A stretch of 64,000 nucleotides of DNA, from NCBI GenBank assembly GCA_963713705.1, contig CAVQMY010000054.1, positions 52,314-116,313 on the forward strand. The letters run 5' to 3'. This document shows positions 1 to 64,000 of the stretch, one piece after another. Below the pieces are notes generated by a model, which did not search any database, was not told the DNA's origin, and saw nothing but the letters and a program-made list of their open reading frames with translations. Source of the DNA: an uncultured Verrucomicrobiae bacterium (GTDB taxonomy: Bacteria; Verrucomicrobiota; Verrucomicrobiia; Palsa-1439). A program made the translations under genes and the position numbers. How positions within the stretch are numbered: position 1 is the first letter of the stretch; every line of letters begins with the position of its first letter.

Positions 1-2500
1 GTAAAATTGTTGGGTGGCACTGGGCGGCACCGAATTGGTGACGGACACCATCCCGCCCGTCCCCAGTATGTTGCTGGCCACGGTTGACCAAGCTCCGGTT
101 ACGAGATCGCTCGTGCTCTCCACGGCGTAAGAGGCCCCGTTTGTCGTAACAAAACTGATAACCACATTACTCCCGTTGAGCACCTGGAAGGAACTGATAT
201 TGAAGGGACCTGCGGGAACTGACGATACGCATCCCGTGATGCTCATGCTGTTAAAATAGAAATCGTAATTTGCGCCTTGTCCGGCAAACTGGTTGTACAG
301 CGCGACGCTATTGATGGCGGAGCCGGGCGTGCCCCCCAGCGTGCCCGTGACCGTGGTGGAAACGGCCGGGTTGTTCCCCACGATCGCCAGCGAAAACGTA
401 TCCGGGCTGGTCAAGGTGAAGCTCAACGTCAATCCATTGTCCGTATACCCCAGGCTGGTATTGATCGGCGGCGCGGCCGGATTGGTGAAGATTTGATACG
501 CACCGATCCCGCCACCGAGATACGAAAACTCAAAGCGCTCGCCATCGTTCTTGTTGGCGGTGTCGTTGCCGGTACGCAGGATCCAGCCCACGGCACCGCC
601 CCCGGAGTTGACATACCCGTTGTCCATCGAGATGTTAAATGACTGGCCGACGCCCAACGAACCTTCCGCGAAGCTCCGACAGGCCACGGCTGTGCCCTGA
701 GACCCGTTGGTATTGGCATACAATCCCCACGATTTGCCGTTGACATCGATTCCCAAGGAGGGGATGACGCCGTTGCTGGTGGATGAGCCGATGAAGAAAC
801 CTGCATTGGACGAGTTACTCGTCGGACTCATGGTCCACGCACCAAAACCATATCCCCCGTTCAATCCGCTGGACCAGGCTAATGGGTAGGCGTTGGTATA
901 GGCCGGGTCGTTCGCAGTATCCGAAGCAAGAATCCCGCAGGTTATGGATCCGGAACCTCCCACTTGAATCGATACATCCGCGATATTCACCGAATCAGCG
1001 TACCCGTCGTAAACGCTGTAGCGGAACGTGTCGGTGCCGGTGAAGCCGACCGCTGGGGTGTAGGAGAACGAGCCGTCCGCGTTTAACGTCAGTTGACCAT
1101 TCGTCGGACCGCTCACCAACACGGCCGAAAGTTGGATCCCGGGCTGGCCCAAGTTAATGTCCAAATCGTTGGCCAGCACCCCCGCAGCGCTGCTGACTGT
1201 CAGGGTCACTCCCGACGTGGTCGTGTACGCGTCCGCGACTGCCAGCGGCCCTCCCAGGTATTGTTGGAGCATTGGATTGATCCCAAAAGCCGCCTTCGTG
1301 TTCCACGCTGACCAGTCATTGGAAATGGTGGTGGTCGAACTGGTCTGAATATTCGGAGTGGACGGCCACGTGCCGACGGGGTCGTAGAGGCCCCAACCGT
1401 CCGGGGGAGAGCCGTGAATGGCTTTATACGACCAAACGGACCAGCTCATGTTGTTCGTATCGAACTGCTGAACAAAGTACGGCCAAGCGTTGGTTGTACC
1501 ATAACAATTGAACTCGCCGATGAGGCAGGGAACATTCCATGACTGATGGTTTTGGAAGTCGCTCACCTGCTTGTCGGCTTCCGCTTCCTCACCCGACAGG
1601 CTGTTGGTGCCCGGGTAGGAGTGCATCTCATAGACGACGTTGCTCCAGTTGTACTGCGCGGGATTTGGCAGAACGTCCCACTGCCAGTTTAATGACTCGG
1701 CGTTGGTGCCCGTGCCGGTCCATGTTCCCTCCATCATAATCATGTGATTGGTGTCAACCACTCGAACCGTCTGGTACAGGCTATTGTACGCGGACCAGAT
1801 CGCGGTTTGCGTCGGCGCGCCACTCGGCTCGTTGATGAGGTCGTAACCGGCCATGGCGGGGTTCCCCACGAAGTGGGCCGCGACATTGGACCAGATGACA
1901 GTCGTTTGGTTCTGGTCACTGCTACTCGTCCAGTACTGGTTCTGGTTCTGTTGCCCGGTGGATTCGCTGCTGTTCTGTCCACCGGGCACGCCGTGCAAGT
2001 CGATGATGGTGTACAGTCCGCGTTGCCAGGCATTGCTCACGACCCAATCCATCCGATCAAAGGCGTCGGCGCGCCACGTGCCACTCAACGTTTGGACATC
2101 CCCCCACCAGAACGGCATCCGGACGTAGTTCATGCCCATCGCCCGGATGTTGTCGAGGTCGTTGGTCGTAATCCACGTATATTGGTAGGTCCTGATCAAA
2201 CTTTGCTCGGTACTGACAGTGAACCGGGTGTCGAGTTCTTGAACAACAGAGTAATTGTCGCTCACAACCCCGGAGGCGTCCATCGGGCACATCCAGCCTT
2301 CCATAATGAGCCAGGTCCCCAGATTCACGCCGCGCAACTGGACCACGTCCCCTGTTCCGTGGCCATTACGAATGTTGATGCCATTGGCGACCAGAAAGGG
2401 ATCCGGATCGGCCGCCCGTCCTGCCGAAAGGAGCAGAACGCCCCACAGGCACGCGGCGGCAACTGCCACCGGCGAGAACGTTCGTCGCGAAGCGTTCATG
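1..2500 (-). CDS. Secreted GH5-family glycoside hydrolase (cellulase/beta-glycanase type) fused to a cadherin/VCBS-like domain, one copy of an uncharacterised ~230-aa GGYGF module and a ~75-aa terminal domain. The last few C-terminal residues lie outside the window.
   Basis: Absent from the ORF track because no stop lies in the window. My own minus-strand translation from ATG 2500-2498 is open to position 2. It gives MNASRRTFSPVAVAAACLWGVLLLSAGRA (signal peptide), GYDLINEPSG (GH5 acid/base NEP), CLIGEFN (nucleophile), GVLANDLD...LNADGSFSYTP...GTDTFRYSVYDG (cadherin/VCBS-like), then LNGGYGFGAWT...GERFEFSY...TGTLGGTPGSAINSVALY, ending ...PPSATQQFY at the edge. Confidence 0.8.
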
Positions 2501-2503
2501 ATA

Positions 2504-3127
2504 TCATTGTTGTCCCAACGTGATGGAGTTGGTCGGTTCAAGAAACGCGTCGTCAAGCCGGAGGGCTCCACCGCGAGTTCCGTCCACGGGCGATGGGGTC
2601 ACAATCACCAGCACTCGCAGCGTACCACTGTTCGCGGAACCGGACACGGTCAGCTTCTGCCAGTTGTCCGCTGGAAGATCAGCCACCTTGTACAGTTTGG
2701 AGGCGACTGCTTGCTGGCTCCCGTCCACGGTCGATTCCAGACGCAACTCGATGCTCACGGCGTCCTTGCTGGGATTCTTGGCTTTGTCCACGCTGACGTA
2801 AATGCCAAACGTGTACGACGCACCTGTGACCGCGCCGGCGACGTCTTGATAGACCCCGGAATCCCTCGCACTGGGAATTTCCCAATGATGGTAGCCGAGG
2901 ATGCAATGCCCGCTGTGCACCGGCGTCCAGCTTTCCTCGCGGTTGAACCAGTCGCCCCATCGGCTCCAACCTGCGGCCCGGTCCGGCGCATCGCCCGGAT
3001 CCTCAAATGACGGATTTGCGAGTTTCGGAGCCGTTGGCTCCTCCGCAATTGACACCTTCGCCAGCACGCTTTCCGCGGAGATCAAAAGACAACCTGCGGC
3101 GGCAAACCATTTTCCGAGACGATTCAT
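2504..3127 (-). CDS. Secreted carbohydrate-binding-module-like protein (CBM4/9/22-type jelly-roll pattern)
   Basis: Track ORF 2504..3250. The internal ATG at 3127 gives signal peptide MNRLGKWFAAAGCLLISAESVLA. The mature part starts NPSFEDPGD...AAGWSRWGDW. The stop lies 3 nt upstream of the GH5 start, suggesting one operon. Confidence 0.55.
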   Translation of the reverse strand: MNRLGKWFAAAGCLLISAESVLAKVSIAEEPTAPKLANPSFEDPGDAPDRAAGWSRWGDWFNREESWTPVHSGHCILGYHHWEIPSARDSGVYQDVAGAVTGASYTFGIYVSVDKAKNPSKDAVSIELRLESTVDGSQQAVASKLYKVADLPADNWQKLTVSGSANSGTLRVLVIVTPSPVDGTRGGALRLDDAFLEPTNSITLGQQ

Positions 3128-3168
3128 TTCGTTGCGCGCTTCTTTCTCGCCATAGAGTTTCCACCAAC

Positions 3169-3891
3169 CTAATGCCACCCGACGGTCCAGAACGGTGACC
3201 ATAGATTGTCTGCGGTAATGTTTGCAAAATATGTCCCGCTCGACACCCATTCTGCATGGCCGTCAACGTACCCGCAGTTGATCCCAGCGTGCGGAAGAAA
3301 GCCCGGTTGCCAGTTCGGAAACACCATGTCAGACAGCAGGGTTGCAGTGGAGGGATTGGCCACAACGCTGAGACGGCGACCTGGCGGCGTCCCACTGGAG
3401 GGCGAATTGAACTCGTCGGGATCATGACACGACTCGTAACTGTTGTACTGATAATCGCACGCGTTCGGTTGCAGCAGAAAATTACCGCCGTATACAGCCG
3501 GCAAGATCTGCGCATTCGGGCACTTGAAAACCTGGGTGATATGATTCGGCATGTTAGCGATCTGGGGACCAATGACATCCTGAAAATAGTTGGTTACCTG
3601 CCCTCCTGAGGGCTCATGGACGTACTGGGGCGATTCGTAACTCAAGACTATCCCAATCGGCAGTTCTTCATCGTTGTCATTCGCATACATGATACAGGCC
3701 ATCGTGATCTGCTTCACATTGTTCAAGCACTCGGCGCGTTTCGCCATCTGGCGCGCTTTCGCCAGCGCGGGCAACAGCATCCCCGCTAGGATCCCGATAA
3801 TGGCGATGACCACCAGCAATTCGATCAGCGTGAACCCTTCCCGACGATGCGAACTCGCCGGCCGGAATACCAATCGTGATGTGCCGCTCAT
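3169..3891 (-). CDS. DUF1559-type protein with prepilin-type N-terminal cleavage/methylation domain (PVC pseudopilin-like family)
   Basis: N-terminus ...[47 protein letters not shown]-terminal ...[16 protein letters not shown] resembles the H-X9-DG-type tail of DUF1559 proteins. Confidence 0.85.
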
Positions 3892-3928
3892 GTTCGATCT
3901 GCTCTGTGTGCGACCTTCATTGCCACAC

Positions 3929-5440
3929 CTAGATCACGCAATTCTCCTCGATTACCTTCGCGTACCAATCGGCGCTGAGTTTCGGGATTCTCTGAAGCGT
4001 CTGGTAATCGACGTGGACCATGCCAAATCGTTTCGCGTAACCCTCCGCCCATTCGTAGTTGTCCAGCAACGACCAGAGGAAATACCCGCGAACATCAAAC
4101 CCCTCACGGATGGCGCGATGCAGCGAGATCAGGTGATTTCTCAGATACTCGCGCCGGCCCAGGTCGTGGACTTCGCCACTTGGCAATACCTGGTCGACGT
4201 ACGGCGCGCCATTCTCGGTGATGTAGACCGTCTCCACGCCGTATACTTCGCGGGCGTGACGAATCCCCCAATACATGGCCTGGGGCACGATGTTTAGCCA
4301 CGAAATGTCCGCTTTGGGATACTGCGAAGGCAGTGCGATCCGTTCCGCCTCGCCGTTGGATCCCCGTCGCACGAATTCACCGAAGTAGACGTTCAAACCA
4401 AGAAAGTCCGTCTTCTGTGAAATCAATTCGAGATCGCCCGGTTCGACCTTCGGCGCATCGGCGCCCGCACGTTTGAGGAATGCGGCTGTATAGGATCCTC
4501 CATACAGCGGCCCCATCAGTTGTTCGGTTTCCCTTAGATATTCCGCTCGCGCCGCAGTGATATCGGCTGCGGTTTCCGTCACCGGCACAGGCACCGGTGG
4601 ATTGTGAACGAGCCCAACGCGCGACCGTTTGCCGCCCAGTTCGCGAACCGCTTCCACGGCATAACCGTGAGCCAGCAACGCGTGATGATAAATTTGATTG
4701 ATCACCGCGGCGGATTCCTTTGCTCCGGGCGCATCGCAACCGTGCAGGTAGCCGCAGGGCACAAACCGCAGGATCTCGTTCATCGACATCCAGTTCTTGA
4801 CCCGATCGCCCAGCCGCTGCACAACCAGTTGCGCGTACCGCCCAAACGCCTGTGGCGTGGCGCGGACGCGCCACCCCCCACGGTCTTCGAGCGCCTGCGG
4901 CAGGTCCCAATGATACAAGGTTATCCAGGGCGTGACACCGTTTTCCAACAGCGCGTCGATCAGTCGGTCATAGAAGTCCAGACCCTTGGGGTTCGGTGCG
5001 CCATCCCCCTGGGGGAAGATTCGCGGCCACGCCACCGATAGCCGATAGTTCGGGATGCCCAGGCGCCCCAGCAATGCCACGTCTTCGCGATACCGATGAT
5101 AATGGTCGCAAGCCACGGTCGGCGTGTCGATCTTCCGCACCCTGGCAAAGCGATCCCAAATCGATTCGCCCTTGCCGTCCTCGAACGCGGCCCCTTCGAT
5201 TTGCGCCGCCGCCGTTGCCACGCCCCACGCAAACGCTCGCGGGAAACCGTAGCTCCGGCGACGAAGGGCGCGACCGAGTTTGGAGGCGCCGGGGGGCGCG
5301 TTGGATCGCCTGACGGGGGCAACGACCGGTGGCGTCGTCAACTCCGGTTGCCGCAGGGTCGTCGAGCCGGACTGCGACGAGACCACCGCGTCGGCTGGGC
5401 CGGATGCCTGGCTCATCACTTGGCCTCCAATCGCACCCAC
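3929..5440 (-). CDS. GH1 family beta-glucosidase
   Basis: [19 protein letters not shown] near the N-terminus, WMSMNEI (acid/base NE) and [10 protein letters not shown] (nucleophile ITENG). There is a ~65-aa N-terminal extension, so the true start may be internal. Confidence 0.9.
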
Positions 5441-5591
5441 GCCATCGATGCCAACCCGCAGGCCAATGGAGGCGCAGCCACGCTGCGGTTCGCCAAGTCA
5501 TGAACGAGGTTTGGTTGTTCTTTGCTTGTCTTCTCACCCATCGTGACTGCGCTCCATAATCCCTGGTGACATCGACCGGTTTCCGAACGTC

Positions 5592-5607
5592 TTGGTATCG
5601 ATATCAT
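5592..5607. promoter_or_regulatory. Candidate LacI-type operator, 14/16 match to palindrome TTGGTATCGATACCAA
   Basis: TTGGTATCGATATCAT lies ~150 nt upstream of the GH1 operon start. It is related to the sites at 6088, 16116 and 19088. Confidence 0.5.
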
Positions 5608-5622
5608 ACCCCGACCAATCTG

Positions 5623-5938
5623 TCAAGCGTAATTGGCGACCCCAGACTGGCTGTCGAAGAGGACCATGTGGTCGCCCGTCCCGGAGACGGCCTGCTGCAC
5701 GCCCTGCAACACCCGGCCAAAATAATAAGCACCCAACGACCTGCGAAATGGGGTAATCATGCCCAGCAAAGACGTGCGATTGCTCATGAACTGGCGCGCC
5801 ATCATATTGATGCGACAATCGAGCTTCTTGGGCCCCACCAAGATCACCTTGCGGCTGGGTGCCGACACAAATCCCCTGTCCGACTGCGCCCGCGAAACCG
5901 TCATTATCGACATCCCCGTCGCGCGCGATATCATCCAT
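5623..5938 (-). pseudogene. Truncated LacI-family regulator (HTH plus the first ~60 aa of the sugar-binding core only)
   Basis: ORF 5623..5934 reads MISRATGMSIMTVSRA...ARQFMSNRTSLLGMITPF...YYFGRVLQGVQQAVSGTGDHMVLFDS. This aligns with the intact LacI at 10457..11629 (MGDIARETGLSPMTVSRV...ARQLRAQHTFQLGVVAPF...LGHILQGIQQVLTGTDYHIALFDS). It stops after ~103 aa with no LacI-like continuation in any frame. An alternative MDDIAR start lies in a neighbouring frame across a GCGCGCG tract. Confidence 0.6.
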
Positions 5939-6087
5939 CGCGCCCACTGTTTTTGGGTCGCTGGCGCTCATGTGACGCTGTCGATAATACATCTTGTACC
6001 GTGTTGTCAACGACTTGCAGCATATCGTTACCCCCTCGGATGATCCGGAAAAACGCGCGGAATTCCTTTGACAAACCGGGTGATCTT

Positions 6088-6103
6088 ATGGTATCGATAA
6101 CAC
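6088..6103. promoter_or_regulatory. Candidate LacI-type operator (13/16 match) overlapping a possible sigma70 promoter
   Basis: ATGGTATCGATAACAC lies 59-74 nt upstream of ATG 6162. TTGACA at 6069-6074 is followed by TATCGA after an 18-nt spacer. Confidence 0.45.
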
Positions 6104-6161
6104 AACGACGGGGATTTATGCCGGTTGGTAACATACTTTTCAACCCACAGGAGAAGCGTAC

Positions 6162-7901
6162 ATGAAGAGAGCATGTTTAGTCATCACCGCCATCGTTATG
6201 CTAGCCACTGCGGCCAGCGCCGCCAATGTCGCCTTCGACAGCGCCGCGGATCCAGCCTACTCCGGCGGATGGTCGGGTACCAACGGTGGCTATGGGTTCA
6301 CCGCGTGGACACTCGTCCCGCTGCCCTGCGCCAGTAACGGGTATTTCTACGTCAACGATGCCGTCAATGGCTGCAACCATACCGCTCCCGGCATCGATAC
6401 CTCCGGCGTCGCGTGGGGTATGTCGTCCGACACCAACAGTCTGTTTTGCAGCACGAATGACGTGCCACAAGTTGGCGCGGTCGCTTATCGCGGCTTCACC
6501 GGCGGCCGATTGAGCGTCGGTCAGACTTTCGAAATTTATGTTCAACACGGCAGCGTCGATGGCGGGCTCGGCATCGAGTTTCGCACCAGCACCGATATGT
6601 CGTCTCATAGCGCTGGCGAACGCCTCAACCTGTACCGCAGCCCCAACACAGACTGGTTGATCTGGGACAAAGATGCGGCGGCGACCAATGGCGCCGTCGA
6701 CACCGGTATGCCGTGGGACACTGCCGGCTACAAAGTTGACTTTACCCTGACCGGTGTGGATAGCTACTCTCTCACGATTTCCAATCTGGATCCGTCGACC
6801 AGCGTGGCTTCCGTCACCACGACCGGCACGTTGAATGGCGCGTCCGGTGCGGGACTCGATAGCGTTGCGCTGTACACCGAGAGTCCTTTCAGCTACTGCT
6901 ACCAAAACGTGTACTGGAACAGCATGAGCGTGACCGGCCCCGCTCAACCGAACATCGCCAACGAAGCTTCTGATAGCGCCGCCGACGTCGCCTACACAAA
7001 CTCCTACCCCAACACCTGGGCCACTGGCCTCAACGGCGGCTATGGGTTCAGTCCGTGGACCATGTATGTGCTCGCGGGCGACGGGTACTTCTACGCGAAT
7101 GATTGCACCCAGGGCTGCTGTGGGGCCAGCAACCCCCGCACCTTGCCGGGGATCGACACCACGGGGCCAAATGGGCCCCAAGCCTGGGGAATCTCGGCGG
7201 ACACGAATACCGTCGCCGCACCTTCTCAAGCCCAAGTGTTCGCCACGCGCGGATTCAACGGCGGGTCATTGGCCGTGGGCCAACTCTTTGAGATGCGGGT
7301 CCAGAATTCATACGTCGATGGCGGCGCGGTCGGAATCGACTTCCGCACAGGCAACAGCCAGTCGGCCTACAACAGCGGGGAACGTCTGAGCCTGTACTTC
7401 AACGGCAGTCCGCACATTTACGATGGTCATGCGAACCCGTCGTTGTTGGGATACGACACCGGCGGCTTCCAGGTTGACTTCAATCTGACCGGCATCGATA
7501 CGTACTCGCTCACCTTGTCGAACCTGAGCAGCGGCGCCTCAACCAACGTCACGGGAACCCTCTCCGGCACGGCCGGCTCGGGAATCGACAGCATCGCGGT
7601 GTATAACCTTCAAAACCTGTCTGATGCATGGCACAACTTTTACGCCAACAGCCTGCGCGTGACGAGCACCGTCGCTCCCGTCATCAAGTCGGCCAGGTTG
7701 TTCCAGGGCACCAATGCGGTGATCTCCTTCCAGTCCATCTCCAATGCCGTGTATTACCTTCAGCGAGCCCCCGATATGTCCGGCACCAACTGGTCCACCG
7801 TGCTCACCAACGTGACCGGCAATGGGGGGATACTCGACCTCACTAATTCGCTGCCCGGGCCTGCCCAGAAACAGTTCTATCGCGTCGGCAAGCCCTATTG
7901 A
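6162..7901 (+). CDS. Secreted protein made of two tandem copies of the uncharacterised GGYGF module plus the same terminal ...QFYR domain as the GH5 enzyme
   Basis: Signal peptide MKRACLVITAIVMLATAASA. Repeat 1 spans aa 24-259 and repeat 2 aa 268-502 (shared anchors NGGYGF.(A/P)WT, PGIDT.G, GERL.LY, YSLT.SNL, TGTL.G..G.G.DS.A.Y). The C-terminus ...NWSTVLTNVTGNGGILDLTNSLPGPAQKQFYRVGKPY parallels the GH5 end. Confidence 0.75.
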   Translation: MKRACLVITAIVMLATAASAANVAFDSAADPAYSGGWSGTNGGYGFTAWTLVPLPCASNGYFYVNDAVNGCNHTAPGIDTSGVAWGMSSDTNSLFCSTNDVPQVGAVAYRGFTGGRLSVGQTFEIYVQHGSVDGGLGIEFRTSTDMSSHSAGERLNLYRSPNTDWLIWDKDAAATNGAVDTGMPWDTAGYKVDFTLTGVDSYSLTISNLDPSTSVASVTTTGTLNGASGAGLDSVALYTESPFSYCYQNVYWNSMSVTGPAQPNIANEASDSAADVAYTNSYPNTWATGLNGGYGFSPWTMYVLAGDGYFYANDCTQGCCGASNPRTLPGIDTTGPNGPQAWGISADTNTVAAPSQAQVFATRGFNGGSLAVGQLFEMRVQNSYVDGGAVGIDFRTGNSQSAYNSGERLSLYFNGSPHIYDGHANPSLLGYDTGGFQVDFNLTGIDTYSLTLSNLSSGASTNVTGTLSGTAGSGIDSIAVYNLQNLSDAWHNFYANSLRVTSTVAPVIKSARLFQGTNAVISFQSISNAVYYLQRAPDMSGTNWSTVLTNVTGNGGILDLTNSLPGPAQKQFYRVGKPY

Positions 7902-7949
7902 GAACTGGATAATACACTGGCATTTTCACCGCCGATAGCCGATTGGCTC

Positions 7950-9265
7950 CTAGCAGGCTACTAAAGAAGTCTGCATTACGGCAGTGGTTTGGGTGATGGC
8001 GGTTTGGGAGGGCTGTAACGATGCCCTGTCCTGAGTGTCGTGCGGGTTGAGCCAACAGTTCGACATAATCGGTCGGTTCATGAACTGGTCTCCAAACGAA
8101 CCAGTCGCACCAAGTTGTACGCGCTGACCGTCACCAGGACCTCTTGGGCAATCTTCCACCGACCTACGAAGCGGGTTCGGGCCAGCCGGCCCACCGTCTT
8201 GCACCAGCCGAAGATTTCTTCGACCCGTTTGCGGAGGCGTTGGCTGACCCGGTAGCGCGCCGTGCGCATCCGCTGCCGTGCTCGGTGGCGGGCCCGCCCG
8301 GCCGCATCCCGGGCCACGAGGCGCCCCGGCGAATCGGCACGTGCGGTTCGATCCCGGTGCGCTCCAACTGCGCCAGAAACTTGCCGTCCTGGTAACCGCC
8401 ATCCAGGCCCAGCGTTCGCGGATGCAGTCGCTGTCGACGTTTGGCGCGTCGCACCAACGCCCGCGCTTGCCGCCGCTCGGCGTGTCCGTCCGCGGCATCC
8501 ACGGCGACGCCGACGCACAGACCGTGACGGTTCTCCATTAACACGTGCGCGCTGTGGCACAACTGCGCCTCCTTGCCCAGGCCCTTGCGCGCCAAGCGGG
8601 CTTGGGGATCGGTGGCACTCTGGTGGGTGTCGTTGGTGCGACGCTGCCCATGAAAGTTCACCGTCGGATTGCCCGGATCGTCGGGCGGTTCGCTGGACGC
8701 GGCGCCGTCCTTGGGCTGCACGCTCTTCAGGCTGGCCCACGAGCGTAGCAACGTGCCGTCCACCGTAAAGTGTTCGTCACTGACGTAGCCTTCCAGCATC
8801 GCTTGGCGCACCAGCGCATCGAAGAACGCCTGCACCAATCCATGCTCGGCAAAACGCTCACGGTTGACGCTGAACACTTCCGGCGTCCACGCGCGTTGCT
8901 CCAACGGCAAGTCCACGAACCACCGATACAGTTGGTTGAACTCGATATGCTCCATCAGGGCGATCTCACTACGGATCGAGTACAGCGCTTGCAGCAGCAG
9001 GGCTTTGAGCAATTGCTCCGGCGGAATGGAGGGCCGCCCCAGCGAACTATAGGCGCGGGTAAACTGCCGATTCATCTGGGCCAACAGTTCGTCACAGCGG
9101 CGCTTGATGGGCCGCAATGGATGGTTCGGGGGCACCCGCTGCTCCAACGAAACGACCACAAACAACGACTCTTGCCGATCAATCTGTCCACGCATGCGAA
9201 ACCCTCCCTGTTCGCCACGTCAGTATAACCGGCCCGTCAACCCGACTTCTTTAGTGCCCTGCTAG
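7950..9265 (-). mobile_element. IS5-family insertion sequence, copy 1 (1316 bp)
   Basis: Terminal inverted repeats CTAGCAGGCTACTAAAGAAGT (7950-7970) and ACTTCTTTAGTGCCCTGCTAG (9245-9265). CTAG is present at both ends. It is nearly identical to the copy at 46927..48243. Confidence 0.85.
8078..9195 (-). pseudogene. IS5-family DDE transposase (DUF772 N-terminus) split across two frames
   Basis: ORF 8164..9195 carries MRGQIDRQESLFVV...HFTVDGTLLRSW...LGLDGGYQDGKF (the two D residues). ORF 8078..8740 carries the C-terminal ...YRVSQRLRKRVEEIFGWCKTVGRLARTRFVGRWKIAQEVLVTVSAYNLVRL (E motif) in the -1 frame. The junction is at GCCGGGGCGC (G4 here, G5 in copy 2). Confidence 0.8.
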
Positions 9266-10457
9266 TGCTCCGTCAAAGTTGATTTGCGGTACGGAGGAAG
9301 GCATTCTGGGGCACGTCAAGGAGGTCGTATGCCACAGAAGCCTGTTGTGCAGTTGGGCGATGGGGATCGCCGACAACTGCGTTCGTTGATTCAGGCGGGC
9401 CGCGCCCCGGCCCGCACACTCACTCACGCCCGCATTCTGCTGAAGGCCGATCAAGAACTGTCCGATGAGGAGATTGCCGACGGACTGGAGATCAGCACGG
9501 ACACCGTATCGCGCGTGCGCCAACGGTTCGTCCAGCAGGGACTGGCGGTGGCCCTGCATCGGCGGCCCCAGCCCCCGCGCCCTGACAAGCGCAAGCTCGA
9601 TGGTGATGGGCAAGCGCACTTGATCGCGCTGGCCTGTTCCGCTCCGCCAGCCGGGCACGCCCGCTGGACATTACGTCTGTTGGCGGAGCGGTTCGTGGAG
9701 TTGGAATACGCGGGGAGTCTCTCCCACGAGACGGTGCGCACGGCACTCAAAAAAACGACCTGAAGCCGTGGCGCCAACAGCGCTGGTGTATCCCGCCCGA
9801 GGCCAACGGGGAGTTTGTCTGGCGGATGGAGGATGTACTGGCTGTGTACAAACGGCCCTACGATCCACGGCGGCCCGTGGTCTGTCTGGATGAGAGCAGT
9901 CGGCAGTTGCTGGCGGACACCCGCGCGCCGCAGGCGGTCGCGCCCGGACGTGCGACGCGGCAGGATTATGAGTATGAGCGCTGCGGCACGCGCAACCTGT
10001 TTATGGTGTTTGAGCCGTTGGCCGGCTGGCGGACGGTGCCGGTCACCGAGCGGCGCACCAAGCAAGACTGGGCGCATTTGATCAAAGATCTGCTGGAGGG
10101 TCGCTACGCGCAGGTCGAGAAGGTCGTGCTGGTGCAGGACAACCTGAACACGCACACGCCCGCGTCCTTGTACGAGACGTTTGGCCCGGCCGAGGCGCGC
10201 CGGTTAACGGAGAAGTTAGAGTGGCATTATACGCCCAAGCACGGCTCGTGGCTGAATGTGGCGGAGTGCGAGTTCAGCGCCCTGACGCGGGCGTTGCCCG
10301 ATCGGTTGGCGGGCGAACAAGCCTTGAGACGCGCCGTGGGGGCGTGGGAGAACGAGCGTAACAACGCCACCGTGCGGGTCAATTGGCGGTTCAGCACTGT
10401 CGACGCACGCATTAAGCTCAAACACCTCTACCCAGCAATTGAACTTTGACGGAGCAC
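9265..10457 (+). mobile_element. IS630-family insertion sequence (1193 bp) flanked by a TA duplication
   Basis: IRs GTGCTCCGTCAAAGTT (9265-9280) and AACTTTGACGGAGCAC (10442-10457) are 16/16 identical and extend to 22/25. TA lies on both sides (9263-9264 and 10458-10459). Confidence 0.85.
9329..10449 (+). CDS. IS630-family transposase, apparently made by a -1 programmed frameshift (orfA 9329..9763, orfB frame to 10449)
   Basis: GGAGG precedes ATG 9329. The orfA HTH region ends ...TVRTALKKTT*. An A7 run at 9749-9755 lets a -1 slip read ...KKNDLKPWRQQRWCIPPEANGEFVWRMEDVLAVY... into the DDE part (VCLDESS...VLVQDNLNTH...WLNVAECEF). Confidence 0.75.
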
Positions 10458-11629
10458 TAGTTCAACCGCGAAGGCTTTGGCTGCTTGGACATGGCCGCGA
10501 TCGATGGGTGTTCCCGACCCGGCGGAGCCGTTGACGAACGCGTCACCAATCGGGCCGGCAACCGCTTGTGCAAAACTCCGGGAGGCTCGGCCGCGTTGAG
10601 AACCTCCAGCAGATAGCGGGCGGCGACCCGTCCGAGATCCATCATCGGTTGCGCGACGGTTGTCAGAGCCGGCACAAACTCCGCCGAGGCTTCGAGATCA
10701 TCGAAGCCCCCGACCGAAAGATCCTCAGGAACTTTGAGTCCCAGAACCCGAGCGGCGTCAATGACCCCGTAAGCCATTTGATCGTTCGCGGCGAAGATTG
10801 CCGTCGGACGTTGGCTCTTGGCCAGCAAACTCATGGACAGTTGGAAAGCCTTCCTGGTTTCGTATTCGCCCTGGACGATCCATTCATCCACGACCTTGAG
10901 ACGATGCTTGGCCAGGGTATTCCGGAAGCCCAATTCGCGTTGGGATGCGTCCCGCAGGTCATTCCGGCCCCCGATGAACCCAATTCTCGTGTGACCAAGC
11001 TGTATGATGTGTTGCGTCATCGCGCAAGCGCCGCCGTAGTTGTCAACATCGACATAACTAATACCATGTTGGCCGAGAGAACTGCCCACAACGATAATCG
11101 GCATCTGCAGATTGGCAAACGTCTCGGGAAATCGATCGCTCAACTCAGGGGCCACGACGATCAGCCCACCGACGCGTCGCTCATGGCAAAGGTTGACACA
11201 TTTTCTGACGTCGTTAAAGTCCTCCGAAAGGCTGTCAAACAGAGCAATATGGTAGTCCGTCCCCGTCAACACTTGCTGGATCCCCTGCAAAATGTGTCCG
11301 AGATAAACCGTGCCGATTAATCCTTGAAATGGGGCCACAACGCCCAACTGGAATGTGTGCTGGGCGCGGAGCTGGCGCGCAATGATGTCCACATGGTAAT
11401 TCAACCGCTTGGCCGTCGCCAGCACCCGCTTCCGCTTTGCCTCTGAGACGGCGCCGCGGTTGCTGAGCACCCGGGAAACAGTCATCGGCGAAAGACCGGT
11501 CTCGCGCGCAATGTCGCCCATTGTCACCTTGCCCGAGTCTCTCATCAGGGAGTCAGTAGCACTCGACCTATCCCATGTCAACGCTTCTTCAGCACCGGAG
11601 CGGTTTGTGGTCGTAAGGCTCATCATCAT
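10457..11629 (-). CDS. LacI-family transcriptional regulator
   Basis: MGDIARETGLSPMTVSRVLSN... HTH followed by a periplasmic-binding-protein-like core. The likely true start is the ATG at 11521. The stop TAG overlaps the CTAG insertion site of the IS elements. Confidence 0.85.
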   Translation of the reverse strand: MMMSLTTTNRSGAEEALTWDRSSATDSLMRDSGKVTMGDIARETGLSPMTVSRVLSNRGAVSEAKRKRVLATAKRLNYHVDIIARQLRAQHTFQLGVVAPFQGLIGTVYLGHILQGIQQVLTGTDYHIALFDSLSEDFNDVRKCVNLCHERRVGGLIVVAPELSDRFPETFANLQMPIIVVGSSLGQHGISYVDVDNYGGACAMTQHIIQLGHTRIGFIGGRNDLRDASQRELGFRNTLAKHRLKVVDEWIVQGEYETRKAFQLSMSLLAKSQRPTAIFAANDQMAYGVIDAARVLGLKVPEDLSVGGFDDLEASAEFVPALTTVAQPMMDLGRVAARYLLEVLNAAEPPGVLHKRLPARLVTRSSTAPPGREHPSIAAMSKQPKPSRLN

Positions 11630-11837
11630 TGCGATTGCCGCACCGCCCCACCCGTCGCCGGCCTGATAAGGTCCGTTGCTCGAATCGCCCGTTCAGATCG
11701 GTGGAACAACTCCAATTACATTGCCGGCGAGTAAAGCCGGAGAGGAGGCCGATGGCGGCAGCAAGGATGGCTTCACCCGCCGAGCCGGCGAGCTTGGCAG
11801 CAGAGGCCGGCAGCTTCAGACCGTCTTGAGTCCATCC

Positions 11838-12755
11838 TCACCCCTTAATGCCCGTCATCGATATGCCTTCAATGAAGGTCTTTTGGGTGAGGAAGAACAG
11901 GATGATGATGGGCAGGGCGACGAGGGTGCTGGCGGCCATCAGGTAGTGCCATTCGGTGCCGCCGTGTTGACTCTGGAACAGTTGCAGGCCGAGCGCGAGC
12001 GTGTAGTCGTCCTGTTTGGTCAGGTAGATCAACGGGCCGAGGAAATCGTTCCACGTGTACATGAACTGAAATAGCGCGACCACCATCAGCGCGGGCCGGC
12101 ACAGCGGCAGGATGATTTGCCAGAAAATGCGGAATTCGCTGCAGCCGTCGATGCGGGCGGCCTCGGAGAGGTCTTTCGGGATCGTCATGAAGAACTGCCG
12201 CAACAGGAACACATTGAACGCGCCGGCAAAGAACGAGCCGACCCAGAGCGGCTTGAGCGTGCCGATCCAGCCCAGCCAGCGGAACAGGCAATAGATGGGC
12301 ACCATCACCACCGGGAACGGGACCATCATCGTCGCCAGGCACAGCAGGAACAATTTGTCGCGTCCGCGCCAATCGATTCGTGAGAAGCCGTACGCCGCGA
12401 GGGAACTCGATGCCACGGTGCCGATGACCGTGAGCACGCACAAGATCAATGTGTTCTTGAGATACGTCCAAAATATCTTCATCGCGTGGATGGCGTTTGC
12501 GAAATTCTCCCAGCGTGGCGCGAACTTCCTCACAATCTTGTCGGCCGGGTACTTGTCCATATCCGCCTGCTGGATTTCCGTGAGCGCGCCGTCCTTCTCT
12601 ACGTATAACCGGTACGGAAGCCACGTCGGCGGCGAGGACATGGTTTGTTCGATTGGCTTCAGGCCCGTGGAGATCATCCATGCCAGAGGAATCAGGCAGG
12701 TGACGGCCCCGAGCGCGAGCAGGATATAGAGGAGCAGGCGGTGCAGGAGCCGCAT
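11838..12755 (-). CDS. Carbohydrate ABC transporter permease (MalG/UgpE-like)
   Basis: EAA loop LSEAARIDGCSEFRIFWQIILPLCRPAL with six predicted TM stretches. Confidence 0.85.
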   Translation of the reverse strand: MRLLHRLLLYILLALGAVTCLIPLAWMISTGLKPIEQTMSSPPTWLPYRLYVEKDGALTEIQQADMDKYPADKIVRKFAPRWENFANAIHAMKIFWTYLKNTLILCVLTVIGTVASSSLAAYGFSRIDWRGRDKLFLLCLATMMVPFPVVMVPIYCLFRWLGWIGTLKPLWVGSFFAGAFNVFLLRQFFMTIPKDLSEAARIDGCSEFRIFWQIILPLCRPALMVVALFQFMYTWNDFLGPLIYLTKQDDYTLALGLQLFQSQHGGTEWHYLMAASTLVALPIIILFFLTQKTFIEGISMTGIKG

Positions 12756-12758
12756 GAG

Positions 12759-13643
12759 TTACTCTCCCCCGTAATAGATGAGCCGGCGCGTCGAGCGCGT
12801 GGCCAGCCATGTCAGCGCCAGAATAATCAGAAACAGGATCCAGGCCATCGCGCACGCGTAGCCCATCTGCTGGTAGTCGAAAGCGTTCTGGTAGAGATAC
12901 ACCGTGTAGAACAGCGCCGACCGGTTCGGCCCGCCACCGCCGAGCATGATGTACGCCTGCGCAAACACCTGCAGCGAACCGATGATGCCCATGATGAGGT
13001 TGAAATAGATGACCGGCGAGATCATCGGCACCGTGATATGGCGGAATTTCACCCACGGATTCGCCCCGTCGATTTCGGCGGACTCGTACAACGAGCGGGG
13101 CACGTCCTGTAGCGCGGCGAGGTAGATGACCATCGTGTTCCCGCAACCCCAGATCGCCATGAGGATCAACGATGGCTTGGTCCACTTTTCATCGGCCAAC
13201 CATTGCGGGCCTTTGAGGCCCAGCACGTGCAACCCGTGATTGAGCAGACCGAAGTTGCCATTGAGGATCCAGAGCCAGACCATCGAACTGGCGACGACCG
13301 GAACGAGCGACGGCAGGAAATAGATCGTGCGGAAAACGGAACGCCCTTTCACGTCCTGATTGAGCATCACGGCGATCAATAGCGCGATCACCAGGCAGAA
13401 CGGCAGCGACAGGAATGCGTAGTACAACGTGTTGTACAGTGATTTCCAGAACACGGTGTCGGTGACCATGTCCCGGTAGTTCAGCGAGCCGACCCAGACC
13501 GGTTTCGTCAGCACGTCGTAATCGCAGAAGGAGTAATAAATGGACGCGCACACGGGAAACACGGTGAACACCAGAAAGCCGATGATCCACGGGCTGATAA
13601 ACGCCAGCCCAATCCGCAAATTGCGTTTCTCACCGCGCGTCAT
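12759..13643 (-). CDS. Carbohydrate ABC transporter permease (MalF/UgpA-like)
   Basis: LYESAEIDGANPWVKFRHITVPMISPVIYFNL. The gene lies 4 nt from the downstream permease. Confidence 0.85.
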   Translation of the reverse strand: MTRGEKRNLRIGLAFISPWIIGFLVFTVFPVCASIYYSFCDYDVLTKPVWVGSLNYRDMVTDTVFWKSLYNTLYYAFLSLPFCLVIALLIAVMLNQDVKGRSVFRTIYFLPSLVPVVASSMVWLWILNGNFGLLNHGLHVLGLKGPQWLADEKWTKPSLILMAIWGCGNTMVIYLAALQDVPRSLYESAEIDGANPWVKFRHITVPMISPVIYFNLIMGIIGSLQVFAQAYIMLGGGGPNRSALFYTVYLYQNAFDYQQMGYACAMAWILFLIILALTWLATRSTRRLIYYGGE

Positions 13644-14907
13644 AGTTGCTCCACTCTTTGAGACGCCCGTCCTTGACCATGTCCCAGCGGGTCAGCATCC
13701 GATCCAGTTTCCACTGCACCCGCGACTGCACCGTATCGAGCGCTTGTTCCGGAGTAGCCTCCAGCGCCATGATGCGGTCGATCGCCACGTTCATCTCGTC
13801 GTTGTACGCGCCCCAGACCGACAACCGCGGCGCATACTGCGCATCCGGGCTCTTCGCCAGTTCCATAAACGTCCTGATGTACGGGTTCGGATGTTGCTTG
13901 TAAAACTCATCACTCACTTTGATCAGCGGACTGAACTTGCGCTGGCCGAGGCACAGCTTTTCCATCGGGCCCTGCTGGTTGACGTAGCGGATGAACTCGA
14001 ACGCCTCCCGCGGATGGCGCGCGCCTTTCGGGATCGCCAGCACGTCGGCATCCACCAGCGTGACCAGCGGGCAGTTCGCGGGATCCTTCGCGGGAAACGG
14101 CGCCGCGCCCCACTCCATCTGCGGCGCGTACTTGTTGATGAAGTTGTACATCCACACGCCCTGCAACGTCATGGCAATCTGGTCGGAGAAGAACGGGTTC
14201 TGCGGTGATTGGAAATTCCCAAACGACGCGCCGAAACTGCGCCGGTTGTCGACACCGTACTTCTCCGACTGCGATTGGAGCCAGTGGAAGGCCTGGATCA
14301 TCTCGGGGCTGTTGGCGGTGATATGCCGCTGGCCGTCCCACAGTTTCCCGCCGAACCAAAACACCCACATCGGCATCCACCACCCCGGCTGTTGCGGGTC
14401 ATGACCGACCTGCACCAGCTTGAAGTCCTTGGCCTTCTTCTCCGTGTCCGTCAGGTCCGGGTAGCGCACCCGCACCACCTTGCCATCCCGCTTGATTTCG
14501 ACAATGGTCAGCCGCTCAGACATGCTTTCGAGTTCGTCCAAGCTGCGCGGCGGCCGGTCGGGATCGAGTCCCGCCTCGCGAAACAGTTTCTTGTTCCAGT
14601 GCAATGCCAGCGAGGTCGGCGTGCTCGGCAACGCCCAGATGAACCCGTGATGGCGGCACAAATCCCAGTACACGGGAATGTAATCCTCGCGCTTGATGCC
14701 CGCTTCCTGGATCATCCTGTCGAGCGGCGTCAGCGCTCCCTTCTCGGAAAAGCCAGTAACGGTGGCCGGCCAGATCCCGGCAACATCGGGTGGGTCCCCG
14801 CCGGCCGTGGCCAGCATCAGCTTGCGCTCGATTTCCCCAATCCCCGTGAGTTTCCGGACGAAAATACGGTTCTGGGAATTGTTGAAGTCATCGACGACGG
14901 CCTGCAT
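13630..14907 (-). CDS. ABC transporter extracellular solute-binding protein (family 1). The lipoprotein signal appears displaced into another frame upstream (to ATG 15061).
   Basis: SBP-like sequence runs throughout. The frame is open upstream (..CGTPTPTNGRVEISYWEKWTGFEDDAMQ) but has no start. The adjacent frame encodes MGFWNRSGATSAGMAIVCTVLAFTGL. Deleting one nt near 14985 would give ...VLAFTGCGTPTP, a good lipobox. Confidence 0.75.
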   Translation of the reverse strand: MQAVVDDFNNSQNRIFVRKLTGIGEIERKLMLATAGGDPPDVAGIWPATVTGFSEKGALTPLDRMIQEAGIKREDYIPVYWDLCRHHGFIWALPSTPTSLALHWNKKLFREAGLDPDRPPRSLDELESMSERLTIVEIKRDGKVVRVRYPDLTDTEKKAKDFKLVQVGHDPQQPGWWMPMWVFWFGGKLWDGQRHITANSPEMIQAFHWLQSQSEKYGVDNRRSFGASFGNFQSPQNPFFSDQIAMTLQGVWMYNFINKYAPQMEWGAAPFPAKDPANCPLVTLVDADVLAIPKGARHPREAFEFIRYVNQQGPMEKLCLGQRKFSPLIKVSDEFYKQHPNPYIRTFMELAKSPDAQYAPRLSVWGAYNDEMNVAIDRIMALEATPEQALDTVQSRVQWKLDRMLTRWDMVKDGRLKEWSNYDAR

Positions 14908-15127
14908 CGCGTCGTCTTCAAATCCGGTCCACTTCTCCCAGTAGGAGATTTCGACGCGACCATTCGTGGGAGTGGGTGTCCCACAGACCGGTGAAAGCCA
15001 GCACCGTGCAAACGATTGCCATCCCGGCGCTGGTGGCGCCTGATCGGTTCCAGAATCCCATGAGGTCTCGGTCTGTGCGCAGGTAAGTGCCCCCGGTAAG
15101 GTTCAAAGAATTGGCCGCCAAAGTCAA

Positions 15128-15144
15128 CCGGTTATTGTTACCGG
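15128..15144. promoter_or_regulatory. Weaker operator-like inverted repeat CCGGT-N7-ACCGG upstream of the ABC operon
   Basis: CCGGTTATTGTTACCGG lies 67-83 nt upstream of ATG 15061. Its arms resemble the GGT...ACC arms of the 16-bp palindrome. Confidence 0.25.
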
Positions 15145-15410
15145 ACATTTCCCCCGTGCCCCGCGCCTCGCAAACTGGGAATCGGGATGCTGGCAGAAGA
15201 AACCGTCTTCAAATGCCAGCGCATACGGACATCCCTGCGGCGAACCCACCAAACACTCCACCAAGCCAACGGGTACCAGAAAGCCGAGCAACACAAGCGT
15301 TCGGGGCAGGTAGCAACTCCGACTGCACCTTTCGGGCGTCAGCCATCGTTCTGGCCCCTATCTACAATTCATGTTGCCGCCAATCAACGTCCCCGCCAAT
15401 GGCCGCCGCA

Positions 15411-16052
15411 TTATTTGCCGCGTCGAAACCGATAACCCAACAAAGTCATCAAGCTGCCGGCGACAAGGGCCAGCGTGCTGGGCTCTGGAACCACCTCCAA
15501 GTTGGCGTTGTCAAACCACACGGTTCCGGTTCCGTTTGGTTCAGCCAATTCAACCTTTACCAGGGCTGTATCGATGGGAGCAACCGCGGTCACTGTAAAA
15601 TTAGACCACGGATGCGGTATGTCATAATTCTGCCCATACACCGCTGGGTCAACGGTCGCCAGAAAGCTCTCCGACAATTGATTGCTGCTGGCATCGAGGA
15701 AGAACAGCCTCATTTCACCATAGGGCAAGTACCAGGCCTGGGCGCCGCTGTCGACGGTAAGCGTGTACGTGTCTCCCGCTATCCCGGGAACTATCTGATA
15801 CTCTCCAGCACCAGCGCTGGAACCGCCACCGTCGGCCATGTAGTACGAGCCGTCCACCCCATCGAGAGGTCCGCTGGTGTTGTTTTGGTGGTTGGCCCAG
15901 CCGCCACCATACGTCCACAACGTCCAAGCGGTCGGCGGCGCCACAGAGCTGGGATCGTTAAAGTCTCCGTTGATTAGAAGGTTGGATTGGCCATGGGCGA
16001 GGCTGGCCGTCAGGCCGATCGTCGCCAAAAACACCGCAAATGCTTTTTTCAC
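15411..16052 (-). CDS. PEP-CTERM-anchored secreted protein with a CBM-like jelly-roll domain
   Basis: GTG 16052 is preceded by AGGAGA. Signal peptide VKKAFAVFLATIGLTASLAHG. The mature part starts NLLINGDFNDPSS...W. The C-terminus VVPEPSTLALVAGSLMTLLGYRFRRGK is a PEP-CTERM sorting signal. Confidence 0.8.
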   Translation of the reverse strand: MKKAFAVFLATIGLTASLAHGQSNLLINGDFNDPSSVAPPTAWTLWTYGGGWANHQNNTSGPLDGVDGSYYMADGGGSSAGAGEYQIVPGIAGDTYTLTVDSGAQAWYLPYGEMRLFFLDASSNQLSESFLATVDPAVYGQNYDIPHPWSNFTVTAVAPIDTALVKVELAEPNGTGTVWFDNANLEVVPEPSTLALVAGSLMTLLGYRFRRGK

Positions 16053-16115
16053 GTGCGCTTCTCCTGTTAAGACCGGTTTCGTTACCCGTGCGTGCTGCAT
16101 TGCTACCATTCGCAA

Positions 16116-16131
16116 TTGGTATCGATACCAA
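16116..16131. promoter_or_regulatory. Perfect 16-bp palindrome TTGGTATCGATACCAA, candidate LacI-type operator
   Basis: Perfectly self-complementary with a central CG. It lies 64-79 nt upstream of the PEP-CTERM gene start at 16052. Confidence 0.55.
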
Positions 16132-16402
16132 AACGCCCCATTCCTGTCAACCACAATCTTCGCCGGTTGTCACAATTGTGTCGCGCGTCTCGGTCGCGCC
16201 ACATCTTCAGGGCACAAGCTGAATCCGGCAATAGCGGGGCCGGCCCGTTGGTGGCGCCGCCGACGTCCGTGTAGTTGGTCGTGTACCCACCGCTGGAGTC
16301 ACCCGAGGTGGCCTGCATCGGGTTGGGATTGCCGGCCGGAAGCGCGTTGGAAACCGCTGATGAAGTAACGCTGGCCCGGGTACTTGAGGGTCGGCGGAAA
16401 GT

Positions 16403-19007
16403 TTAGCCGCGATTCTTCACATTCTTCGCGCGGCGGCTGGCGCCATAGGCCGTGCCAAGACCGCACAGCCACAGGAGCACGACGCTGGGTTCAGGCACCG
16501 AGGAGACTTGCTGCAATTCCAATTGATGGATCTGGCCGTTGCCCAGCAGGGTGATGTCCGCTGATGAGAAATCGTTCGAATTGACGAAATACAGCACCGT
16601 GTTGTTGCTGATGATCAGGTCCGAGGAACCGAACAACGAAAGATCGTTCACGAACAGTGCGTTCGTGTCGCCGCTGGCGCCACCGATATCGGCGGACGCG
16701 CTGAGTTCGAGAATACTGTTGGTGCCCGCATTGCCGATTTCCAGGTTGTCCAGGGCGAAGTTGTTATCGAACCCGGTGACGGCGGCGAAGCTGGAAACGA
16801 GCTGCACGCCGGTGGCCGTCGGGCTTGGGGTGCCGACGAAGCCGCCGGTGAGTTTGAGTCCCGCGGTGAAGAATTGTTGCGTGAGCGTGGTGCCGACGGC
16901 CGAGGCGTTGTCAAAGATGAACTTGGTGCCGCTGGCGCCGCTGCCGCCGGGGGTGGTGTTCAGTGTGTTGTAGGATGTGTTCTGGGTGCTTTGGTTGACG
17001 AAATTGCTCTTGAAGAGGTACACGTCGCCAGCCGAAGCGCTGATGTAGCCGCTGGAGGTGACGGTGTAGGTGTTGTTGAACACGTTGGTTGTCGGGTCGG
17101 TAATCCACGCGCCGGAGTTGACCACCGTGCCGTTGAACGTGCCGACGCTGCCCACGGAAGCGAACGTGCCGCCGTTGGCGACGTTGAAGGCGCCGTTAAT
17201 GATGATGGTCGCGGTGTTGGCGGTGACGACGCCGCCCGAGTTGTTGTTGAGCGTGGTGGCGCCGAGCACCAGCGGCGTCCGGCTGTTGGCGAAAATCGTG
17301 CCGTCGTTGTTGAGCTGCGACCAACTACCGTCAATCGTGCCGCTGCCCTGAATGAGGCCGCCGCTGGCATTGGCCAATTTCGTCGACGGAGTCCCGCCAT
17401 CGACAGAAACGGAGCTGACAACGCCGCCGCTCATTTGCACGCTGCCAAAGTTCGTCACGGCGCCGCTATTGTTCCAAGCGTTTTGGGTGCGGGCAACCGC
17501 CAGGGTGCCGTTGTTGGCCAGCATAATCGTGCCGTCCACGGCGTTCTGCACGCCGCCCAGATTGGCCGCATCGTAGGAATTCAGCACGAGCGTGCCGTTG
17601 GTGGCGGTTATGACGCCGTGATTGATGATGGCATGGTTGACATTCCCGAAGCCAAAGCCGGTCTGCAGAGTGCCGTTGCCAGTGATGGCGCCGGCCGCGC
17701 TGTTGGTGAATTCACCGCTCGGGTCATTGCCGGTATTGTTGGCCATGAGAACCGTGCCGCCCAACAGGAGGAACGTGCCTTGATTGTCCTGATAGGCTCC
17801 GCCACCGACAACCGTTGAGGAAAGCGTCATGTTGGCGCCGGAATCAATCTTCACCGTCCCTTGAATTGCACTGCCGGGCACGTACGCAAGACCGAGGTCA
17901 ACGTCGTTGCCCGAGGAGATTTCCAACGTGCCACCGGAGTTGACGATCCACGCTCCGCCAAAGCCGACGCCGGGGGCGACGTTGCCGTTGATGCGCATCG
18001 TGCCGCCGCTAACGGTCTTAAACGTGCCAAACGATAACGTGCTGCCGCTGGACGTGAACGTTTGCTGATTGCCGGCGATGGTCTGAAAAAGGTTCAGAAC
18101 TCCGTTGCTGGCGATCACGCTGCCGGGCATCGCCCTGTCGGACGCGCATGGCGATCGTGCCGTCACCCTGAATGACGCCATAGTTGTCCATGCCGCGGTC
18201 GGTCGCCTGATTGCCGTTGAAATATACTGTGATGCCGCCGCCATTGAGCATCACCGTACCGTTGATTTGGGGATTGTTGCTATCCAAGGCGCCCCACGCT
18301 GCGTCGTTTCGGTCCAGCGCGAACGCGGCGCCGGAGTTGATCGTCAACGTGGCACCGCTGTTAAGCTGAAAGCCATTCGCGGAGGTGTTGCCACCGGTTT
18401 CCACCCATAGCAATCCTGACTGGACCTGGATTTGGCCGCCGTTGGTCATCACGAGGCCGTTGGCCTGGTTGAATATGTTCATATTCAGTGTGCCGCCATT
18501 CCTGGAGATTACCGTGCCGCCGAACAACGCGTTGCCGATGTCGGTATTCTGAATATTGATGCTGCCGTTATCCAGAACCAGTTGGCCGCCAGCATCCAGG
18601 TGGAATTGTTGGTAGGCGGTCAACGAGCCGCCTCCCGTGATGTCCAGCTTTCCGTGGTTCTGGACCCACATGTAGTCGCCATCCACGAAATAGGCATTCC
18701 CGTCCGAGCCGATGATCATCGTGTTCGTGCCCGTGTTGCTCGGATCGCTATTGTTGATGGTGAATCCGGAGCCGCTGTAGAAGGTCCACCGGCTGTTGAG
18801 ATAGTAAATGTTCTCCGTGCCGGTCGCGACCGAGATTGTACCCTGGCCGTAATTACCGTCGCCGGCCGGATTGTTGTTCCAATTGGCACTGCTGGTCCAG
18901 TCATTGGAGCCGGAACTCATGATCCACGAGGTATCGCCGAATGCTGACGTTGTGGATGCGGCACTAGCCAGCGTGACAATTATGGAAGCAAAAAAACTCG
19001 CCTTCAT
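16403..19007 (-). pseudogene. ~870-aa beta-helix surface protein (autotransporter-associated beta-strand-repeat type) with a PEP-CTERM anchor, interrupted by one frame change near 18130 (or an assembly indel)
   Basis: ORF 18018..19070 has signal peptide MKASFFASIIVTLASAASTTSAFG and G/N/T-rich repeats. It ends ...YGVIQGDGTIAM and continues in another frame (ORF 16403..18244) as ...DRAMPGSVIASNGVLNLFQ... through to ...SSVPEPSVVLLWLCGLGTAYGASRRAK. Confidence 0.7.
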
Positions 19008-19068
19008 GAAAATAGTGTTCTCCCCGCCCAATACGAAAACCAACCTTTTCATGCCATGTTCTCCCTTC

Positions 19069-19091
19069 AAAAACCCCAGCCGTTTGGCTGG
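19069..19091 (-). terminator. Rho-independent-terminator-like hairpin on the minus strand
   Basis: The minus strand reads CCAGCC-AAAC-GGCTGG-GG-TTTTT. It lies just upstream of the beta-helix gene and overlaps the operator-like site. Confidence 0.3.
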
Positions 19092-19103
19092 TATCGTTAC
19101 CAG
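19088..19103. promoter_or_regulatory. Candidate LacI-type operator (13/16 match)
   Basis: CTGGTATCGTTACCAG lies 36-96 nt upstream of the possible starts of the beta-helix PEP-CTERM gene. Confidence 0.45.
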
Positions 19104-19242
19104 AACCGGCCGTGATTGTCAATCGCAAACTTCGCAAGCTTTGGGAAGTTACGGGTACATCGTGCCCCCCCCCGTGGCGAAGCTGACTGTGATAAGCACG
19201 CAGAGGCTGCAGGAACTGCGGGGACAACGCTGGGCCCATGCA

Positions 19243-20749
19243 CCACCACTGTAAACATCTTGTTCGTTGATAACTCTCTGGCCCCTTGGGGCATCGGTCG
19301 CTAGACTGAAGCTCCAACAAGGAGGTGGCAGTCATGCAGCAGATGGATCTGCTGGCCAGACTGCCGCTGGCGGAGGGAGTGTTCGAGCTGTGGCAGGCGA
19401 GCCTGCCCGATGAACGGCTGGGCGCCATCTACGAACAGCACCGGGGACGCTGTTACGAGAAGAAGATATGTTTTCCGCTGGTGGTGCAGTTGTTGGCCGA
19501 CGCGTTGTGTCAGTATGGAGGCAGTGGCCGTGCCAGCTTCGAGCATTCGGTCGCGTCCAGGGAGTCGGCGGCCAGCATCCAAGCGTTCTACGGAAAGCTG
19601 CGCCGCCTGCCGATTGAAGTGAGTGAAGCGTTTCTGGCGGAGGGCAGCGCGTCGTTGCGGGAGTTGTATCCGGCGGCGGCGGCGCGCGAATTGCCGAGCT
19701 GCCTGCGAGAATTCGAAGTCCTGATCGTGGATGGCAAGGCCATTAAGCGGGTCGCCAAACGGCTGAAGGTGACGCGCGGGCGAGCGGGAGGAGTGTTGGG
19801 GGGTCGGGCGTTGGTATGTTTGTCGATGCGCAGTGGCTTGGTGGTGGCGATGGCCGGGCATCCCGACGGGGAGATCAATGATGTGCGCCTGGTACCGCAG
19901 TTGTTGCCGCAGGTGCGCTCGCGCCTCCGTGGACCGCGGTTGTGGGTCGAGGATCGCGCGTTTTGCGATCTGCAGCAGCCGGCGTTGTTCTGTGAAGAGG
20001 GCGATCAGTTCTTGGTGCGCCACCATCAGCGGCTGCACTTTCGAGTGGATCCAAAGCGCCCCTCAGGCTGCGGCCACGACGCGGAAGCTCGCCAATGGGT
20101 GGAGGATTGGGGCTGGGTGGGCGCTGCCAACGATCAACGCCGGCGGCGCGTGCGGCGGATTCGGCTGAAGTTATCGCCGCAAGAGTCACTGGTGCTGTTA
20201 ACGAGTTTGCTGGATGCGGAGCGCTACCCTGCGGTGGCCTTGCTGGAGGTCTACCGTCAACGCTGGGGTATCGAACGAGTGTTTCAGCAGGTCACCGAGG
20301 TCTTTGGGCTGGAGGGCTTGATCGGTAGTAGTGCGCAGGCGAGCGTTTTTCAATTGGCGTTTTGTTTGGCGCTGTACAACTCCGTGCAAGTACTGCGGGG
20401 CTATGTGGCGGCGGGAAACCGCTGCCAGACCGAGCAACTCAGCATGGAGAAACTGTTTGTGGACGTGGAACGGGAATTGATTGCGTGGAGCGTGTTGGGC
20501 CGGGCGCGGGAGACGGTCGAATGGTTGGCACCGCCGCGCCGCCTGAAGGAATGCCGACAGCGATTGCGGGAGCGGGTGGGGGTTTTGTGGGAGGATCGTT
20601 GGAAGAAATCGCCGCCGCAGAAACAACGTCGCCATCCGTCACGAGGTCACGCGCCGGGCAAGCACACCTCGGTCTATCGAATAGTCGAGGAGTATCGTCG
20701 GCAAAGTAAACTCAACCCTCGCCATGATGAATGATGTTTACAGTGGTGG
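19243..20749 (+). mobile_element. IS4-family insertion sequence (1507 bp), apparently intact
   Basis: Perfect 17-bp TIRs CCACCACTGTAAACATC (19243-19259) and GATGTTTACAGTGGTGG (20733-20749). An 8-bp direct repeat CCCATGCA flanks them at 19235-19242 and 20750-20757. Confidence 0.9.
19334..20734 (+). CDS. IS4-family DDE transposase
   Basis: AAGGAGG lies 8 nt before ATG 19334. Motifs ...LIVDGKAIK..., ...LWVEDRAFCD..., ...LEVYRQRWGIERVFQQVTEVFGL... (Y-2-R-3-E). The frame is uninterrupted. Confidence 0.85.
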   Translation: MQQMDLLARLPLAEGVFELWQASLPDERLGAIYEQHRGRCYEKKICFPLVVQLLADALCQYGGSGRASFEHSVASRESAASIQAFYGKLRRLPIEVSEAFLAEGSASLRELYPAAAARELPSCLREFEVLIVDGKAIKRVAKRLKVTRGRAGGVLGGRALVCLSMRSGLVVAMAGHPDGEINDVRLVPQLLPQVRSRLRGPRLWVEDRAFCDLQQPALFCEEGDQFLVRHHQRLHFRVDPKRPSGCGHDAEARQWVEDWGWVGAANDQRRRRVRRIRLKLSPQESLVLLTSLLDAERYPAVALLEVYRQRWGIERVFQQVTEVFGLEGLIGSSAQASVFQLAFCLALYNSVQVLRGYVAAGNRCQTEQLSMEKLFVDVERELIAWSVLGRARETVEWLAPPRRLKECRQRLRERVGVLWEDRWKKSPPQKQRRHPSRGHAPGKHTSVYRIVEEYRRQSKLNPRHDE

Positions 20750-21043
20750 CCCATGCACTCCCCCGGTTTCGAACTGTCTCGCATGAAGGCGGGCCGACAC
20801 TGGTTGCATCAGAAGCCCGCCCGGGCGCGTTTGATTGTCGGCGAGGGTTCCCCCACTTGGCACCACCGGCGCACAACTCCTTGCAAACACGCCTTGGACA
20901 AAAAGCACGTTGCAATGTCGTGACTGAATTTGAGTGGCTTCAGGCAAACGCGAGCAAATCTCCAACATGCAGAAAGCCCCTGCGGCCATTGGTTTTGTTC
21001 CCTCCAGCAAACCAGGGTAAACAAGGGCTAAAAACCTCGGCGG

Positions 21044-21085
21044 GGATTGGAAATCCGAGGCTCTATCCAGCTGGGCTACAGGCGC
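21044..21085 (-). other. tRNA-like 5' fragment (acceptor, D-arm and anticodon loop resembling tRNA-Gly UCC), not a complete tRNA
   Basis: The minus strand reads GCGCCTG-TA-GCCC-AGCTGGATA-GAGC-C-TCGGA-TTTCCAA-TCC, then diverges. No T-arm or matching 3' acceptor is found downstream. Confidence 0.3.
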
Positions 21086-21176
21086 ATCAATGTTTTTTCA
21101 ACTCTAGGGCACTCGCTCTGCAGGCATGCGCCCTGTATCCCGCCCGGGACCCTCCACGCGTGGAACAATCCCGGCG

Positions 21177-22118
21177 CTACTGCAGGTAGTTGAGGATCGA
21201 CAGGGTAAGATCGTTAAAACCGGCGGTAGCCTGGGCGGCGGCTTGAAAGGCGGTCTGGGTTTGGGACAGTTGTTCCATCACCTGCGCCGTGTCGGCGTCG
21301 GCCTGGGTCGAGGTCAACTGGCCAAGTGCCGCCGAGCGGCTTTGCTCGATCGTGGACTCCGCCGTCATACGCTGTTGCACCGCGCCGCTGGTGGCGATTT
21401 GCTGGGTGATGTCGTCCGAGTCCTTCTGCAAATTGTTCAGGTCGGTGGTACTGATGGCGCTCGTATTGCCCGACAGCAGATCGTTTTGCAACGAAATCAG
21501 GTGATTGAAGAAGTCCGCGCCCGTGCGGCTATCAGTGATGAGACCGTCAGTACCAGTCCCCGTGGTATTGGCGCCCACTGGCAGCACCGACAGCGTGACC
21601 CCTTCGGCAATTTCCACCGACGGGACCGTCGTATTCCCTTGATAGTCGACGCTGGTCACCTGTCCCGATGAGTTCAGGTTGACCACGTAAGGTGGCTGGC
21701 TGTTAAGCGTCCCCCCGAACAGGTAATTGCCCCCAGACTGGGTATTCACGGCCTGTGCCGCTTCCTGAATGAGCTGCGTGACCTGCGTCGCGTAGTTGTT
21801 CAGGTCCTGTTGCGTGGCCGTGCCGTCGGCTTCCGTGGCGATTTCACCGGCGCTCCGGGCAATGGTCTGCAGCGACTCCATCGCGCTCGACGCGGTGCTG
21901 GCCTGCTGCTGAAGCTGTGTGATGTTCGATTGGTACTGGGTGACCGACGAAGATTCGGCCTCGAGATTCAGGATACTGGCCATCGCCGACGGGTCGTCCG
22001 AAGGATTTTGCACGGCCAGTCCCGTCGTGGCTTCGTTCTCCAACTGTGCCTGGTTCTCCTCGATCAGGTTCATCTCGTACAGCATCGAACTGGTCATGGT
22101 GTTACCGGTTACGCGCAT
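21177..22118 (-). CDS. flgL: Flagellar hook-associated protein 3 (FlgL)
   Basis: MRVTGNTMTSSMLYEMN...GLAVQNPSDDPSAMASILNLEAE... (flagellin-N-type). The C-terminus ...AFQAAAQATAGFNDLTLSILNYLQ is flagellin-C-type. Confidence 0.8.
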   Translation of the reverse strand: MRVTGNTMTSSMLYEMNLIEENQAQLENEATTGLAVQNPSDDPSAMASILNLEAESSSVTQYQSNITQLQQQASTASSAMESLQTIARSAGEIATEADGTATQQDLNNYATQVTQLIQEAAQAVNTQSGGNYLFGGTLNSQPPYVVNLNSSGQVTSVDYQGNTTVPSVEIAEGVTLSVLPVGANTTGTGTDGLITDSRTGADFFNHLISLQNDLLSGNTSAISTTDLNNLQKDSDDITQQIATSGAVQQRMTAESTIEQSRSAALGQLTSTQADADTAQVMEQLSQTQTAFQAAAQATAGFNDLTLSILNYLQ

Positions 22119-22135
22119 GATTGTTCAGTCCCTCC

Positions 22136-23530
22136 TCAGGATGTCTGGATACTCAGCAGTGTTTGCAACATCTCGTCCACCGTGGTCATCAAATGAGCCG
22201 AAGCTTCGTACGCGTTTTGGTACGTGCTGAGATTACCCATCTCCTCCACCAACGACACGCCGCTGATCGCGGAGCGTTGTTGTTGCAACATTTGCTGCAC
22301 GGTCTCTTGGTCGCTTACTTCGTTATTGGCGGACGACAGCGATTGGCCAAGCTCCGCCACGGTGCCGTCGTATGACTGACTGAATGTCTCGTTGTTCAGG
22401 TCCGCGTTGGGCTGGTTCGCCAACTGCGCCATCTGGAGAACGATCGTGTTGTCGCCGGTGTCGCCCTGGACACCGCTGGCCTGGAATAGAGCCGGGTTGT
22501 TCACCAGGTCTTGATCTACCCCGATGTCGCTGGCATCCGAGCCCGAGAAAAACAATGCTTTCGTAGTGCCCGTGAGGCTATAGCCGGTCTTGTAGACCCC
22601 GTTACACGGTGTTAATCAATTGCGTGGCCAGAGTGTTGAGGTTGCTGGACAACGTCGCCACGGGACCGTCGCGGGCGTCGATCTCGCGGCGATGCTGCCA
22701 CCGGTGAGCGTGAGCGGTGTTCCCGCCGTTGTCGCCCGCACCAACATCTGGCCGCCACCGGCGTCATAGACCTGCATGGTGTCGGTCACACTGTTATCTG
22801 ACACCATCTGCACGCCGCCGATGCTGATGTTGACAGCGCCGTTGGTTTGCGGGGTCACGCTGATATTGGTCAGATTGGCCAGGTTTTCGATGTCTTCCTC
22901 GCGCTGGTCGAGCAGGTCGTTGGGTGACGTGCCGGTATTGATCTGGTCCGTGACAATCTGATTGTTGAGGCCGGCGATCTCGCTCAGAAGCTGGTTCCCG
23001 TTGGTCACGTCGGTTTGCAACTGGCCGTTCAATTGTGAGGTGAGCGACCCCAGCTGCTGTGACACTTGGTTGAATTGGCTGGCCAGCGTGCTGGCATCGC
23101 CGATCACCACCTGCCGCTCTGACAACGAGTTGGGCTCCGTCGAGAGAGTTTGCAGGTCATTGAAAAAATTCGATAGGGCGCTGGCGATCCCCTGCGACGA
23201 ATCACTCGAACTGGTGCTGGAGCTGGTGACTTGCTGGCCGAGATCCGTTTGCGCGGATTCCAGGGCCTGCTGCTGGGTTTGCCAGTACGACGACGCGCTG
23301 TTTTCCGCCTGAATCTGGGTGTTCACCACCTGGCTGACAATCTGTTGAACGCCCGTCACTTGCACGCCGGTGCCCTCGTTACCGATATTCGTGGCCACGG
23401 ACGGCGAGGTGGAAATCTCCAGCACTTGGCGTGAGTAGTTGGGATTGTTGACGTTCGACAGATTCTGTCCCGTCACTTCGATCCCCGCCTGCTGCGCGTC
23501 CATCGCCCGCGACCGCCCTGAATACGTCAT
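22136..23530 (-). pseudogene. flgK: Flagellar hook-associated protein 1 (FlgK) broken by at least two frame changes
   Basis: The N-terminal ORF 22616..23530 carries ...AMDAQQAGIEVTGQNLSNVNNPNYSRQ. After ...LTGGSIA the sequence continues in a second frame (EIDARDGPVATLSSNLNTLATQLINTV*). It then moves to a third frame (NGVYKTGYSLTGTTKALFFSGSDASDIGV...) as ORF 22136..22555, ending ...VSLVEEMGNLSTYQNAYEASAHLMTTVDEML. Confidence 0.75.
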
Positions 23531-23759
23531 TTATTAAGGCACAAATGGCCACTGATGAAGACTGGCAATCTCCGAAAAACACTTCTTGCCTTAGAAATGC
23601 GATGCTCTGTCCAACCGTGCCACAGGCGCAGACCACACGCGTCACACAAGGTGTGGAATTTAGGCAAATGGGATGATTTCCCTCGACATTTGAGGTGTTG
23701 GCCGGTCTGACGCGTTAAGACTTTTGGGTTTAATTCACATGGCGCGGCGTTCAACAATT

Positions 23760-25105
23760 AGGGTTCGTTTGCTGGGCTGTCCCATAGATCTATCTCAAAC
23801 CCGGCAGATAGGCTTGTTCTGGCTGGGCCAGGTAGCGGAAGTGACCGTTGGCTGTCCCATAGCAGCGCAGTAAACTCAGCACATCCCATTTTTTCCACAG
23901 GGCGGCGCGGATCAAGGTGAAGAGGCGGCTGAAGCTGTGGCTCCAATCCGCCAGAAAGGCCAGATAGCGCAGGAGTAGATAGACCAGCAGCGCGGTCCAC
24001 ACCTGCCAGCGCACGGCGTTGGCGCTGGTGCCGAGGAAATCGGCCAATTGCAACGTCTGCTTGATCTGCTTGAAGAACACTTCGATCTGCCAACGGCAGC
24101 GATACAACTCGACAATGCTGGTGGCGCTCCATTCCAGGTTGTTGGTCAGGAATTCCATTTCCACTTCCCGACCGTCCACCTCGACGAGCGCGATAATCCG
24201 CCGCAGCTCCACCGGGTAGTCGGCCAAGGTGGTGGGCGTTTGTAGTTGGATCAAGTCATCGCGCAGGATTTTGCCCGCCGCACCGTGCTGAAAACACCGC
24301 ACCACCAGGAAACTCAAGTTCTCCTTGGCGCGGGTGACCCAAAACACCTCGCGCATGGACAGGTCGGCCAGATGCTCGAAGTCCACGTACGCCTTGTCAA
24401 ATATGACGATTTCACCCGCTTTGACGCCCGCACACAGTTCCCGTGCCCGTTTGGCGTCGTTGTGCCGGGCGGTGTCCACGATGGCAAAGAGCGGCAGGAA
24501 ACTTTGCAGGTCCAATCGCAGATGACACTTGGCGGCGGCCTTGCGTCGGCGATGCTTGGCCCAATCCAGGCACGAGGCGATCAAGGGGATGGTGGTTGAA
24601 TCCACCAGATGAATCGTGCGCTTGAACTTCCGGGCAAACCGCTGGCCCGCCCGACCGCTGACGAAGCCCGGAGACTGGTTGCCCAAATGTTCCAACACCG
24701 ACCAGAAGAGTTGCTCGGCCATTTGTGCCGGGCGCACCTTGTTGGCGTGGGAGAGAGTATTGCGGTTGGGCGGGGTGGCCCCACGCAGACTGGACAGTGG
24801 CCCCGAGTGCAAACCCAGCGCGTCGCAGACATCGTTGAGGCCGATGCTGTGAGTGAGTTGGGCATACATCAGGGCGACCAGATGACTCCAGGGGCTGAAG
24901 GTGCGGGCTTTGTCTTGGACCCCGGTAGCCCGCGCCAGCTTGGGTACCAGGAAGTCAGGAATGAAGTTGCAAATCTGCCGCAGGAGGTTCAATTTTGCGG
25001 CGGCTGGAATGTTCTTGTTGTGCTTTTTCATCCCTGCCGTGTGGCAGGGCTACACGAGACATTCCAGCTTTTTTCAAAACCCTATGGGATGGCTGTGGGC
25101 GCAGA
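23760..25105 (-). mobile_element. Second, unrelated IS4-family element; ends not resolved
   Basis: A full-length transposase gene is present. Only a short inverted core (TCCCATAG / CTATGGGA at ~23778 and ~25082) is seen near the expected ends. No convincing TIR or TSD was identified. Confidence 0.4.
23790..25031 (-). CDS. IS4-family transposase (DUF4372-type N-terminus plus DDE domain)
   Basis: ...IHLVDSTTIPL..., ...IVIFDKAYVDFEHL..., ...IVELYRCRWQIEVFFKQIKQTLQLADFLG... The frame is uninterrupted over 413 aa. Confidence 0.85.
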   Translation of the reverse strand: MKKHNKNIPAAAKLNLLRQICNFIPDFLVPKLARATGVQDKARTFSPWSHLVALMYAQLTHSIGLNDVCDALGLHSGPLSSLRGATPPNRNTLSHANKVRPAQMAEQLFWSVLEHLGNQSPGFVSGRAGQRFARKFKRTIHLVDSTTIPLIASCLDWAKHRRRKAAAKCHLRLDLQSFLPLFAIVDTARHNDAKRARELCAGVKAGEIVIFDKAYVDFEHLADLSMREVFWVTRAKENLSFLVVRCFQHGAAGKILRDDLIQLQTPTTLADYPVELRRIIALVEVDGREVEMEFLTNNLEWSATSIVELYRCRWQIEVFFKQIKQTLQLADFLGTSANAVRWQVWTALLVYLLLRYLAFLADWSHSFSRLFTLIRAALWKKWDVLSLLRCYGTANGHFRYLAQPEQAYLPGLR

Positions 25106-25349
25106 CCGTTAGTTGATACGGGTCGTTGCTCGATCTGATGCGGCGCGATACGGGGTGCTCGATTTTCAGTTTCGTCGCGACAAATGAAAGCGGCGCACTC
25201 GGCTGAATGCACCGCCAGTTCGGCCGCCTGATTCCGCTCCACCGGCGCTCTCACTACCCTTGGGAAACAGTTGAAGTGGACCCACCGCCCTGCTACCTTA
25301 CCGGCAATTGGCGAGAAGTCGTTAAACGTTCAACGCTTCGGGAGGATCC

Positions 25350-25577
25350 ATGCCGACGATCAGCAACGTGCTTCAGCAGTTGGAAACACAACGTACGCTT
25401 ACCCAGCGCGAACTCGAAAAACTCGACCTCGCGATCCAGGCGCTTACGTCATTCCATGGAAAGTCAGCAAGCGCAGGAGCCAGGCGCAAACCCAAAATTT
25501 CGGCGGCAGGCATCGCCCGGATCAGGGCGGCACAAAAGGCGCGGTGGGCAAAGGTTCGGGCGGCGCAGAACAAGTAG
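25350..25577 (+). CDS. Small basic hypothetical protein (75 aa)
   Basis: GGAGG precedes the ATG. The protein has a coiled-coil-like N-terminus and a K/R-rich tail ISAAGIARIRAAQKARWAKVRAAQNK. Confidence 0.5.
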   Translation: MPTISNVLQQLETQRTLTQRELEKLDLAIQALTSFHGKSASAGARRKPKISAAGIARIRAAQKARWAKVRAAQNK

Positions 25578-25633
25578 TGGGCCCAGAGCGCCAGAGTTGA
25601 CTTACTGCGTGTGAGGACTAGGATCCACTTGCC

Positions 25634-26095
25634 ATGACCATCATCGATGGCTTGGTGGCCGAGCACCGCGTGTTCCTGATGTTTTTCGATCAGGTTGAAC
25701 GCGCGTTGCCCGGTGTCAAGACCGTGGACGAAGTCGGGTTGATGTGCCGCCTCTTGGAGGCACCACTCCACGACCACGGCGGGGCGGAAACGGACCTGGC
25801 CTATATCGCTCTCGATCATATCCTGCATCAACAGAACCGACTGACCCGTCTGCACCACGATCATCAGGAAATTGATGGGCTCCTGAAACGAGTGGAGGAG
25901 ATCAGGGATCTTCCAAAAGCCTGCACCCAACTCAAGGCGGCCCTGAACGCCTGTCGCGCTCACTTCAGCGAGGAGGAGCAGACCGTGTTTCCCCTGATCG
26001 AGAAGGCGCTCCAACACGAAACGCTGCAGATACTGGGGAAGGTGTGGAGATCGCAATCGCATTTGTCGCCGCGGTCGTCGATAGACAAGAAATGA
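25634..26095 (+). CDS. Hemerythrin-like metal-binding domain protein
   Basis: His/Glu pattern: LVAEHRVF..., ...PLHDHGGAE..., ...LHHDHQEID..., ...CRAHFSEEEQTVFPL. Confidence 0.65.
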   Translation: MTIIDGLVAEHRVFLMFFDQVERALPGVKTVDEVGLMCRLLEAPLHDHGGAETDLAYIALDHILHQQNRLTRLHHDHQEIDGLLKRVEEIRDLPKACTQLKAALNACRAHFSEEEQTVFPLIEKALQHETLQILGKVWRSQSHLSPRSSIDKK

Positions 26096-26559
26096 TGGTC
26101 GAAAACCACGAAACCAACCAAGAGGAGGTCGTCATGGGACTCAAAGTAAGTAATGTGGATGTGTGGGCGGCAAGCATCGAGGATCAGGTGGGTGGTCTGG
26201 TGGGCAAACTGGCGCCGTTGTCCGCGGCCGGGGCCAACCTGGAATTCGTCATCGCTCGTCGGGCACCCGAGCAACCCGGCAAAGGCGTCGTGTTCGTCAC
26301 CCCGTTGAACGGCGCGAAACAGGTGGCCGCCGCCGAGGCCGCCGGTTTTCTGAGGACCGGCAGCCTGCACTCCGTGCGGATCGAGGGCGCCGACAAGCCG
26401 GGCTTGGGCGGGAAGATCGCCGGGGCGTTGGCCGAGGCCGGCATCAATCTGCGTGGCCTGTCGGCGGCAGCGATCGGGACAAAGTTCGTCTGTTATCTGG
26501 CGCTCGACACGGCCGAGGACGCCAAGAAGGCGACAGACACTTTGAAGAACGTGTCCTGA
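26092..26559 (+). CDS. ACT-domain (amino-acid-binding) protein
   Basis: Two ACT-like beta-alpha-beta-beta-alpha-beta units (VDVWAASIEDQVGGLVGKLAPLSAAGANL..; SVRIEGADKPGLGGKIAGALAEAGINL..). The start overlaps the hemerythrin stop. Confidence 0.6.
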   Translation: MMVENHETNQEEVVMGLKVSNVDVWAASIEDQVGGLVGKLAPLSAAGANLEFVIARRAPEQPGKGVVFVTPLNGAKQVAAAEAAGFLRTGSLHSVRIEGADKPGLGGKIAGALAEAGINLRGLSAAAIGTKFVCYLALDTAEDAKKATDTLKNVS

Positions 26560-26595
26560 CCTGTCGCTCCGCGACGCCATTGGTACGGACACGCC

Positions 26596-26877
26596 ATGCC
26601 CACCCGTCTGTGCGACCGCTGCGGCCAGTTGATCGAGGAGGGCGCGTTGCGGTACATCGCCAAGATCCAGGTGTTTGCCGCCTACGACCCGTTGAACGTC
26701 GATTTCGAGGACACGACCCGCGACCACACGAATGAGATCAAGGAAATCCTGAAGCGTTGCGAGGGCCTCACCGAGGAGGAGTTGATGCAGGACGTGTATG
26801 TCGATTTCCAATTCGACCTCTGCCGCGCCTGCCAGCGCTCCTATATCAAAGAGCCGCTGCCAGCGAATGGAAATTGA
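26596..26877 (+). CDS. Small zinc-ribbon-like hypothetical protein
   Basis: CDRCG near the N-terminus and CRAC near the C-terminus (CxxC...CxxC). Confidence 0.45.
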   Translation: MPTRLCDRCGQLIEEGALRYIAKIQVFAAYDPLNVDFEDTTRDHTNEIKEILKRCEGLTEEELMQDVYVDFQFDLCRACQRSYIKEPLPANGN

Positions 26878-27340
26878 GGTGCGCGAACGATTGCTGAAGT
26901 TCCTGCGCGAACATCAGGTGCTGACGCTGGCGGTTGTGGAAGCGGACGGCAACCCCTACGCGGCAGCGCTGTTCTATGCCGTCGACGATGAGTTGCGGTT
27001 TTACGTATTGACGGATCCGGCGACACGCCATGGAAAGGCGATGCTGGCAAATTCATCCGTTGCGGGCACGATCCAGCTCGACCGTCAACAATGGCACGAG
27101 ATCCGGGGCATCCAGTTTCGCGGCGCCTGCCGCCAACTCGGAAGCGCAGAGCGGGTGCGGGCATGCGAGATCTACAGCGCCCGGTTTCCCTTTCTGCAAC
27201 GGCCCAACGCAATCCTGACGCGAGAGCTGACGAGTACCGCGATGTGGCGAATCGACCCCACATGGATCCGGTTGATCGACAATCGAGTCGGTTTCGGTCA
27301 CAAGGAGGAGTGGACGCCACCCGCGGCAGACGGCCAGTAG
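26867..27340 (+). CDS. Pyridoxamine 5'-phosphate oxidase family (FMN-binding split barrel) protein
   Basis: From ATG 26867: MEIEVRERLLKFLREHQVLTLAVVEADGNPYAAALFYAVDDELRFYVLTD... Confidence 0.65.
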   Translation: MEIEVRERLLKFLREHQVLTLAVVEADGNPYAAALFYAVDDELRFYVLTDPATRHGKAMLANSSVAGTIQLDRQQWHEIRGIQFRGACRQLGSAERVRACEIYSARFPFLQRPNAILTRELTSTAMWRIDPTWIRLIDNRVGFGHKEEWTPPAADGQ

Positions 27341-27810
27341 CCGCCGGTCGTCTTGAACCTGTGCTTGTCGTCGTACCGATTCCACAAGCCGATAGTCGAA
27401 GTCCTGCGCGCGGTATGTTTACGCGACGGTGCGCAACCGCCACGAGGCGCACCAACTCCTGCTATTCCCCGAGCGAAAGATTGTTCACAGCTTTTTCGAA
27501 TCGATTCGCCGGTGTGGCTGGATCGACGCAAGTCGGCCCGCCGCGGCTAAGGCCCGACACGGTTTCTGCCGATAAGATTAAAGAGGGGAACGGAGGGAAG
27601 GCGACATTCATGCGACCTTGGGATGATTGTGTCCAGTTCCAAGGGGTGATCATCCATCTGGATGAACTGCGGAGCATGTTCGCCCGCATGGCAGCGGAGT
27701 CGGGCGATTTGAGCCGGGAGGAGCGTTACCCCCGCGACAATTCGGAGCTGGATGCGGCGATCAAAGAGGCCCCCAACTCGCGCCGAGTCAGAAGCAAGAA
27801 GTAATAATTT

Positions 27811-30800
27811 ATGAAGGGGGAAAGATTGATCAGGGCATCGGTGCTAAGCACCCTCGTCGTTGCGATAGTCGGGGTGTGCCCGGGGAGATCAGTTGCACAG
27901 GAGGCCGTCCTCACCGACAATTCTACAGTCGTGGCGGCCAAGCCCAAGACCGTTCCGAGTGCCGCATTACAACGTTCTCTTCACGTCGTGGGGCCATTGG
28001 ACGCGCGCGTGGAATGCGACGCATTGCTGAAGTTTGACCTGTCCACACTCCCGGCCGGCACCGCCAGCACGAATATACTGAAAGCCACGCTGATCCTGTG
28101 GGTAAACACCCTCACTCACAGTGGTACATTTGATGTCGTCTCGGTTGGAGGAGCCTGGAACGAACGCACGGTGACGTGGGCGACGGCGCCCGCACTGATC
28201 CAGGTGGAAGCGGCAGGCGTGGTCCCGGTGCAGGATCAATTCGTTGCGGTGGATTTGACGGAGTTGGTGAAGAACTGGGTGGATGGGACGATCACCAACA
28301 ACGGCATCGCCATCGTTCCAAACACATCCAGTATCAATGTCTTGTTTGACAGCAAAGAGAACACGGAAACGTCCCACCAACCGCAACTTCTCCTTGCGAC
28401 GAGCCAGAATGTCAGCCTGTTCCCCAACGATGTCGGCTACGTCACGGCGACCGTGACCAATGCTGTTGCCCAGACCAACGGCGCGTATTCAGCCATGTCG
28501 GCTGGCACGGCCACGTTCGCTTCCAATTCCGCCAGCCTAGGAGATCTCTCGACTTCTGGCTGGAGCAACTTTGTGAACTCAGTTACCAATGCCCTGCCGG
28601 ATGGCAACATGCTGGCCGGCAAGGCTGCCACCAACCAGAATATCAGCCTGTTCCCCAACGACGCCAACTACGTCACCATGTCTGTGACCAACGGCCTGCC
28701 GGATGTCAATACGCTGGCCGGCAAGGCTTCGACCAACATCTTCAGCGGCAGCAACACCGGCCTAGTCGCCAATGCCGGCGTACCCAATCCCTCGAAGTTC
28801 CTTCGCCAGGATGGCTCATGGACCGCTCCGGCGGGCGCGACAAATGGACTCGCCTATCTGAATGATCTGAATGCCACCAATGACACCATCCGCACCGGCT
28901 CGCAAGCCGTGACCAACGGCCTGCCGGATGCCAACACGCTGGCCGGCAAAGCCGCCACCAACCAGAACGTCAGCCTCTTCCCCAATGACGCCAACTACGT
29001 CACTATGTCTGTGACCAACGGCCTGCCCAATGCCAACACGCTCGCGGGCAAGGCTTCGACCAACATCTTCAGCGGCAGCAACACCGGCCTTGTCGCCAAT
29101 GCCGGCGCACCCGATCCCTCGAAGTTCCTCCGCCAGGATGGCTCATGGACCGCTCCGTCCGGCGCGACAAACGGACTAGCCTATCTGAATGATCTGAACG
29201 CCACCAACACCGCCATCCGCACCGGCTCGCAAGCCGTGACCAATGGCCTGCCGGATGCCAACACGCTGGCCGGCAAGGCCGCCACCAACCAGAATGTCGG
29301 CCTGTTCCCCAACAATGCCGGCTACGTCACGATGGCTGTCACCAATGCTGTCGCACAGACCAATGGCACGTATTCAAGCATGTCGGCCGGCACAGCCACC
29401 TTTGCGACAACGGCGGGTTCTCTCAATGGTTCAGGTGTAACCGGGATATATTCCGGGATGAGCGTAGGAACCGCAACATTTGCCACCACAGCCGGCTCCT
29501 TGAATGGGAGTGGGGCCACGGCAACTTATTCTGGGATGTCTGTCGGCACCGCCACGTTCACCTCCAATTCCGGCAGTCTGGGAAATCTGTCGACTTCTGG
29601 CTGGAGCAACTTTGTGAACTCAGTCACCAATACTGTCGCTCAGACCAACGGCACGTATTCAGGCATGTCGGCCGGCGCGGCCACATTCGCCTCCAATTCC
29701 GGCAGTCTGGGAGGTCTCGCGGCTTCTGGCTGGAGCAACTTCGTGGACTCAGTCACCAATGGGTTGCCCGATGCCAACACGCTGGCCAGCAAGGCTTCGA
29801 CCAACATCTTCAGCGGCAGCAACACCGGCCTGGTCGCCAATGCCGGCGCACCCGATCCCACGAAGTTCCTTCGCCAGGATGGCTCATGGACCGCTCCGTC
29901 CGGCGCGACAAACGGACTCGCCTATCTGAATGATCTGAACGCCACCAATGACGCCATCCGCACCGGCTCGCAAGCCGTGACCAATGGTCTGCCGGACGCC
30001 AACACGCTGGCCGGCAAGGCTGCCACCAACCAGAATGTCAGTCTGTTTCCCAACGACGCCGGCTATGTCACGAAAACCGTGACCAATGGGTTGCCCGATG
30101 CCAACACGCTGGCGGGCAAAGCTGCTACCAACCAGAATATCAGCTTGTTCCCCAACGACGCCGGCTACGTCACGCAAGCCGTGACCAATAGCCTGCCGGA
30201 TGCCAACACGTTGGCCGGCAAGGCTTCGACCAACATCTTCAGCGGCAGCAACACTGGCTTGGTCGCTAACGCCGGGGCGCCCGATCCCTCGAAGTTCCTC
30301 CGCCAGGATGGCTCATGGTCCGCCCCGGCGGGTGCGACAAATGGATTCGCCTATCTAAATGATCTGAATGCCACCAATGACGCTATCCGTACCGGCTCGC
30401 AAGCCGTGACCAATGGCCTGCCGGATGCCAACACGTTGGCGGGCAAAGCTGCCACCAACCAGAATGTCAGCCTGTTCCCCAACGATGCCGGCTACGTCAC
30501 GCAAGCCGTGACCAACGGCCTGGAAACGATCACCGCAGCGAATGGATTGGCCTCAACGAACACCGCCCCCAGCGCTCTGACAAATGCCACGTTCACCTTG
30601 GGCGCGAATTTCACAAACGGCAACTTCCGGTGTTTCTACGCCGTCAGTGTGAGCATGGCCAGCACTACGGTGGTCGATTTCATCAACCTAACGGATGCGA
30701 CGACAAACACCATTTCGGTCGCCGACGTTGGTGGTCTGATCCTGACAAACTCAGTATTTCAATTGGCCGGGCCAAATGAGGTTTTCATAATCAACACGAA

Positions 30801-30858
30801 TCGGTCGGGAGCAGGGCAGGCGCCTTCTCTCATCAGTGTGACGGGAAAGATACTATAG
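27811..30858 (+). CDS. 1015-aa secreted protein: N-terminal DNRLRE-like beta-sandwich followed by a mosaic of tail-fibre-like repeats
   Basis: Signal peptide MKGERLIRASVLSTLVVAIVGVCPGRSVAQE. ...ALLKFDLSTLPAGTASTNILKATLILWVN...FDVVSVGGAWNERTVTWATAP is a DNRLRE-type pattern. It is followed by at least 8 copies of NQN(V/I)SLFPNDAGYVT and 4 copies of ...DPSKFLRQDGSWTAP.GATNGLAYLNDLNATN... Confidence 0.8.
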   Translation: MKGERLIRASVLSTLVVAIVGVCPGRSVAQEAVLTDNSTVVAAKPKTVPSAALQRSLHVVGPLDARVECDALLKFDLSTLPAGTASTNILKATLILWVNTLTHSGTFDVVSVGGAWNERTVTWATAPALIQVEAAGVVPVQDQFVAVDLTELVKNWVDGTITNNGIAIVPNTSSINVLFDSKENTETSHQPQLLLATSQNVSLFPNDVGYVTATVTNAVAQTNGAYSAMSAGTATFASNSASLGDLSTSGWSNFVNSVTNALPDGNMLAGKAATNQNISLFPNDANYVTMSVTNGLPDVNTLAGKASTNIFSGSNTGLVANAGVPNPSKFLRQDGSWTAPAGATNGLAYLNDLNATNDTIRTGSQAVTNGLPDANTLAGKAATNQNVSLFPNDANYVTMSVTNGLPNANTLAGKASTNIFSGSNTGLVANAGAPDPSKFLRQDGSWTAPSGATNGLAYLNDLNATNTAIRTGSQAVTNGLPDANTLAGKAATNQNVGLFPNNAGYVTMAVTNAVAQTNGTYSSMSAGTATFATTAGSLNGSGVTGIYSGMSVGTATFATTAGSLNGSGATATYSGMSVGTATFTSNSGSLGNLSTSGWSNFVNSVTNTVAQTNGTYSGMSAGAATFASNSGSLGGLAASGWSNFVDSVTNGLPDANTLASKASTNIFSGSNTGLVANAGAPDPTKFLRQDGSWTAPSGATNGLAYLNDLNATNDAIRTGSQAVTNGLPDANTLAGKAATNQNVSLFPNDAGYVTKTVTNGLPDANTLAGKAATNQNISLFPNDAGYVTQAVTNSLPDANTLAGKASTNIFSGSNTGLVANAGAPDPSKFLRQDGSWSAPAGATNGFAYLNDLNATNDAIRTGSQAVTNGLPDANTLAGKAATNQNVSLFPNDAGYVTQAVTNGLETITAANGLASTNTAPSALTNATFTLGANFTNGNFRCFYAVSVSMASTTVVDFINLTDATTNTISVADVGGLILTNSVFQLAGPNEVFIINTNRSGAGQAPSLISVTGKIL
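28620..30510 (+). repeat. In-frame coding tandem repeats (about 102-bp and 222-bp sub-units in alternating order)
   Basis: GTGACCAA(C/T)GG(C/G/T)(C/T)TGCC(G/C)GATGCC-type anchors recur at 28684, 28912, 29014, 29236, 29752, 29974, 30079, 30181 and 30403. Confidence 0.85.
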
Positions 30859-31130
30859 CTGGAACCGCATTTCTGTCGGCACCGCGGTGTCGGCGGGTTG
30901 ACCGGTCGCGGGGCTGTTCTGGCCGCGATCCGCACGAACAACATCTCACGCCATTTGCCACATCCACAATCTCCTTCAGCGGTGCACTTTCTGCGTTGCC
31001 CGCGGCGGGGGATGTGATAGGTTGAGACAGCCATGAAACGCCGGGGGGCAATTTTAGCCGCCTACATTGTTCTTCTCGCGGCAATCCCAACCCTTCGTGG
31101 GACCGGTCAGGGACCGGGCACGCAGAGACC

Positions 31131-32330
31131 GTGTGCTTTATCAAAGTCGACGGCGTGATCGGACCGGCAACAGCCAGCTACATTTCCCGCGCCGTCGATG
31201 AAGCGGCGTCACAAGGCGCGCAATGTTTGCTCATCCAACTCGACACCCCCGGGGGACTGCTCGATTCGACCAAGGAGATCGTGCAGAAATTCCTTGCCTC
31301 GACCGTGCCAACGGTCGTCTACGTGGCGCCACAGGGGGCCCAGGCGGGCAGTGCCGGCTGTTTCATTACGCTGGCGGCCGACGTGGCCGCGATGGCGCCG
31401 GCCACCGCCATCGGCGCGGCGCATCCCGTCGAGATGGGTGGCGAAGAGATCGACAAGACGATGAAGGAGAAGCTGGAGAATTTTTACAGCAGTTACATCG
31501 AGGGTATCGCCGTCAAACGAAAGCGGAACGCGGAGTGGGCGAGGTCATCGGTGCGCGACAGCGCGGCGATCACCGCGGAAAAGGCACTGCAGATGAAAGT
31601 CATCGATTTCATCGCGAAGGATCGCGAAGACCTGTTGAAGCAACTCGACGGGCGCGAAGTGAACAGCCGTAAACTGAAGACGGCCTCGGCGACGGTGGTG
31701 GAGATTCCGCCGTCCCTGCGCGAAAAGGTTTTTCAGGCCATCGCGCATCCGCAGATGATGCTGGTACTGACATTGATCGTGATGTACGGGATCATCGGGG
31801 AGTTGACCAGCCCCGGCGCGATACTGCCCGGTGTGGCGGGCGTGATCGCGCTGGTATTGTTGCTGTATCTGGCGACGGCGCTGCCGATGAACGTGGCCGG
31901 ACTGGTGTTGTTCGGCGTGGCGATCGCGCTGTTTCTCATCGATGCGTTTGCCCCGACGCACGGGGTGTTGACGGCCGGCGGCATCGTGGCGTTTTTCCTC
32001 GGCGCGCTCATGCTGTTTGACCGTTCTGATCCGTACTTGAAGTTGTCGCTGGCGTGGGTGGTGCCGGCCACGGTGGTGACGGCGTTGTTTTTCATTTTCG
32101 TGGTCGGCAGCGGTTTGCGGGCGCAACGGATGCCCATCAAGGCCGGCGCGGAGACGATGCGCGGCCGGGTGGTGACGGCGTTGACAGACATTGACGGGCA
32201 GGGCGGCAAGGTGTTCGTCGAAGGAGAATACTGGCAGGCCGTCAGTGATGTGCGCGTGGCGCAAGGCCAGCGCGTCGAGATTGTCGGGAGGCAGGGACTG
32301 ACGTTGGAAGTGAAACCGAAACTTACCTAA
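31131..32330 (+). CDS. NfeD-family membrane-bound ClpP-class serine protease
   Basis: ...IKVDGVIGPATASYISRAVDEA...LIQLDTPGGLLDSTKEIV...GAQAGSAGCFI..., TM block and a C-terminal OB-like domain. A good signal peptide (MKRRGAILAAYIVLLAAIPTLRG, ATG 31033) lies upstream in a different frame. Confidence 0.8.
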   Translation: MCFIKVDGVIGPATASYISRAVDEAASQGAQCLLIQLDTPGGLLDSTKEIVQKFLASTVPTVVYVAPQGAQAGSAGCFITLAADVAAMAPATAIGAAHPVEMGGEEIDKTMKEKLENFYSSYIEGIAVKRKRNAEWARSSVRDSAAITAEKALQMKVIDFIAKDREDLLKQLDGREVNSRKLKTASATVVEIPPSLREKVFQAIAHPQMMLVLTLIVMYGIIGELTSPGAILPGVAGVIALVLLLYLATALPMNVAGLVLFGVAIALFLIDAFAPTHGVLTAGGIVAFFLGALMLFDRSDPYLKLSLAWVVPATVVTALFFIFVVGSGLRAQRMPIKAGAETMRGRVVTALTDIDGQGGKVFVEGEYWQAVSDVRVAQGQRVEIVGRQGLTLEVKPKLT

Positions 32331-32334
32331 AGGA

Positions 32335-33135
32335 GTGCCTATCATGGATGCCGCGGAAAAATCGTTTGGTCTGATCCCCTGGATTGTGGTGTTGTTCGTG
32401 TTGGGCGCGGTCGTACTGCCACAAACGATTCGCATCCTGCGCGAGTATGAGCGCGGGGTGATTTTTCGATTGGGCAAACTGCTCGGCGCAAAAGGGCCCG
32501 GGCTGATCCTGCTCATCCCGATTGTGGATCGCATGGTAAAGATGGACCTTCGCGTCATCACGATCGAGGTGCCCAAACAGGAAGTGATGACCCGAGACAA
32601 CGTGCCCGCCACGGTGGACGCGGTCATTTACTTTCGCGTCGTCGACCCGCAGGCGGCGGTGGTCAAGGTGGAGAATTTCCTCAAAGCCAGTTCGCTGATC
32701 GCCCAGACGACACTGCGGAGTGTGCTTGGCCAGTCGCAGCTCGACGAGTTGCTGGCCCAGCGCGACAAAATCAATCAAGAGCTTCAGGAAATCATTGACA
32801 AGCACACCGAGCCGTGGGGCGTCAAGGTCACCTCGGTCGAAGTTCGCGACGTGGTTCTGCCCGACACAATGAAGCGGGCCATGGCCAAACAGGCGGAGGC
32901 GGAGCGCGAGCGCCGCGCCAAGGTTGTCAACGCCGAGGGCGAGTTTCAGGCCGCCGAAAAACTCGTGCAGGCGGCGGGTATGATCGCCGCGCAACCCATC
33001 GCCCTACAGTTGCGTTTTCTGCAAACGATGGCGGAGATCGCCAGCGAGCACAACACGGCGACGTTCATTCCGATCCCGATGGACCTATTCACGCCGTTCC
33101 TGAAGAAGTCCGGCGACGAGACCGCGAAACACTAG
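32335..33135 (+). CDS. SPFH/band-7 (stomatin-like) protein
   Basis: ...IRILREYERGVIFRLGKLLGAKGPGLILLIPIVDRMVKMDLRV...VKVTSVEVRDVVLP...AEAERERRAKV... Confidence 0.9.
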   Translation: MPIMDAAEKSFGLIPWIVVLFVLGAVVLPQTIRILREYERGVIFRLGKLLGAKGPGLILLIPIVDRMVKMDLRVITIEVPKQEVMTRDNVPATVDAVIYFRVVDPQAAVVKVENFLKASSLIAQTTLRSVLGQSQLDELLAQRDKINQELQEIIDKHTEPWGVKVTSVEVRDVVLPDTMKRAMAKQAEAERERRAKVVNAEGEFQAAEKLVQAAGMIAAQPIALQLRFLQTMAEIASEHNTATFIPIPMDLFTPFLKKSGDETAKH

Positions 33136-33235
33136 AGGCTGGCTCCGCACGGGATGGTGCTGGCCGGGTTTGGCACCGGCCGACACGACGAATCGATGTT
33201 GAAGCTTCTCGTCACGGAAGTTACAGTCCAGCCTT

Positions 33236-34522
33236 GTGAGACTCACTTCGTGGCGCGACGGCGTCACACGCTACCAATGGCTGGTGCTGTTCGTGGCGTG
33301 GCTCGGCTGGGTGTTCGACTCGATGGACGCGACGATCTACGCGCTGGTCATGCAGCCGGCACTTCACGACCTGTTGCGCACGCCGGGAGTCGTATCCGTC
33401 AGTGCCAACGTCATCGGCTGGTACGGCGGTATCATCTTTTCGGTGTTCCTGATCGGTTGGGCCATCGGGGGTGTCCTCTTCGGCGTCGTGGCGGACAATT
33501 TCGGACGGACCAAGGTACTGGTTTTTACGATCCTGATTTATGCCGTGTTCACGGGCATGGCGGCGCTGTCGCGGACGTGGTGGGAACTGGCGCTGTTCCG
33601 GTTCCTGACGGCGCTGGGCATCGGTGGCGAGTGGGCCGCTGGCGCGTCACTCGTGGCGGAAGTATTTCCCGAAGAAAAGCGGGCCCAAGCCGCGGGTCTT
33701 TTGCAGTCGGCCTGGGCCGCGGGATTCCTGGTGGCGGCAATTATCGCCCTGCTCCTGCGTGACCATGGGTGGCGGCCGGTGTTTGTGGTCGGCATTGCAC
33801 CGGCAGTCGTGGCGCTTCTCGTGCGGCTGTGGGTCAAGGAGCCGGAGCGATGGATCAAGGCCCGCGCCGAGGAACGACAGTCTCCCGCTCGGGGCCGTCA
33901 AAGGCTGGCGGAATTGTTCGCGCCGGGGCTGGTGCGTTCCACTTTGGTCGGGTCCGGGTTGGCGTTTGTGGCCGTGTTTGGCCTGTGGGGGGCGACGAAT
34001 TGGACGCCGACGCTTATCCGCGCGTTGCCCGATCTCCGAGATTTGAGTCCCTCGGAACTCACGGGCCGGGTCAGCTACGCGACGATGGTGCTCAACGTTG
34101 GAGCGGTATTCGGTTATCTGAGTTTCGGTCCGTTGGCCGACCGCCTGGGGAGACGTCCGGTATTCGCGATGATGTGCGTGGGCAGCCTGATGATGCTGCC
34201 GATCACGTTTCTGACGCCGCGATCCTACGTCCACGTGCTGTTGTTGTTGCCGTTGCTGGGGTTTTTCAACAACGGCATCTTCAGCGGTTTTCCGATTTAC
34301 CTGCCGGAATTGTATCCGACGCGGATTCGCGCGACCGGCGCGGGCTTTTGTTTCAACGTCGGTCGGGCGCTGGCGTCGACCGCCCCATTTTTGACCGGTT
34401 GTCTCGTCACCGCGCTGGGTAGCTTTGGCCGCGCCGCCAGCGCGGTGGCGGTGGTCTATCTCGTTGGGCTTCTGATCCTGCCGTTCGCTCCCGAGACCCG
34501 GGGCAAACCTCTGCCGCCCTGA
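33236..34522 (+). CDS. MFS transporter
   Basis: About 12 TM segments. MFS loop motifs GVVADNFGRTK and GPLADRLGRRPVF. Confidence 0.8.
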   Translation: MRLTSWRDGVTRYQWLVLFVAWLGWVFDSMDATIYALVMQPALHDLLRTPGVVSVSANVIGWYGGIIFSVFLIGWAIGGVLFGVVADNFGRTKVLVFTILIYAVFTGMAALSRTWWELALFRFLTALGIGGEWAAGASLVAEVFPEEKRAQAAGLLQSAWAAGFLVAAIIALLLRDHGWRPVFVVGIAPAVVALLVRLWVKEPERWIKARAEERQSPARGRQRLAELFAPGLVRSTLVGSGLAFVAVFGLWGATNWTPTLIRALPDLRDLSPSELTGRVSYATMVLNVGAVFGYLSFGPLADRLGRRPVFAMMCVGSLMMLPITFLTPRSYVHVLLLLPLLGFFNNGIFSGFPIYLPELYPTRIRATGAGFCFNVGRALASTAPFLTGCLVTALGSFGRAASAVAVVYLVGLLILPFAPETRGKPLPP

Positions 34523-34637
34523 GGGAGGCGGATTTCCGACTTGACCAAGAGTCGGGCGCGGGGCGAAAATTCCCGCAAGTCGGTGGGCGCGTGCGGTCGG
34601 CGCAAACGCCTTCGGGTTGCGTGGGAGTTGATCGGAA

Positions 34638-36274
34638 ATGAAAATGCCGCGCGGCCATGAACAGTACACTTTGCCTGGGTCTTTCTGCCGTTTCATCCGC
34701 TTTCTGGCCTCGATCCTGACGATCGTCGCGGTCGTGTCCCCGATGGAAGCGGTCGGTCAGAGCGCCAGCCCGGTCGCGACCAACCTTCCACGTTCTGCGC
34801 AATCCGGTAGCAGCACGACCGGATCGTCTGAGAGACTCGCGCCAGCGCTGGTCGTGAGAGAACCGGCTGTCGCCGGGTTGTTCTATCCGCGGGATGCGGG
34901 ACAACTGTCGCAAACGCTCGACGCGCTTCTGGCGGGCGCGAGACCGCGGGTGATGGAAGGCGAGTTGCGCGCCATCTTGTGTCCGCACGCCGGTTACGAA
35001 TTTTCCGGCCCGGTGGCGGCCGAAGCCTACCGGCTGCTGGACGGGCACACTTACGATACCGTGGTCATCCTGGCGCCGAGTCACTATGCGTTGTTTCGGG
35101 GCGCGTCAGTGATCGCCGCGGACGCGTATCGCACACCGCTTGGGCTTGTGCCCGTGTCGCCCAAGGCCCGGCAATGGGCGAAAGCCGCGCCATTCGTGCT
35201 CGAACCGAAGTGTCTGGTGCAACGTCCTCCGTGGTCGAAGCAGGCCTCGATCCGGAGCCGGAGTTCGGTGAGGATACGCCGGAGACGTGGGAGCATTCGG
35301 CGGAAGTGGAGGTGCCATTCCTGCAGAAGACGCTGACGAATTTCTCGGTCGTCTCGATCATTACCGGCGAGGTTGACACCGAGAGACTGGCGCAGGCGTT
35401 GGCGAACCGTCTCGACAACAAGACGCTGTTGGTCGTCAGCACGGACCTGAGCCACTACTACCCGTATGACATCGCGCGCGAGAAGGATGCGCGGTGCGTG
35501 TCCGCCATCTGTGACCTTGATATTGACCGGATGAAGGCTGAGGAGGCCTGCGGCAAGACCGGCGTGCTGACGTTGCTTTCACTGGCACGGTCAAAAGGCT
35601 GGAAAGCCACATTGCTCGATGCTCGCAACAGCGGCGACACTTCGGGGCGGAAAGACAGAGTTGTCGGTTACGCCGCCATCGCCTTCTGCTCCCCATCGTT
35701 GCAGGCGTTCACCCGTGAAGACCGGCAACAGTTGCTGCTGCTGGCCCGACAGAGCCTCACGGAGGTTGTCACCAACGACAAACTGCCGGACGTGAAGACC
35801 GACGGTTTTCCGCCGAAGTTCGCGGAAGTGAAAGGGTGCTTCGTCACGCTCACCGAACATGGTCGCCTGCGCGGGTGCATCGGCCACATCCAACCCCAAG
35901 AGCCGCTCTACAAGGCGGTGATGGACAACTCCCTGAACGCCGCAAAACGCGACCCCCGGTTCCAACCCGTCCGGCCAGACGAACTCGACCAGGTGGAGAT
36001 CGAAATCAGCGTGCTCACGGTGCCCGAGCCGCTCCCGTTCAGCTCGCCCGAAGACTTGCTGGCCAAATTGCAGCCCAATCGGGACGGCGTCGTCCTGCGG
36101 ATGGGCGGCCTCAGCGCGACGTACCTGCCGCAGGTTTGGGAGCAGATACCAGACAAGACGCAGTTTCTGGACACGCTCGCGGAAAAGGCGGGCGCAGCCG
36201 CGGGCGACTGGCGCGCGCCGGGTACGCAGGTGTTCATCTACCGCGTAGAATCCTTCAAGGAAGCGGAGAAGTGA
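34638..36274 (+). pseudogene. Fused AmmeMemoRadiSam system protein B (MEMO-like) / protein A (AMMECR1), with one frame change at ~35200-35260 (or an assembly indel)
   Basis: ORF 34638..35336 has ...LFYPRDAGQLSQTLD...ILCPHAGYEFSGPVAAEAY...VVILAPSH... ORF 34979..36274 continues ...WEHSAEVEVPFLQ...VVSTDLSHYYP...NSGDTSG (MEMO). It then has ...CFVTLTEHGRLRGCIGHIQPQEPLYKAV...AAKRDPRFQPV... (AMMECR1). Confidence 0.8.
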
Positions 36275-38391
36275 ATCGCCGCGTGGGGCTTGCCGTCGGC
36301 GCGCTGGGCGTCATGGCGGCGATGACGCAACTGGCGCTCATGCGCGAGATGCTGTGCGTGTTCAGCGGCAATGAACTGGCCCTTGGCGTGATCCTCGGCA
36401 ACTGGTTGTTGTTGACGGGGCTTGGCTCCTGGCTCGGACGGACGGCCGGTCGCGTGCGCCACCCGCAACGCGCACTGGCGCTTCTGCTCCTGTTGGTTGC
36501 TCTCCTGCCGTTGGCACAGGTGTTCACGCTACGCGAACTGCGCAACGTGGTGTTTGTCCGAGGCGCGACCATTGGACTCTCCGAAACCGTGACGGCGAGT
36601 TTTCTGTGGCTGGCGCCGTTCTGCATCGTGTCCGGTTATATGCTGACGCTGGCCTGCGGCGCGCTCGCGACGCCCCAAGGACGGGGCGCCATCGGCACCG
36701 TGTATGTTACGGACAGCGTCGGCAGCGTTCTCGGCGGAGCGTTGTTTACCTATGTTTTGGTGCGGCGGCTCGACCACTTCGCGCTCCTGAGCCTGCCGGC
36801 GCTTGTCTGTCTGCTGGTTGCCGGATGGCTCGCCTGGCATGAACGGCAATACTGGGTGGTGGGAGCGGCGGGTATCATGGCCGCGGGATTGGTGGTGGCA
36901 TTGGTCGCGATGGACGTGGACGGCGCCTCTACCGCGCGGCTGTTTGCCGGCCAGCGCGTGGTGTTTCACGGCAACTCGCCCTACGGCAAACTGGTCGTGA
37001 CCGAATCGGCCGGCCAGTTGAACTTCATTGAGAACGGCGTGCCGGTGATTGCGACGCACAACATTGAGGAGGTTGAGGAAACCGTGCATTACGCGATGTC
37101 CCAACGACCCCGTGCCCAGCGTGTCCTGCTGATTGGTGGCGGCGTGTCCGGGACAGCGCGTGAGATTCTCAAGTACGGCGTCGCGGAGGTGACGTACGTT
37201 GAACTCGATCCACTGATTATCACGGTTGGCCGTCGGTTCCTGCCGGAAAGCCTCGCCGACCCGCGGATCCGGGTATTGAATACCGACGGGCGGTTGTTCG
37301 TGAAACGCACGGGGGAGACCTTTGACGTGGTGATTGTGGATGTGCCGCCGCCGTCCACATCGCAGATCAACCGGTTCTTCACGTCCGAGTTCTTTGACGA
37401 GGTGAAGCGGGTGCTCACGCCGGGGGGCGTGCTCGCCTTCCCGCTGGGGCACTACGAAAACTTCGTCAGTCCCGAACTGGCGCGCGTATTGGCCTCGGCA
37501 TCCACGACCTTACGGCGGACGTTTCGCCACCAACTCGTGATTCCCGGCGGGCGTATATTTTTCCTGGCCTCGGACGGCGAACTCTACGCAGACATCTCCG
37601 CCCGCATCGAGCAGTCGGGCGTATCAACTCACTGGGTGAACCGGCATTATCTCAGCGCGGTGTTGACGCCCGACCGGCTGGCGGACATGCAACGAGCCAC
37701 GGCGGCGACGGCGACGGCGAACGCCGATTTCAACCCGGTGTTATACTACTATCACCTGATGCATTGGATGAGCCAGTTCCGTGAGCGCTACGGCCTGTGG
37801 GCGATCGTGCTGGTCGCCGGCTTCGCGGCGTACCTTGCGCGGACACGGGCCGTGCCGTTTGCGATTTTCGCGTCCGGCTTTGCGGCTTCGGCGTTGGAAA
37901 TTGTGCTGCTGCTCGGCTTCCAAATCCTGTGCGGCTCCGTGTATCGTCAGGTTGGCGTTATCATCACGGTGTTCATGGCCGGCCTGGCGGCGGGGGCATT
38001 CGCGGCGACGCGGTATCGACCCATCGGCAACCGCGTGCCGTTGGCGGGACTGGCCCTGGGGATCGCGCTCCTCGCGGTGATACTCCCGGCGGGATTGAAA
38101 TCGCTCGAGCACGCTCCCGTGCCGATCGTCCAAGGGGCGATTGCCCTGCTCACGCTGGTGTTGGCGTCCATGGTCGGGATGGAATTTCCCCTGGCAACAC
38201 GGACGATCTTCCGCGACATGGCCGGAACGGCATCGAGGTTGTACACCGCGGACTTCACCGGCGCGTGCCTCGGCGCACTGCTGGCCAGCACACTATTGAT
38301 CCCGCTTCTGGGGGTGACGGCGACGTGCCTGTTGGCGGGCGGCGTGAATGTCGTGAGCGCGGTCTGGCTGTTGGCGGGGGATTTTCGATGA
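36271..38391 (+). CDS. Polytopic membrane protein with a central spermidine-synthase-like (aminopropyltransferase/methyltransferase fold) domain
   Basis: GTG 36271 overlaps the upstream stop (GTGA). There are N- and C-terminal TM bundles. The core reads ...RVLLIGGGVSGTAREILKYGVAEVTYVELDPLIITVGRRFL...VVIVDVPPPSTSQINRFFTSEFFDEVKRVLTPGGVLAF. Confidence 0.75.
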   Translation: MNRRVGLAVGALGVMAAMTQLALMREMLCVFSGNELALGVILGNWLLLTGLGSWLGRTAGRVRHPQRALALLLLLVALLPLAQVFTLRELRNVVFVRGATIGLSETVTASFLWLAPFCIVSGYMLTLACGALATPQGRGAIGTVYVTDSVGSVLGGALFTYVLVRRLDHFALLSLPALVCLLVAGWLAWHERQYWVVGAAGIMAAGLVVALVAMDVDGASTARLFAGQRVVFHGNSPYGKLVVTESAGQLNFIENGVPVIATHNIEEVEETVHYAMSQRPRAQRVLLIGGGVSGTAREILKYGVAEVTYVELDPLIITVGRRFLPESLADPRIRVLNTDGRLFVKRTGETFDVVIVDVPPPSTSQINRFFTSEFFDEVKRVLTPGGVLAFPLGHYENFVSPELARVLASASTTLRRTFRHQLVIPGGRIFFLASDGELYADISARIEQSGVSTHWVNRHYLSAVLTPDRLADMQRATAATATANADFNPVLYYYHLMHWMSQFRERYGLWAIVLVAGFAAYLARTRAVPFAIFASGFAASALEIVLLLGFQILCGSVYRQVGVIITVFMAGLAAGAFAATRYRPIGNRVPLAGLALGIALLAVILPAGLKSLEHAPVPIVQGAIALLTLVLASMVGMEFPLATRTIFRDMAGTASRLYTADFTGACLGALLASTLLIPLLGVTATCLLAGGVNVVSAVWLLAGDFR

Positions 38392-38657
38392 ACCAGCGCC
38401 ACAAGCGAATTCGGGTGGGCTACATTGTTATCAAGACGCTGCGCTTTACGAGCTGGTTTCTGCTGGCATTCGTGCTAACTTATCTGACGACGGGGTATAT
38501 GATGAGCGGCCGGCTCACGCTCGGCGGTTGGGCCGACCCGAAGGCGGCGCTCACGATTCACCGCCTGCTGCACGTGCCGCTGCTGGTGATGTTTGGGCTC
38601 CACGCGCTGGGCGGCATTTACCTCGCGATGCGAAGGAAGCGATGGATCCGGTGGTGA
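38388..38657 (+). CDS. Small two-TM membrane protein (89 aa)
   Basis: ATG 38388 overlaps the upstream stop (ATGA). MNQRHKRIRVGYIVIKTLRFTSWFLLAFVLTYL...HRLLHVPLLVMFGLHALGGIYLAM. Confidence 0.5.
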   Translation: MNQRHKRIRVGYIVIKTLRFTSWFLLAFVLTYLTTGYMMSGRLTLGGWADPKAALTIHRLLHVPLLVMFGLHALGGIYLAMRRKRWIRW

Positions 38658-39976
38658 AACCGACGGGACCGGAGAGAGAGGACGGACTCGACGCCGCGCT
38701 GTTGGACGCGCCGCAGCGACCCATGACGCGTCGGGAAGCGATCCGTTACGGCGCAACCGGGCTGGCGTGTGTCGCTGGTGCCAGCGGGCTGGCGTGGTAT
38801 CTGTTCCGGCAGGCTCGCGAAGAGATCGCCCTCACTGGCGTGTTCCGGGGCGGCGGACCGAGTGACGAGGTTTGGACGCTGTGGCAGCAACGCGGGTGGG
38901 TGAAGGAAGCCGCGCACTATCTCCAGCTCGGGAGCAATGTGCAGTGCAAATTGTGCCCCAACAATTGCATCCTCGCGCCCGGCGACCGGAGCCATTGCCG
39001 AAACAAGGTCAATCGGGGCGGGACGCTGTACACGATGGCCTACGCCAACCCGTGCACATTTCACGTCGATCCCGTTGAGAAAAAGCCGCTGTTCCATTTT
39101 CATCCGGGCACGACGACTTTTTCGCTGGCCGCGTCCGGCTGCGGGTTCCGCTGCCTGAACTGTCAGAACTGGGAGATCTCGCAGAAGCAGCCAGAGGAGA
39201 CCAAGGACCCGACCGGTCCCTCGCTGCGACTGCGTCCGCCGTTGCCCGCATCACTCAGCCTGAATGACCTGCAGCGGCTGACCATGTTGCCGGAAGACGT
39301 CGTGGCGGTGGCGGAAGCGTTGCAGTGTCCATCGATTGCCTACACCTATTCCGAGCCGACGGACTCCTACGAGTACGTGTCTGATACGGCTCACATGACT
39401 CACGCGCACAATCTCAAGAACATCTTCGTCACCTGCGGCTTCATCAACGAGACTCCGCTCCGCGACCTTGCGGCGCACCTCGACGCCGCGCATGTCGACC
39501 TGAAGGGGTTCGATGACGAGGTCTACAAGCGGCTCGACTCCGGCCACCTTCAGCCGATTCTGGATACGCTGGTCACGTTAAAGCAAATGGATGTGTGGTT
39601 CGAGGTCATCAACCTTGTGGTGCCGACGTACACGGACAATCTGGACACGATCAAACGGATGTGTGATTGGCTCGTCAGCAACATCGGGCCGGATCACCCG
39701 CTGCATTTCTCGCGGTTTCACCCGGCGCACAAACTCGAGCACTTGCCGCCGACGCCGGTGGACACGCTGGTGGACGCCCGCGACATCGCGCGCCGGGCGG
39801 GTCTGCGTTATGCGTATGTGGGGAACGTCCGCGGGTTGCCGGATGCCGAGACGACGTTCTGCCCGAATTGCCATCGGGCGATTGTCGAGCGCGACATTTT
39901 CGCCGTCACGCGACTGGACATCGCCGACGGGAAGTGCAAGTTCTGCCAGACCGGGATTGCCGGCGTGTGGGCGTGA
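38642..39976 (+). CDS. AmmeMemoRadiSam system radical SAM enzyme with an N-terminal Tat-like/TM leader
   Basis: ...MTRREAIRYGATGLACVAGASGLAWYLF...; ...CKLCPNNCILAPGDRSHCRNKVN...; radical SAM cluster motif CGFRCLNCQNW. The start overlaps the preceding gene by 16 nt. Confidence 0.85.
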   Translation: MDPVVKPTGPEREDGLDAALLDAPQRPMTRREAIRYGATGLACVAGASGLAWYLFRQAREEIALTGVFRGGGPSDEVWTLWQQRGWVKEAAHYLQLGSNVQCKLCPNNCILAPGDRSHCRNKVNRGGTLYTMAYANPCTFHVDPVEKKPLFHFHPGTTTFSLAASGCGFRCLNCQNWEISQKQPEETKDPTGPSLRLRPPLPASLSLNDLQRLTMLPEDVVAVAEALQCPSIAYTYSEPTDSYEYVSDTAHMTHAHNLKNIFVTCGFINETPLRDLAAHLDAAHVDLKGFDDEVYKRLDSGHLQPILDTLVTLKQMDVWFEVINLVVPTYTDNLDTIKRMCDWLVSNIGPDHPLHFSRFHPAHKLEHLPPTPVDTLVDARDIARRAGLRYAYVGNVRGLPDAETTFCPNCHRAIVERDIFAVTRLDIADGKCKFCQTGIAGVWA

Positions 39977-40234
39977 CGGCGCGCGCGGCGGCCCGCACAT
40001 CGACCATCCCGAACAGCACAACGGCACGGACAGCGTCGTGCCGGTTGACCTCTACATCCCCGGTTTTCCACCGCCAACGCCGGGGAGCGATGATTCTCTC
40101 CATCGTGACGAACCCGATCTTTGGGCGACGGCAAAGGCCCGGAATCTGCTTGTGAACATTGTCAAAGGTGATATTACGAGCGGGCGGGCGGCGGAAGGGG
40201 CGGCAATTGTCGCGGGGCGTAAATCATATGGACC

Positions 40235-42450
40235 ATGTTGGCTAACATTCCAGGAGCGCGAACGCGACGGCTCAGCGTCGTTACGCTGGCCATCGGTGTT
40301 TCCGCTGGTCTGTTGTTCCCGCGGACGGCATCCGCCCAGACAAACGATGCGAGCGCCTCGGCCATGTCGACCTCGGAGGTGGTTCGCCTGCCCGAGGTGG
40401 TGGTGATCGGGCGCGCGAGCAACCTCGTGGGCGTGGCCGAATCCGCGTCGCAAGGCACGACCGGCGCGGCGCAACTGGCCGACCGCCCGATTCTGCGCAG
40501 CGGCGAAATTCTGGAAACCGTTCCCGGCGTCATCATCACGCAGCACGCCGGCGGCGGGAAGGCGAACCAGTATTTTCTGCGCGGCTTCAATCTGGATCAC
40601 GGCACGGACTTCGCGGTGTTCCTCGACGACATGCCGCTCAACCTGCCGTCGCACGCGCATGGCGAGGGTTACTCGGACATGAACACGGTCATCCCGGAAT
40701 TTGTGCAGCGGGTGGATTACGAGAAAGGCCCTTATTACGCGGACGTGGGCAATTACGGTTCGGCGGGATCGGCGCATCTGGTTTTTTACAAGACGCTGCC
40801 GCAGGATTTCGTCACGGTCGAAGGCGGCATGTATGGCTACGAGCGCGGCGTGTTCGGCGTTTCGCAAAAACTGGGCACGGGCAATTTGCTTTACGGCGGC
40901 GAAGCGTATCACGACGACGGCCCGTGGGTGCATCCGGATGATTACTCCAAATTCAACGGCCTTTTGACCTACAGCCAGGGTGATGACGCCAACGGCTTCA
41001 GCGTCACGGCGCGCGGCTATCACGGCAAATGGAATTCGAGCGATCAAATTGCCGAAAGCGCCGTGCCTGACGGTTGGCTTCTTCGGCGCGATCAATCCGA
41101 CCGACGGCGGCAATTCGCAGCGTTACAGCCTGCAAGGCCGAATGGCATCGTGACGGACGGCAATTCCGAGACCAAAATCACGGCCTACGGATTTTATTAC
41201 GACCTCGATTTGTTTTCCGACTTCACTTACTTCCTGACGGACCCGAATCACGGCGACCAGTTCGAGCAGCAGGACCGGCGCTGGGTGGCCGGCCTGGACG
41301 CGCGCCACACGCATTTTCAGCCAGTGGTTTGGCCGCGACGTGGAAAACACATTCGGCCTGCAAGTCCGCAACGACTGGATCAACAACGGCCTTTACCAGA
41401 CGGAAGACCGCGTGCGCGTGGACAAATTGGATCCGACCACGGCGGCACCATTCTGCCCGCCGACCACGGAAGCGGATGATTTTACGGACACGCAAGTCGG
41501 TATTTATGCTGGAAAACAAAATCCAATGGGCGGAAAAATTCCGCTCCGTCGCGGCCTTGCGCGGCGACCTGGATTATTTTGATGTCACCAGCCTGACCAC
41601 CCCGGCCAATTCCGGCACCGCCTTCACGCTTCTGCCCAGCCCGAAGTTGAGTTTGATTTTCGGCCCGTGGGCCAAGACGGAATTCTATGTGCAGGGCGGA
41701 TTTGATTTTCACAGCAACGACGGGCGCGGCGCGACGCAGACCGTGGAGCCGGTCTCGGCGGACAATCCCAATCCCGGCACGCCGATCGCGAGAATTCCCG
41801 GCCTGATCCAAACCAAAGGCGCGGAAATCGGCGTGCGCACGCTGATCGTGCCGCAATCTGCAAAGCACCTTTTCGCTGTGGTATCTGCACAGCGATTCCG
41901 AACTGCAGCAGGATGGCGACACCGGCGGCACCGTGGCTTCAAAACAGCCGAGCGACCGCTACGGCGTCGAATGGGCGAATTACTACACGCTGACCAAGCA
42001 TCTGGCGTTTGACTTTGACTGCGGCGGATTCCATCGCCCGTTTCACTTCGGCTGGATGCCAGCGATGACGCCGCGCCCGGCAGTCCGGGCGGCACAGCAC
42101 GTGCCCGAAGCGGTCGGGCTGGTGATTTCATCGGGCATCACGCTGCATGATCTTGCACGGCTTTTCGGCGAGCCTGCGGCTGCGCTATTTTGGCCCGCGC
42201 GATTTGACCTCGGACGGGATGTATCAATCCAGCGAAACGATTTTGCTCAATGCGGAAGCCGGCTACCAAATCAACAAGACCTGGCGCATTTCCGCCGAAT
42301 TCTTGAACCTGCTTGACCGCCGCGACCACGACATTGATTACGCCTACACATGTCGCCTGACGCCGACAGCCCCGGCCTCGGGCGTTTACGGATGTTTTCC
42401 ATCCCGTCGAACCGTTTCAAGTGCGCGTCGGCCTGACGGCGCAATTCTGA
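40235..42450 (+). pseudogene. TonB-dependent outer-membrane receptor, fragmented by at least six frame changes
   Basis: The plug region is intact (...VVVIGRASNLVG...DRPILRSGEILETVPGVIITQH...FLRGFNLDHGTDFA...). The barrel is scattered over all three frames, e.g. GFFGAINPTDGGNSQRYSLQG / EWHRD / GNSETKITAYGFYYDLD within 41070-41170. The canonical terminus ...HPVEPFQVRVGLTAQF* ends at 42450. Confidence 0.8.
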
Positions 42451-42671
42451 TCGTTGGCGAGAGAGAGCCAAACTGCGCGGACGGCGCAACGGGTAAGGGC
42501 GAGAAGACGGGGGGCACGCGGCCTACAACACCCGGAACGGCTGGATACGACCGTCAGGCCCGGTTCCCGGCCATATATATGGATGCGACGGGGGGTGGCT
42601 AGAGGGAGGGAACCACGCCAAACACTAAAACCACCAAAAGAAGCCACTGTTTTGGGAATAATATACTTGCC

Positions 42672-43544
42672 TTACCTTGTTGAATGTGCGAACGTGTAGC
42701 CATGAAAGCGCAATCCGATTTTCCTGAGACTTTGAGAGAAGCGATTCAGTATTTCGCTGATGCTGATCGCTCGTTGCAATTCATGGCGAATGTCCATTGG
42801 CCTGACGGTAAAACGAGTTGTCCCGCTTGTCAATCGGTGAAGGTCACATTCATGCGTAGTTGCAAGCGGTGGAAATGCCGGGACTGCAAGGGGCAGTTCT
42901 CGGTGAAGGCGGGCACGATATTCGAGGAAAGTCCCCTTGGGTTCGACAAGTGGTTGCCCGCGCTGTGGATGATCGTCAACGCCAAGAATGGCATCAGTTC
43001 CTATGAGCTTGGGCGGTCGCTGGGCGTCACGCAAAAGACCGCTTGGTTCATGCTGCATCGGATTCGGTACGCGCTGCAACGCGGCTCGTTGTGCAAGTTT
43101 GCCGGTAACGTGGAAGTCGATGAGACTTTCATCGGCGGGAAGCGCCATCTTGCCCCTTGAAAGCAGCGTGTCCGTATCGTAGGCATTGACCTTTGTGACG
43201 TGGTAGATGTTCGTCTTGGCCAATTCGGTTTCAAGTTGCGTCTGGAATTGATCGAAATGGAATTTTACGACATGATGGCGCTCCGCGCCTAGAAGTTCAT
43301 CGGGCGCATAATTGCCCGTTGACACCAAAAAATGTTTCAGGTATTGCGCCGCCTCATGGCAATCGACAAGGGGAATCTCGGGGTGGTCTAACAACCAATT
43401 CAACCATACGTATGCAAAACCGCAATCAGTGCGGAAATCATTCCAGCCTTGCACGTCCCCATACTTTGTTTCGGGAGTGAAACGCGCGAAAATTCTCGTA
43501 GCGCCGCCAAGACGGTATAGCCAAATTGGGTTAATGCGCTTCAT
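42672..43544 (-). CDS. Hypothetical opposite-strand ORF inside the IS1595-like element. Only the first ~130 aa (43150-43544) look native; the rest is antisense to the transposase fragment.
   Basis: MKRINPIWLYRLGGATRIFARFTPETKYGDVQGWNDFRTDCGFAYVWLNWLLDHPEIPLVDCHEAAQYLKHF... I recognise no family. Confidence 0.3.
   Translation of the reverse strand: MKRINPIWLYRLGGATRIFARFTPETKYGDVQGWNDFRTDCGFAYVWLNWLLDHPEIPLVDCHEAAQYLKHFLVSTGNYAPDELLGAERHHVVKFHFDQFQTQLETELAKTNIYHVTKVNAYDTDTLLSRGKMALPADESLIDFHVTGKLAQRAALQRVPNPMQHEPSGLLRDAQRPPKLIGTDAILGVDDHPQRGQPLVEPKGTFLEYRARLHRELPLAVPAFPPLATTHECDLHRLTSGTTRFTVRPMDIRHELQRAISISEILNRFSQSLRKIGLRFHGYTFAHSTR
42684..43160 (+). pseudogene. IS1595/ISXO2-like transposase, N-terminal zinc-ribbon/HTH part only
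   Basis: ...HWPDGKTSCPACQSVKVTFMRSCKRWKCRDCKGQFSVKAGTIFEESPLGFDKWLPALWMIV...YELGRSLGVTQKTAWFMLHRIR...VEVDETFIGGK. It stops immediately afterwards. No DDE domain is present in any plus-strand frame downstream. Confidence 0.7.
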
Positions 43545-43861
43545 GTCCGTTCCGGGAATAGAGTACCAAAACCACGTGGGAAATGGTATGGCCACGCAAA
43601 GGACCAAAGACCAGCCATCTAAGACTGCCGAATCGCAAGACCTATCCAATCATGCAAATACACAGGCGGCTGAAACCCGCTGTCAGGTAGCGCAAGTATA
43701 TTATCCCCACTGTTTTGAGGTGCTAGCACTTTTTGATCTGGTTGACTAACAGGTGGTTGTGATGCGAAGTGTGCCATTTTGTCGCATGGCTTCGTTTGTG
43801 GGGGGGCCGGGGCTCTTCCGGTTACGAAGAGACGGTCGAAACGGCGTGTTTCTGTGACTTA

Positions 43862-45397
43862 TCAGGGGTTGCGCGGTGATCCGGTGGACGCGGCGTTGGC
43901 TGTGGCGGCGGGTCCGATTTCGAGGATGCGCCACTCGGCCCAGTCGAGCGGTTCGTCGCCGAGGTAGGTATGGACGCAGGTGAGGACGCGTTGGGGATCA
44001 CCCAGCGCTTTCAGGGGGATGCGGAGGTCCAATTCCCGTTCGTGGCGGTGGAATTGGACGGTGTTTTCGGGCAGCTTGCGCGTCTGATCGAGGACATCGT
44101 GCTTGAGTTCGCCGATGTTGACGCGGAGTTTGGGCATCTGGTCGAAGGGCCAGTTGTCGCGATAGCCGAAGGCAAAGATGGAGGCCGAGACGGCTTCCGC
44201 CAGGGGTTTGGACAGGCGGACGGTGACGACGAGATCGTCCGCTTCGCGCCAGGTGTGGACCTGTTCGATGCCGACGAAGCTGGCCCGTTCTTGCTCGGTC
44301 AATTGCTGCTCCTGGAGTTGCGGGGAGCGCTGGAGTCGGCCTGCGGAAAGCTGTTTTTCTGCGGGAACGGTGGGCACGACGACGGGCGGGAAATCGCCAA
44401 ACAATTCGTTGGCTCGGACGAAGGAAAACAGGTATTTCCCGCTCGACTCCACCTGGCTGCGATGCGCCCGTAACGCCTGTTCCTTCACCTGAATCTGCTG
44501 TTCGGACAACGGCACGATTCCCCAGTCGATCAGAGTCCCGGTCCCCAGCGACGCGGGAGGCAGGATGGGCCGCGCCGGCAGCAAGCCTCGCGGCAGGGGC
44601 CAGTGTGCGAAATGGACAAGGTACGGATAGACTTCGGGATGGATCCGGCTTTCGAGGTCCCACAACGCCACGCGGGTGAAGAGGTACATGGCCTGGTGGT
44701 CGACGTTGTGGTCGGAGGGATGCGAGACGAAGACCTTGGTTGGTTTGAACTCCTGCAGGTTCGCCTCGAGGTCGTGGAGGATGTCCTCGCCTTTGTAGGG
44801 CGCGCCGGGGCGATAGGCGTCAGCGTAGGGCACCTTGGTGACCTTGGTGAGCATGCCCTCGAAGGGCGGGCGGGCGGCCCAGTCCCGGTACCAGATGGTC
44901 AGGGTGCCGAAATCCGGGTAGCCGAGGAAGACGAGTTGATGCGAGTCCACGCCGAGGATTTTGGCGGCAGCCACGGCCTCTTGGTGACGGACTTCGCCCA
45001 TGAGTCGAACGGCTTCCGGCATGACGACGATATGCTTGCGATACAGGAAGAACGACCATTCGTTGTTATCGCCATAGGTGAGCCAGACGATGCGGACGGG
45101 GACCTTCAGGGCCAGGGCTTGCTGGATGATGCCGCCGCAGCCGATTGACTCGTCGTCCGGGTGTGGCGCGAAAATGATGATGCGATCGTCTGGGGTGAGC
45201 GTGGGACAGGATGGCAACGACATGGTGACCGACGACTGGTCCTGGGTCGTTGCGCCCGCCACGCCCGTCGTCCAGCACAGCGCGATGAGAGCTATTCGTA
45301 AGACCTTGGAACGAAATGGTAAACAGCGATAATTCAATTGATCCCAGCCTTCAGCACCACGGGGGAAACTTCGTTTCACCCCTTCCCTTTGTCGCAC
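43862..45397 (-). CDS. Secreted PIG-L/LmbE-family deacetylase with a ~250-aa uncharacterised C-terminal domain
   Basis: ...RIIIFAPHPDDESIGCGGIIQQA... (PIG-L motif) plus conserved His/Asp positions further on (...VSHPSDHNVDHQA...). An N-terminal hydrophobic leader is present. Confidence 0.75.
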   Translation of the reverse strand: MRQREGVKRSFPRGAEGWDQLNYRCLPFRSKVLRIALIALCWTTGVAGATTQDQSSVTMSLPSCPTLTPDDRIIIFAPHPDDESIGCGGIIQQALALKVPVRIVWLTYGDNNEWSFFLYRKHIVVMPEAVRLMGEVRHQEAVAAAKILGVDSHQLVFLGYPDFGTLTIWYRDWAARPPFEGMLTKVTKVPYADAYRPGAPYKGEDILHDLEANLQEFKPTKVFVSHPSDHNVDHQAMYLFTRVALWDLESRIHPEVYPYLVHFAHWPLPRGLLPARPILPPASLGTGTLIDWGIVPLSEQQIQVKEQALRAHRSQVESSGKYLFSFVRANELFGDFPPVVVPTVPAEKQLSAGRLQRSPQLQEQQLTEQERASFVGIEQVHTWREADDLVVTVRLSKPLAEAVSASIFAFGYRDNWPFDQMPKLRVNIGELKHDVLDQTRKLPENTVQFHRHERELDLRIPLKALGDPQRVLTCVHTYLGDEPLDWAEWRILEIGPAATANAASTGSPRNP

Positions 45398-45648
45398 GGC
45401 GGATGATGTGTCAATATCATTTCGACTGGTGACTGGTGAAGCGGTGAGGAAGGCGGGAAGTTTCTCACCACGAAGTCACGAAGCACACGAAGGCGGAGCG
45501 CGGCGAGGGGGAGATCAACGGCGTTGTTGAAGACCGGATGAGCCTCATGCCCAGGGGCGAGAAGACGGAGTTTCGGGTTCTGGCAGGATTGGGGTGGCCA
45601 GGCGTGCGGGGATGGGGGGGCGAAGATGTGGGAATCGACAGGGTTACG

Positions 45649-46023
45649 TCATGCGAACGATCCGGTGTGTGTTTGATGGATCATTTGCCAGATGACGTCG
45701 CGCTCGCCGCTCACAATCAACTCCCACGGCTCACGATTACCGAAGCCCGGATTGCGTGTATGCAGCCATTGCCCAAGTTCGTCGGGTGGAATGATCTCCT
45801 GTAGCGCGTGAACCAGTCGCACGGCTTCTGTCACTTGAGGCCGGATTGGCGCTGGAAGCGTCGATTGTTTTTCGTAGGTCGCCAAAGTCCGCTCGGAAAA
45901 ATTCACCAGCCGGGCGAACGTCGCGCGGTTGATTCCGAGCAAACGCCGCCATTTATAAAGGGCCGTGCCGCTTTCCCGGGCGTGCCTCCACGTCACGGTC
46001 TTCGTTTTGGCAGCGGTGCTCAT
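45649..46023 (-). CDS. Xre/MbcA/ParS-type antitoxin (HTH plus DUF2384 toxin-binding domain)
   Basis: From ATG 46023: MSTAAKTKTV...LLGINRATFARLVNFSERTLATYE... and the C-terminus ...WLHTRNPGFGNREPWELIVSGERDVIWQMIHQTHTGSFA. Confidence 0.75.
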   Translation of the reverse strand: MSTAAKTKTVTWRHARESGTALYKWRRLLGINRATFARLVNFSERTLATYEKQSTLPAPIRPQVTEAVRLVHALQEIIPPDELGQWLHTRNPGFGNREPWELIVSGERDVIWQMIHQTHTGSFA

Positions 46024-46086
46024 GCTGATAAACAATACATGCGGCGGCGGTGAATGCAAGAGAAATCCTGCAATTTTGCAGGATCG

Positions 46087-46677
46087 CTATTTGGGCCATT
46101 CCGGTGGTGTCTTCACGCGGAAGTTGCTGCCCGCTAGAAGGTTGTCAGGGTAGACCAGCACGTTCGTCCCATTTGGGTGGGCCGCACTGGGCACGATGAC
46201 CGCCTCGAAGCCCGCTTGGGCAAACGTGAGCCCCCATGCCTGGGTGATCGCCTCCGCGCTGCCCTGGTTATCACGCCGCCAGTCGCCGCGACGGATCGTG
46301 CGCTCTGACAGCTTCAGGGCTTTCTGCACCGCGCCCGTGCGCAGGTCGAGCACCCGGCTGGCTTTCAGATCCACCGCCACCAGCACCCCCGGCAGTGCTG
46401 TGCTCTCCGGCAGATTATAGTAACGAACATGCGCCAGCGCCTCTGCCAAAGCCGTCTCGATCTCCAGCGACGTGTAGCTGAGATTCGTGGCCCCGGCAAG
46501 GTTCCACCGGCCGTCGGCTTTCAATGCCCCGACTCCATTCAGAATGTCTTCGGCCTTCGAGAATTGCGGATTGATGAACCGGAAAAGCTCTGACACCAAG
46601 GTTGTGTCGAACTTGGTGCCAAGCGCTTTGAGTCGCGCTGCCAACACGGGACGGGCGGGGTGAGGCGCAGGTCTCAT
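46087..46677 (-). CDS. RES-domain toxin (NAD+-targeting family)
   Basis: R-E-S signature: ...ADGRWNLAG..., ...SLEIETALAEALAH..., ...AVIVPSAAHPNGTNVLVYP... Confidence 0.8.
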   Translation of the reverse strand: MRPAPHPARPVLAARLKALGTKFDTTLVSELFRFINPQFSKAEDILNGVGALKADGRWNLAGATNLSYTSLEIETALAEALAHVRYYNLPESTALPGVLVAVDLKASRVLDLRTGAVQKALKLSERTIRRGDWRRDNQGSAEAITQAWGLTFAQAGFEAVIVPSAAHPNGTNVLVYPDNLLAGSNFRVKTPPEWPK

Positions 46678-46883
46678 CGGGTGGACAGTTCTCCGGCAAA
46701 CGCCCGCTGCAAATTGCTCGCCACCAGCGCAGACAACTCTTCCGCCGCACTCAAGCGCCTCTCCACTTCCGCCACACTGCGCTTTTGCTCAACGCAATCG
46801 CCGCAGAACGGGCTGTGGTCGCGGAGGATATCACAGGAGCTCCAGAGCTTCTGGACAAGTCGTTGGGAGTGAGTCGCCATCAC
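46674..46883 (-). pseudogene. Possible remnant of a type I R-M specificity subunit (HsdS C-terminal conserved helix) or a small orphan ORF
   Basis: ...EQKRSVAEVERRLSAAEELSALVASNLQRAFAGEL resembles the conserved HsdS C-terminal coiled-coil (..ILxxAFxGEL). It is only 69 aa. Its stop overlaps the RES start (ATGA). Confidence 0.3.
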
Positions 46884-46926
46884 GCTACACTTGTCTGAAA
46901 TCGTCTCAATGAGACACCATACGAAC

Positions 46927-48243
46927 CTAGCAGGGTACTAAAGAAGTCGGGTTGACGGGCCGGTTATACTACGTGGCGAACAGGGAGGGTTTCGCATGCG
47001 TGGACAGATTGATCGGCAAGAGTCGTTGTTTGTGGTCGTTTCGTTGGAGCAGCGGGTGCCCCCGAACCATCCATTGCGGCCCATCAAGCGCCGCTGTGAC
47101 GAACTGTTGGCCCAGATGAATCGGCAGTTTACCCGCGCCTATAGTTCGCTGGGGCGGCCCTCCATTCCGCCGGAGCAATTGCTCAAAGCCCTGCTGCTGC
47201 AAGCGCTGTACTCGATCCGTAGTGAGATCGCCCTGATGGAGCATATCGAGTTCAACCAACTGTATCGGTGGTTCGTGGACTTGCCGTTGGAGCAACGCGC
47301 GTGGACGCCGGAAGTGTTCAGCGTCAACCGTGAGCGTTTTGCCGAGCATGGATTGGTGCAGGCGTTCTTCGATGCGCTGGTGCGCCAAGCGATGCTGGAA
47401 GGCTACGTCAGTGACGAACACTTTACGGTGGACGGCACGTTGCTACGCTCGTGGGCCAGCCTGAAGAGCGTGCAGCCCAAGGACGGCGCCGCGTCCAGCG
47501 AACCGCCCGACGATCCGGGCAATCCGACGGTGAACTTTCATGGGCAGCGTCGCACCAACGACACCCACCAGAGTGCCACCGATCCCCAAGCCCGCTTGGC
47601 GCGCAAGGGCCTGGGCAAGGAGGCGCAGTTGTGCCACAGCGCGCACGTGTTAATGGAGAACCGTCACGGTCTGTGCGTCGGCGTCGCCGTGGATGCCGCG
47701 GACGGACACGCCGAGCGGCGGCAAGCGCGGGCGTTGGTGCGACGCGCCAAACGTCGACAGCGACTGCATCCGCGAACGCTGGGCCTGGATGGCGGTTACC
47801 AGGACGGCAAGTTTCTGGCGCAGTTGGAGCGCACCGGGATCGAACCGCACGTGCCGATTCGCCGGGGGCGCCTCGTGGCCCGGGATGCGGCCAGGGCGGG
47901 CCCGCCACCGAGCACGGCAGCGGATGCGCACGGCGCGCTACCGGGTCAGCCAACGCCTCCGCAAACGGGTCGAAGAAATCTTCGGCTGGTGCAAGACGGT
48001 GGGCCGGCTGGCCCGAACCCGCTTCGTAGGTCGGTGGAAGATTGCCCAAGAGGTCCTGGTGATGGTCAGCGCGTACAACTTGGTGCGACTGGTTCGTTTG
48101 GAGACCAGTTCATGAACCGACCGATTATGTCGAACTGTTGGCTCAACCCGCACGACACTCAGGACAGGGCATCGTTACAGCCCTCCCAAACCGCCATCAC
48201 CCAAACCACTGCCGTAATGCAGACTTCTTTAGTAGCCTGCTAG
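46927..48243 (+). mobile_element. IS5-family insertion sequence, copy 2 (1317 bp), inverted relative to copy 1
   Basis: Ends CTAGCAGGGTACTAAAGAAGT (46927-46947) and ACTTCTTTAGTAGCCTGCTAG (48223-48243), with CTAG at both ends. The internal ORFs are near-identical to copy 1. Confidence 0.85.
46996..48115 (+). pseudogene. IS5-family transposase, copy 2, disrupted by a one-nucleotide insertion
   Basis: The G5 run (47862-47866) carries the frame correctly into ...PIRRGRLVARDAA. An extra A in GCGGCCAGGGCGGG (vs GCGGCCGGGCGGG in copy 1) then throws it out of frame. The E-motif C-terminus (...RKRVEEIFGWCK...SAYNLVRL) sits in ORF 47693..48115, and the 415-aa track ORF has a nonsense tail. Confidence 0.8.
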
Positions 48244-48735
48244 GAAAACACCATCGATCCACTTTTTGAATTCCGCCTCGGAAGCGTCACGCTTGAGCCA
48301 ACTGAAATCATAAACGAATGGACCGTCTTCAACAATCCATTGCCTGACCATGTCGTACAGAGCGTTCCACTGGTAGAACCTGTCGAAGGTATGCTGGATT
48401 GTTTCACGACATTCCGGTGCGAACAGCGCAGGCCGAACACCTCCCCCCAAGTCGGCCCTAAACAAAGGTTCATGACGATTAAATAATTCCCTCACCTCAT
48501 CCATGCTGATGGAGTTCGATTCGCCCACGAAGAACATTGCAGGCCAGCAAAAGAACTCGGGCTTTCTGCTCTTATCTTGCCCGCTGCAAAATTGGCCGGC
48601 GGAGGCAGTGGTTCGCTGGGGGTCAAGGATGACGTCGGTTTGCTCGCGGGGTCTTTCTCTTGGTGTCATGGTCGATCTGCCACGTCGCGCTTGGAAACGC
48701 GGCGCAATGTTACTTCCCGGCAGCGGCGCTGGCAA
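48229..48735 (-). pseudogene. Hypothetical gene whose 3' end is replaced by the IS5 copy-2 terminus
   Basis: It ends ...KKWIDGVF-LAGY*, with LAGY* encoded by the IS end. Joining the two IS flanks through a single CTAG extends it by 16 codons (LGSYGVSLRRFQTSVA*), stopping in a GTGATG context (TGA followed 1 nt later by the ATG of the 46883 ORF). Confidence 0.6.
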
Positions 48736-49318
48736 TGGGATTTATGAAGTGTGAAATTGAGGCTGGGGCACTGCTACAGCCAACGGTCGTGCAGAAGCCC
48801 GACCCTCCGAGCGGAAACGACGGCAAGCCTACAACTCGGAGGGGATTGGCGGCGGATTAGGGGTCGAGGCGTCCACCATTGAAAAAAGACTAGACAGTCT
48901 ACATATGATTGTGTATAGTCGGAGTGGTTTGGAGTTGCTCTTTGACATAGTGGACTAGAGGGCAGGGGAAACGACAGAGATCCCTCGACAAGCTCGGGAT
49001 GACACCGTTGGGAAGGGAAGCTGCGGGCCGGACGACCGGTCCGCGGTCAACGCCCGCGGCTACCCTTCGGCAAGCTCAGGGCAGGCAGGGGGAAAGGGGC
49101 GACGCGAAAGGGTGTTTTTGCGAAACGAACCCAAGCCTATCGAATGGAAAATGCGTCTGAATGAGCTTGTGGGACTGGTGGTTAGAGCTTTTCGATTTGG
49201 GATTTTTGGTTGGGTTCGTCCCCCCTCCGGTTGGGTTCGGTAGACGGGGGTCCGGCAGGGGTTTGTGACCGATTTGACCCTCAAAATGCGCCAAGATGGG
49301 TTGTGCGCCTCGGGCGCG

Positions 49319-50698
49319 TTAACCCGCCGGAGGCGGGTGAGTCTCGTAGCCCAGTTTTTGGAAGTGCTGGAGCTTGTAGAGGAGGGCGCGGCGGCTGATG
49401 CCGAGGGCTTTGGCGGTTTCGGTGCGGTTGAAGTCGTGGTTTGCGAAGCGCCTGGAGGATGGCCTGGCGCTCGACTTCTTCGAGTTGCTCGGCGTTGCCT
49501 GATGCGGCGGTGCCGGGTCGGCCGGCGGCCTCGCGAACGCGCGCGGGCAGGTGCTCGGGCAGAATCAGTTCGCTGCGGGAAAGCAGCACGGCCCGTTCCA
49601 TCGCGTTGCGCAGTTCGCGGACGTTGCCCGGCCAGGAATAGCCCTCGAGGCAGGCCGTGACCGTCTCCGAAAACCGCGCGCGGCCCTTGGCGAATTCCGC
49701 AATGAACAAGCCCGCCAGCGGCAGGATGTCCTCGCGCCGCTCGCGCAACGGCGGAACGTTCAGCTCCACCACGTTCAGCCGGTAGAACAGGTCCTCGCGG
49801 AACCGGCCGTTTTTGACCTCCTCCTCGAGGTTGCGATTGCTGGCGGCGAGGATGCGGGCGTTGGTCCGGATTTCGCGGTTGGAGCCGACGCGCTGAAACC
49901 GTCCGTCCTGGGTCACGCGCAGCAGCTTGGCCTGGAGCTGCGGGGACATCTCGGCGATTTCATCGAGAAAAATCGTGCCGTCGTTCGCTTCCTCAAAACG
50001 GCCGATGCGCTGGGCGTGCGCGCCGGTGAACGAGCCGCTTTCGTGCCCGAACAATTCGCTTTCCAGCAGCGTTTCGGGGATGGCGGCGCAATTGACCTTG
50101 ACCAGCGGGCCGGCGCGCGCGTGCTCCAGGCATGAATGACATCGGCCAGCACTTCCTTGCCGACGCCGCTTTCGCCGGTGATCAGCACGCGCGTTTCCGA
50201 CGGCGCGACCAGCGAGACGTCGCGAAACACGGCCTGCATCAGCGGGCTGTTGGCGACGACGTGCGCGGGCAATTGGCGGTCCTCGTCGTAGCGCAGCGGG
50301 GTGGACTTGGAGATGCCGGTGGCTTGCTGCACCGACGCGAGCAATTCATCCAGATCAATCGGCTTGGCGAGATAATTGACCGCGCCGTCGCGCATGGCGC
50401 CGACGGCTTCGCGAATGTCGGCATAGGCGGTGACGAGCAGGACCGGCAGGGTGGCGTTGATCTGGCGCGCGCGGCGCAGCGTTTCCAGACCGGTCAGGCC
50501 CGGCATCCGCACGTCGGAAATCATCATGGCGATGTTGCCGTCGCGCAGCATTTCCAGGGCGCGCTCGCCCGATTCCACGACCGTGGTTTGAAACCCCTGG
50601 CTCCGCAAAAATGAATCGAGCAGGCTGCGCTGGCCTGCATCATCATCCACAATCAGGATGCGCACCGTTGGTTCGGTGCCCGATGCCGGTGTTTTCAA
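49319..50698 (-). pseudogene. NtrC-family sigma54-dependent response regulator (REC-AAA+-HTH) with two frame changes
   Basis: REC: RILIVDDDAGQRS...MMISDVRMPG...AKPIDL. AAA+: [19 protein letters not shown] then a shift in an AGCACGCGCGCGCC tract (~50125) to ...[29 protein letters not shown]...[17 protein letters not shown]...[11 protein letters not shown] second shift at ~49460 leads to [27 protein letters not shown]...*, with the stop at 49319. Confidence 0.8.
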
Positions 50699-52243
50699 TT
50701 CTTTCCCGCGAGTTTTAAATGTGCCACACGGAAGATAGCACCTTTCGGCTCGTTGGGAAGGCATTCAATTTCCCAGCCGTGGGCGTGCACGATCTGCTGG
50801 ACGACCGTCAGTCCCAGCCCGGTTCCCTTGGGCTGCGTGGTGAAATACGGCTTGAAGATTTCCTTGCGGCGGTCGGCTGGCACGCCCGGCCCGTTGTCGC
50901 GAATCTCCAGCACGGCCTCCGAGGCATTCGGGCGCGCCATGACGATTTGAATGACGCCGCCGGGCGTCGACGGCTTGAATGGCGTTGAGGAGCAGATTGA
51001 ACAGCGCCTGGCGCAGCAATTGTTCGTCCGCCTCGATCGAGAGCGACTCGCCCTTGATTTCGACCTGGACACGTTTCTCCTCAATATCGTACCCCAACGC
51101 GCGAACCACTTCACTCACCGCCGACGAAAGCGCCAGTGGGGAGCGCCGCACTTCGCGGGGCCGGGAATAATTGATGAATTCATTGAGCTGCACCGTGACT
51201 TTGTCGGTTTCGTCCACGATGGCGCGCGATTTCTCACGGATTTCCGCTGGCGCGTCGGCTTGTTTGGAAATCATCTGCGCCAGTCCGCGGATGATGTTGA
51301 GCGGGTTGCGCGTTTCGTGAGCGAGGCCGGCCGCCGCGAGATTCATTTCCTTGAGATGGGTGGTCAATTCACTGGCGCGCACCAGCCGGAGTTGGAGATC
51401 GGAAGACGTGGTGAGGTTGCGCCAGGCCAGTCCCGAGCCGACAGCCGAGACGGTGGCCAGCAATCCGATGATGCATCGCAACCAGAGATCTTGTCGGCTT
51501 GCGGCCAGCACGGGTTGGGTGGACATAACAATAACAAAGCTGCGCACACCCTGCTTTTGAAGCATCGCGTTGTAAACTTCCTCGCTCATCCACGGGGGGC
51601 GACCAAGCCGTGGCCGGCCCGAACCGCCGCGGAACCACGGCCAGTTCGTGGAAGAACCGGATGGCGGCGGTTCCGCAGCCTCATTCGTCGCCGTGGGGGC
51701 ACGGTTCGATTCCTCTTCGGGTGGTGGAGGCCCCGGCGGTGGCTCTGGTGGCGGACCGCCAGCGACCCGGTTGGTATCGGACGGACGGAAAAACTCGTCT
51801 CGGGTCAAAACAATCGGCGGGCGGCTACTCTCGATGTCTCTGGTTACGTTTGTCCCGAGGTCCACGAGGTTCATCAAGGTGACCGTTTGTTCGTCCCAGC
51901 GCTCGGCGGGTCCCTCGACACCTTTTGTTTGGAAATCGGCGAGCATTCCGGCTGAGGCCACGACGTCTCCGGCGGCATTGAGGAGGGCGATCCCGTTTAG
52001 TTCACCGGGCCTGACCAGATCGTGGAGCGCGGATTCCAACCGCTCCTTGGAAAGGACCCCAAAACGACGTTGCGACCGAAGCACGATGCCGAGCGTGGTG
52101 GAAATGTCCTGGGCCCGGTAGATCAACTGCGCCCGCGCGGCGCGGCGCACACGGAAATGCTCGGCCGTCTGCCAGGCCAACACCAAGACCCACGCGGCCA
52201 GCAGTAATCCATAGATCAACGTGCTGCGGCGGCCTATGTCCAT
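50695..52243 (-). pseudogene. Sensor histidine kinase with one frame change between the N and G boxes (~50970)
   Basis: Two TM segments flank a Pro-rich periplasmic region. H box AAAGLAHETRNPLN. ...LRQALFNLLLNAIQAV then shifts to ...PGGVIQIVMARPNASEAVLEIRDNGPGVP...FKPYFTTQPKGTGLGLTVV (ORF 50695..51114). Confidence 0.8.
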
Positions 52244-52266
52244 GCGCGGCGTTCCATATTGCCTGG

Positions 52267-53535
52267 TTATTGAACCGTGGCGGAGGAGATCGACTTTCCG
52301 CCCTTCGATTGCTTTTTCGGCATCTTGTCGAGAAATCTATCCAATTCCTGCTCGGAATACGACTTGGGAATCAAAGAACGCGCCCTTTCCGTGGCGGAGA
52401 GCGCAACCAGTTGCGTCGGAGCCTGGACCACGTACGGCGTCAGGAAAATCAAGAGTTCCTGACGAGAGTTGCTGGCGACCCTCCGCTTGAAAACATTCCC
52501 GAGAAACGGAATGTCCCCCAAGATGGGAATTTTCTGCTCGGAGGAAGACTTGTCGCGCTCCATCAGGCCGCCGATGACAACGGTTTGCCCGCTGGGAGTG
52601 ATGGCCACGGTGTTGGCGGAAACCGTGTCAATGACCGGAGCGTTGACCCCCTGGGCGATGGGAACCGTTAGCGTTGGGTCAATGGATGAGTCCTGCGGCG
52701 CAACGATCATCTGGACCATGCCATCGCTGGTAATGTACGGTGTCACCGTCAGAATAATTCCCACGTCCGTGTACGTGACGGAGTTGATGGGAGCGCCGGA
52801 GATCGAGTTGTAGCTCACGCTGGTGATCAAGGGAACATATTGTCCTACCACGACACTGGCCGGCTGATTGTTCCGCGCCAGAATGGAAGGACGAGAAAGC
52901 ACCTCGGCTTTTCCCGTCGCGGCAATGGCCCGCAGTGTCGCCTGAAAATCGTTTCCGAGGATTTGGTACATCCCAGCGCCCGCACCCGCCGTAAAGGGCG
53001 CGATGGCCGAAAAACTCTGGATGGGCATCCCAAAAACATTCGACACGGGTGCGTTGGAACCCGTGCCGGAACCGAGGCTGGACAGTCCAAATGAATTAGC
53101 TACCGCCCCCGTCATCGATGCGCCGATTCCTCTCATCCAGCCACCTTCCACGCCGATGTCCGTTGCGTCGCTATGCGTAACCTGCAAAAAGACGACTTTG
53201 ATCAGGACCTGGGGTTGTGGACGGTCCAAGTTGGAAATGACGGCGCTGATATTTCGGGTGGTATCATCGTCGGCCAGGATCGTAATGTTGTGCGTATCCG
53301 GGTCGTACGAAATCGTGGCGTTGCCCACCGTGCCGTTGCCGTTGTATTGCTGGCTGCCGGTGGTTGTGCCGCTACGGTTGGCGCCCCCCCCCCCGCCCCC
53401 AAACCCGCCAAAACCACCGCCCGCACCGGCGGGGCGTTGCGCCTGCTGTTGGGCGTGGATTTCACTTGACGCGCACAAACAAAGACCAAGAATGAGCGCG
53501 AGTCGACATTTCGATTTCAAGAATTTGGTATTCAT
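52267..53535 (-). CDS. gspD: Secretin-domain outer-membrane protein (one N3-like domain plus secretin core) with its own signal peptide
   Basis: MNTKFLKSKCRLALILGLCLCASSEIHA; Gly-rich linker; ISYDPDTHNITILADDDTTRNISAVISNLD; secretin core ...LSRPSILARNNQPASVVVGQYVPL...VTYTDVGIILTVTPYITSDGMVQM...VVIGGLMERDKSSSEQKIPILGDIPFLGNVFK...ELLIFLTPYVV. Confidence 0.85.
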   Translation of the reverse strand: MNTKFLKSKCRLALILGLCLCASSEIHAQQQAQRPAGAGGGFGGFGGGGGGANRSGTTTGSQQYNGNGTVGNATISYDPDTHNITILADDDTTRNISAVISNLDRPQPQVLIKVVFLQVTHSDATDIGVEGGWMRGIGASMTGAVANSFGLSSLGSGTGSNAPVSNVFGMPIQSFSAIAPFTAGAGAGMYQILGNDFQATLRAIAATGKAEVLSRPSILARNNQPASVVVGQYVPLITSVSYNSISGAPINSVTYTDVGIILTVTPYITSDGMVQMIVAPQDSSIDPTLTVPIAQGVNAPVIDTVSANTVAITPSGQTVVIGGLMERDKSSSEQKIPILGDIPFLGNVFKRRVASNSRQELLIFLTPYVVQAPTQLVALSATERARSLIPKSYSEQELDRFLDKMPKKQSKGGKSISSATVQ

Positions 53536-53573
53536 AGGTTCCTTGCGATTACATGCTTGGTGTTACACGTTCG

Positions 53574-54989
53574 TTAGAACGAAGTTCCTCCGAGTCCGCT
53601 ACGCGACGATGATCCCAGGCTCGAGCTTCCCAGTCCCGAGCTGGAGGTCGTGCTGCCGGTATTCTGTTGAATCCGACTCTGCAGCGGACTGACCTGTGTC
53701 TGGCTGCTCTTCGTTGAGTTCTGACTCTGGAACATGTCTTGCAATACCGACTCCACTTGCTGCGGATCGGCGTTTTCCAGATGAACGACGCTCACGTGTG
53801 GCACCCTCGGCGAATCCTGATCGAGTTGCTCGACCATGCTCGCGATTTGTTCCATCATGTCTTTCGACGCGGTGACCGCCACGGAGGACGTGCGCGGATC
53901 GGCCACGGCAACGACCTCTTGCCGCTTCTTGATGCGGGCCGCCTGACCGTTGGCGGGCGTGCTGGCCGCGGCGCTGGCCGCCGCCGCACGTGCAGCAAAC
54001 CCACCGAAACCGCCTCCGCCAAAACCGCCGCCGGGGCCACCAAACCGTATCGGGGTCTGGCTGCCGCTCGTATTGCTCTGTCCGGAGAACAATCCCGTCA
54101 ACAGGCTGGCGATCTCCACCGGGTCATGGTGTTTCAAATGAAACACCCGCAATTCGGTCTCGTCCTCGGCGCTCGAATCGATCGCCTTGATGATCTCCAC
54201 CAGATGCCGAATATTGGCCTGGGTATCGGTCACGGCGATGGAATTACCGGCTTCATTGGCAACGATCGTCGCGTGCGAGGACACCATCGGCGACAGGTCC
54301 TTCACGAGTTGCTCCGCTTCCACGAAACGGATGGGAATGATTTGCGTGACGATTTCGTCGTTCTTCGGAATGGCGTCCGGGTTGTTGCCGGTTTTGACCG
54401 GGATGTCGCCGTGGATCGCCTCGTCCTTGCTCACGATGGTCAGCGTCCGCCCGTTTCGAATGGCGGCGTATCCATTCTTGTTCAGCATGGAGTTCAACAA
54501 ATCAACCGCCTCGTCCTTGGTTACGGGATGGGTGCTCCACACATCCACTTTGCCCTTTACGGGAGTATCCACTTCGATAATGAAGCCCGCTGCGTCGCTG
54601 AGATAACTCAACACCAGATCGATTGGCGCGTTGTGAAAATTCAAGTACAACCCCTTCCCAACGCCTGTGTCCTCGGGTGTGGATGCGGACGAAGACACGC
54701 CCTGCTCCCCGGCGGCATTGGGTTCCGTGGTGGCGGATGAATTCCCCGTCGCGGGCTCGGGTTGGATGGGTGCCGGGGAAGTCGCCATGCCCTGGTCCGC
54801 TTCTGCGGCCTGTGTTTCCTCTGGTTGCGGCGCGGCGGCCGAGGGCTCTGCCTGGACGGGCACGCTGTTGCTCACGGTGTCGGCTGGCTGTGGTTCGGGA
54901 GCCGGCGACTGCCCGGTTTGCGCGCGCGTCGTTAGCACAATCCCGAAAGCACAACTGGTGGCCAGAATTCGAAAAATAACGGTTCTCAT
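53574..54989 (-). CDS. Secretin N-domain protein (N0/N1/N2-like repeats) lacking a secretin core
   Basis: Signal peptide MRTVIFRILATSCAFGIVLTTRAQ. ...LNFHNAPIDLVLSYLSDAAGFIIEVD..., ...IIPIRFVEAEQLVKDLSPMVS..ATIVANEAGNSIAVTDTQANIRHLVEIIKAID..., ...RVFHLKHHDPVEIASLLTGLF... It ends in a Ser/Gly-rich tail with its own stop, 38 nt before the next gene. Confidence 0.75.
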   Translation of the reverse strand: MRTVIFRILATSCAFGIVLTTRAQTGQSPAPEPQPADTVSNSVPVQAEPSAAAPQPEETQAAEADQGMATSPAPIQPEPATGNSSATTEPNAAGEQGVSSSASTPEDTGVGKGLYLNFHNAPIDLVLSYLSDAAGFIIEVDTPVKGKVDVWSTHPVTKDEAVDLLNSMLNKNGYAAIRNGRTLTIVSKDEAIHGDIPVKTGNNPDAIPKNDEIVTQIIPIRFVEAEQLVKDLSPMVSSHATIVANEAGNSIAVTDTQANIRHLVEIIKAIDSSAEDETELRVFHLKHHDPVEIASLLTGLFSGQSNTSGSQTPIRFGGPGGGFGGGGFGGFAARAAAASAAASTPANGQAARIKKRQEVVAVADPRTSSVAVTASKDMMEQIASMVEQLDQDSPRVPHVSVVHLENADPQQVESVLQDMFQSQNSTKSSQTQVSPLQSRIQQNTGSTTSSSGLGSSSLGSSSRSGLGGTSF

Positions 54990-55576
54990 TGTAACTCCTG
55001 TTCTCTCTGTTTCATCAGCCGCTTGAGGACATCGTTGCCCCCGCTGTCGGAATCGCTGGCCGCCGTCTCGGTTGGCGCCACATCCGCGTTCTCCGTCGTC
55101 TCGACTGGCAATTCACTCGTGGCCGCCAACTGCCAGGCCCCTTTTTCTTCGCGCCGCATTTGTGTCCCGACCTTCATCACCAACTGCTTGTCGCCATTCG
55201 CCAGTTTCACGGCCGTTGGCGTGATGTTGGTCACCTTGTAACCGGCGATCGTGCCGGCGTTTTGCACGACCCTCCGGTAGTCGGAACTTGTGCCGTCAAA
55301 AAACGCGAACGTGCCCTTGGCGTAGCTCATCGTGCCGACGAGTGAAAACGCATCCGCCACCGGTTGCGGCCGATTCCCATGCTTATGTCGTGCGGTCCGG
55401 TTCGGGTTGAAAATATTCCTCTCGCTAATGACCTGGAAATTGGAGAAGTCCACCTGGCTCGTGCGGTTCGTCTGCTGGGCTCGGGCGGCGAAGTCCCCGG
55501 CCATCACCAGCGCCGCAATCGCGAGAATCTTGCACACGCGAGTCTTTCTTCCGATGGTTGTTGGCTTCCGGTTCAT
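54986..55576 (-). CDS. PilP/GspC-like periplasmic T2SS component
   Basis: From ATG 55576: MNRKPTTIGRKTRVCKILAIAALVMAG... then ...FSLVGTMSYAKGTFAFFDGTSSDYRRVVQNAGTIAGYKVTNITPTAVKLANGDKQLVMKVG (HR/PilP-like beta domain). The start overlaps the upstream stop (ATGA). Confidence 0.5.
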   Translation of the reverse strand: MNRKPTTIGRKTRVCKILAIAALVMAGDFAARAQQTNRTSQVDFSNFQVISERNIFNPNRTARHKHGNRPQPVADAFSLVGTMSYAKGTFAFFDGTSSDYRRVVQNAGTIAGYKVTNITPTAVKLANGDKQLVMKVGTQMRREEKGAWQLAATSELPVETTENADVAPTETAASDSDSGGNDVLKRLMKQREQELQ

Positions 55577-56106
55577 TGGGTTTGTGGTGTCAATACAAGG
55601 CCGCTCACTTCCAGCGCCAAGCTCAACTGCTGGCCGATGGTGTCGTGCGAGCTCAACTCTGCCGACACCACCTTCAAGGCCATCGGCCCCTTTTCGACCG
55701 CGTACAAAAATTGCGCCAGCGTCGTCATGTCGCCCGTGGCGTCCACCCGACACTCCAGCGTCATGTAGTCGTCCGCGTCGTGTTTCCATTGAGGCGTGAT
55801 TGACGTAACGCTCACCCGGCTCTGTTGTGACCACGTATCAACTGCCTTGAGCATCTGCTGCTCGGCCAGCGAGGCGTTGTTCGTCAGCGTGTTCGTCCGC
55901 ATTTCATCCCAGCGACGGCGAATAAGCTGTTCCCGCTGCAGTAACGACGACCCCTGAGCGATCTCCTGGTGGAGTTCGGCGATTCCTTTGGATCGTGCCT
56001 GCCAGAGATGCGTCAGCGGCGTGAACACAAACCAGTCGGAAATCAAGAGCCCGAGACCGGAAATGGCGAGGATCGCCAGGAGTCGTTGGCGCTGGTTAAT
56101 TCGCAC
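55573..56106 (-). CDS. gspM: GspM/PilO-like inner-membrane T2SS component
   Basis: GTG 56106 is preceded by GGAGG. It has a single TM segment (LLAILAISGLGLLISDWFVF), a coiled coil and a ferredoxin-like C-terminus. The call rests on position in the operon. Confidence 0.5.
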   Translation of the reverse strand: MRINQRQRLLAILAISGLGLLISDWFVFTPLTHLWQARSKGIAELHQEIAQGSSLLQREQLIRRRWDEMRTNTLTNNASLAEQQMLKAVDTWSQQSRVSVTSITPQWKHDADDYMTLECRVDATGDMTTLAQFLYAVEKGPMALKVVSAELSSHDTIGQQLSLALEVSGLVLTPQTQ

Positions 56107-57553
56107 TGCCGCCTCCTTGGCCCCACTGAAAATCAAACGTGAATTGCATCGGGGATTTGCCACGAATCTGGTCCACCTTTAGGGCGGTCACTCCGCTCGT
56201 GGAGCGCAACTGGGTCAGCGTCCTCAATAATACGGCATTGTCCCGCGCCGTACCCGAACAAGTCACCGTGTTGGCGTCGCGGATTTCCACGGTCTTGGCT
56301 GAGACAACCCCGTCCTCGGGAAATGCCAGCGTCAGCTCGCGCAGCACGCTCAAACTGGGGAATGACCGGTCAAACCAGGGGCGATACTGCCGGATCTGTT
56401 GTTGCAAGCCGTCGAGTTCTTCCACTTTTTGTGACATCGCCCCCCAGCGTGAGCGCAACCAGGTGAGTTGCCATTGTTGAATCAAAAACAGTCCCACCAC
56501 CAGGAGCGCCACCGCGCCCGTGGTAGCGCCCGCCATGCGAAGCCGGCTGGAAGAATAGCGTGCCGCGAGTTGCTGCCACGGCGCAATTTTAGGCGGCAGG
56601 AATTCAAATGGCGCAGCCTGACGCGTCAGATAACGCGCTCCGAAACTGAATGCCCGGGAAACCGTTGCCCCCGCAGGAAGCTCGACGCCAAATTCTCCCG
56701 GCGAATACGCGGTGACCAATTCCATGGTCAATCCCATCGCGGCCAGGGGCGCCTCGATTTCGTTGGCCAGTTCCCCGGCAAGATCCGCCGGGCCAAAGAG
56801 ACTGACGCCGCGGATGGTTTCGCGGAATTCCGACGGCAGTTGCCCGAGGGTGATGCGCACTTCGCGCGCGACAACGTCGGAATGGAGAAGCTTGCGAGTG
56901 CCTTCAATTTCCAGTGCGCCTTCCAACGCCCGCAATGCGCCCACTCCGCCGCCGCAGGTGACTTGCAAATCAATGTTGTCTTCGCCAATGGCCAGTGCCA
57001 ATGCGCCGTCGGCAGACCCGACGCGGGGTGGTCGGAGGGCGGTGATACCGAGAGAGAAACTGACCGCCTTTAATCGGGCCCCCAGAAGGACCCGCTCCAG
57101 CAGAGCGAGGTGGTTCTCGGGAATCCCAATCAGGGTTGCGTACAGCTTTCCGGACGGCGCCTGCCATCGCGAGGTGGCCAACCGCAACGTGGCGACGTCG
57201 CAGGGGAATCCGCGCTCCGCTTCGATTTGCAGGAAGCTGGCCACGTCCGCCTCGGGCAACTCGGGTAATTCGACATGCACGACCAGCGCCCACTTCAGCG
57301 GCACACAGACAACGCAGTGCCGCTCGCGCACGCCGGCGGCATCCAAATGATTCCGAATTTCTCGACCTACGAGTTCGGAATCCGCCGTCAATGGATCGAG
57401 GGATAACGCCTCGGAAAACGACTGCAGCGCCTGGAGCGACCCGTTGGTGCGCCGCAACACAACGCCGTCCAAACGATCGCCATCCAGCGACAAGGCCAAC
57501 ACGGACGAGTGGCCCTGCCGCTTCCACGACTTCCAATTACGCCAATCCATCAT
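56096..57553 (-). CDS. gspL: GspL-like (PilM-type actin-like domain + TM + PilN-like periplasmic domain)
   Basis: ATGATG at 57553 is preceded by GGAGG. ...VLALSLDGDRLDGVVL... (actin-like fold start), a TM segment (GATTGAVALLVVGLFLI) and a C-terminal periplasmic domain. Confidence 0.6.
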   Translation of the reverse strand: MMDWRNWKSWKRQGHSSVLALSLDGDRLDGVVLRRTNGSLQALQSFSEALSLDPLTADSELVGREIRNHLDAAGVRERHCVVCVPLKWALVVHVELPELPEADVASFLQIEAERGFPCDVATLRLATSRWQAPSGKLYATLIGIPENHLALLERVLLGARLKAVSFSLGITALRPPRVGSADGALALAIGEDNIDLQVTCGGGVGALRALEGALEIEGTRKLLHSDVVAREVRITLGQLPSEFRETIRGVSLFGPADLAGELANEIEAPLAAMGLTMELVTAYSPGEFGVELPAGATVSRAFSFGARYLTRQAAPFEFLPPKIAPWQQLAARYSSSRLRMAGATTGAVALLVVGLFLIQQWQLTWLRSRWGAMSQKVEELDGLQQQIRQYRPWFDRSFPSLSVLRELTLAFPEDGVVSAKTVEIRDANTVTCSGTARDNAVLLRTLTQLRSTSGVTALKVDQIRGKSPMQFTFDFQWGQGGGSAN

Positions 57554-58935
57554 GACGCCTCCTTGCCCAGCGTCGACTGGCGGACATCCTGGCCGAGCGC
57601 CCAACCGAGACGGGTAAGGTCCTGTCGATAGAGGACCCTTGCCGTGCCGTCACTGATGTCGAATATGAATTTGACCCGACGATAACCTCGTCCATACTGG
57701 CCCACCGCTGCGATATCTGCCGCAAATTGAAAACTTCGCGTGGTAATGTAATCGCCACTTTCCAGACCCTGGATTGCCGCGCTACCTCTTCCCAGTGCAT
57801 CCACAATCCAAGCGATCGTCCCAAGATTGTTGGGATTGGACTGCCGGTAGCTAACGGCTTGCTGCGCGCTACCCAGATCCATACCGGGAAGGCAGGACAA
57901 CACGGTCACGCTGGCGGTATTGATGTTCACGCGTCCCGGCGTGTAAGCAGTCGTGCCGACGGCGAGATCGGGATAAATTTCCGCAAACTCGGTTTCGCTC
58001 AACCCGCTACGCAGGTAAAATTGCAACAATCCATTCAGCGTGGCGGCGGTCCCTCTCGCGGGGGCGTTCGTCCTCGTACCCGTTCCTCCAACAGTCGGGA
58101 GCAGTCGGCTGAGAATTTGCGTGGCGCGTCCACCCCCAAAATTACTCTGCAACAGTGTTCGGAGTTGCGCCGGGTTGTTGATGTTGGTGAGTGCGGTGCC
58201 GTCGCTATGCGAGTTCGGCTCGCGGCTGTAAACCGTAAGATATTCAATAATCCCGGGGTCAACCTGTCCGTTGCCGTCTTCGTCCGGCTCGCTCGGATCC
58301 AAAACCCCGTTGCGATTCAGGTCGTCGCCGACAAGGATGTCCATCGTCGTTCCATACACCAGCCGCACTTCGTCAACGGTCTCAAACGGGGCGCCTTTGC
58401 GTTGATAGGGCGGTTGCGCCATCGCGTAGTAGAGTTCCGTCCCGCCGTTGCTGTTCGGGTTACGCCAATCGAGGATCCCGTTGACCACGTCCGATGTCAC
58501 CCGCGGCAGCATCCCGAGAGTGTTCGTCGGGGCCGTGTTAAGGTTCAGCTTCGATGACTCGTCCACCAAGCCGAAGGTCACCTGATTGGGGTGCAGCGGG
58601 GGATAGCTGTTGTCCCGTCCGATGATCCAAAAGTGCGCGCCTCCGACCGGCACGTCTTCCGCCTGATACTCGGTGAGGTCGGGCATGACCCCGTTCGTGG
58701 CATACGTGGTGAGGACGTACCCGACATATCGCGCCGCGCCTTCAATAGCTTGGTCAGCTGCGACAGCGCTCGCACGATTGTCCGATGCCCGCAACTCCAT
58801 GGCCATCGAGTGCGCGAAATACAACGCGATGCTGACCAATCCAAGCGTGACCCAGAGGACAATGACCAACACCGATCCTCCGCGGGAATCGGCGGCTTGC
58901 GTTTGACCAACGTGTTGTAGGCAGCAACGCTTCAT
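57550..58935 (-). CDS. gspK: Type II secretion minor pseudopilin GspK
   Basis: ...GSVLVIVLWVTLGLVSIALYFAHSM...ASDNRASAVAADQAIEGAARY...GLVDESSKLNLNTAP... followed by helix-hairpin-helix-like repeats. Confidence 0.75.
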   Translation of the reverse strand: MKRCCLQHVGQTQAADSRGGSVLVIVLWVTLGLVSIALYFAHSMAMELRASDNRASAVAADQAIEGAARYVGYVLTTYATNGVMPDLTEYQAEDVPVGGAHFWIIGRDNSYPPLHPNQVTFGLVDESSKLNLNTAPTNTLGMLPRVTSDVVNGILDWRNPNSNGGTELYYAMAQPPYQRKGAPFETVDEVRLVYGTTMDILVGDDLNRNGVLDPSEPDEDGNGQVDPGIIEYLTVYSREPNSHSDGTALTNINNPAQLRTLLQSNFGGGRATQILSRLLPTVGGTGTRTNAPARGTAATLNGLLQFYLRSGLSETEFAEIYPDLAVGTTAYTPGRVNINTASVTVLSCLPGMDLGSAQQAVSYRQSNPNNLGTIAWIVDALGRGSAAIQGLESGDYITTRSFQFAADIAAVGQYGRGYRRVKFIFDISDGTARVLYRQDLTRLGWALGQDVRQSTLGKEAS

Positions 58936-58940
58936 GTCAT

Positions 58941-59663
58941 TCAGCTTCCGGCAGTTGGTACCTGGTTGGTGCGCGATTGAGAATCAATCGGAACCGTCAA
59001 AACGATCGGTTGCCTGGCGCGCGGGTCGCCGGGGCCTTCTCCCGCCAATTGAATGGTGACGCGGACGGCAATTGGCAAATTGGTGTCGGACACGGTCGTA
59101 TCCCAGGAATTGCGCCATTGCGTGCCGTCGTAACAATCGAATGTCAGGCTTTGCACGCGGCCCAGCATCCATTGGTCTTCGGGCACCGGAGTGATCGTCG
59201 CGAGGAGATTCCGGGTGATGCTGCGGACCAAATCCTGGCCCTGGTTTCCGTCGCCACTGGCCGCTGGACGGAGCTCATAAGTAACACACTGGACATCCCC
59301 CCACGGCTCGTTTTCATGGAGCGCGCCGGTGGTGGTGTACAACTCAATGGACACATTCTGATTCATAGCGGCGCTGGTGATGTCCCCCACCCGAAAATCG
59401 CCCGTCATCACGCCGTTGGTTGTCGGCGACATCGCCGACTGCAAATCATTGCGCATCGTGGCGAGCGCCAGTTGCGCAGGCTCGGATTCATCCACTGCCC
59501 GAATCGTGGCTTCGCGCAGACGCAACGCGCCAAAGAACACGCCGTTGATCGCGGCCAATGCGATGGCACAAACCCCCATGGCCAACATCAACTCCACCAG
59601 GGTAAATCCCCCCTTGTGGCCGGGTAGGCGGCGATATGGTTGTGCCGGACGGTTCATTTTCAT
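58941..59663 (-). CDS. gspJ: Minor pseudopilin (GspJ-like)
   Basis: From ATG 59663: MKMNRPAQPYRRLPGHKGGFTLVELMLAMGVCAIALAAINGVFF... (prepilin-type N-terminus). The start overlaps the upstream stop (ATGA). Confidence 0.6.
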   Translation of the reverse strand: MKMNRPAQPYRRLPGHKGGFTLVELMLAMGVCAIALAAINGVFFGALRLREATIRAVDESEPAQLALATMRNDLQSAMSPTTNGVMTGDFRVGDITSAAMNQNVSIELYTTTGALHENEPWGDVQCVTYELRPAASGDGNQGQDLVRSITRNLLATITPVPEDQWMLGRVQSLTFDCYDGTQWRNSWDTTVSDTNLPIAVRVTIQLAGEGPGDPRARQPIVLTVPIDSQSRTNQVPTAGS

Positions 59664-60070
59664 TGCTGCGGCAAGTTCACCAATGTGCTCAGACGCGTCG
59701 AATACGCCCGGTCGCGCGAGGTAAAGGTCACTTCCATGGTCAGGAGTTGCATCGAATCCTGTGGCCAAAGCGCGCTATGCAACTTCCACTGGTAGTCGTG
59801 TCCACCCTCTTGAACGGTCCCGTTCTGAGCGGTGACTCCCCCCGTGGTCGTCGTCACGGCGATCTCGTTCAGTTCGCGTTCGGCCACTCGCACGGCTTCC
59901 GCCTTGTGGACGGCAAGTTCGCCCGCCGCGCTAGCGATGCGCAAGCCATCGACCGCCACCGGAACCACGATGGCCATGAACGCCAGCGCCGCCAACACCT
60001 CGGCGAGCGTGAAGCCGGCCTCCGCGCACCGTTGGGATGGCTTCCTAGCGATTGATGTTTTGAATGGCAT
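59660..60070 (-). CDS. gspI: Minor pseudopilin (GspI-like)
   Basis: ...AEAGFTLAEVLAALAFMAIVVPVAVDGL...; 136 aa; called from its position in the operon. Confidence 0.6.
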   Translation of the reverse strand: MPFKTSIARKPSQRCAEAGFTLAEVLAALAFMAIVVPVAVDGLRIASAAGELAVHKAEAVRVAERELNEIAVTTTTGGVTAQNGTVQEGGHDYQWKLHSALWPQDSMQLLTMEVTFTSRDRAYSTRLSTLVNLPQQ

Positions 60071-60584
60071 AGGTCATGTGATTGGTTTGTTCGACCAACC
60101 AAAGAAGTGTTCCGTCCGCCCCCGCGAGACGCAGCGTCGATGGACTGGAATCGTCAATCGTCCCGTCGGGCAAAAACCGGACTGCGGGCAATTTCCGTCC
60201 ACCAACCGAAATCGGCGCGGCGTTGACCGCGTCCACCTGCAGGCCGTCCGCAACAGTGAAATCTTCGGCCCGCGGATCACCCGTGCGGGACGCATTCTCC
60301 AACTCCAGTCCATACGCGTTCTGTGACGAATCGATCCACAACAGCGCGGGTGCCCCCTCGGAGACCGCCCGGCTTTGCCCCGCGCGTGTCAGGGACAACA
60401 ACCGTCGCGCCTCCGAATCCAGCGTACGCCCCCGGAAAAAGCGGGACAGCACCGGCGCCGTCACGGAAATCGCGACAACCAGCAGCGCCATGACAAGGAC
60501 CAATTCGATCAAGGTAAACCCACCGCGGCGGGTAAATGCCGGTTGAAGGTTTTGTTTGTCACGTTGTTTGGTCCGTCGACTCAT
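60045..60584 (-). CDS. gspH: Minor pseudopilin (GspH-like)
   Basis: ...RRGGFTLIELVLVMALLVVAISVTAPVLSRFFRGRTLDSEARRLLSL... Confidence 0.6.
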   Translation of the reverse strand: MSRRTKQRDKQNLQPAFTRRGGFTLIELVLVMALLVVAISVTAPVLSRFFRGRTLDSEARRLLSLTRAGQSRAVSEGAPALLWIDSSQNAYGLELENASRTGDPRAEDFTVADGLQVDAVNAAPISVGGRKLPAVRFLPDGTIDDSSPSTLRLAGADGTLLWLVEQTNHMTYAIQNINR

Positions 60585-61033
60585 CTTCGGAGCGTCCAAT
60601 TGCAGATGTCGTCGTCGGTGCCGAACCGACCGTCCGGTCCCGCCGACGATATATCGTAGAAACTGGGGTTATGCTTACCGGGGCACTCATACTGATAATC
60701 GTTGCCCCACGGATCTTTGGGAATCGAGTCGCTTTGGAGGTACGGCCCGTGCCAGTTGGCGCCGTCGCGCGGCTGCTGGATCAGGTCCACCAGACCGTTT
60801 CGGCCCTTCGGATAATACCCCATGTCCACTTCAAATGCGTCGAGGGCCGTCTTGAACGTGGAAATTTGCGTGGCCGCCGCCGTCACCCGGCCGCGCTGGG
60901 ACACGCCGGAGAATTTCGGGAGAACGATGGCCGCCAGCGTGCCGAGAATGACCAGCACGAGCAGCAATTCGACCAGGGTAAACGCGTGTTGCTCCCGGTG
61001 AACGCGAGTGAATGTGCGAGAAATGTTCTTCAT
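60581..61033 (-). CDS. gspG: Type II secretion major pseudopilin GspG
   Basis: ...QHAFTLVELLLVLVILGTLAAIVLPKF...AATQISTFKTALDAFEVDMGYYP...NWHGPYLQ...KDPWGNDYQYECPGKHNPSFYDISSAGPDGRFGTDDDICNW. Confidence 0.9.
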   Translation of the reverse strand: MKNISRTFTRVHREQHAFTLVELLLVLVILGTLAAIVLPKFSGVSQRGRVTAAATQISTFKTALDAFEVDMGYYPKGRNGLVDLIQQPRDGANWHGPYLQSDSIPKDPWGNDYQYECPGKHNPSFYDISSAGPDGRFGTDDDICNWTLRR

Positions 61034-61046
61034 AATAGTGTGGGGG

Positions 61047-62292
61047 TTATTTGATGTATTGTTGCAAGGTGAAGATCGGTAGCAGCATCCCGATGAAGAT
61101 GGTGCCGATGAATCCCGCGATGAGAAACAGCATCAGCGGTTCCGCAAAGGCAACCGCGGTTTTCAATTGCCGGTCCAGATCGCCCTCGGTCACGTTCGCG
61201 ACCCGGACCAATTCCGTGTCCAACCGTCCGCTTTCCTCGGCGACGGAAATCATTTCCAGCACGGAACTGGGAAACAACCCGCGGCACTCCGCCAGGCTTT
61301 GCCCGAGGCGCTCGCCTTCCTGTACGCGCTCGATGGACGTGGCAACTGCGTCGACAAGAATCTGGTTGCCGATGGATTTCCGCGCGACGTTCAGTCCCTG
61401 CACGAGGGGCACGCCGGCGCCGAGCAGTGTGCCCAGCATCCGGCAAAAGCGCGCCATGGCAAACTCCGCGACCAGTGGCCCCACCATCGGCAGGCGCAGG
61501 ATCGTTCCCTCCCAGACGCGGCGTCCCTTTTCCGAGGCGAACCAATTGCGGATCATGAACGCGCCCGTGGCGAGGCCGGCGAGGACGAACAATCCATACG
61601 AGCGCACGATGTGACTGGCGGCAATGATCATCTGCGTCAGCAGCGGGAGCGAACCACCAAATCCCTGGAATAGTTTCTGGAAGTTGGGGATGAAATACAC
61701 GAGCAGAAACGTCAACACCCCGAGTGCGAGCACGAGGAGGATGGTCGGATACAACATGGCGCTCGTCACCTTCGACCGCAGTTCCTTTTCGCGTGATTGA
61801 AAATCGGCGATCTGAGCCAGCACCACGTCCAGAAAGCCACCCGTCTCACCGGCTTGCACCATGGCCACGTACACACGCGGGAAAACGTCCGGCGACTTGG
61901 CCATCGCTTCCGCCAGCGGCATGCCGTCAATCACCAGGTCGTGGATCTCCTTCCATTTCGCCGCCGCGGCCGGCGTGGAGGCTTCCGAGTAGAGGATGAC
62001 GAGTGCCCGGCTCGAACGACACGCCGGCGGCCAGCAAACTGGACAGCAGCCGCGTGAAATTTTCCAATGCCTTTGCGGACACGCGCTGCGACTGAAGCTT
62101 AAACGAAAAATCTCCGAGGTTGCCGAGGCTGGGACCGGCCTTTTTCTCGGTCGTTGCACCTTCTGAAAGACTGACCGGGCGCAACCCGAGTCCCTCCATT
62201 TGGCGAAACGCGTCGGGCCGCCCTGAGGCCTCCAACTGACCTTCGGCGACAGCGCCATCGGTCTGCAATGCTTTGTATCGAAACGTGGGCAT
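61047..62292 (-). pseudogene. gspF: Type II secretion inner-membrane platform protein GspF with one frame change near 62015 (or an assembly indel)
   Basis: ORF 61927..62292 reads MPTFRYKALQTDGAVAEGQLEA...ALENFTRLLSSLLAAGV. It continues in the ORF 61047..62258 frame as ...SRALVILYSEASTP...GMPLAEAMAKSPDVFPRVYVAMVQAGETGG... with the second GspF repeat to the C-terminus. Confidence 0.8.
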
Positions 62293-62301
62293 GGTTGTGA
62301 A

Positions 62302-63999
62302 TTATCCTGCGGCCTGGCTCGCCGCCGGAGCCGGGTTCGGTGATTCTTGTTTGGTTGTGCGGGCCACTTCCTTGGCGGTGGTCACGCTCAACACTTCCTC
62401 GACGGTCGTGATCCCCCGCGCCACCAGACGCCAGCCGTCTTCGGCCAGCGTACGCATTCCGGCGCGGCGGGCGGTGTCGCGTATCTGGTCCGTGGATGCG
62501 CTCTTGAGGATCAATTGCCGGATGTTTTCGTCGGTGTCCATCCATTCAAAAATCCCGTGGCGACCGAAAAAGCCCGTGTTACGGCATTCGCGGCAACCAA
62601 CCGAGCGATAAATCGCCACGTTGGCGGGTATCCCCAAGCTTGCCTTGAAAGCCTGAGCGGTCGGCGAACGGTCTTCCTGTTTGCAGTGGGCACACAGGAC
62701 GCGTACGAGACGCTGCGCGAGCACCGCTTCCAGCGACGAGGCGACGAGATACGGCTCGACCCCCATGTCCACGAGACGGGTCAATGCCCCGGGGGCATCA
62801 TTGGTGTGCAGTGTGGAAAACACCAAGTGGCCGGTCAAGGATGCTTGCACGGCGATTTGAGCCGTCTCCTGATCGCGGATTTCGCCTATGAGAATGACAT
62901 CGGGATCGTGACGCAGAATCGAACGTAGACCGCGGGCAAAGGTCAGCCCGGCCTTCTCCGAAACCTGGATCTGGTTGACGCCTTTGAGCTGATATTCGAT
63001 CGGGTCTTCGATGGTGATGATTTTACGGAGGGCGTCGTTGATTTCATTCAGCGCGGTGTACAGCGTCGAGGTCTTGCCGCTACCCGTCGGGCCCGTGACC
63101 AGAATGATTCCATGCGGCAACTGGAGGATTCGTCGAAAGCTCTTGAGTTCACGTTCTTCCATGTCCAGTTCGCCCATTCCGCGCAGGGTCGCGTTCTGAC
63201 GGAGCAATCGCATGACGACCGCTTCGCCATGCAGCATCGGGATGACGGAGACACGGATGTCGACTTCGCTTTCATCGATGCGGATTTTGATGCGACCGTC
63301 CTGAGGCAGGCGTTTTTCCGCGATGTTGAGATGACTCAGGATTTTGACGCGCGAGACGATGGCGGGCTGGAAACGTTTGAGCTGCGCGGGGACGGGGATT
63401 TCCTGCAACACGCCGTCGATGCGGTACCGAATGCGGAATTCGTCTTCGAACGGTTCGAGATGGATGTCCGAGGCCCGCAAATCGATGGCGTCGCGCAACA
63501 CCTGGTTGACAAAGTGAATGATGGAGGCTTCGTCTTCGGCGGCGGCATCGAGGTTGGTGTCGTCAATGTTGTCATCGACGACCTGAAACGATTTCTCCTC
63601 GTGCAACGTATCGATGGTGTCGGCGCCGACGCCGAGATGTTTCTTGATTTCGCGCTGGATCGCTTCCATCGATGCGAGAACGGGTTTGAGACTCAGCCCG
63701 GTGAGCGTCTTCAGCGAGTCGAGTCCCTGGGTGGCGAACAGGCGGCTGGTGGCAACCTCGGCGGAACCGTTCAACCGCCGCAACGGGAGCAGTTGCTCCT
63801 TGAGAAGGATACGGGCGGGAAAGAGTGAGAGAAGCTGGCGATCCGGTTCGATGTTTTCCAGGGTGGTATACGAGAGGCCGTATTCTTTGGCCAACCACTG
63901 CAAAACGTCTTCCTCGCTTTGCACAGTGTGCTTTGCGCGAACCAGAGCGTCCGCGTCAACAGCGGACAGTTGCTTTTCGGATACCATCCGCTCCAGCAA
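62302..63999 (-). CDS. gspE: Type II secretion ATPase GspE; the start may be ATG 63987 or lie beyond the window edge
   Basis: MshEN-like N-terminus; Walker A VTGPTGSGKTST; ...ITIEDPIEY..., ...DPDVILIGEIRD..., His box LVFSTLHTNDA; tetracysteine CAHC...CRECRNTG. Confidence 0.9.
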   Translation of the reverse strand: MLERMVSEKQLSAVDADALVRAKHTVQSEEDVLQWLAKEYGLSYTTLENIEPDRQLLSLFPARILLKEQLLPLRRLNGSAEVATSRLFATQGLDSLKTLTGLSLKPVLASMEAIQREIKKHLGVGADTIDTLHEEKSFQVVDDNIDDTNLDAAAEDEASIIHFVNQVLRDAIDLRASDIHLEPFEDEFRIRYRIDGVLQEIPVPAQLKRFQPAIVSRVKILSHLNIAEKRLPQDGRIKIRIDESEVDIRVSVIPMLHGEAVVMRLLRQNATLRGMGELDMEERELKSFRRILQLPHGIILVTGPTGSGKTSTLYTALNEINDALRKIITIEDPIEYQLKGVNQIQVSEKAGLTFARGLRSILRHDPDVILIGEIRDQETAQIAVQASLTGHLVFSTLHTNDAPGALTRLVDMGVEPYLVASSLEAVLAQRLVRVLCAHCKQEDRSPTAQAFKASLGIPANVAIYRSVGCRECRNTGFFGRHGIFEWMDTDENIRQLILKSASTDQIRDTARRAGMRTLAEDGWRLVARGITTVEEVLSVTTAKEVARTTKQESPNPAPAASQAAG

Positions 64000-64000
64000 C

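Follow-up and report, generated by a model that had tools for sequence, protein, structure and literature searches.

Close examination of a 64,000-nucleotide stretch of soil Verrucomicrobia DNA (here called the window) revealed, within a sugar-degradation locus, three copies of a ~230-aa module that belongs to an unannotated extracellular family, one on a GH5 enzyme and two in tandem in a neighboring secreted protein of 579 aa. The module has a predicted concanavalin-A (ConA)-like fold, and we infer that it probably represents a new module for sugar binding or adhesion. The explanation that we favor with moderate confidence is a non-catalytic ligand-binding module, whose ligand is most likely a glycan; the tandem protein is apparently co-regulated with the enzymes. 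The two proteins comprise the following features, with the module coordinates given as family HMM envelopes:

1..2499, minus strand: GH5 enzyme gene, with 833 of ~841 codons seen and the 3' end beyond the window edge
1423..2181, minus strand: GH5 catalytic domain (aa 107-359), Pfam Cellulase, E 1.6e-30
985..1248, minus strand: Cadherin-like/Big_9 Ig domain (aa 418-505), Pfam Big_9 5e-14, Cadherin_5 8e-13
238..927, minus strand: module copy 1, on GH5 (aa 525-754), family HMM 224 bits, E 9e-68, full length 1-213, and BLASTP to the other copies
1..204, minus strand: FYR domain of the GH5 protein (aa 766-833), cut by the window edge, BLASTP and HMM
6162..7901, plus strand: gene of the 579-aa secreted protein, with signal peptide, module A, module B, and FYR domain
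6231..6932, plus strand: module copy 2, module A (aa 24-257), family HMM 188 bits, E 9e-57
6966..7661, plus strand: module copy 3, module B (aa 269-500), family HMM 175 bits, E 7e-53
7680..7898, plus strand: FYR domain of the 579-aa protein (aa 507-579), ending ...QFYRVGKPY, BLASTP and HMM

The threefold presence of the module, first proposed in a sequence-only reading of this DNA, was borne out both by the HMM envelopes and by BLASTP, in which the copies are 36-46% identical pairwise (E 3e-29 to 4e-58). Modules A and B share 46% identity (E 4e-58), while aa 527-765 of the GH5 protein match aa 26-263 of the 579-aa protein (36% identity, E 2.8e-29) and its aa 525-833 match aa 269-573 (40% identity, E 5.6e-55). 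A three-way alignment contains 68 invariant columns and recovers the anchor motifs listed in that reading (DPAY, NGGYGF..WT, GID, R.F..G.L.VGQ.F, GER, F.LT..D..SL, TGTL.G, and Y.NS). An HMM scan of the 64 kb found no further copy of the module or of the FYR C-terminal domain.

The GH5 protein is encoded in an open minus-strand frame (2598..1) that continues past the window start, and an ATG at 2499 gives 833 aa. Its order is signal peptide, GH5 catalytic domain, cadherin-like Ig domain, module, and FYR domain, of which the last ~310 aa past the Big_9/Cadherin-like domain had no Pfam or NCBIfam match. The enzyme had been called cellulase-type, which holds for the Pfam name only, whereas the nearest PDB sequences are exo-beta-1,3-glucanases (E 6e-20 to 1e-15). 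The 579-aa protein carries a signal peptide at aa 1-20 (...AASA|AN) and had no Pfam or NCBIfam match over its whole length; a full-length homologue of 603 aa from Verrucomicrobiae (P0192) shows 50% identity and identical architecture. The proposed common ...QFYR ending corresponds to a ~70-aa C-terminal domain in both proteins (41% identity, E 7e-18, BLASTP), but the GH5 protein reads only ...QQFY within the window. Its full end, ...QQFYRGRGLVP*, was read from L009, one of the colinear, 92-94% identical Verrucomicrobiia MAG contigs. The FYR domain, a small Fn3-like sandwich of six strands, matched nothing in Pfam, NCBIfam, or the PDB sequences.

The module could likewise not be assigned to a named family, as had been suspected: no Pfam or NCBIfam model matched in any of 45 diverse members, and there was no PDB sequence match. 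An AlphaFold (AF2) model of copy 3 (module B, aa 269-500) was confident (pLDDT 87.9, pTM 0.88) and all-beta with ~15 strands, and structural comparison of this model predicted a lectin/CBM-like fold, i.e., a ConA-like beta-sandwich of the lectin/galectin/CBM type. Foldseek returned 96 PDB matches at E<=1e-3, of which the best 50 are mostly carbohydrate-binding or carbohydrate-active proteins; legume lectins, galectin-10 and -8, calreticulin, Emp46p, CBM11, and PL7 are among the matches listed, and the best is the CBM-like galectin-like domain of an Akkermansia GH181 sialidase (E 2e-5). The likeness is at the level of the fold (TM 0.35-0.5, 9-16% identity, E ~1e-5), and a structural search of BFVD agreed on the fold class.

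The ConA-like fold also houses enzymes and protein-binding domains. A catalytic role, with the module representing a new family of glycoside hydrolases or polysaccharide lyases built on a ConA-like jelly roll (compare GH16, GH12, and PL7), would fit the Foldseek matches to alginate lyases (PL7 1vav, TMq 0.45, and a viral enzyme), the invariant Arg and conserved Tyr and Asn, which could in principle suit a lyase mechanism, and the sequence ...ALYNQ..., which superficially resembles the PL7 YNQ motif. However, 225 non-redundant copies contain no conserved Glu and no conserved acidic pair, and the Tyr of 'ALYN' is <60% conserved. Also, catalytic domains are not typically repeated 2-8 times in tandem or placed at the N-terminal tips of giant adhesin-like proteins, as this module is, and PEP-CTERM proteins of 260 aa encoded outside CAZyme loci account for most members, making a catalytic module very unlikely. 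What is conserved in the 225 copies is R (99%), W (98%), N (92%), and Y (91%), together with other aromatics and glycines. Since many conserved positions are Gly and hydrophobic core residues and the module occurs among repetitive Ig-like domains, one might read it as a structural spacer or stalk without a specific ligand, conserved through folding constraints only. We regard this as the least probable explanation: a jelly roll of 230 aa would be unusual for a spacer, the exposed-type R, W, Y, and N and the NGGxGFxxW loop are 91-99% conserved among sequences <60% identical, and the module is usually terminal rather than between other domains, with 101 of the first 120 relatives consisting of a signal peptide, a single module, and a short tail.

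The family comprises 2,614 representatives at 50% identity with E<=1e-3 (859 with E<=1e-30) and was found in Verrucomicrobiota, Kiritimatiellia, and Bacteroidota. It extends beyond PVC bacteria, in whose genomes a count of architectures had been suggested, and some giant adhesin-like members are from Bacteroidota and carry T9SS tails. The short tail of the first 120 relatives is PEP-CTERM in 87 and FYR in 14. Two to eight copies are present in 78/139 top representatives, and in 57/102 proteins of >=500 aa the first module directly follows the signal peptide, so that it lies distally on Ig/PKD/HYR/FG-GAP/SprB stalks whose tails are T9SS or FYR. Judged by domain order, these are architectures of binding modules. 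Fusions to enzymes are rare and involve GH5 (here), alpha-amylase/GH13 (3 proteins), and S53 peptidase; GSDH is also among the fusion partners. Hence, the fusion to GH5 that had suggested a glycan-binding module is real, but the module is mostly not a CAZyme appendage. Because most members are stand-alone PEP-CTERM or giant adhesin-like proteins, 'lectin-like adhesion/binding module' is a safer label than 'CBM'. Most members lie outside CAZyme loci (unrelated neighbors were found at L003, L006, L023, and L024); together with the protease and GSDH partners, this means that the family may bind varied or non-glycan ligands, and the mixed enzyme partners (GH5 and GH13) argue against one common polysaccharide ligand.

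These architectures also bear on a possible but rather doubtful alternative, in which the module serves in adhesion or assembly and would bind, instead of a dietary glycan, a protein, the cell's own envelope or exopolysaccharide, or another copy of itself. In the self-binding variant, the tandem protein would scaffold GH5 at the surface in a cohesin/dockerin-like manner, which would suit the presence of one enzyme-borne copy and a two-copy non-enzyme protein within one locus. Domains of the lectin fold, legume lectins and galectins among them, often oligomerize via their sheets, and PEP-CTERM is linked to exopolysaccharide-producing bacteria (exosortase system); both points favor this alternative, as do the predominance of PEP-CTERM or giant Ig/PKD/HYR/FG-GAP adhesin-like proteins, the many module loci without CAZymes, and the S53 peptidase and GSDH partners. 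Against it, the closest relatives of the window copies occur repeatedly in LacI/GH1/GH5, GH16, and GH30/GH3 loci, and the GH5 enzymes of a sister locus, described below, carry other modules in a way that fits substrate targeting; the analysis also yielded no sign of self-association.

The genes and regulatory elements around the module genes are as follows:

2504..3130, minus strand: small secreted protein, weakly CBM_4_9-like (Pfam CBM_4_9 E 0.003, below cutoff)
3169..3891, minus strand: prepilin-type N-methyl/DUF1559 protein (Pfam N_methyl 2.9e-9, SBP_bac_10 8e-6)
3929..5440, minus strand: GH1 beta-glucosidase (Pfam Glyco_hydro_1 8.7e-139; PDB beta-glucosidases E 1e-140)
5593..5606: second LacI-type operator, TGGTATCGATATCA, upstream of the minus-strand GH1...GH5 gene string
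5644..5931, minus strand: LacI gene remnant equivalent to aa 14-109 only (tblastn 45% identity, E 6e-26; weak Pfam LacI HTH)
6089-6102: LacI-type operator, TGGTATCGATAACA, 60-73 nt upstream of the ATG of the 579-aa gene
10457..11629, minus strand: full-length LacI-family regulator (Pfam LacI and Peripla_BP)

GH1 is the first and GH5 the last gene of the minus-strand string, and an ABC sugar transporter adjoins the locus. A LacI/GH1/GH5 locus with module genes is conserved in three lineages (the window, L001, and L022). In the window it consists of the tandem-module+FYR gene, GH1, the CBM4_9-like gene, the N_methyl gene, and GH5+module; in L001 of LacI, a single-module+FYR gene, GH1, GH5+CBM6/35, a CBM4_9-like gene, and GH5; and in L022 of LacI, two adjacent single-module PEP-CTERM genes, a CBM4_9-like gene, GH1, GH5+CBM6, and an N_methyl gene. 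Orthologues of the small CBM_4_9-like protein exist in L001 (202 aa), L004 (199 aa), and L022 (192 aa), and the N-methyl gene has similar counterparts in L004 and L022. Further FYR-type members adjoin GH16 and LacI in L004 and GH30, GH3+CBM6, and an ABC transporter in L019. The GH5 orthologue in L001 is 62% identical over aa 19-514 and has a different ConA-like region (weak DUF1349 match) in the position of the module, which therefore behaves as a swappable accessory module; the second GH5 of L001 is the one with CBM6/35.

The operator-like palindrome noted earlier upstream of the 579-aa gene is real. It lies 15 nt downstream of a TTGACA hexamer and fits the LacI-family operator pattern TGnnAnCGnTnnCA, which occurs 4 times in the window; the motif TGGTATCGATAWCA gave 8 strand-matches, with 0.23 expected by chance. 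In each of the three loci, the module genes are preceded by the TTGACA-N14/15-operator layout. The LacI protein encoded at 10457..11629 is 67% identical to the LacI beside P0002 in L001 and is the probable repressor of these operators; two IS elements lie between its gene and the 579-aa gene. The operator-regulator link counts against the favored explanation insofar as it consists of a motif only and the LacI gene adjoining the locus is a remnant.

Under the glycan-binding explanation, the module on the secreted, exo-beta-1,3-glucanase-like GH5 would function as a carbohydrate-binding module, retaining the enzyme at its substrate. The tandem pair is a separate secreted protein, the promoter of whose gene appears to be overlapped by the LacI-type operator; because the operator motif is common to this gene and the GH1...GH5 string, the tandem protein would be made together with the enzymes. 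It may serve as a bivalent surface or secreted glycan-binding protein capturing beta-glucan, which would then be degraded and taken up via the neighboring ABC sugar transporter. The Fn3-like FYR domain might hold both proteins at the cell surface, as an orthologous locus has PEP-CTERM anchors in its place; this proposal is weakened by FYR-like domains that are internal in P0168, P0176, and S53 peptidase fusions. The ligand in the window locus is probably a beta-glucan, and given that the nearest solved GH5 relatives are exo-beta-1,3-glucanases and that sister loci contain GH16, GH30, and GH3, beta-1,3/1,6-glucan seems no less likely than cellulose or xyloglucan.

The closest structural match is the C-terminal domain of the Akkermansia muciniphila GH181 sialidase Amuc_1547 (PDB 8hls, 8axs; E 2e-5, TMq 0.47, ~190 aligned columns), like the module a C-terminal, non-catalytic, galectin-like beta-sandwich on a secreted verrucomicrobial glycoside hydrolase. 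In contrast to that domain, the module is larger (~230 aa) and mostly found outside enzymes, and at 14% identity there is no sequence-level relationship. The 'CBM-like' domain of GH181 is described as unique to that family, with only putative glycan binding (PMC10067855).

With ConA-like lectins and glucanases (legume lectins, galectins, calreticulin, and the L-type lectins Emp46p/ERGIC-53), the module shares the predicted two-sheet jelly roll (Foldseek probability 0.99-1.0 for many of them), an extracellular location, and conserved aromatic and polar residues that suit sugar binding, but TM is only 0.35-0.5 and rmsd 5-11 A. Its sequence matched none of the Pfam families Lectin_legB, Gal-bind_lectin, Laminin_G, and DUF1349, and the loop motifs with which legume lectins bind metal and sugar cannot be recognized in it. 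We know of no counterpart of the signature N-terminal segment D.A.D.AY...W..G.NGG.GF..W. Similar to beta-sandwich CBMs (CBM11, CBM4/9, and CBM6/35), the module is discrete, non-catalytic, and C-terminal on GH5, occupying the slot that CBM6/35 or the DUF1349-like region fills in sister-locus paralogues and orthologues, and CBM11 (6r31) is among its Foldseek matches. Unlike CBMs, it has no Pfam CBM match, occurs mostly outside CAZymes, and measures ~230 aa versus 120-170 aa for most of them.

'Choice-of-anchor' is the NCBIfam name for surface-protein domains paired with alternative C-terminal sorting signals. The module resembles these in being found with PEP-CTERM, a T9SS type A sorting domain (Por_Secre_tail), or FYR; no choice-of-anchor or other NCBIfam model matches it. 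The 579-aa protein, finally, has neither a sequence relationship to the SusE/F-like SGBPs of Bacteroidota nor a lipoprotein signal, its surface location is putative, and in place of the SusC/D pair of Bacteroidota PULs its locus has a LacI regulator and an ABC transporter. By analogy only, it resembles these SGBPs as a non-enzymatic, secreted protein of tandem beta-sandwich modules, the gene of which neighbors those of glycoside hydrolases and a sugar transporter and apparently shares their regulation.

The GH5 enzyme at the left edge of the window and a 579-aa secreted protein encoded nearby carry three copies of an uncharacterized module of about 230 amino acids, and both proteins end in a common domain of about 70 amino acids, here named the FYR domain. 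The corresponding features are as follows.

Module-bearing proteins and their domains
2598..1, minus strand: open frame of the GH5 enzyme gene, ATG at 2499; 833 aa seen, runs off the window edge
GH5 aa 107-359: Cellulase/GH5 catalytic domain (Pfam, E = 1.6e-30)
GH5 aa 418-505: Big_9/Cadherin-like domain (Pfam)
238-927, minus strand: module copy 1 (GH5 aa 525-754; family HMM)
1-204, minus strand: FYR domain of the GH5 enzyme (HMM)
6162..7901, plus strand: ORF of the 579-aa protein; Sec-type signal peptide
6231-6932, plus strand: module copy 2, or module A (family HMM)
6966-7661, plus strand: module copy 3, or module B (family HMM)
7680-7898, plus strand: FYR domain of the 579-aa protein (HMM)

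The GH5 enzyme likewise starts with a signal peptide, and its last ~310 residues matched no Pfam or NCBIfam model. Pfam and NCBIfam scans of the 579-aa protein were also without a match, and an exact-sequence look-up returned no record. BLASTP aligned GH5 aa 525 to 833 with aa 269 to 573 of the 579-aa protein (40% identity, E = 5.6e-55) and GH5 aa 527 to 765 with its aa 26 to 263 (36%, E = 2.8e-29), while modules A and B are 46% identical to each other (E = 4e-58). A sequence-only reading of the window had proposed three copies with a set of shared anchor motifs; these E values and the family HMM, a profile built from module relatives, bear out the copies, and the motifs were recovered in a three-way alignment with 68 invariant columns. 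The tail that it had assigned to both proteins was confirmed as well (41% identity, E = 7e-18). No further module or tail copies beyond these three and two were found by HMM in the 64-kb window. The window does not reach the GH5 stop codon. Verrucomicrobiia metagenome-assembled genome (MAG) contigs that are 92 to 94% identical to and colinear with positions 1 to 6997 show the protein ending with ...QQFYRGRGLVP and a stop.

A profile of the three copies gave no match to PDB sequences (best E = 2.9). For 45 diverse module sequences, Pfam and NCBIfam gave no match at a threshold as lax as E ≤ 1; this includes the Pfam models Lectin_legB, Gal-bind_lectin, Laminin_G_x, DUF1349, and GH16. Among the carbohydrate-binding module (CBM) families represented in Pfam, none was matched by the module in the two window proteins or by the 45 module sequences. 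The earlier placement of the module outside named families therefore holds for 45 diverse members, as far as Pfam and the CBM families represented in it are concerned. Literature searches on PEP-CTERM together with Verrucomicrobia and lectin or carbohydrate binding, and on “choice-of-anchor,” yielded no description of the module.

We then turned to structure prediction. Domains of the concanavalin-A-like fold are jelly rolls, with about 12 to 15 strands in two antiparallel beta-sheets. AlphaFold2, given a 115-sequence alignment, modeled module B as an all-beta domain of 15 strands (pLDDT 87.9, pTM 0.88). A Foldseek search of this model against the PDB returned 96 matches at E ≤ 1e-3, and the top 50 of these mostly have the concanavalin-A-like lectin/glucanase fold. 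Matches included calreticulin, legume lectins, galectin-10, galectin-8, Emp46p, a PL7 alginate lyase, and CBM11, with probabilities of 0.99 to 1.0 and E values of 2e-5 to 4e-4 for the legume lectins, galectins, calreticulin, PL7, and CBM11. TM scores of the structural matches were only 0.35 to 0.5 and identities 9 to 16%. A BFVD search agreed on the fold class, its matches being phage tail proteins, lectins, and an alginate lyase, some of them named ConA-like lectin/glucanase. The structure comparison suggested by the sequence-only reading thus points to a lectin/glucanase-type beta-sandwich; as modeled, the module is a concanavalin-A-like lectin/glucanase domain at the level of fold only, with no evidence of family membership. 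The best structural match, likewise at fold level only, was the C-terminal domain of an Akkermansia GH181 sialidase (E = 2e-5, TMq = 0.47), which has been described (PMC10067855) as a “CBM-like” beta-sandwich that is restricted to GH181 and bears a distant resemblance to galectins.

To size the family, a trimmed profile of 45 sequences was run with HMMER against all 1.84 billion representatives. It retrieved 2,614 module proteins at E ≤ 1e-3; tightening the threshold to 1e-10 left 2,070 of them, and 1e-30 left 859. Named members belong to Verrucomicrobiae, Kiritimatiellia, and Bacteroidota/Saprospiraceae, the latter titled “T9SS type A sorting domain-containing protein,” and one is an S53 peptidase from an alphaproteobacterial MAG. 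The architecture count across relatives that the sequence-only reading had advised is dominated by single-module PEP-CTERM proteins: of the first 120 relatives, 87 have a single module between a signal peptide and a PEP-CTERM tail, and in another 14 the FYR domain stands in place of that tail. The PEP-CTERM signal ((V/I)PEP, hydrophobic helix, basic cluster; PF07589) is missing from all three window copies. The tandem-plus-FYR layout recurs in two- and three-module versions; P0192, a verrucomicrobial protein of 603 aa, has this architecture and is 50% identical to the 579-aa protein over its full length. Among the top 139 representatives, 78 have two to eight full copies, lengths reach 3,913 aa, and the first module directly follows the signal peptide in 57 of the 102 that have at least 500 aa. 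Pfam domains found alongside the module include PKD_6, Ig, HYR, SprB, PA14, FG-GAP, LTD, and TSP3, with Por_Secre_tail on 9 of 78 module proteins scanned. Enzyme domains are rarer (Alpha-amylase/GH13 in three proteins; also Peptidase_S8/S53 and GSDH).

To judge binding against catalysis, conservation was counted over 225 module copies that are less than 60% identical to one another. The most conserved positions are an Arg (99%), a Trp (98%), and two Gly of an NGGxGFxxW loop (95%), followed by an Asn of the last strand (92%), a Tyr (91%), and further aromatic residues. Asp residues are partly conserved (D3, 76%; the Asp of a DNG motif, 68%; D153, 61%). A YNQ-like motif and the presence of 1vav among the Foldseek matches would fit a catalytic module, specifically a PL7-like lyase. 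In the 225 copies, however, no Glu reaches 60%, no acidic pair or His is conserved, and neither the GH16 ExDxxE motif, a Glu/Asp pair, nor the full PL7 R/Q/H/Y set is conserved. We discarded the PL7-like lyase since the Tyr of “ALYN” is less than 60% conserved and the architectures are of the binding-module type; a catalytic role in general is improbable, and that of an inert spacer slightly more so. Three features argue for a ligand-binding or adhesive domain: which residues are conserved, how often the module is repeated in tandem, and its placement at the end of long Ig-type stalks. The module is thus very probably a non-catalytic extracellular binding or adhesion domain; its fold class is well known, but its sequence family had not been annotated before. 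As a contiguous, non-catalytic unit within a carbohydrate-active enzyme, copy 1 alone has the form of a CBM; copies 2 and 3, like most of the family, are found outside enzymes. The earlier guess of a new glycan-binding module is reasonable but too narrow.

The closest relatives of the window copies share one locus type in three lineages. In the window, the 579-aa gene is divergent from a string of GH1, N_methyl/DUF1559, CBM4_9-like, and module-bearing GH5 genes, which, besides the GH5 gene, are the following.

Genes between the GH5 and 579-aa genes
3929-5440, minus strand: GH1, beta-glucosidase (Pfam)
3169-3891, minus strand: prepilin-like N_methyl/DUF1559 protein
2504-3130, minus strand: small secreted CBM4_9-like protein (weak CBM_4_9 similarity)

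On a 925-kb MAG contig (L001), a LacI gene is accompanied by P0002 (one module plus FYR), GH1, GH5 with CBM6/35, an orthologue of the CBM4_9-like gene, and a GH5-cadherin gene. The locus L022 contains LacI, the adjoining genes for P0016 and P0008 (each one module plus PEP-CTERM), the CBM4_9-like orthologue, GH1, GH5 with CBM6, and N_methyl. Other FYR-type members adjoin LacI and a giant GH16/SKN1 protein (L004) or GH30, GH3 with CBM6, and an ABC sugar transporter (L019), and the neighbors of more distant PEP-CTERM members are unrelated to this locus type. The CBM4_9-like motif NPSFE...AAGW.RWG.W..RE..W recurs across the glycoside hydrolase loci of these lineages; CBM4_9-like and N_methyl/DUF1559 genes lie at 2504-3130 and 3169-3891 in the window, 10437-11801 in L004, 8828-9406 and 12354-13049 in L022, and 15015-15623 in L001.

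The GH5-cadherin protein of L001 (15680-18229) is 62% identical to the window enzyme over aa 19 to 514, and the similarity ends exactly at the module start. Its C terminus instead comprises a ConA-like region that matches DUF1349 below the cutoff (27 bits), TSP3 repeats, and a tail of the FYR type. The two orthologues present a clean accessory-domain swap. Given this different C-terminal region, and given that the module occupies the slot of CBM6/35 in sister enzymes, it behaves as an accessory unit that can be swapped. In the window locus its ligand is probably a glycan, so that copy 1 would serve as a CBM on the GH5 enzyme and the 579-aa protein as a bivalent glycan-capture protein. Non-glycan adhesion or self-assembly, roles that a family found mostly outside enzymes could also have, is an unlikely explanation. 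The nearest solved relatives of the GH5 catalytic domain are exo-beta-1,3-glucanases (E = 6e-20 to 1e-15). Taken with the GH1 beta-glucosidase and the GH16, GH30, and GH3 neighbors, these relatives favor beta-glucans, either beta-1,3/1,6-linked or mixed, and not specifically cellulose, as the putative ligand; that the glycan bound by the module is a beta-1,3/1,6-glucan can be proposed only tentatively.

The locus also carries signs of control by a LacI-family regulator, whose operators have the form TGnnAnCGnTnnCA.

Operator sites, regulators, transporter genes, and mobile elements
5593-5606: operator site upstream of GH1
6089-6102: operator site, palindrome TGGTATCGATAACA, matching TGnnAnCGnTnnCA
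16117-16130 and 19089-19102: operator sites (TGGTATCGATAWCA, up to 2 mismatches)
5644-5931, minus strand: LacI remnant, aa 14-109 only (tblastn; ~45% identical to intact paralogues)
8164-9195, minus strand: IS5-like transposase (DUF772 and DDE_Tnp_1)
9284-10449, plus strand: IS630-like element of two ORFs (HTH_32 followed by DDE_3), which a frameshift probably joins
10457-11629: full-length LacI, 67% identical to the LacI beside P0002 in L001
11838-14907, minus strand: ABC sugar transporter (SBP_bac_1 solute-binding protein and BPD_transp_1 permeases, these components at 12759-14907), beside the intact LacI
19325-20734, plus strand: third transposase gene (DDE_Tnp_1)

The palindrome noticed earlier upstream of the 579-aa gene proved to be of the LacI form and to recur in the window. 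A TTGACA hexamer precedes it by 15 nt, and it is 60 to 73 nt upstream of the ATG. The four sites amount to eight strand-matches, against 0.23 expected by chance (TGGTATCGATAWCA, ≤2 mismatches), and would define a small regulon. The layout TTGACA-N14/15-TG(G/T)TA(T/C)CG(A/T)TAAC also precedes the module genes in L001 and L022. The operator search gave no match in L004 and none in L022 at ≤1 mismatch; inspection by eye and alignment revealed the L022 site, TGTTACCGATAACC. The sites at 16117 and 19089 flank two minus-strand ORFs, 16403-18244 (613 aa) and 18018-19070 (350 aa), that have no Pfam match.

The LacI remnant sits between GH1 and the 579-aa gene; this stretch is 92 to 94% identical in the related MAGs L008 to L010, apart from a small indel at ~5870-5942. 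The two IS elements at 8164-9195 and 9284-10449 part the 579-aa gene from the intact LacI. In L001 and L022, LacI and the module gene are immediate neighbors. Operators, LacI, GH1, GH5, and an ABC transporter, as expected of a LacI-regulated sugar locus, are all present, repressor binding being putative. From the operator motifs we infer that the 579-aa gene and the GH1-to-GH5 string would be co-regulated, and the ABC sugar-uptake genes probably belong to this regulon as its uptake arm.

The FYR tail, too, is unannotated: in 45 FYR sequences no Pfam or NCBIfam model, fn3 included, accounted for the domain, and a word-indexed protein search with the domain alone or a 12-sequence alignment returned only near-identical matches or short fragments. 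Fn3 domains are seven-strand Ig-like sandwiches of Fn3 topology. The AlphaFold2 model of the FYR domain is a six-strand sandwich (pLDDT 84), for which the best PDB neighbors in Foldseek were Fn3 domains (TM up to 0.7, every E ≥ 0.02). Por_Secre_tail (PF18962/TIGR04183) and other T9SS sorting models were unmatched by the 45 sequences, the lone T9SS-named NCBIfam match being a surface endonuclease family at chance level (E = 0.059), and no T9SS C-terminal domain was among the top 50 Foldseek matches. Por_Secre_tail occurs on other module proteins, from Bacteroidota; the window host belongs to Verrucomicrobiia. Six of the 45 sequences hit an “Amuc_1099 family pilus-like system protein” model of NCBIfam, which we rejected, as the hit covers only an adjacent TSP3-like repeat (24 to 42 bits versus a cutoff of 50). 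The domain often stands behind TSP3 repeats and is present on many verrucomicrobial fragments without the module (P0123 to P0159).

The FYR domain is nearly always located at the extreme C terminus and ends in FYR(V/I/L)xxxP; internal FYR-like domains occur in P0168, P0176, and S53 peptidase fusions. An apparent N-terminal FYR domain in P0017 was dropped as an argument against a C-terminal role, since this protein is a fragment of a frameshifted gene. Its contig (L021) contains many short adjoining ORFs with split domains (halves of Pro-kuma_activ, Peptidase_S8, and GSDH), which suggest assembly frameshifts and a larger S53 peptidase-FYR-module protein. Within the LacI/GH1/GH5 locus, the module proteins are FYR-ended in two lineages and PEP-CTERM-ended in the third. 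As PEP-CTERM takes the place of FYR in the orthologous locus L022, the comparison suggests that the FYR domain may act in cell-surface retention. It merits its own family model and census.

Verrucomicrobiota rank among the major degraders of polysaccharides in soil, peat, and water, and little is understood of how substrates are kept at their surface; to our knowledge, they do not have the SusC/D system by which glycan capture in Bacteroidota is explained. The analysis yields an unannotated lectin-fold family of ~2,600 clusters, the closest members of which occur in a conserved, putatively LacI-controlled GH1/GH5 locus, either as part of an enzyme or as free-standing proteins of one or two modules whose tails differ. 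As a glycan-capture component of Verrucomicrobiota the module is a candidate that can readily be tested, it is also a candidate new CBM family, and a family definition would name thousands of “hypothetical” PEP-CTERM and giant adhesin-like proteins of PVC bacteria and Bacteroidota. The result is useful rather than startling or conceptually surprising, because new beta-sandwich binding modules are regularly found on secreted bacterial proteins. Under the most far-reaching reading, which we consider rather unlikely as a whole, the module would found a new beta-1,3/1,6-glucan-specific CBM family, the FYR domain would be a new surface retention or sorting domain of Verrucomicrobiota able to replace PEP-CTERM and T9SS C-terminal domains, and the 579-aa protein would be the verrucomicrobial counterpart of the surface glycan-binding proteins (SGBPs) of Bacteroidota.

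Follow-up and report, generated by a model that had tools for sequence, protein, structure and literature searches.

This analysis identified a 14-bp palindrome, TGGTATCGATACCA, to which a sugar-sensing LacI-type repressor of cellulose/beta-glucan and surface-protein genes very probably binds in the 64-kb window (the whole stretch of DNA that was analyzed). We have good confidence that this palindrome serves a dimeric LacI-family repressor (most likely the protein named here LacI1) as its operator at four sigma-70-type promoters, and that the repressor would be released by a sugar of the cellobiose/cellodextrin type. The first-pass annotation of this DNA had proposed a candidate LacI regulon. 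This reading is supported by the conservation of the motif in loci retrieved independently of it, by the symmetric covariation of its halves, by the presence of LacI1 on contigs retrieved by the motif and by the confinement of the motif to the LacI locus on two large contigs.

A search allowing at most three mismatches to the 16-mer TTGGTATCGATACCAA revealed exactly four sites in the window, compared to 0.06 expected by chance from dinucleotide shuffles (four were reached in 0 of 100 shuffles). They lie where they were first annotated, all of them intergenic, and a perfect TTGACA aimed at the downstream gene is found 14-15 nt before the 14-bp core in all four copies:

5592-5607, minus strand: candidate operator site 1, two mismatches to TTGGTATCGATACCAA, 22.6 bits, reading ATGATATCGATACCAA toward GH1
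5621-5626, minus strand: -35 hexamer TTGACA of the putative GH1 promoter, 13 nt from the 16-mer, read directly
6068-6073, plus strand: -35 hexamer TTGACA of the putative promoter of the 579-aa protein gene
6088-6103, plus strand: candidate operator site 2, three mismatches to TTGGTATCGATACCAA, 25.5 bits, sequence ATGGTATCGATAACAC
16116-16131, minus strand: candidate operator site 3, perfect palindrome TTGGTATCGATACCAA without mismatch, 28.8 bits
16145-16150, minus strand: -35 hexamer TTGACA of the putative PEP-CTERM/ABC/LacI1 promoter
19088-19103, minus strand: candidate operator site 4, three mismatches to TTGGTATCGATACCAA, 20.0 bits, gene-oriented sequence CTGGTAACGATACCAG
19117-19122, minus strand: -35 hexamer TTGACA of the putative promoter of the beta-helix protein gene

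A weight-matrix scan of the 64-kb window, with a matrix built from operator sites of relatives retrieved by protein, separated the four sites (20-29 bits) from the next best one (7.3 bits). Since 20.7 bits were attained in one of 50 shuffles, site 4 is convincing only with its promoter context, which it does have. The repeat described at first as a 16-bp palindrome is real, but its conserved core (TGGTAT-CG-ATACCA) spans only 14 bp and the outer T/A pair is a mere preference. As an even inverted repeat with a central CG, it fits the 14-22 bp format of LacI-family operators (PMC4052901). In the RegPrecise study of Ravcheev et al. 2014 (PMC4052901), a central CG was found for 1173 of the 1303 studied LacI-family transcription factors (TFs); over 75% of the sites are located 30-140 nt before the start codon, and autoregulation applies to 72% of the TFs. 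Here, the start codon is 58 nt from site 2 (ATG 6162), 60 nt from site 3 (GTG 16055), 80 nt from site 4 (ATG 19007) and at least 151 nt from site 1 (GTG 5440, the first possible GH1 start), in agreement with the distances annotated previously (about 40-95 nt for three sites and about 150 nt for the fourth). All four follow a TTGACA and lie in promoter regions, as LacI-family operators do (typically 30-140 nt from the start codon). A full-text literature search for TGGTATCGATACCA found no paper and an Rfam search of the window found no known RNA family. No stem longer than 5 bp can form, which makes an element acting at the DNA level likelier than an RNA hairpin.

The composite has the sigma-70-type form TTGACA, 14-15 nt, TGnTAtCGA. 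Given this fixed spacing, the left half of the palindrome (TGnTAT) would therefore double as an extended -10, and this predicted overlap is a layout in which a bound repressor would occlude the promoter. A consensus promoter scan of the window did not call the four promoters, because their putative -10 (TATCGA/TAACGA) lacks the usual T at the last position. Their assignment is based on the perfect -35, the TG motif and transcript boundaries, and we infer the exact -10 and transcription start. Peat metatranscriptome contigs, which are assembled from a related population and are not mapped 5′ ends, cover both divergent genes; they end at 5564 and resume at 6111, the gap (including 5588-6072) being empty, and others extend to 16075 near the PEP-CTERM CBM-like gene.

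The genes behind the sites and their neighbours are the following:

1-2499, minus strand: GH5 gene of the GH1 operon, partial
2504-3250, minus strand: CBM-like protein gene of the GH1 operon
3169-3891, minus strand: DUF1559 pseudopilin-like protein gene of the GH1 operon, with an N_methyl match
3929-5440, minus strand: GH1 beta-glucosidase gene (maximal ORF), first of its operon, PF00232 at 8.7e-139
5623-5934, minus strand: remnant of LacI2, a second LacI paralogue (tblastn: residues 40-135, 46% identity)
6162-7901, plus strand: gene of a secreted 579-aa protein with two tandem ~230-aa all-beta modules and a C-terminal domain
7951-10457, no strand: IS insertion compared to the 92%-identical relative L087, transposase at 8164-9195
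10457-11629, minus strand: LacI1, intact LacI-family regulator and proposed cognate repressor, PF00356 and Peripla_BP_1/3
11838-15022, minus strand: ABC sugar transporter, with permeases at 11838-12755 and 12759-13643 and a solute-binding protein at 13630-15022
15128-15144, minus strand: CCGGT-N7-ACCGG inverted repeat, terminator-like match, possibly a weak hairpin
15411-16055, minus strand: small PEP-CTERM CBM-like surface protein gene, PF07589, 75% identical to the L081 orthologue
16403-19007, minus strand: beta-helix PEP-CTERM gene, interrupted by a frameshift that falls between 18181 and 18237

The GH1 protein also scores above the cutoff of the equivalog TIGR03356 BGL (527 bits), and its operon is syntenic with that of L087. 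Downstream of site 3, the PEP-CTERM CBM-like gene comes first, and the ABC genes (SBP_bac_1 and two BPD_transp_1 domains) and LacI1 come after it on the same strand. A frameshift near 14986 in the solute-binding-protein gene splits the signal peptide/lipobox from the mature part. The beta-helix gene encodes, over two frames, a product with 62% identity to an 870-aa protein of the related locus L086, which carries two operator copies upstream of this homologue. Judging from these sequences, the regulon would be a local cellulose/beta-glucan locus that includes GH5 cellulases.

Modules of the 579-aa protein are also found at the N-terminus of GH5 cellulases, as the protein matches the N-terminal module of a 1148-aa GH5 protein as well as a 338-aa protein of L086. 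It has no match in Pfam or NCBIfam. Its homologue search gave three matches only and its AlphaFold model is of low confidence (pLDDT 58), so that the matches that point to galectin/ConA-like modules are only suggestive. Orthology to the 600-630-aa protein encoded before GH1 in relatives was also considered; this was rejected, as there is no significant similarity to the 629-aa and 625-aa proteins of relatives.

The looser CCGGT-N7-ACCGG repeat, noticed initially upstream of the ABC genes, is indeed present, but an operator role for it is not supported: its arms are not conserved in L087 and L088 (they read CCAGGT...ACCGAG in contigs ~91% identical across the stretch), and it has neither a central CG nor a correctly spaced -35. 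Its inner GGTAACAATAACC resembles a degenerate operator, which is uninformative either way because it is conserved only between near-identical sequences.

Conservation was assessed in 11 related loci (221 kb) that were retrieved by LacI protein similarity alone, independently of the motif, and that hold a LacI gene by construction. TTGAC(A) lies 13-15 nt before the palindrome, oriented toward the gene, in 25/25 sites of these loci, and the genes behind these sites encode PEP-CTERM lectin-like proteins, GH5 cellulases and the uncharacterised 600-aa proteins preceding GH1. In an alignment of eight orthologous upstream regions, TTGAC and TG(G/T)TATCGATA(C/A)C are conserved islands and the spacer between them varies freely, which is the phylogenetic footprint of a LacI-family operator. 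Site 3 has orthologues in five relatives (L081, L083, L084, L085 and L087), the variant of site 1 recurs at the equivalent place in L087, L109 and L133, and orthologous sites are kept across genomes with 60-96% LacI identity. Where the LacI orthologues are at most 67% identical, the operators are TGTTATCGATAACA, TGTTAACGGTAACA or TGTTACCGATAACC. TGGTA...TACCA is replaced by TGTTA...TAACA in L086, L139, L140 and L141: position 3 of the palindrome (G to T) changes jointly with position 12 (C to A), the dyad symmetry is kept and the change also reaches the half-site that has no promoter role. Such a symmetric double change is typical of the site of a dimeric protein. An alignment of recognition helices against the operators of relatives revealed no single residue tracking the GG/CC and GT/AC variants. 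P, T or A precedes MTVSR where the operators are of the TGGTA type, and K, T or A where they are of the TGTTA type, and this overlap indicates that there is no simple recognition code.

Reciprocally, among 34 high-GC short Verrucomicrobial contigs retrieved by the motif only, 17 carry a LacI1 orthologue (68-92% identity); most of these contigs are only 1-7 kb long and the association covers half of them. On contigs of 847,601 bp and 450,319 bp, the exact composite sites are confined to the LacI locus. In an unrelated low-GC lineage, the identical 34-bp composite precedes an amidase gene and has no LacI nearby, showing that the sequence is not exclusive to this LacI regulator. Genome contigs were also scanned with a LacI-alignment profile, whose back-translated patterns were too general; a Massilia locus (L050) surfaced by chance as an independent instance, with TGGTATCGATAACA and CGGTATCGATACCA beside LacI genes with the same SPMTVSRV recognition helix. 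The palindrome is there downstream of TATAAT and does not overlap a -10. Otherwise, only generic LacI genes of other phyla (31-41% identity) were found among the matches listed.

The intact LacI gene annotated beside the ABC transporter has both domains of the family: the PF00356 HTH (8.8e-15, residues 36-79) and a type I periplasmic-binding-protein-like effector domain (Peripla_BP_3 at 4.7e-38, Peripla_BP_1 at 9.4e-20). Translation probably begins at M29 or M37 of the ORF. LacI1 aligns over its full length to the CcpA, PurR and LacI structures, CcpA and PurR being among its best PDB sequence matches (E 1e-44 to 1e-48), and scores well under the NCBIfam equivalog cutoffs for CcpA, PurR, RbsR and GalR. 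The leucine-lever hinge motif IARQL is kept across the LacI1 clade. In PurR and LacI structures, the hinge leucine inserts at the central CpG. All 19 orthologues and paralogues that were aligned have MTVSR as their recognition helix; orthologues of LacI1 share 56-98% identity, and the best non-verrucomicrobial homologues among the matches listed, several of them actinobacterial, share 32-41%. The decayed paralogue annotated beside GH1, LacI2, retains only the HTH, the hinge (ARQF) and the first ~50 core residues. The same truncation is found in L087, L109 and L133, whereas LacI2 is full-length in L082, L139 and L142 and truncated at the N-terminus, without HTH, in L084 and L130. The stop codon of the LacI2 remnant is included in the GH1 -35 hexamer.

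In the mechanism that we propose, a LacI1 dimer on TGGTATCGATACCA would block RNA polymerase at the four promoters and thereby repress (i) the GH1 beta-glucosidase, the pseudopilin-like protein, the CBM-like protein and GH5, (ii) the 579-aa tandem lectin-like protein, (iii) the PEP-CTERM CBM-like protein, the ABC transporter and LacI1, and (iv) the beta-helix PEP-CTERM protein. As LacI1 belongs to the unit of site 3, it would be autoregulated. The repressor would come off when the ABC transporter brings in a product of beta-glucan breakdown; to judge solely from the regulon content, cellobiose or a cellodextrin is the likely inducer. LacI1, rather than a paralogue, as the binder and repression as its action are both predictions drawn from sequence.

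The cognate regulator could instead be a LacI2-type paralogue or a LacI encoded elsewhere, the truncation of LacI2 leaving the regulon constitutively derepressed or cross-regulated. We consider this unlikely. In L081, L083 and L085, the operators are perfect and LacI1 is the sole LacI within 10 kb on either side; furthermore, operators remain intact over ~8% nucleotide divergence despite the truncation of LacI2 in L084, in L130 and in the lineage of the window and L087, and operator variants follow the divergence of LacI1. However, LacI2 also carries the MTVSR helix, and an intact copy could recognise these sites as well. In relatives, it immediately precedes the operator of the 600-aa/GH1 operon, operator-like sites precede it in L084 and L082, and sites 1 and 2 flank its remnant in the window.

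The fixed spacing to TTGACA and the TGnTAT left half would also suit a block acting only as a promoter (an extended -10 of an unusual kind or a site for an alternative sigma factor), with an incidental dyad and no repressor, and the occurrence of the composite in a low-GC lineage without nearby LacI points the same way. This explanation is nevertheless very improbable in our opinion, given that the distal half (ATACCA) is as conserved as the proximal one and that both change symmetrically in diverged relatives, that the Massilia palindrome adjoins LacI genes and follows TATAAT without overlapping a -10, and that the motif is limited to the LacI locus on the two large contigs. It is hardly conceivable that a duplicated or mobile promoter cassette left these four copies behind and that they have no shared regulation: although the window is IS-rich and rearranged and site 1 abuts the deletion junction in LacI2, the four copies have unrelated spacers and flanks, only the -35 and the palindrome being common to them, and orthologous sites persist over the range of LacI identity given above.

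To our knowledge, transcriptional control in this Verrucomicrobial group is almost unexplored. The operator TGGTATCGATACCA, its promoter geometry and a candidate repressor provide a testable regulatory code for polysaccharide use in an uncultured peat/bog lineage of this group. Taken as a genomic tag, the operator can point to co-regulated genes, and it ties 600-aa proteins, tandem lectin-like modules, PEP-CTERM surface proteins and a DUF1559 pseudopilin-like protein to cellulose/beta-glucan degradation. The switch from GG/CC to GT/AC among orthologues is a small natural experiment in the evolution of LacI-family specificity. More tentatively, and with considerable doubt, the LacI switch could mark an unrecognised verrucomicrobial surface apparatus for cellulose capture, induced by sugar as one unit, unlike Sus-type PULs and cellulosomes. 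Its parts may be exosortase-sorted PEP-CTERM lectin/CBM-like proteins, tandem galectin-like module proteins, PATR/beta-helix proteins, the DUF1559 pseudopilin-like protein and GH5 cellulases that have a C-terminal domain in common. If true, this apparatus would offer a first way into the function of the PEP-CTERM and DUF1559 families, which are hugely expanded in the Planctomycetes-Verrucomicrobia group.

CebR of Streptomyces and CelR of Thermobifida fusca are cellobiose-responsive LacI-family repressors of cellulose utilisation; in the actinobacterial ceb/bglC regulon, operators precede cellulases, a cellobiose/cellodextrin ABC transporter and a GH1 gene, and the regulator gene adjoins the transporter. 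This system is the closest analogue, with a LacI-family repressor there as here, and the genes found here match this content (GH5, GH1, SBP_bac_1 and two BPD_transp_1), their ABC transporter being a candidate for cello-oligosaccharide uptake. CcpA and PurR are global regulators whose cofactors are HPr-Ser-P and hypoxanthine/guanine, respectively; the CcpA/cre (TGWAANCGNTNWCA) and PurR boxes share the TG-N4-CG-N4-CA skeleton of TGGTATCGATACCA with other inner bases. The CebR box, TGGGAGCGCTCCCA, is likewise a 14-bp perfect palindrome with a central CG and TG...CA ends, and cellobiose and cellotriose release CebR from DNA (PMC4358012). However, TGGTATCGATACCA differs from this consensus at 6/14 positions (inner half-site GGTAT instead of GGGAG), and the phylum is Verrucomicrobiota rather than Actinomycetota. 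The non-verrucomicrobial homologues of LacI1, actinobacterial ones included, are at most ~41% identical among the matches listed, so that CebR counts here as an analogue rather than as an orthologue. The local sugar regulons of LacI/GalR regulators in RegPrecise (PMC4052901, in whose main text the word Verrucomicrobia is absent) similarly have an even palindrome with a central CG, sites at 30-140 nt, a local extent around the TF gene and probable autoregulation. Unlike in the regulons of CebR and CelR, PEP-CTERM/lectin-like surface proteins predominate in the one described here, a DUF1559 pseudopilin-like gene belongs to it, and every operator is fused to a -35/-10 at a fixed spacing. Overall, the type of switch is ordinary and its mechanism conventional, and its recognition sequence is previously undescribed.

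The reading of the recurrent palindrome as the putative operator of a LacI regulon, proposed by the first-pass annotation, is well supported by comparative genomics. Searching for TTGGTATCGATACCAA with at most three mismatches gave exactly the four reported sites (starting at 5592, 6088, 16116 and 19088), compared to a chance expectation of 0.06 matches in dinucleotide shuffles. All four are indeed intergenic. With a weight matrix derived from sites of relatives found without use of the motif, sites 3, 2, 1 and 4 score 28.8, 25.5, 22.6 and 20.0 bits, respectively, and 7.3 bits is the best score elsewhere in the 64-kb window.

Palindromes, their -35 hexamers (all TTGACA) and the genes downstream
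5592-5607, minus strand: site 1 (-35 at 5621-5626, minus strand), upstream of a GH1 beta-glucosidase gene (NCBIfam BGL equivalog match above cutoff)
6088-6103, plus strand: site 2 (-35 at 6068-6073, plus strand), upstream of the gene of a secreted 579-aa protein with two ~230-aa all-beta modules
16116-16131, minus strand: site 3 (-35 at 16145-16150, minus strand), upstream of a small PEP-CTERM CBM-like gene, then an ABC sugar transporter and the intact LacI gene on the same strand
19088-19103, minus strand: site 4 (-35 at 19117-19122, minus strand), upstream of a beta-helix PEP-CTERM protein gene

Once each site was reoriented toward its downstream gene, a perfect TTGACA was found 13-14 nt upstream of the 16-mer (14-15 nt upstream of its 14-bp core) in all four cases. 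A 17-nt spacer then puts the left half of the palindrome at the -10 position, as TG-n-TATCGA (TAACGA in site 4), i.e., an extended -10 TG and a TAT start without the usual terminal T. Because of this missing T, a consensus promoter scanner missed the four promoters. Neither spacers nor flanks are related among the four copies; therefore, the sites are not copies of a single cassette. A repressor bound at the palindrome would occlude the -10, a conventional mechanism. The RNA data (contigs assembled from one peat metatranscriptome, population 95-99% identical, read at the contig level) cover GH1 to 5564, the 579-aa gene from 6111 and the PEP-CTERM gene to 16075, and no contig of this metatranscriptome covers the interval between 5588 and 6072. 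These boundaries fit initiation of transcription shortly past each operator; the predicted starts are at about 6103-6107 (plus strand) and 5588-5592, 16100-16104 and 19072-19076 (all minus strand). In the 5′ leader of the PEP-CTERM gene (16056-16115, minus strand), a conserved block, (G)TGGTAG...TGCAGCACGCACGGG(T)AA, lies between operator and ribosome-binding site and is also found in two related loci (L081:9020-9060 and L083:9168-9210).

Orthologues of the intact LacI (LacI1; 10457-11629, minus strand) form a series of 56-98% identity from peat, bog and soil metagenomes, one of them labelled Verrucomicrobiae, below which other LacI proteins drop to 41% identity to LacI1. LacI1 itself probably begins at M29 or M37 of its ORF. 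Eleven loci were fetched through these orthologous proteins, without using the motif. They share an architecture that includes PEP-CTERM protein or GH5 genes, LacI1, optionally a second LacI paralogue (LacI2), an uncharacterised 600-630-aa protein (hereafter 600-aa), GH1, a DUF1559 pseudopilin-like gene, and an esterase and/or GH5. The pattern TG[GT]TAnCGnTA[AC]C occurs 25 times in their 221 kb, each time preceded by TTGAC at constant spacing and upstream of a gene of this architecture. Aligning eight regions located 5′ of the 600-aa gene showed the -35 and the palindrome as the conserved islands, with an unconstrained 14-nt spacer; a ribosome-binding site is conserved too. Where the LacI1 orthologue is at most 67% identical (L086, L139, L140 and L141), the operators are variants, TGTTATCGATAACA (three perfect copies in L140), TGTTAACGGTAACA and TGTTACCGATAACC, whose positions 3 and 12, which are dyad partners, change jointly. 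The distal half plays no part in the promoter, so that this joint change argues strongly for the site of a symmetric dimeric protein rather than a mere promoter element. One operator copy in L141 lies directly upstream of the LacI gene itself.

Which of the two paralogues would act on these sites was also considered. Only residues 40-135 of LacI2 remain in the window, between sites 1 and 2 (5623-5934, minus strand). Intact LacI2, such as the full-length product of L082 (11266-12354), could bind the same boxes as LacI1; both have the MTVSR recognition helix. Several lineages, that of the window among them, have lost LacI2 or have it truncated, and their operators have not decayed; L081, L083 and L085 retain perfect operators with LacI1 alone within 10 kb on each side. 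Therefore, LacI1 is the favoured candidate regulator of the palindrome. In a Massilia sp. MAG locus (L050), two near-identical palindromes, TGGTATCGATAACA and CGGTATCGATACCA (4258-4271 and 4806-4819), are flanked on one side by a TonB-dependent receptor gene and on the other by three clustered LacI genes and a LacY-type symporter; two of these LacI proteins have the SPMTVSRV recognition helix of LacI1. This unrelated locus independently links the SPMTVSRV helix to the palindrome half-site.

Conversely, scanning metagenome contigs for TTGACA-N13-15-TGGTATCGATACCA gave 50 stretches, 34 of which are high-GC Verrucomicrobial contigs. The downstream genes on these 34 encode PEP-CTERM, 600-aa, ConA-like/SASA esterase, PATR beta-helix, GH1 and LacI2 proteins and GH5 cellulases; 17 of the contigs carry a LacI1 orthologue, most contigs being just 1-7 kb long. 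On two long contigs (847,601 and 450,319 bp), every exact match falls inside the LacI locus, and the regulon is therefore local. A low-GC lineage (0.42-0.49; L090, L094-L097, L105, L106, L111, L112, L114, L115, L118, L124-L126 and L131) has the identical composite TTGACA-GATnCGATnnGATn-TGGTATCGATACCA with a conserved spacer (e.g., L131:4883-4916), directly upstream of an AMIN + Amidase_3 (AmiC-like) gene, with no LacI gene in up to 7.7 kb.

In the window, GH1 is followed by a pseudopilin-like gene (N_methyl/DUF1559 (SBP_bac_10), prepilin-type; 3169-3891, minus strand), a CBM-like gene and a GH5 cellulase gene that runs off the window. The pseudopilin-like gene is directly 3′ of GH1 in nine of the 11 related loci (L081-L085, L087, L139, L141 and L142, not L086 or L140), which hints that this PVC family, known for its huge expansion, has a role in the use of glycans. 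A low-confidence structure model of the 579-aa protein (pLDDT 58) resembles tandem galectins, and the module of this protein is also the N-terminus of ~1150-aa GH5 cellulases in relatives. Sequence comparison rejected orthology of the 579-aa protein to the 600-aa proteins. A domain of ~80 aa at the C-terminus (window 7650-7901), with ...(Y/F)YR(I/V/L)... at its end, is common to the 579-aa and 600-aa proteins (629 aa in L081), the 1148-aa GH5 cellulase of L081 and a 338-aa protein of L086; this domain may serve for sorting or anchoring and would then differ from PEP-CTERM.

The locus has also been rearranged. Compared to other relatives, the window lacks the 600-aa gene and carries the 579-aa gene, inverted and with its own operator, between LacI1 and the LacI2 remnant. 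This remnant ends where the GH1 promoter starts (5621-5644), its TGA stop codon lying inside the TTGACA of site 1; the junction recurs in L087, L109 and L133, so that the truncation or rearrangement predates those lineages. Compared to L087 (92% identical), an IS insertion of 2.5 kb separates the 579-aa gene from LacI1 in the window (7951-10457), one of three DDE transposase/IS elements within 17 kb (the others at 19325-20734 and 23790-25031), and synteny stops at 16296. FlgK-like (22616-23530) and flagellin-like (21177-22118) genes lie between IS copies. The solute-binding-protein gene (13630-15022, minus strand; intact in L087, 463 aa) has a frameshift at ~14986 that cuts the signal peptide/lipobox (12 codons) off the mature protein, and the beta-helix PEP-CTERM gene (16403-19007, minus strand) is split by another (18181-18237) into two overlapping ORFs, compared to an 870-aa homologue in L086. 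Both frameshifts may reflect either genuine decay or faults in the assembly.

The looser CCGGT-N7-ACCGG repeat (15128-15144) that the first-pass annotation had added is not supported as an operator, its arms not being conserved even in contigs ~91% identical across the stretch. The window site agrees with the norms of the LacI family, i.e., an even palindrome with a central CG, 30-140 nt upstream, and frequent autoregulation (Ravcheev et al., PMC4052901). No paper with the motif turned up in a full-text literature search. The functionally closest system is CebR/CelR of actinomycetes, in which a 14-bp TGGGAGCGCTCCCA box controls cellulose utilisation and cellobiose and cellotriose release CebR from the DNA (PMC4358012); the window box differs from it at six of 14 positions. 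The window system would therefore be CebR-like in its working, and at most a candidate member of that family. New here are the sequence of the operator, the lineage and the group of uncharacterised surface proteins that the operator ties to beta-glucan use.

Follow-up and report, generated by a model that had tools for sequence, protein, structure and literature searches.

Inspection of the window, by which we mean the whole stretch of 64,000 nucleotides that was analysed, revealed four consecutive genes on the forward strand between positions 34638 and 39976. They code for a Memo-AMMECR1 fusion, a 706-aa SpeE-like membrane protein, an 89-aa two-helix protein and the AmmeMemoRadiSam radical SAM enzyme (Table 1). 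Direct reading of the letters at the junctions shows a GTGA overlap between the fusion and the 706-aa gene (36271-36274), an ATGA overlap between the latter and the small gene (38388-38391), and a 16-nt overlap between the ATG of the radical SAM gene at 38642 and the TGA of the small gene at 38655-38657. A Shine-Dalgarno-like GGAG or AAGGAAG lies 5' of each start. A previous reading of the sequence only had claimed exactly these overlaps and a translationally coupled four-gene unit; both are borne out, and the conservation described below further supports one conserved, coupled unit. No riboswitch or other RNA element was found upstream within positions 33000-41000 at E<=1, none reached the gathering score in nine related loci, and scans for promoters and terminators returned counts no higher than chance. 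Just downstream, the window carries damaged genes, namely a TonB-dependent receptor spread over several frames and an IS1595 fragment.

Table 1. Features of the operon (positions in the window).
Feature	Position	Strand	Evidence
Memo-AMMECR1 fusion (AmmeMemoRadiSam proteins B+A)	34638..36274	+	TIGR04336, TIGR04335, PF01875, PF01871
1-nt deletion (C absent) splitting the fusion gene	35249..35250	+	comparison with five relatives
706-aa MFS-like membrane protein with inserted SpeE-like (spermidine-synthase-fold) domain	36271..38391	+	NF037959, PF01564, AlphaFold2 model
TM1-7 (aa 3-213)	36277-36909	+	AlphaFold2 model
SpeE-like domain (aa ~225-500)	36943-37770	+	PF01564, PDB matches
TM8-14 (aa 508-702)	37792-38376	+	AlphaFold2 model
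89-aa two-helix membrane protein	38388..38657	+	alignment, invariant columns
AmmeMemoRadiSam radical SAM enzyme, 444 aa	38642..39976	+	TIGR04337, 324.3 bits vs cut-off 220

The first gene is present in the window as two open reading frames. The one at 34638-35336 matches positions 1-107 of the TIGR04336/Memo profile, and the one at 34979-36274 matches Memo positions 124-270 together with TIGR04335/AMMECR1. Protein A scores above threshold (TIGR04335, 197.7 bits for a cut-off of 99), and the two halves of protein B, whose gene is split here and intact in orthologs, reach 105.1 and 118.6 bits with TIGR04336 (cut-off 26). The Memo motifs PHAGY (34983), APSH (35073), EHS (35291) and EACG (35543) and the AMMECR1 motifs RGCIG (35870) and DPRF (35951) can be recognized along a coding path that follows the frame of 34638 as far as 35249 and thereafter the frame of 35219. 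At this point the window reads GCCTCG-ATCC, that is GCCTCGATCC, where five relatives (L006, L008, L009, L010 and L024) have GCCTCGCATCC; the frame break that had been flagged at 35200-35260 consists of a single C absent after 35249. Restoring the C yields an intact 545-aa fusion of the same length as the intact ortholog in L001. An exact look-up of this repaired protein found no match in the sequence collection. The earlier statement that Memo and AMMECR1 are fused in one gene stands as far as the domains and the repaired protein are concerned, but not as a single intact gene in the window. A programmed -1 frameshift at 35249 was rejected, since the relatives carry one extra base and keep the frame uninterrupted.

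The absent C reflects either an assembly error or a recent inactivation of this copy. Were the deletion real, no full-length fusion would be made and the operon would be decaying in this genome, non-functional here whatever its role elsewhere. The position of the deletion outside any homopolymer, the additional C in five relatives and the damaged genes just downstream are consistent with decay. Against it, the missing C is the sole coding indel private to the window across a 9-kb syntenic block (30962-39978), and the remaining three genes are intact and encode proteins 93-95% identical to those of relatives. Moreover, L010, a metagenome-assembled genome, has its own private 1-nt indel in a conserved NfeD gene, so that single-base assembly errors do occur in such data. 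We regard decay of the operon as unlikely.

The composition of the operon was compared in 80 species-level genomes, with counts taken over evaluable loci. Of 57 genomes that could be evaluated for the complete set, from Verrucomicrobiota, Planctomycetota (the two forming the PVC group below) and one Polyangiaceae, 47 have all four genes side by side. Memo and AMMECR1 are encoded upstream of the SpeE-like gene in 67/72 loci, while downstream of it are found the radical SAM gene (55/64) and the small gene (54/64). The small gene is present in 54 of the 55 loci with a radical SAM gene, and both are absent nearby in nine of 64 PVC loci. Bacteroidota genomes have a three-gene core without the small gene and Aminicenantes have the radical SAM and SpeE-like pair alone; seven loci carry this pair adjacent, with no Memo-AMMECR1 nearby, and gene order varies among loci. 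The sequence-only reading had held that it would fail if the SpeE-like neighbour were unique to this genome; we looked for such uniqueness and instead found the adjacency in several phyla. Clustering of all open reading frames of the 80 loci showed no recurrent neighbour besides the four genes. An upstream MFS transporter was rejected as a member of the module, being common to close relatives only (8 loci), and the genes that in some loci come between the SpeE-like gene and the small one are unrelated inserts (PIN/antitoxin cassettes, an ankyrin protein).

The radical SAM enzyme carries the motif CGFRCLNC (CX3CX2C; aa 167-174, 39140-39163), an N-terminal CKLCPNNC (38945) and C-terminal cysteine pairs (39860 and 39935). 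A search of solved structures by sequence gave no match at E<=1e-3, and the closest solved fold is that of PflA (3cb8; E 4.8e-13, TM-score 0.76 on the target). PflA is an activase working on a protein substrate. Weak matches to NCBIfam activase families also point to the glycyl-radical enzyme activases; the present enzyme differs from PflA by a Tat leader, the N-terminal CxxCPxxC, an insert after the radical SAM motif and the C-terminal cysteine pairs, and has no glycyl-radical enzyme partner here. Its leader contains the twin-arginine sequence T-R-R-E-A-I (38726-38743, within T-R-R-E-A-I-R-Y-G) and after it a hydrophobic stretch that reaches about aa 55. A twin arginine with a hydrophobic leader is present in 56 of 57 orthologs, the arginine pair is nearly invariant across 23 diverse representatives with mutual identity of only 30-40%, and the consensus S/T-R-R-x-F/A-L/I-K is kept across phyla. 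The Tat-signal models of Pfam give weak matches (PF10518 in two proteins, PF10399 in four). The Tat-like leader noticed earlier is therefore genuine and conserved; judging from these sequences, bacterial AmmeMemoRadiSam radical SAM enzymes carry it widely, and it is not peculiar to this operon.

The Memo-AMMECR1 proteins also appear to be exported. The fusion of the window has a Sec-type signal at aa ~17-40 that lacks a cysteine (…VVSPMEAVGQ) and hence a lipobox, and 68 of its 69 orthologs carry a signal of Sec or lipoprotein type; at least 28 of the 69 have a lipobox. Lipoproteins are exported by definition. In evaluable loci from metagenomes, the SpeE-like gene accompanies 19 of 23 enzymes with a Tat leader and two of nine leaderless ones (Fisher p=0.0026, in a test that ignores the shared ancestry of loci and with leaders classed by eye). 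Leader, signal and SpeE-like gene are all absent from three loci of fully cytoplasmic type (L122, L130 and L134), and four mixed loci (L105, L133, L155 and L160) have a leaderless radical SAM gene beside a signal-bearing Memo-AMMECR1, again with no SpeE-like gene. Across several phyla, the SpeE-like gene thus travels with what is predicted to be the exported form of the radical SAM enzyme.

Radical SAM chemistry requires SAM and a low-potential electron donor, both of which are cytoplasmic, and neither SAM nor a low-potential reductant is known to be available in the periplasm. The searchable literature yielded no earlier example of a radical SAM enzyme that is exported. The leaders could consequently be imagined as membrane anchors only, with the radical SAM enzyme, Memo-AMMECR1 and the SpeE-like domain all tethered on the cytoplasmic face. 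Besides the location of the two cofactors, such tethering would agree with the leader of the radical SAM enzyme in the clade of the window, which is followed by basic residues and has no clear AxA site, a type of cleavage site seen in other lineages, and with the AlphaFold2 model, where the leader is a long low-confidence helix and the core starts at aa ~75. However, the twin-arginine consensus is conserved across phyla, many Memo-AMMECR1 orthologs have lipoboxes, and positive charges placed before a hydrophobic stretch imply an N-terminus inside and the remainder outside; the SpeE-like domain is likewise placed outside by the charge count and repeat given below. Simple tethering is, in our opinion, very unlikely. 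The localisation of every component is a prediction from sequence, and with this qualification action in the envelope or periplasm has stronger support than when it was first proposed, from the signals and lipoboxes of Memo-AMMECR1 and from the predicted periplasmic position of the SpeE-like domain.

The 706-aa protein consists, in an AlphaFold2 model with a pLDDT of 82.9, of seven helices, a SpeE-like domain and seven further helices. It scores above threshold with PF01564 (aa 269-388; 95.8 bits, cut-off 22.9) and with NF037959, 'fused MFS/spermidine synthase' (76.7 bits, cut-off 40), and falls short of the equivalog-level SpeE models TIGR00417 (90.1 vs 249.55), PRK00811 (114.9 vs 260) and PRK03612 (189.7 vs 472). 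Matches in the PDB are limited to the SpeE domain, the best being 1uir (1.8e-30 in the sequence search, Foldseek E 2.5e-12). TM1-6 align with TM9-14 as an internal repeat of moderate significance (E 1.7e-4, probability 49.5%), and over 120 homologs the mean number of lysines and arginines is 18.65 on the side of the termini and 6.0 on the side of the SpeE domain. From the parallel 6+6 repeat and this positive-inside count, the MFS termini are predicted to be cytoplasmic and the SpeE-like domain, held between helices 7 and 8 of the MFS-like core, is predicted to face the periplasm. In comparison with SpeE (PF01564; PDB 1uir, 1inl and 3o4f) and its membrane-fused forms (NF037959, PRK03612), the protein thus has the same fold and the same nucleotide-binding residues, but its domain sits in the central loop of an MFS protein, probably on the periplasmic side.

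In SpeE, the acidic residue of GGGDG and two aspartates of DxxDP provide the selectivity for dcSAM and the deprotonation of the amine. The motifs of the 706-aa protein are EETVHY (37075), GGGVSG (37135), YVELDP (37195), NTDGR (37279) and DVPPPSTSQINR (37339). At the site of the GGGDG aspartate (position 292), where V, I or L stands, 115 of 120 PVC homologs have V or I and 29 other homologs never have an acidic residue; the first DxxDP aspartate (position 357) is D in PVC and N, L or A elsewhere, and the catalytic one (position 360) is P in the window and D, E, P or A across the family. The ribose- and adenine-binding residues are retained. E311, D339 and the motif PxPSTxQ[IL]NR are conserved, and both EExxHY and PxPSTxQ[IL]NR, which are strongly conserved and specific to the family, lie where SpeE binds its amine substrate. 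Loss or variation of these acids, with the adenosyl-binding residues kept, weakens the proposal that the 706-aa protein is a polyamine-synthase-like enzyme moving a decarboxy-SAM-derived group.

The SpeE-like protein might nevertheless catalyse a fourth step, transferring an alkyl group (methyl, aminopropyl or aminocarboxypropyl) from SAM or dcSAM to the envelope-associated substrate that Memo, AMMECR1 and the radical SAM enzyme also act on, which could for instance be a lipid or isoprenoid offered to it by the membrane domain. This is essentially the interpretation that the sequence-only reading had offered. A complete SpeE fold with conserved nucleotide-binding residues, two conserved motifs placed as in a genuine active site and the tight linkage with the other genes of the operon all speak for a transferase, and Burroughs et al. 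in 2019 reportedly tied Memo contexts to the modification of aliphatic isoprenoids. On the other side, the acids that define an aminopropyltransferase are lost or variable, the TIGR00417 and PRK03612 scores are far under their cut-offs, and a periplasmic domain would still need an exported donor of SAM type. In addition, the gene follows the exported form of the radical SAM enzyme and not Memo-AMMECR1, although a step of the pathway would be expected in the cytoplasmic systems too. A transferase is possible, if on the doubtful side.

The 89-aa protein has six invariant residues, R19, W23, H58 (38559), H72 (38601), Y78 and R83. Both histidines are on TM2, 14 residues apart, and the protein is rich in lysine and arginine at its two ends, which are predicted to be cytoplasmic. 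Two histidines with the same 14-residue spacing are present in helix IV of FdnI. Against the cytochrome b anchor families the protein of the window scores 16.9 bits, below the cut-off of 30.1, and within its family PF01292 is matched by 14 of 25 members (best 3e-5) and PF01127 by 8 of 25 (best 5.8e-5), all below cut-off. Automatic JGI annotation has named such proteins 'cytochrome b subunit of formate dehydrogenase' or 'Ni,Fe-hydrogenase I cytochrome b subunit', and solved structures gave no useful match. On the basis of these profile matches, the small protein resembles the last two helices, or one half, of a dihaem cytochrome b membrane anchor. As in formate dehydrogenase-N (FdnGHI) and [NiFe] hydrogenase-1 (HyaABC), where Tat-exported Fe-S enzymes sit on cytochrome b anchors, a twin-arginine Fe-S protein is here encoded beside a small histidine-bearing membrane protein, to whose gene its own is translationally coupled. 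The likeness to the anchors of these complexes (PF01292, PF01127) lies in their C-terminal helices and is weak, a two-helix anchor would need to dimerise or to pair with the MFS protein, and the exported enzyme is a radical SAM enzyme and not a respiratory oxidoreductase.

SpeE-like proteins of the Bacteroidota type have a fused three-helix extension with the same H-x13-H pattern and weak matches to PF01292, DUF4405, PF03188 and PF01794. The match of the small protein to this extension is weak (hhalign E=0.028, probability 1.8%), and an HMM of the small protein found nothing in 80 non-PVC loci, including with filters off. Both the small gene and the fused extension are missing from about half of the non-PVC loci that bear a SpeE-like gene, which indicates that a haem-like module cannot be essential.

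Taken together, there is in our estimation an even chance that the operon encodes an extracytoplasmic version of AmmeMemoRadiSam that is put together on the outer surface of the inner membrane. Memo-AMMECR1 would be exported via Sec, as a lipoprotein in many relatives, and the PflA-like radical SAM enzyme would be exported via Tat, folded and with its Fe-S clusters in place. The 706-aa protein would be an MFS-like 12-helix core whose extra helices TM7 and TM8 hold on the periplasmic side a SpeE-fold domain that may still bind the adenosyl part of SAM-like ligands and has lost the acids of spermidine synthase. We infer that it is no polyamine synthase and that it may be a membrane partner tying the exported radical SAM enzyme to the cytoplasmic pool of adenosyl metabolites, through export or presentation of SAM, retrieval of 5'-deoxyadenosine or methionine, or both. 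The 89-aa protein, or the fused N-terminal extension of Bacteroidota type, could bind haem b by its two invariant histidines, anchor the radical SAM enzyme and hand it electrons across the membrane, and the substrate of Memo and AMMECR1 would be an envelope or periplasmic molecule. In its complete form, with periplasmic radical SAM chemistry by a Tat-exported PflA-like enzyme and Sec-exported Memo-AMMECR1, delivery of SAM and/or removal of 5'-deoxyadenosine by an MFS protein with a SpeE-derived domain, and a minimal haem-b wire made of the 89-aa protein or its fused Bacteroidota counterpart, this scheme is doubtful and is put forward as a tentative model. If true, it would have no predecessor, as far as we could find, either as an exported radical SAM system or as a dedicated route for the extracytoplasmic use of SAM, and the substrate of Memo and AMMECR1 would have to be sought in the cell envelope and not in RNA.

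Memo and AMMECR1 are conserved proteins found from archaea to humans, with links to human disease. The AmmeMemoRadiSam neighbourhood and the fusions of AMMECR1 to dioxygenases were first noted by Balaji & Aravind 2007 (PMC2034487), as was already the Memo-AMMECR1 fusion, and the classical system was described there as three soluble proteins with a proposed role in RNA-base modification. Its three components (TIGR04335 for A, TIGR04336 for B and TIGR04337 for the radical SAM enzyme) are co-located in the present operon, all above curated cut-offs, with B split into two halves. In contrast to the classical system, every component here bears a predicted export signal, the 14-helix MFS/SpeE-like protein is an almost constant fourth partner, and PVC bacteria add a fifth element, the two-helix cytochrome-b-like protein. 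The searchable literature contains only passing mentions of AmmeMemoRadiSam, in six papers, and no paper linking AMMECR1 with spermidine synthase. What appears to be new is the location, with export signals or a periplasmic facing predicted for every catalytic part, in a widespread version of a known system.

A large bacterial branch of the system seems to be exported and tied to one particular membrane protein that has an adenosyl-binding domain, which speaks against a substrate made up purely of RNA or nucleotides in this branch. The SpeE-like domain and the two histidines of the small protein are testable partners, and the question arises of the source of SAM and electrons for a radical SAM enzyme outside the cytoplasm. 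Bacteroidota, Planctomycetota and Verrucomicrobiota each have cultured members, so that genetic work on the system may become feasible should a cultured carrier turn up.

Four coding units follow one another on the + strand of the window between 34638 and 39976 (see table), joined by the three overlapping junctions (GTGA, ATGA and 16 nt) that the sequence-only reading had described; each start has a purine-rich Shine-Dalgarno-like motif 5' of it. The 706-aa polytopic protein, taken as a whole, matches the NCBI 'fused MFS/spermidine synthase' subfamily. The Memo-AMMECR1 fusion is broken between two frames by one missing C after 35249, where five relatives (91-94% nucleotide identity) read GCCTCGCATCC versus GCCTCGATCC in the window. 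This is the sole coding indel private to the window across a 9-kb syntenic block, and restoring the C gives a 545-aa protein, the length of the intact ortholog in L001, a Verrucomicrobium locus. Single-base indels do occur in these assemblies, since L010, a locus from a metagenome-assembled genome (MAG), carries a private 1-nt insertion of its own in the conserved NfeD gene (equivalent of window 31349). An assembly error is therefore plausible at 35249, although the missing base may also be a real recent mutation.

Features of the window and of compared loci (L-numbers) from other genomes and metagenomes
Source	Feature	Position	Strand	Remarks
Window	6-kb region	19155-25209		No counterpart in L008/L010, which join 19155 directly to 25209
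Window	3.6-kb region	27387-30962		Missing in L008 and L010; holds the 1015-aa ORF
Window	1015-aa ORF	27811-30858		Signal-bearing, highly repetitive; repeats such as NGLPDANTLAGKA-TNQN-SLFPNDAGYVT
Window	NfeD membrane protease-like gene	31131-32330		Paired with SPFH/band-7 gene
Window	SPFH/band-7 gene	32335-33135		
Window	MFS sugar-type transporter	33236-34522		After SPFH gene, upstream of operon
Window	Memo-AMMECR1, first frame	34638-35336	+	Memo-like AmmeMemoRadiSam protein B model, first 107 positions
Window	Memo-AMMECR1, other frame	34979-36274	+	Protein B model positions 124-270, then full AMMECR1 protein A (TIGR04335, 197.7 bits)
Window	Overlap, fusion/SpeE-like gene	36271-36274		GTGA
Window	SpeE-like membrane protein, 706 aa	36271-38391	+	Spermine/spermidine synthase domain (PF01564) in middle
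Window	Overlap, SpeE-like/small gene	38388-38391		ATGA
Window	Small protein, 89 aa	38388-38657	+	No curated family
Window	Overlap, small/radical SAM gene	38642-38657		16 nt
Window	AmmeMemoRadiSam radical SAM enzyme	38642-39976	+	TIGR04337, 324 bits
Window	Insertion	39978-43834		Absent from L008 and L010, where sequence resumes at 43834
Window	TonB-dependent receptor, Plug domain	40235-41479		Receptor in several reading frames to ~42600
Window	IS1595-type transposase zinc-ribbon fragment	42684-43160		
Window	PIG-L family deacetylase-like protein, 511 aa	43862-45397	-	N-terminal signal
L001	DUF6599 and DUF362 genes	11782-13793		Verrucomicrobium
L167	DUF6599 and DUF362 genes	5040-6982		Aminicenantes
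L015	Cassette between SpeE-like and small genes	12127-12579		
L022	Cassette, same place	12044-12325		
L023	Cassette, same place	12839-14833		
L026	Selenocysteine tRNA gene	5472-5567		Pirellulales MAG; RF01852, 68.8 bits
L113	Memo/radical SAM ORF	7041-9005		
L149	SpeE-like region in giant ORF	10839-14747		
L164	SpeE-like region in giant ORF	10535-14167		
L166	Extended SpeE-like protein	4459-6948		
L169	Extended SpeE-like protein	4451-6946		

More than 1,800 entries of the protein collection are related to the SpeE-like protein, and scanning one genome for each species turned up a relative in 155. The top 80 of these genomes belong to Verrucomicrobiota, Planctomycetota (Pirellulales, Planctomycetaceae, Phycisphaerae and Thermoguttaceae) and one Polyangiaceae. 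Among their loci, searched with the proteins of the window and counted where evaluable, Memo plus AMMECR1 lie upstream of the SpeE-like gene on the same strand in 67 of 72; downstream of it, the radical SAM gene occurs in 55 of 64 and the small gene in 54 of 64, both being absent from nine of 64. All four genes stand together in 47 of 57 loci. Adjacency to the SpeE-like gene is thus not peculiar to this genome, and the linkage proposed from the sequence alone is supported across species-level genomes. Clustering of all flank ORFs of the 80 loci revealed no further recurrent neighbour, DUF6599 and DUF362 included. The MFS transporter upstream is common to close relatives only and, being syntenic only at 78% identity or more, lies outside the conserved module.

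Several loci show local peculiarities. In the PVC (Planctomycetota-Verrucomicrobiota) loci L015, L022 and L023, the translational coupling present in the window is interrupted by small unrelated cassettes, whose translations were judged by eye to be a PIN-like toxin, an antitoxin of ribbon-helix-helix-like type and a protein with ankyrin repeats. The DUF6599 and DUF362 genes adjoin the system in two distant lineages (L001 and L167) and are followed in L001 by a large 4Fe-4S ferredoxin-domain protein. In L026, some 3 kb separate the system from a selenocysteine tRNA gene upstream of it.

The radical SAM enzyme begins with about 25 polar residues, followed by T-R-R-E-A-I-R-Y-G and a hydrophobic stretch; its folded core starts near residue 75 (AlphaFold2), and the nearest solved fold is that of PflA, the pyruvate formate-lyase activating enzyme. 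An RR motif with a hydrophobic leader is found in 56 of 57 orthologs, for example as S/T-R-R-x-A-I or, in planctomycetes, S-R-R-R-F-L-K. A signal peptide opens Memo-AMMECR1 in 68 of 69 orthologs, ending in a lipobox Cys in at least 28, and is of Sec type without Cys in the clade of the window. In the model of the 706-aa protein (pLDDT 82.9, good confidence), the SpeE-like domain (aa ~225-500) stands between two sets of seven helices. Members of the major facilitator superfamily are built on a parallel 6+6 repeat, with termini and central loop in the cytoplasm. Here, helices 1-6 align to helices 9-14 (profile comparison, E 1.7e-4), and helices 7 and 8, on either side of the inserted domain, are additional to this core, which would place the SpeE-like domain in the periplasm. 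Across 120 homologs, loops on the side of the termini carry a mean of 18.65 Lys+Arg, and those on the side of the domain 6.0. Three independent types of signal agree on this predicted periplasmic side. All catalytic parts are thus predicted outside the cytoplasm, and what is shown or directly predicted is a conserved membrane-associated module with its enzymes facing the periplasm. The envelope location suggested earlier is supported by the predicted Tat (twin-arginine) leader, the Memo-AMMECR1 signal and the topology of the SpeE-like domain.

With the radical SAM enzyme as query, an exhaustive search yielded 1,122 cluster representatives (E<=1e-30). About half of the best 150 lack an N-terminal extension and about one third carry a leader of 35-70 residues, mostly with R-R-x-F-L; the two Arg are nearly invariant in 23 leader-bearing representatives sharing only 30-40% identity. 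A metagenome scan seeded from leader-bearing representatives gave 80 loci, of which 40 hold a full-length SpeE-like relative (E down to 1e-227), nearly always adjoining the radical SAM gene. Where at least 3 kb was available on both sides, a SpeE-like gene was present with 19 of 23 Tat-type leader enzymes versus two of nine leaderless ones (Fisher p 0.0026, with leaders classed by eye and shared ancestry ignored by the test). L122, L130 and L134 are of a fully cytoplasmic type, combining a leaderless radical SAM enzyme and a signal-free Memo-AMMECR1 with no SpeE-like gene. The three-gene core (Memo-AMMECR1, SpeE-like and radical SAM) is present in named Bacteroidota and Prolixibacteraceae genomes; Aminicenantes have the radical SAM/SpeE-like pair alone, and this pair is adjacent without a nearby Memo-AMMECR1 in seven loci. 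The order of the genes varies among lineages, an argument that the linkage is kept by selection and not simply inherited as a single frozen operon.

The SpeE-like domain aligns with solved spermidine synthases across its entire length, and scores far below the cut-offs of SpeE equivalog-level models. In a column-by-column comparison (window protein numbering), position 292, the Asp of GGGDG conferring selectivity for dcSAM in SpeE, is V or I in 115 of 120 PVC homologs and never acidic in 29 non-PVC proteins. Position 357, the first Asp of DxxDP (amine handling), is D in PVC and N, L or A elsewhere; the second, catalytic Asp (360, amine deprotonation) is P in the window and D, E, P or A in the family. 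E311 and D339, which bind ribose and adenine in SpeE, are conserved. The domain is therefore probably not an aminopropyltransferase, and the polyamine-type chemistry first proposed becomes doubtful; we read the residue pattern as binding of an adenosyl ligand kept, with transfer chemistry changed or lost. Conservation extends to two family-specific motifs, E-E-x-x-H-Y and P-x-P-S-T-x-Q-[IL]-N-R; we infer that a carboxylate, for instance that of SAM, could be bound by the invariant Arg.

SAM, low-potential electrons and the inhibitory by-product 5'-deoxyadenosine are cytoplasmic matters, and an exported radical SAM enzyme would therefore need a membrane partner. We propose that the PflA-like enzyme would be exported folded, carrying its clusters, and would act on, or with, exported Memo-AMMECR1, the substrate being envelope or periplasmic. 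The MFS core with its putative periplasmic adenosyl-binding domain is a candidate for delivering SAM, for retrieving the by-product, or for both tasks. The family-specific motifs would also fit a true transferase, adding a fourth reaction on that substrate; this main rival seems to us less likely, as it explains less well why the SpeE-like gene tracks the exported form of the radical SAM enzyme and stays with its gene when Memo-AMMECR1 is elsewhere.

Some loci fit neither the exported system nor the transferase. In L105, L133, L155 and L160, the radical SAM enzyme lacks a Tat leader and the locus lacks a SpeE-like gene, yet Memo-AMMECR1 bears a signal (lipoprotein or Sec; the L133 contig holds the Memo part only), a combination for which the exported-system explanation does not account. 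The giant SpeE-like proteins of L149 and L164 (about 1200-1300 aa, beside leaderless radical SAM genes) and PVC loci without a radical SAM gene likewise fit neither reading. L113 has Memo and the radical SAM enzyme joined in a single ORF, with the SpeE-like gene divergent on the opposite strand.

The small protein has two helices, Lys/Arg-rich ends and invariant R19, W23, H58, H72, Y78 and R83. Of 25 members, 14 have a weak match to the final two helices of PF01292 (prokaryotic cytochrome b561) and eight have a match to PF01127 (succinate dehydrogenase cytochrome b family), all below cut-off and in agreement with JGI automatic names of cluster members. In PVC loci, its gene and the radical SAM gene are present or absent together; none of the 80 non-PVC loci yielded it. 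Eleven Bacteroidota-type SpeE-like proteins (L166, L169, L086, L092-L094, L096, L098, L100, L103 and L109; about 810-860 aa in total) have some 120 extra N-terminal residues, forming three helices with H-R-K-x-W-N and W-H-V-x-F-G-x9-F-H (then xxWH). The extensions give weak matches to PF01292, DUF4405, the membrane domain of ferric reductases and eukaryotic cytochrome b561, and share with the small protein an identical His-x13-His spacing; the profile comparison is colinear on invariant residues but weak (E 0.028). The extension may correspond, in fused form, to the small protein of PVC loci, a lead towards a haem-b-like module, fused or free, as part of the system. Such a His-bearing module is a candidate for electron supply or anchoring; it is not essential, since both forms are missing from about half of the non-PVC loci.

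Gene-neighbourhood analysis published in 2007 already reported both the AmmeMemoRadiSam trio and the Memo-AMMECR1 fusion, and suggested a role in modifying RNA bases (PMC2034487). No solved structure matches the radical SAM family by sequence, and solved AMMECR1 structures are labelled 'hypothetical proteins'. A 2019 survey reportedly widened the known genomic contexts of Memo systems. Neither a link of AMMECR1 to a spermidine-synthase-like protein, a neighbourhood which that survey may list, nor an exported radical SAM enzyme was found in the searchable literature. We therefore file the operon as a variant of a known, uncharacterised system, new unless the survey already lists it.

Three segments of the window have no equivalent in the close relatives L008 and L010. 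The repetitive protein held by one of them has a weak Disaggr_repeat as its only family match. The PIG-L gene, the first past the insertion that follows the operon, is syntenic with L010.
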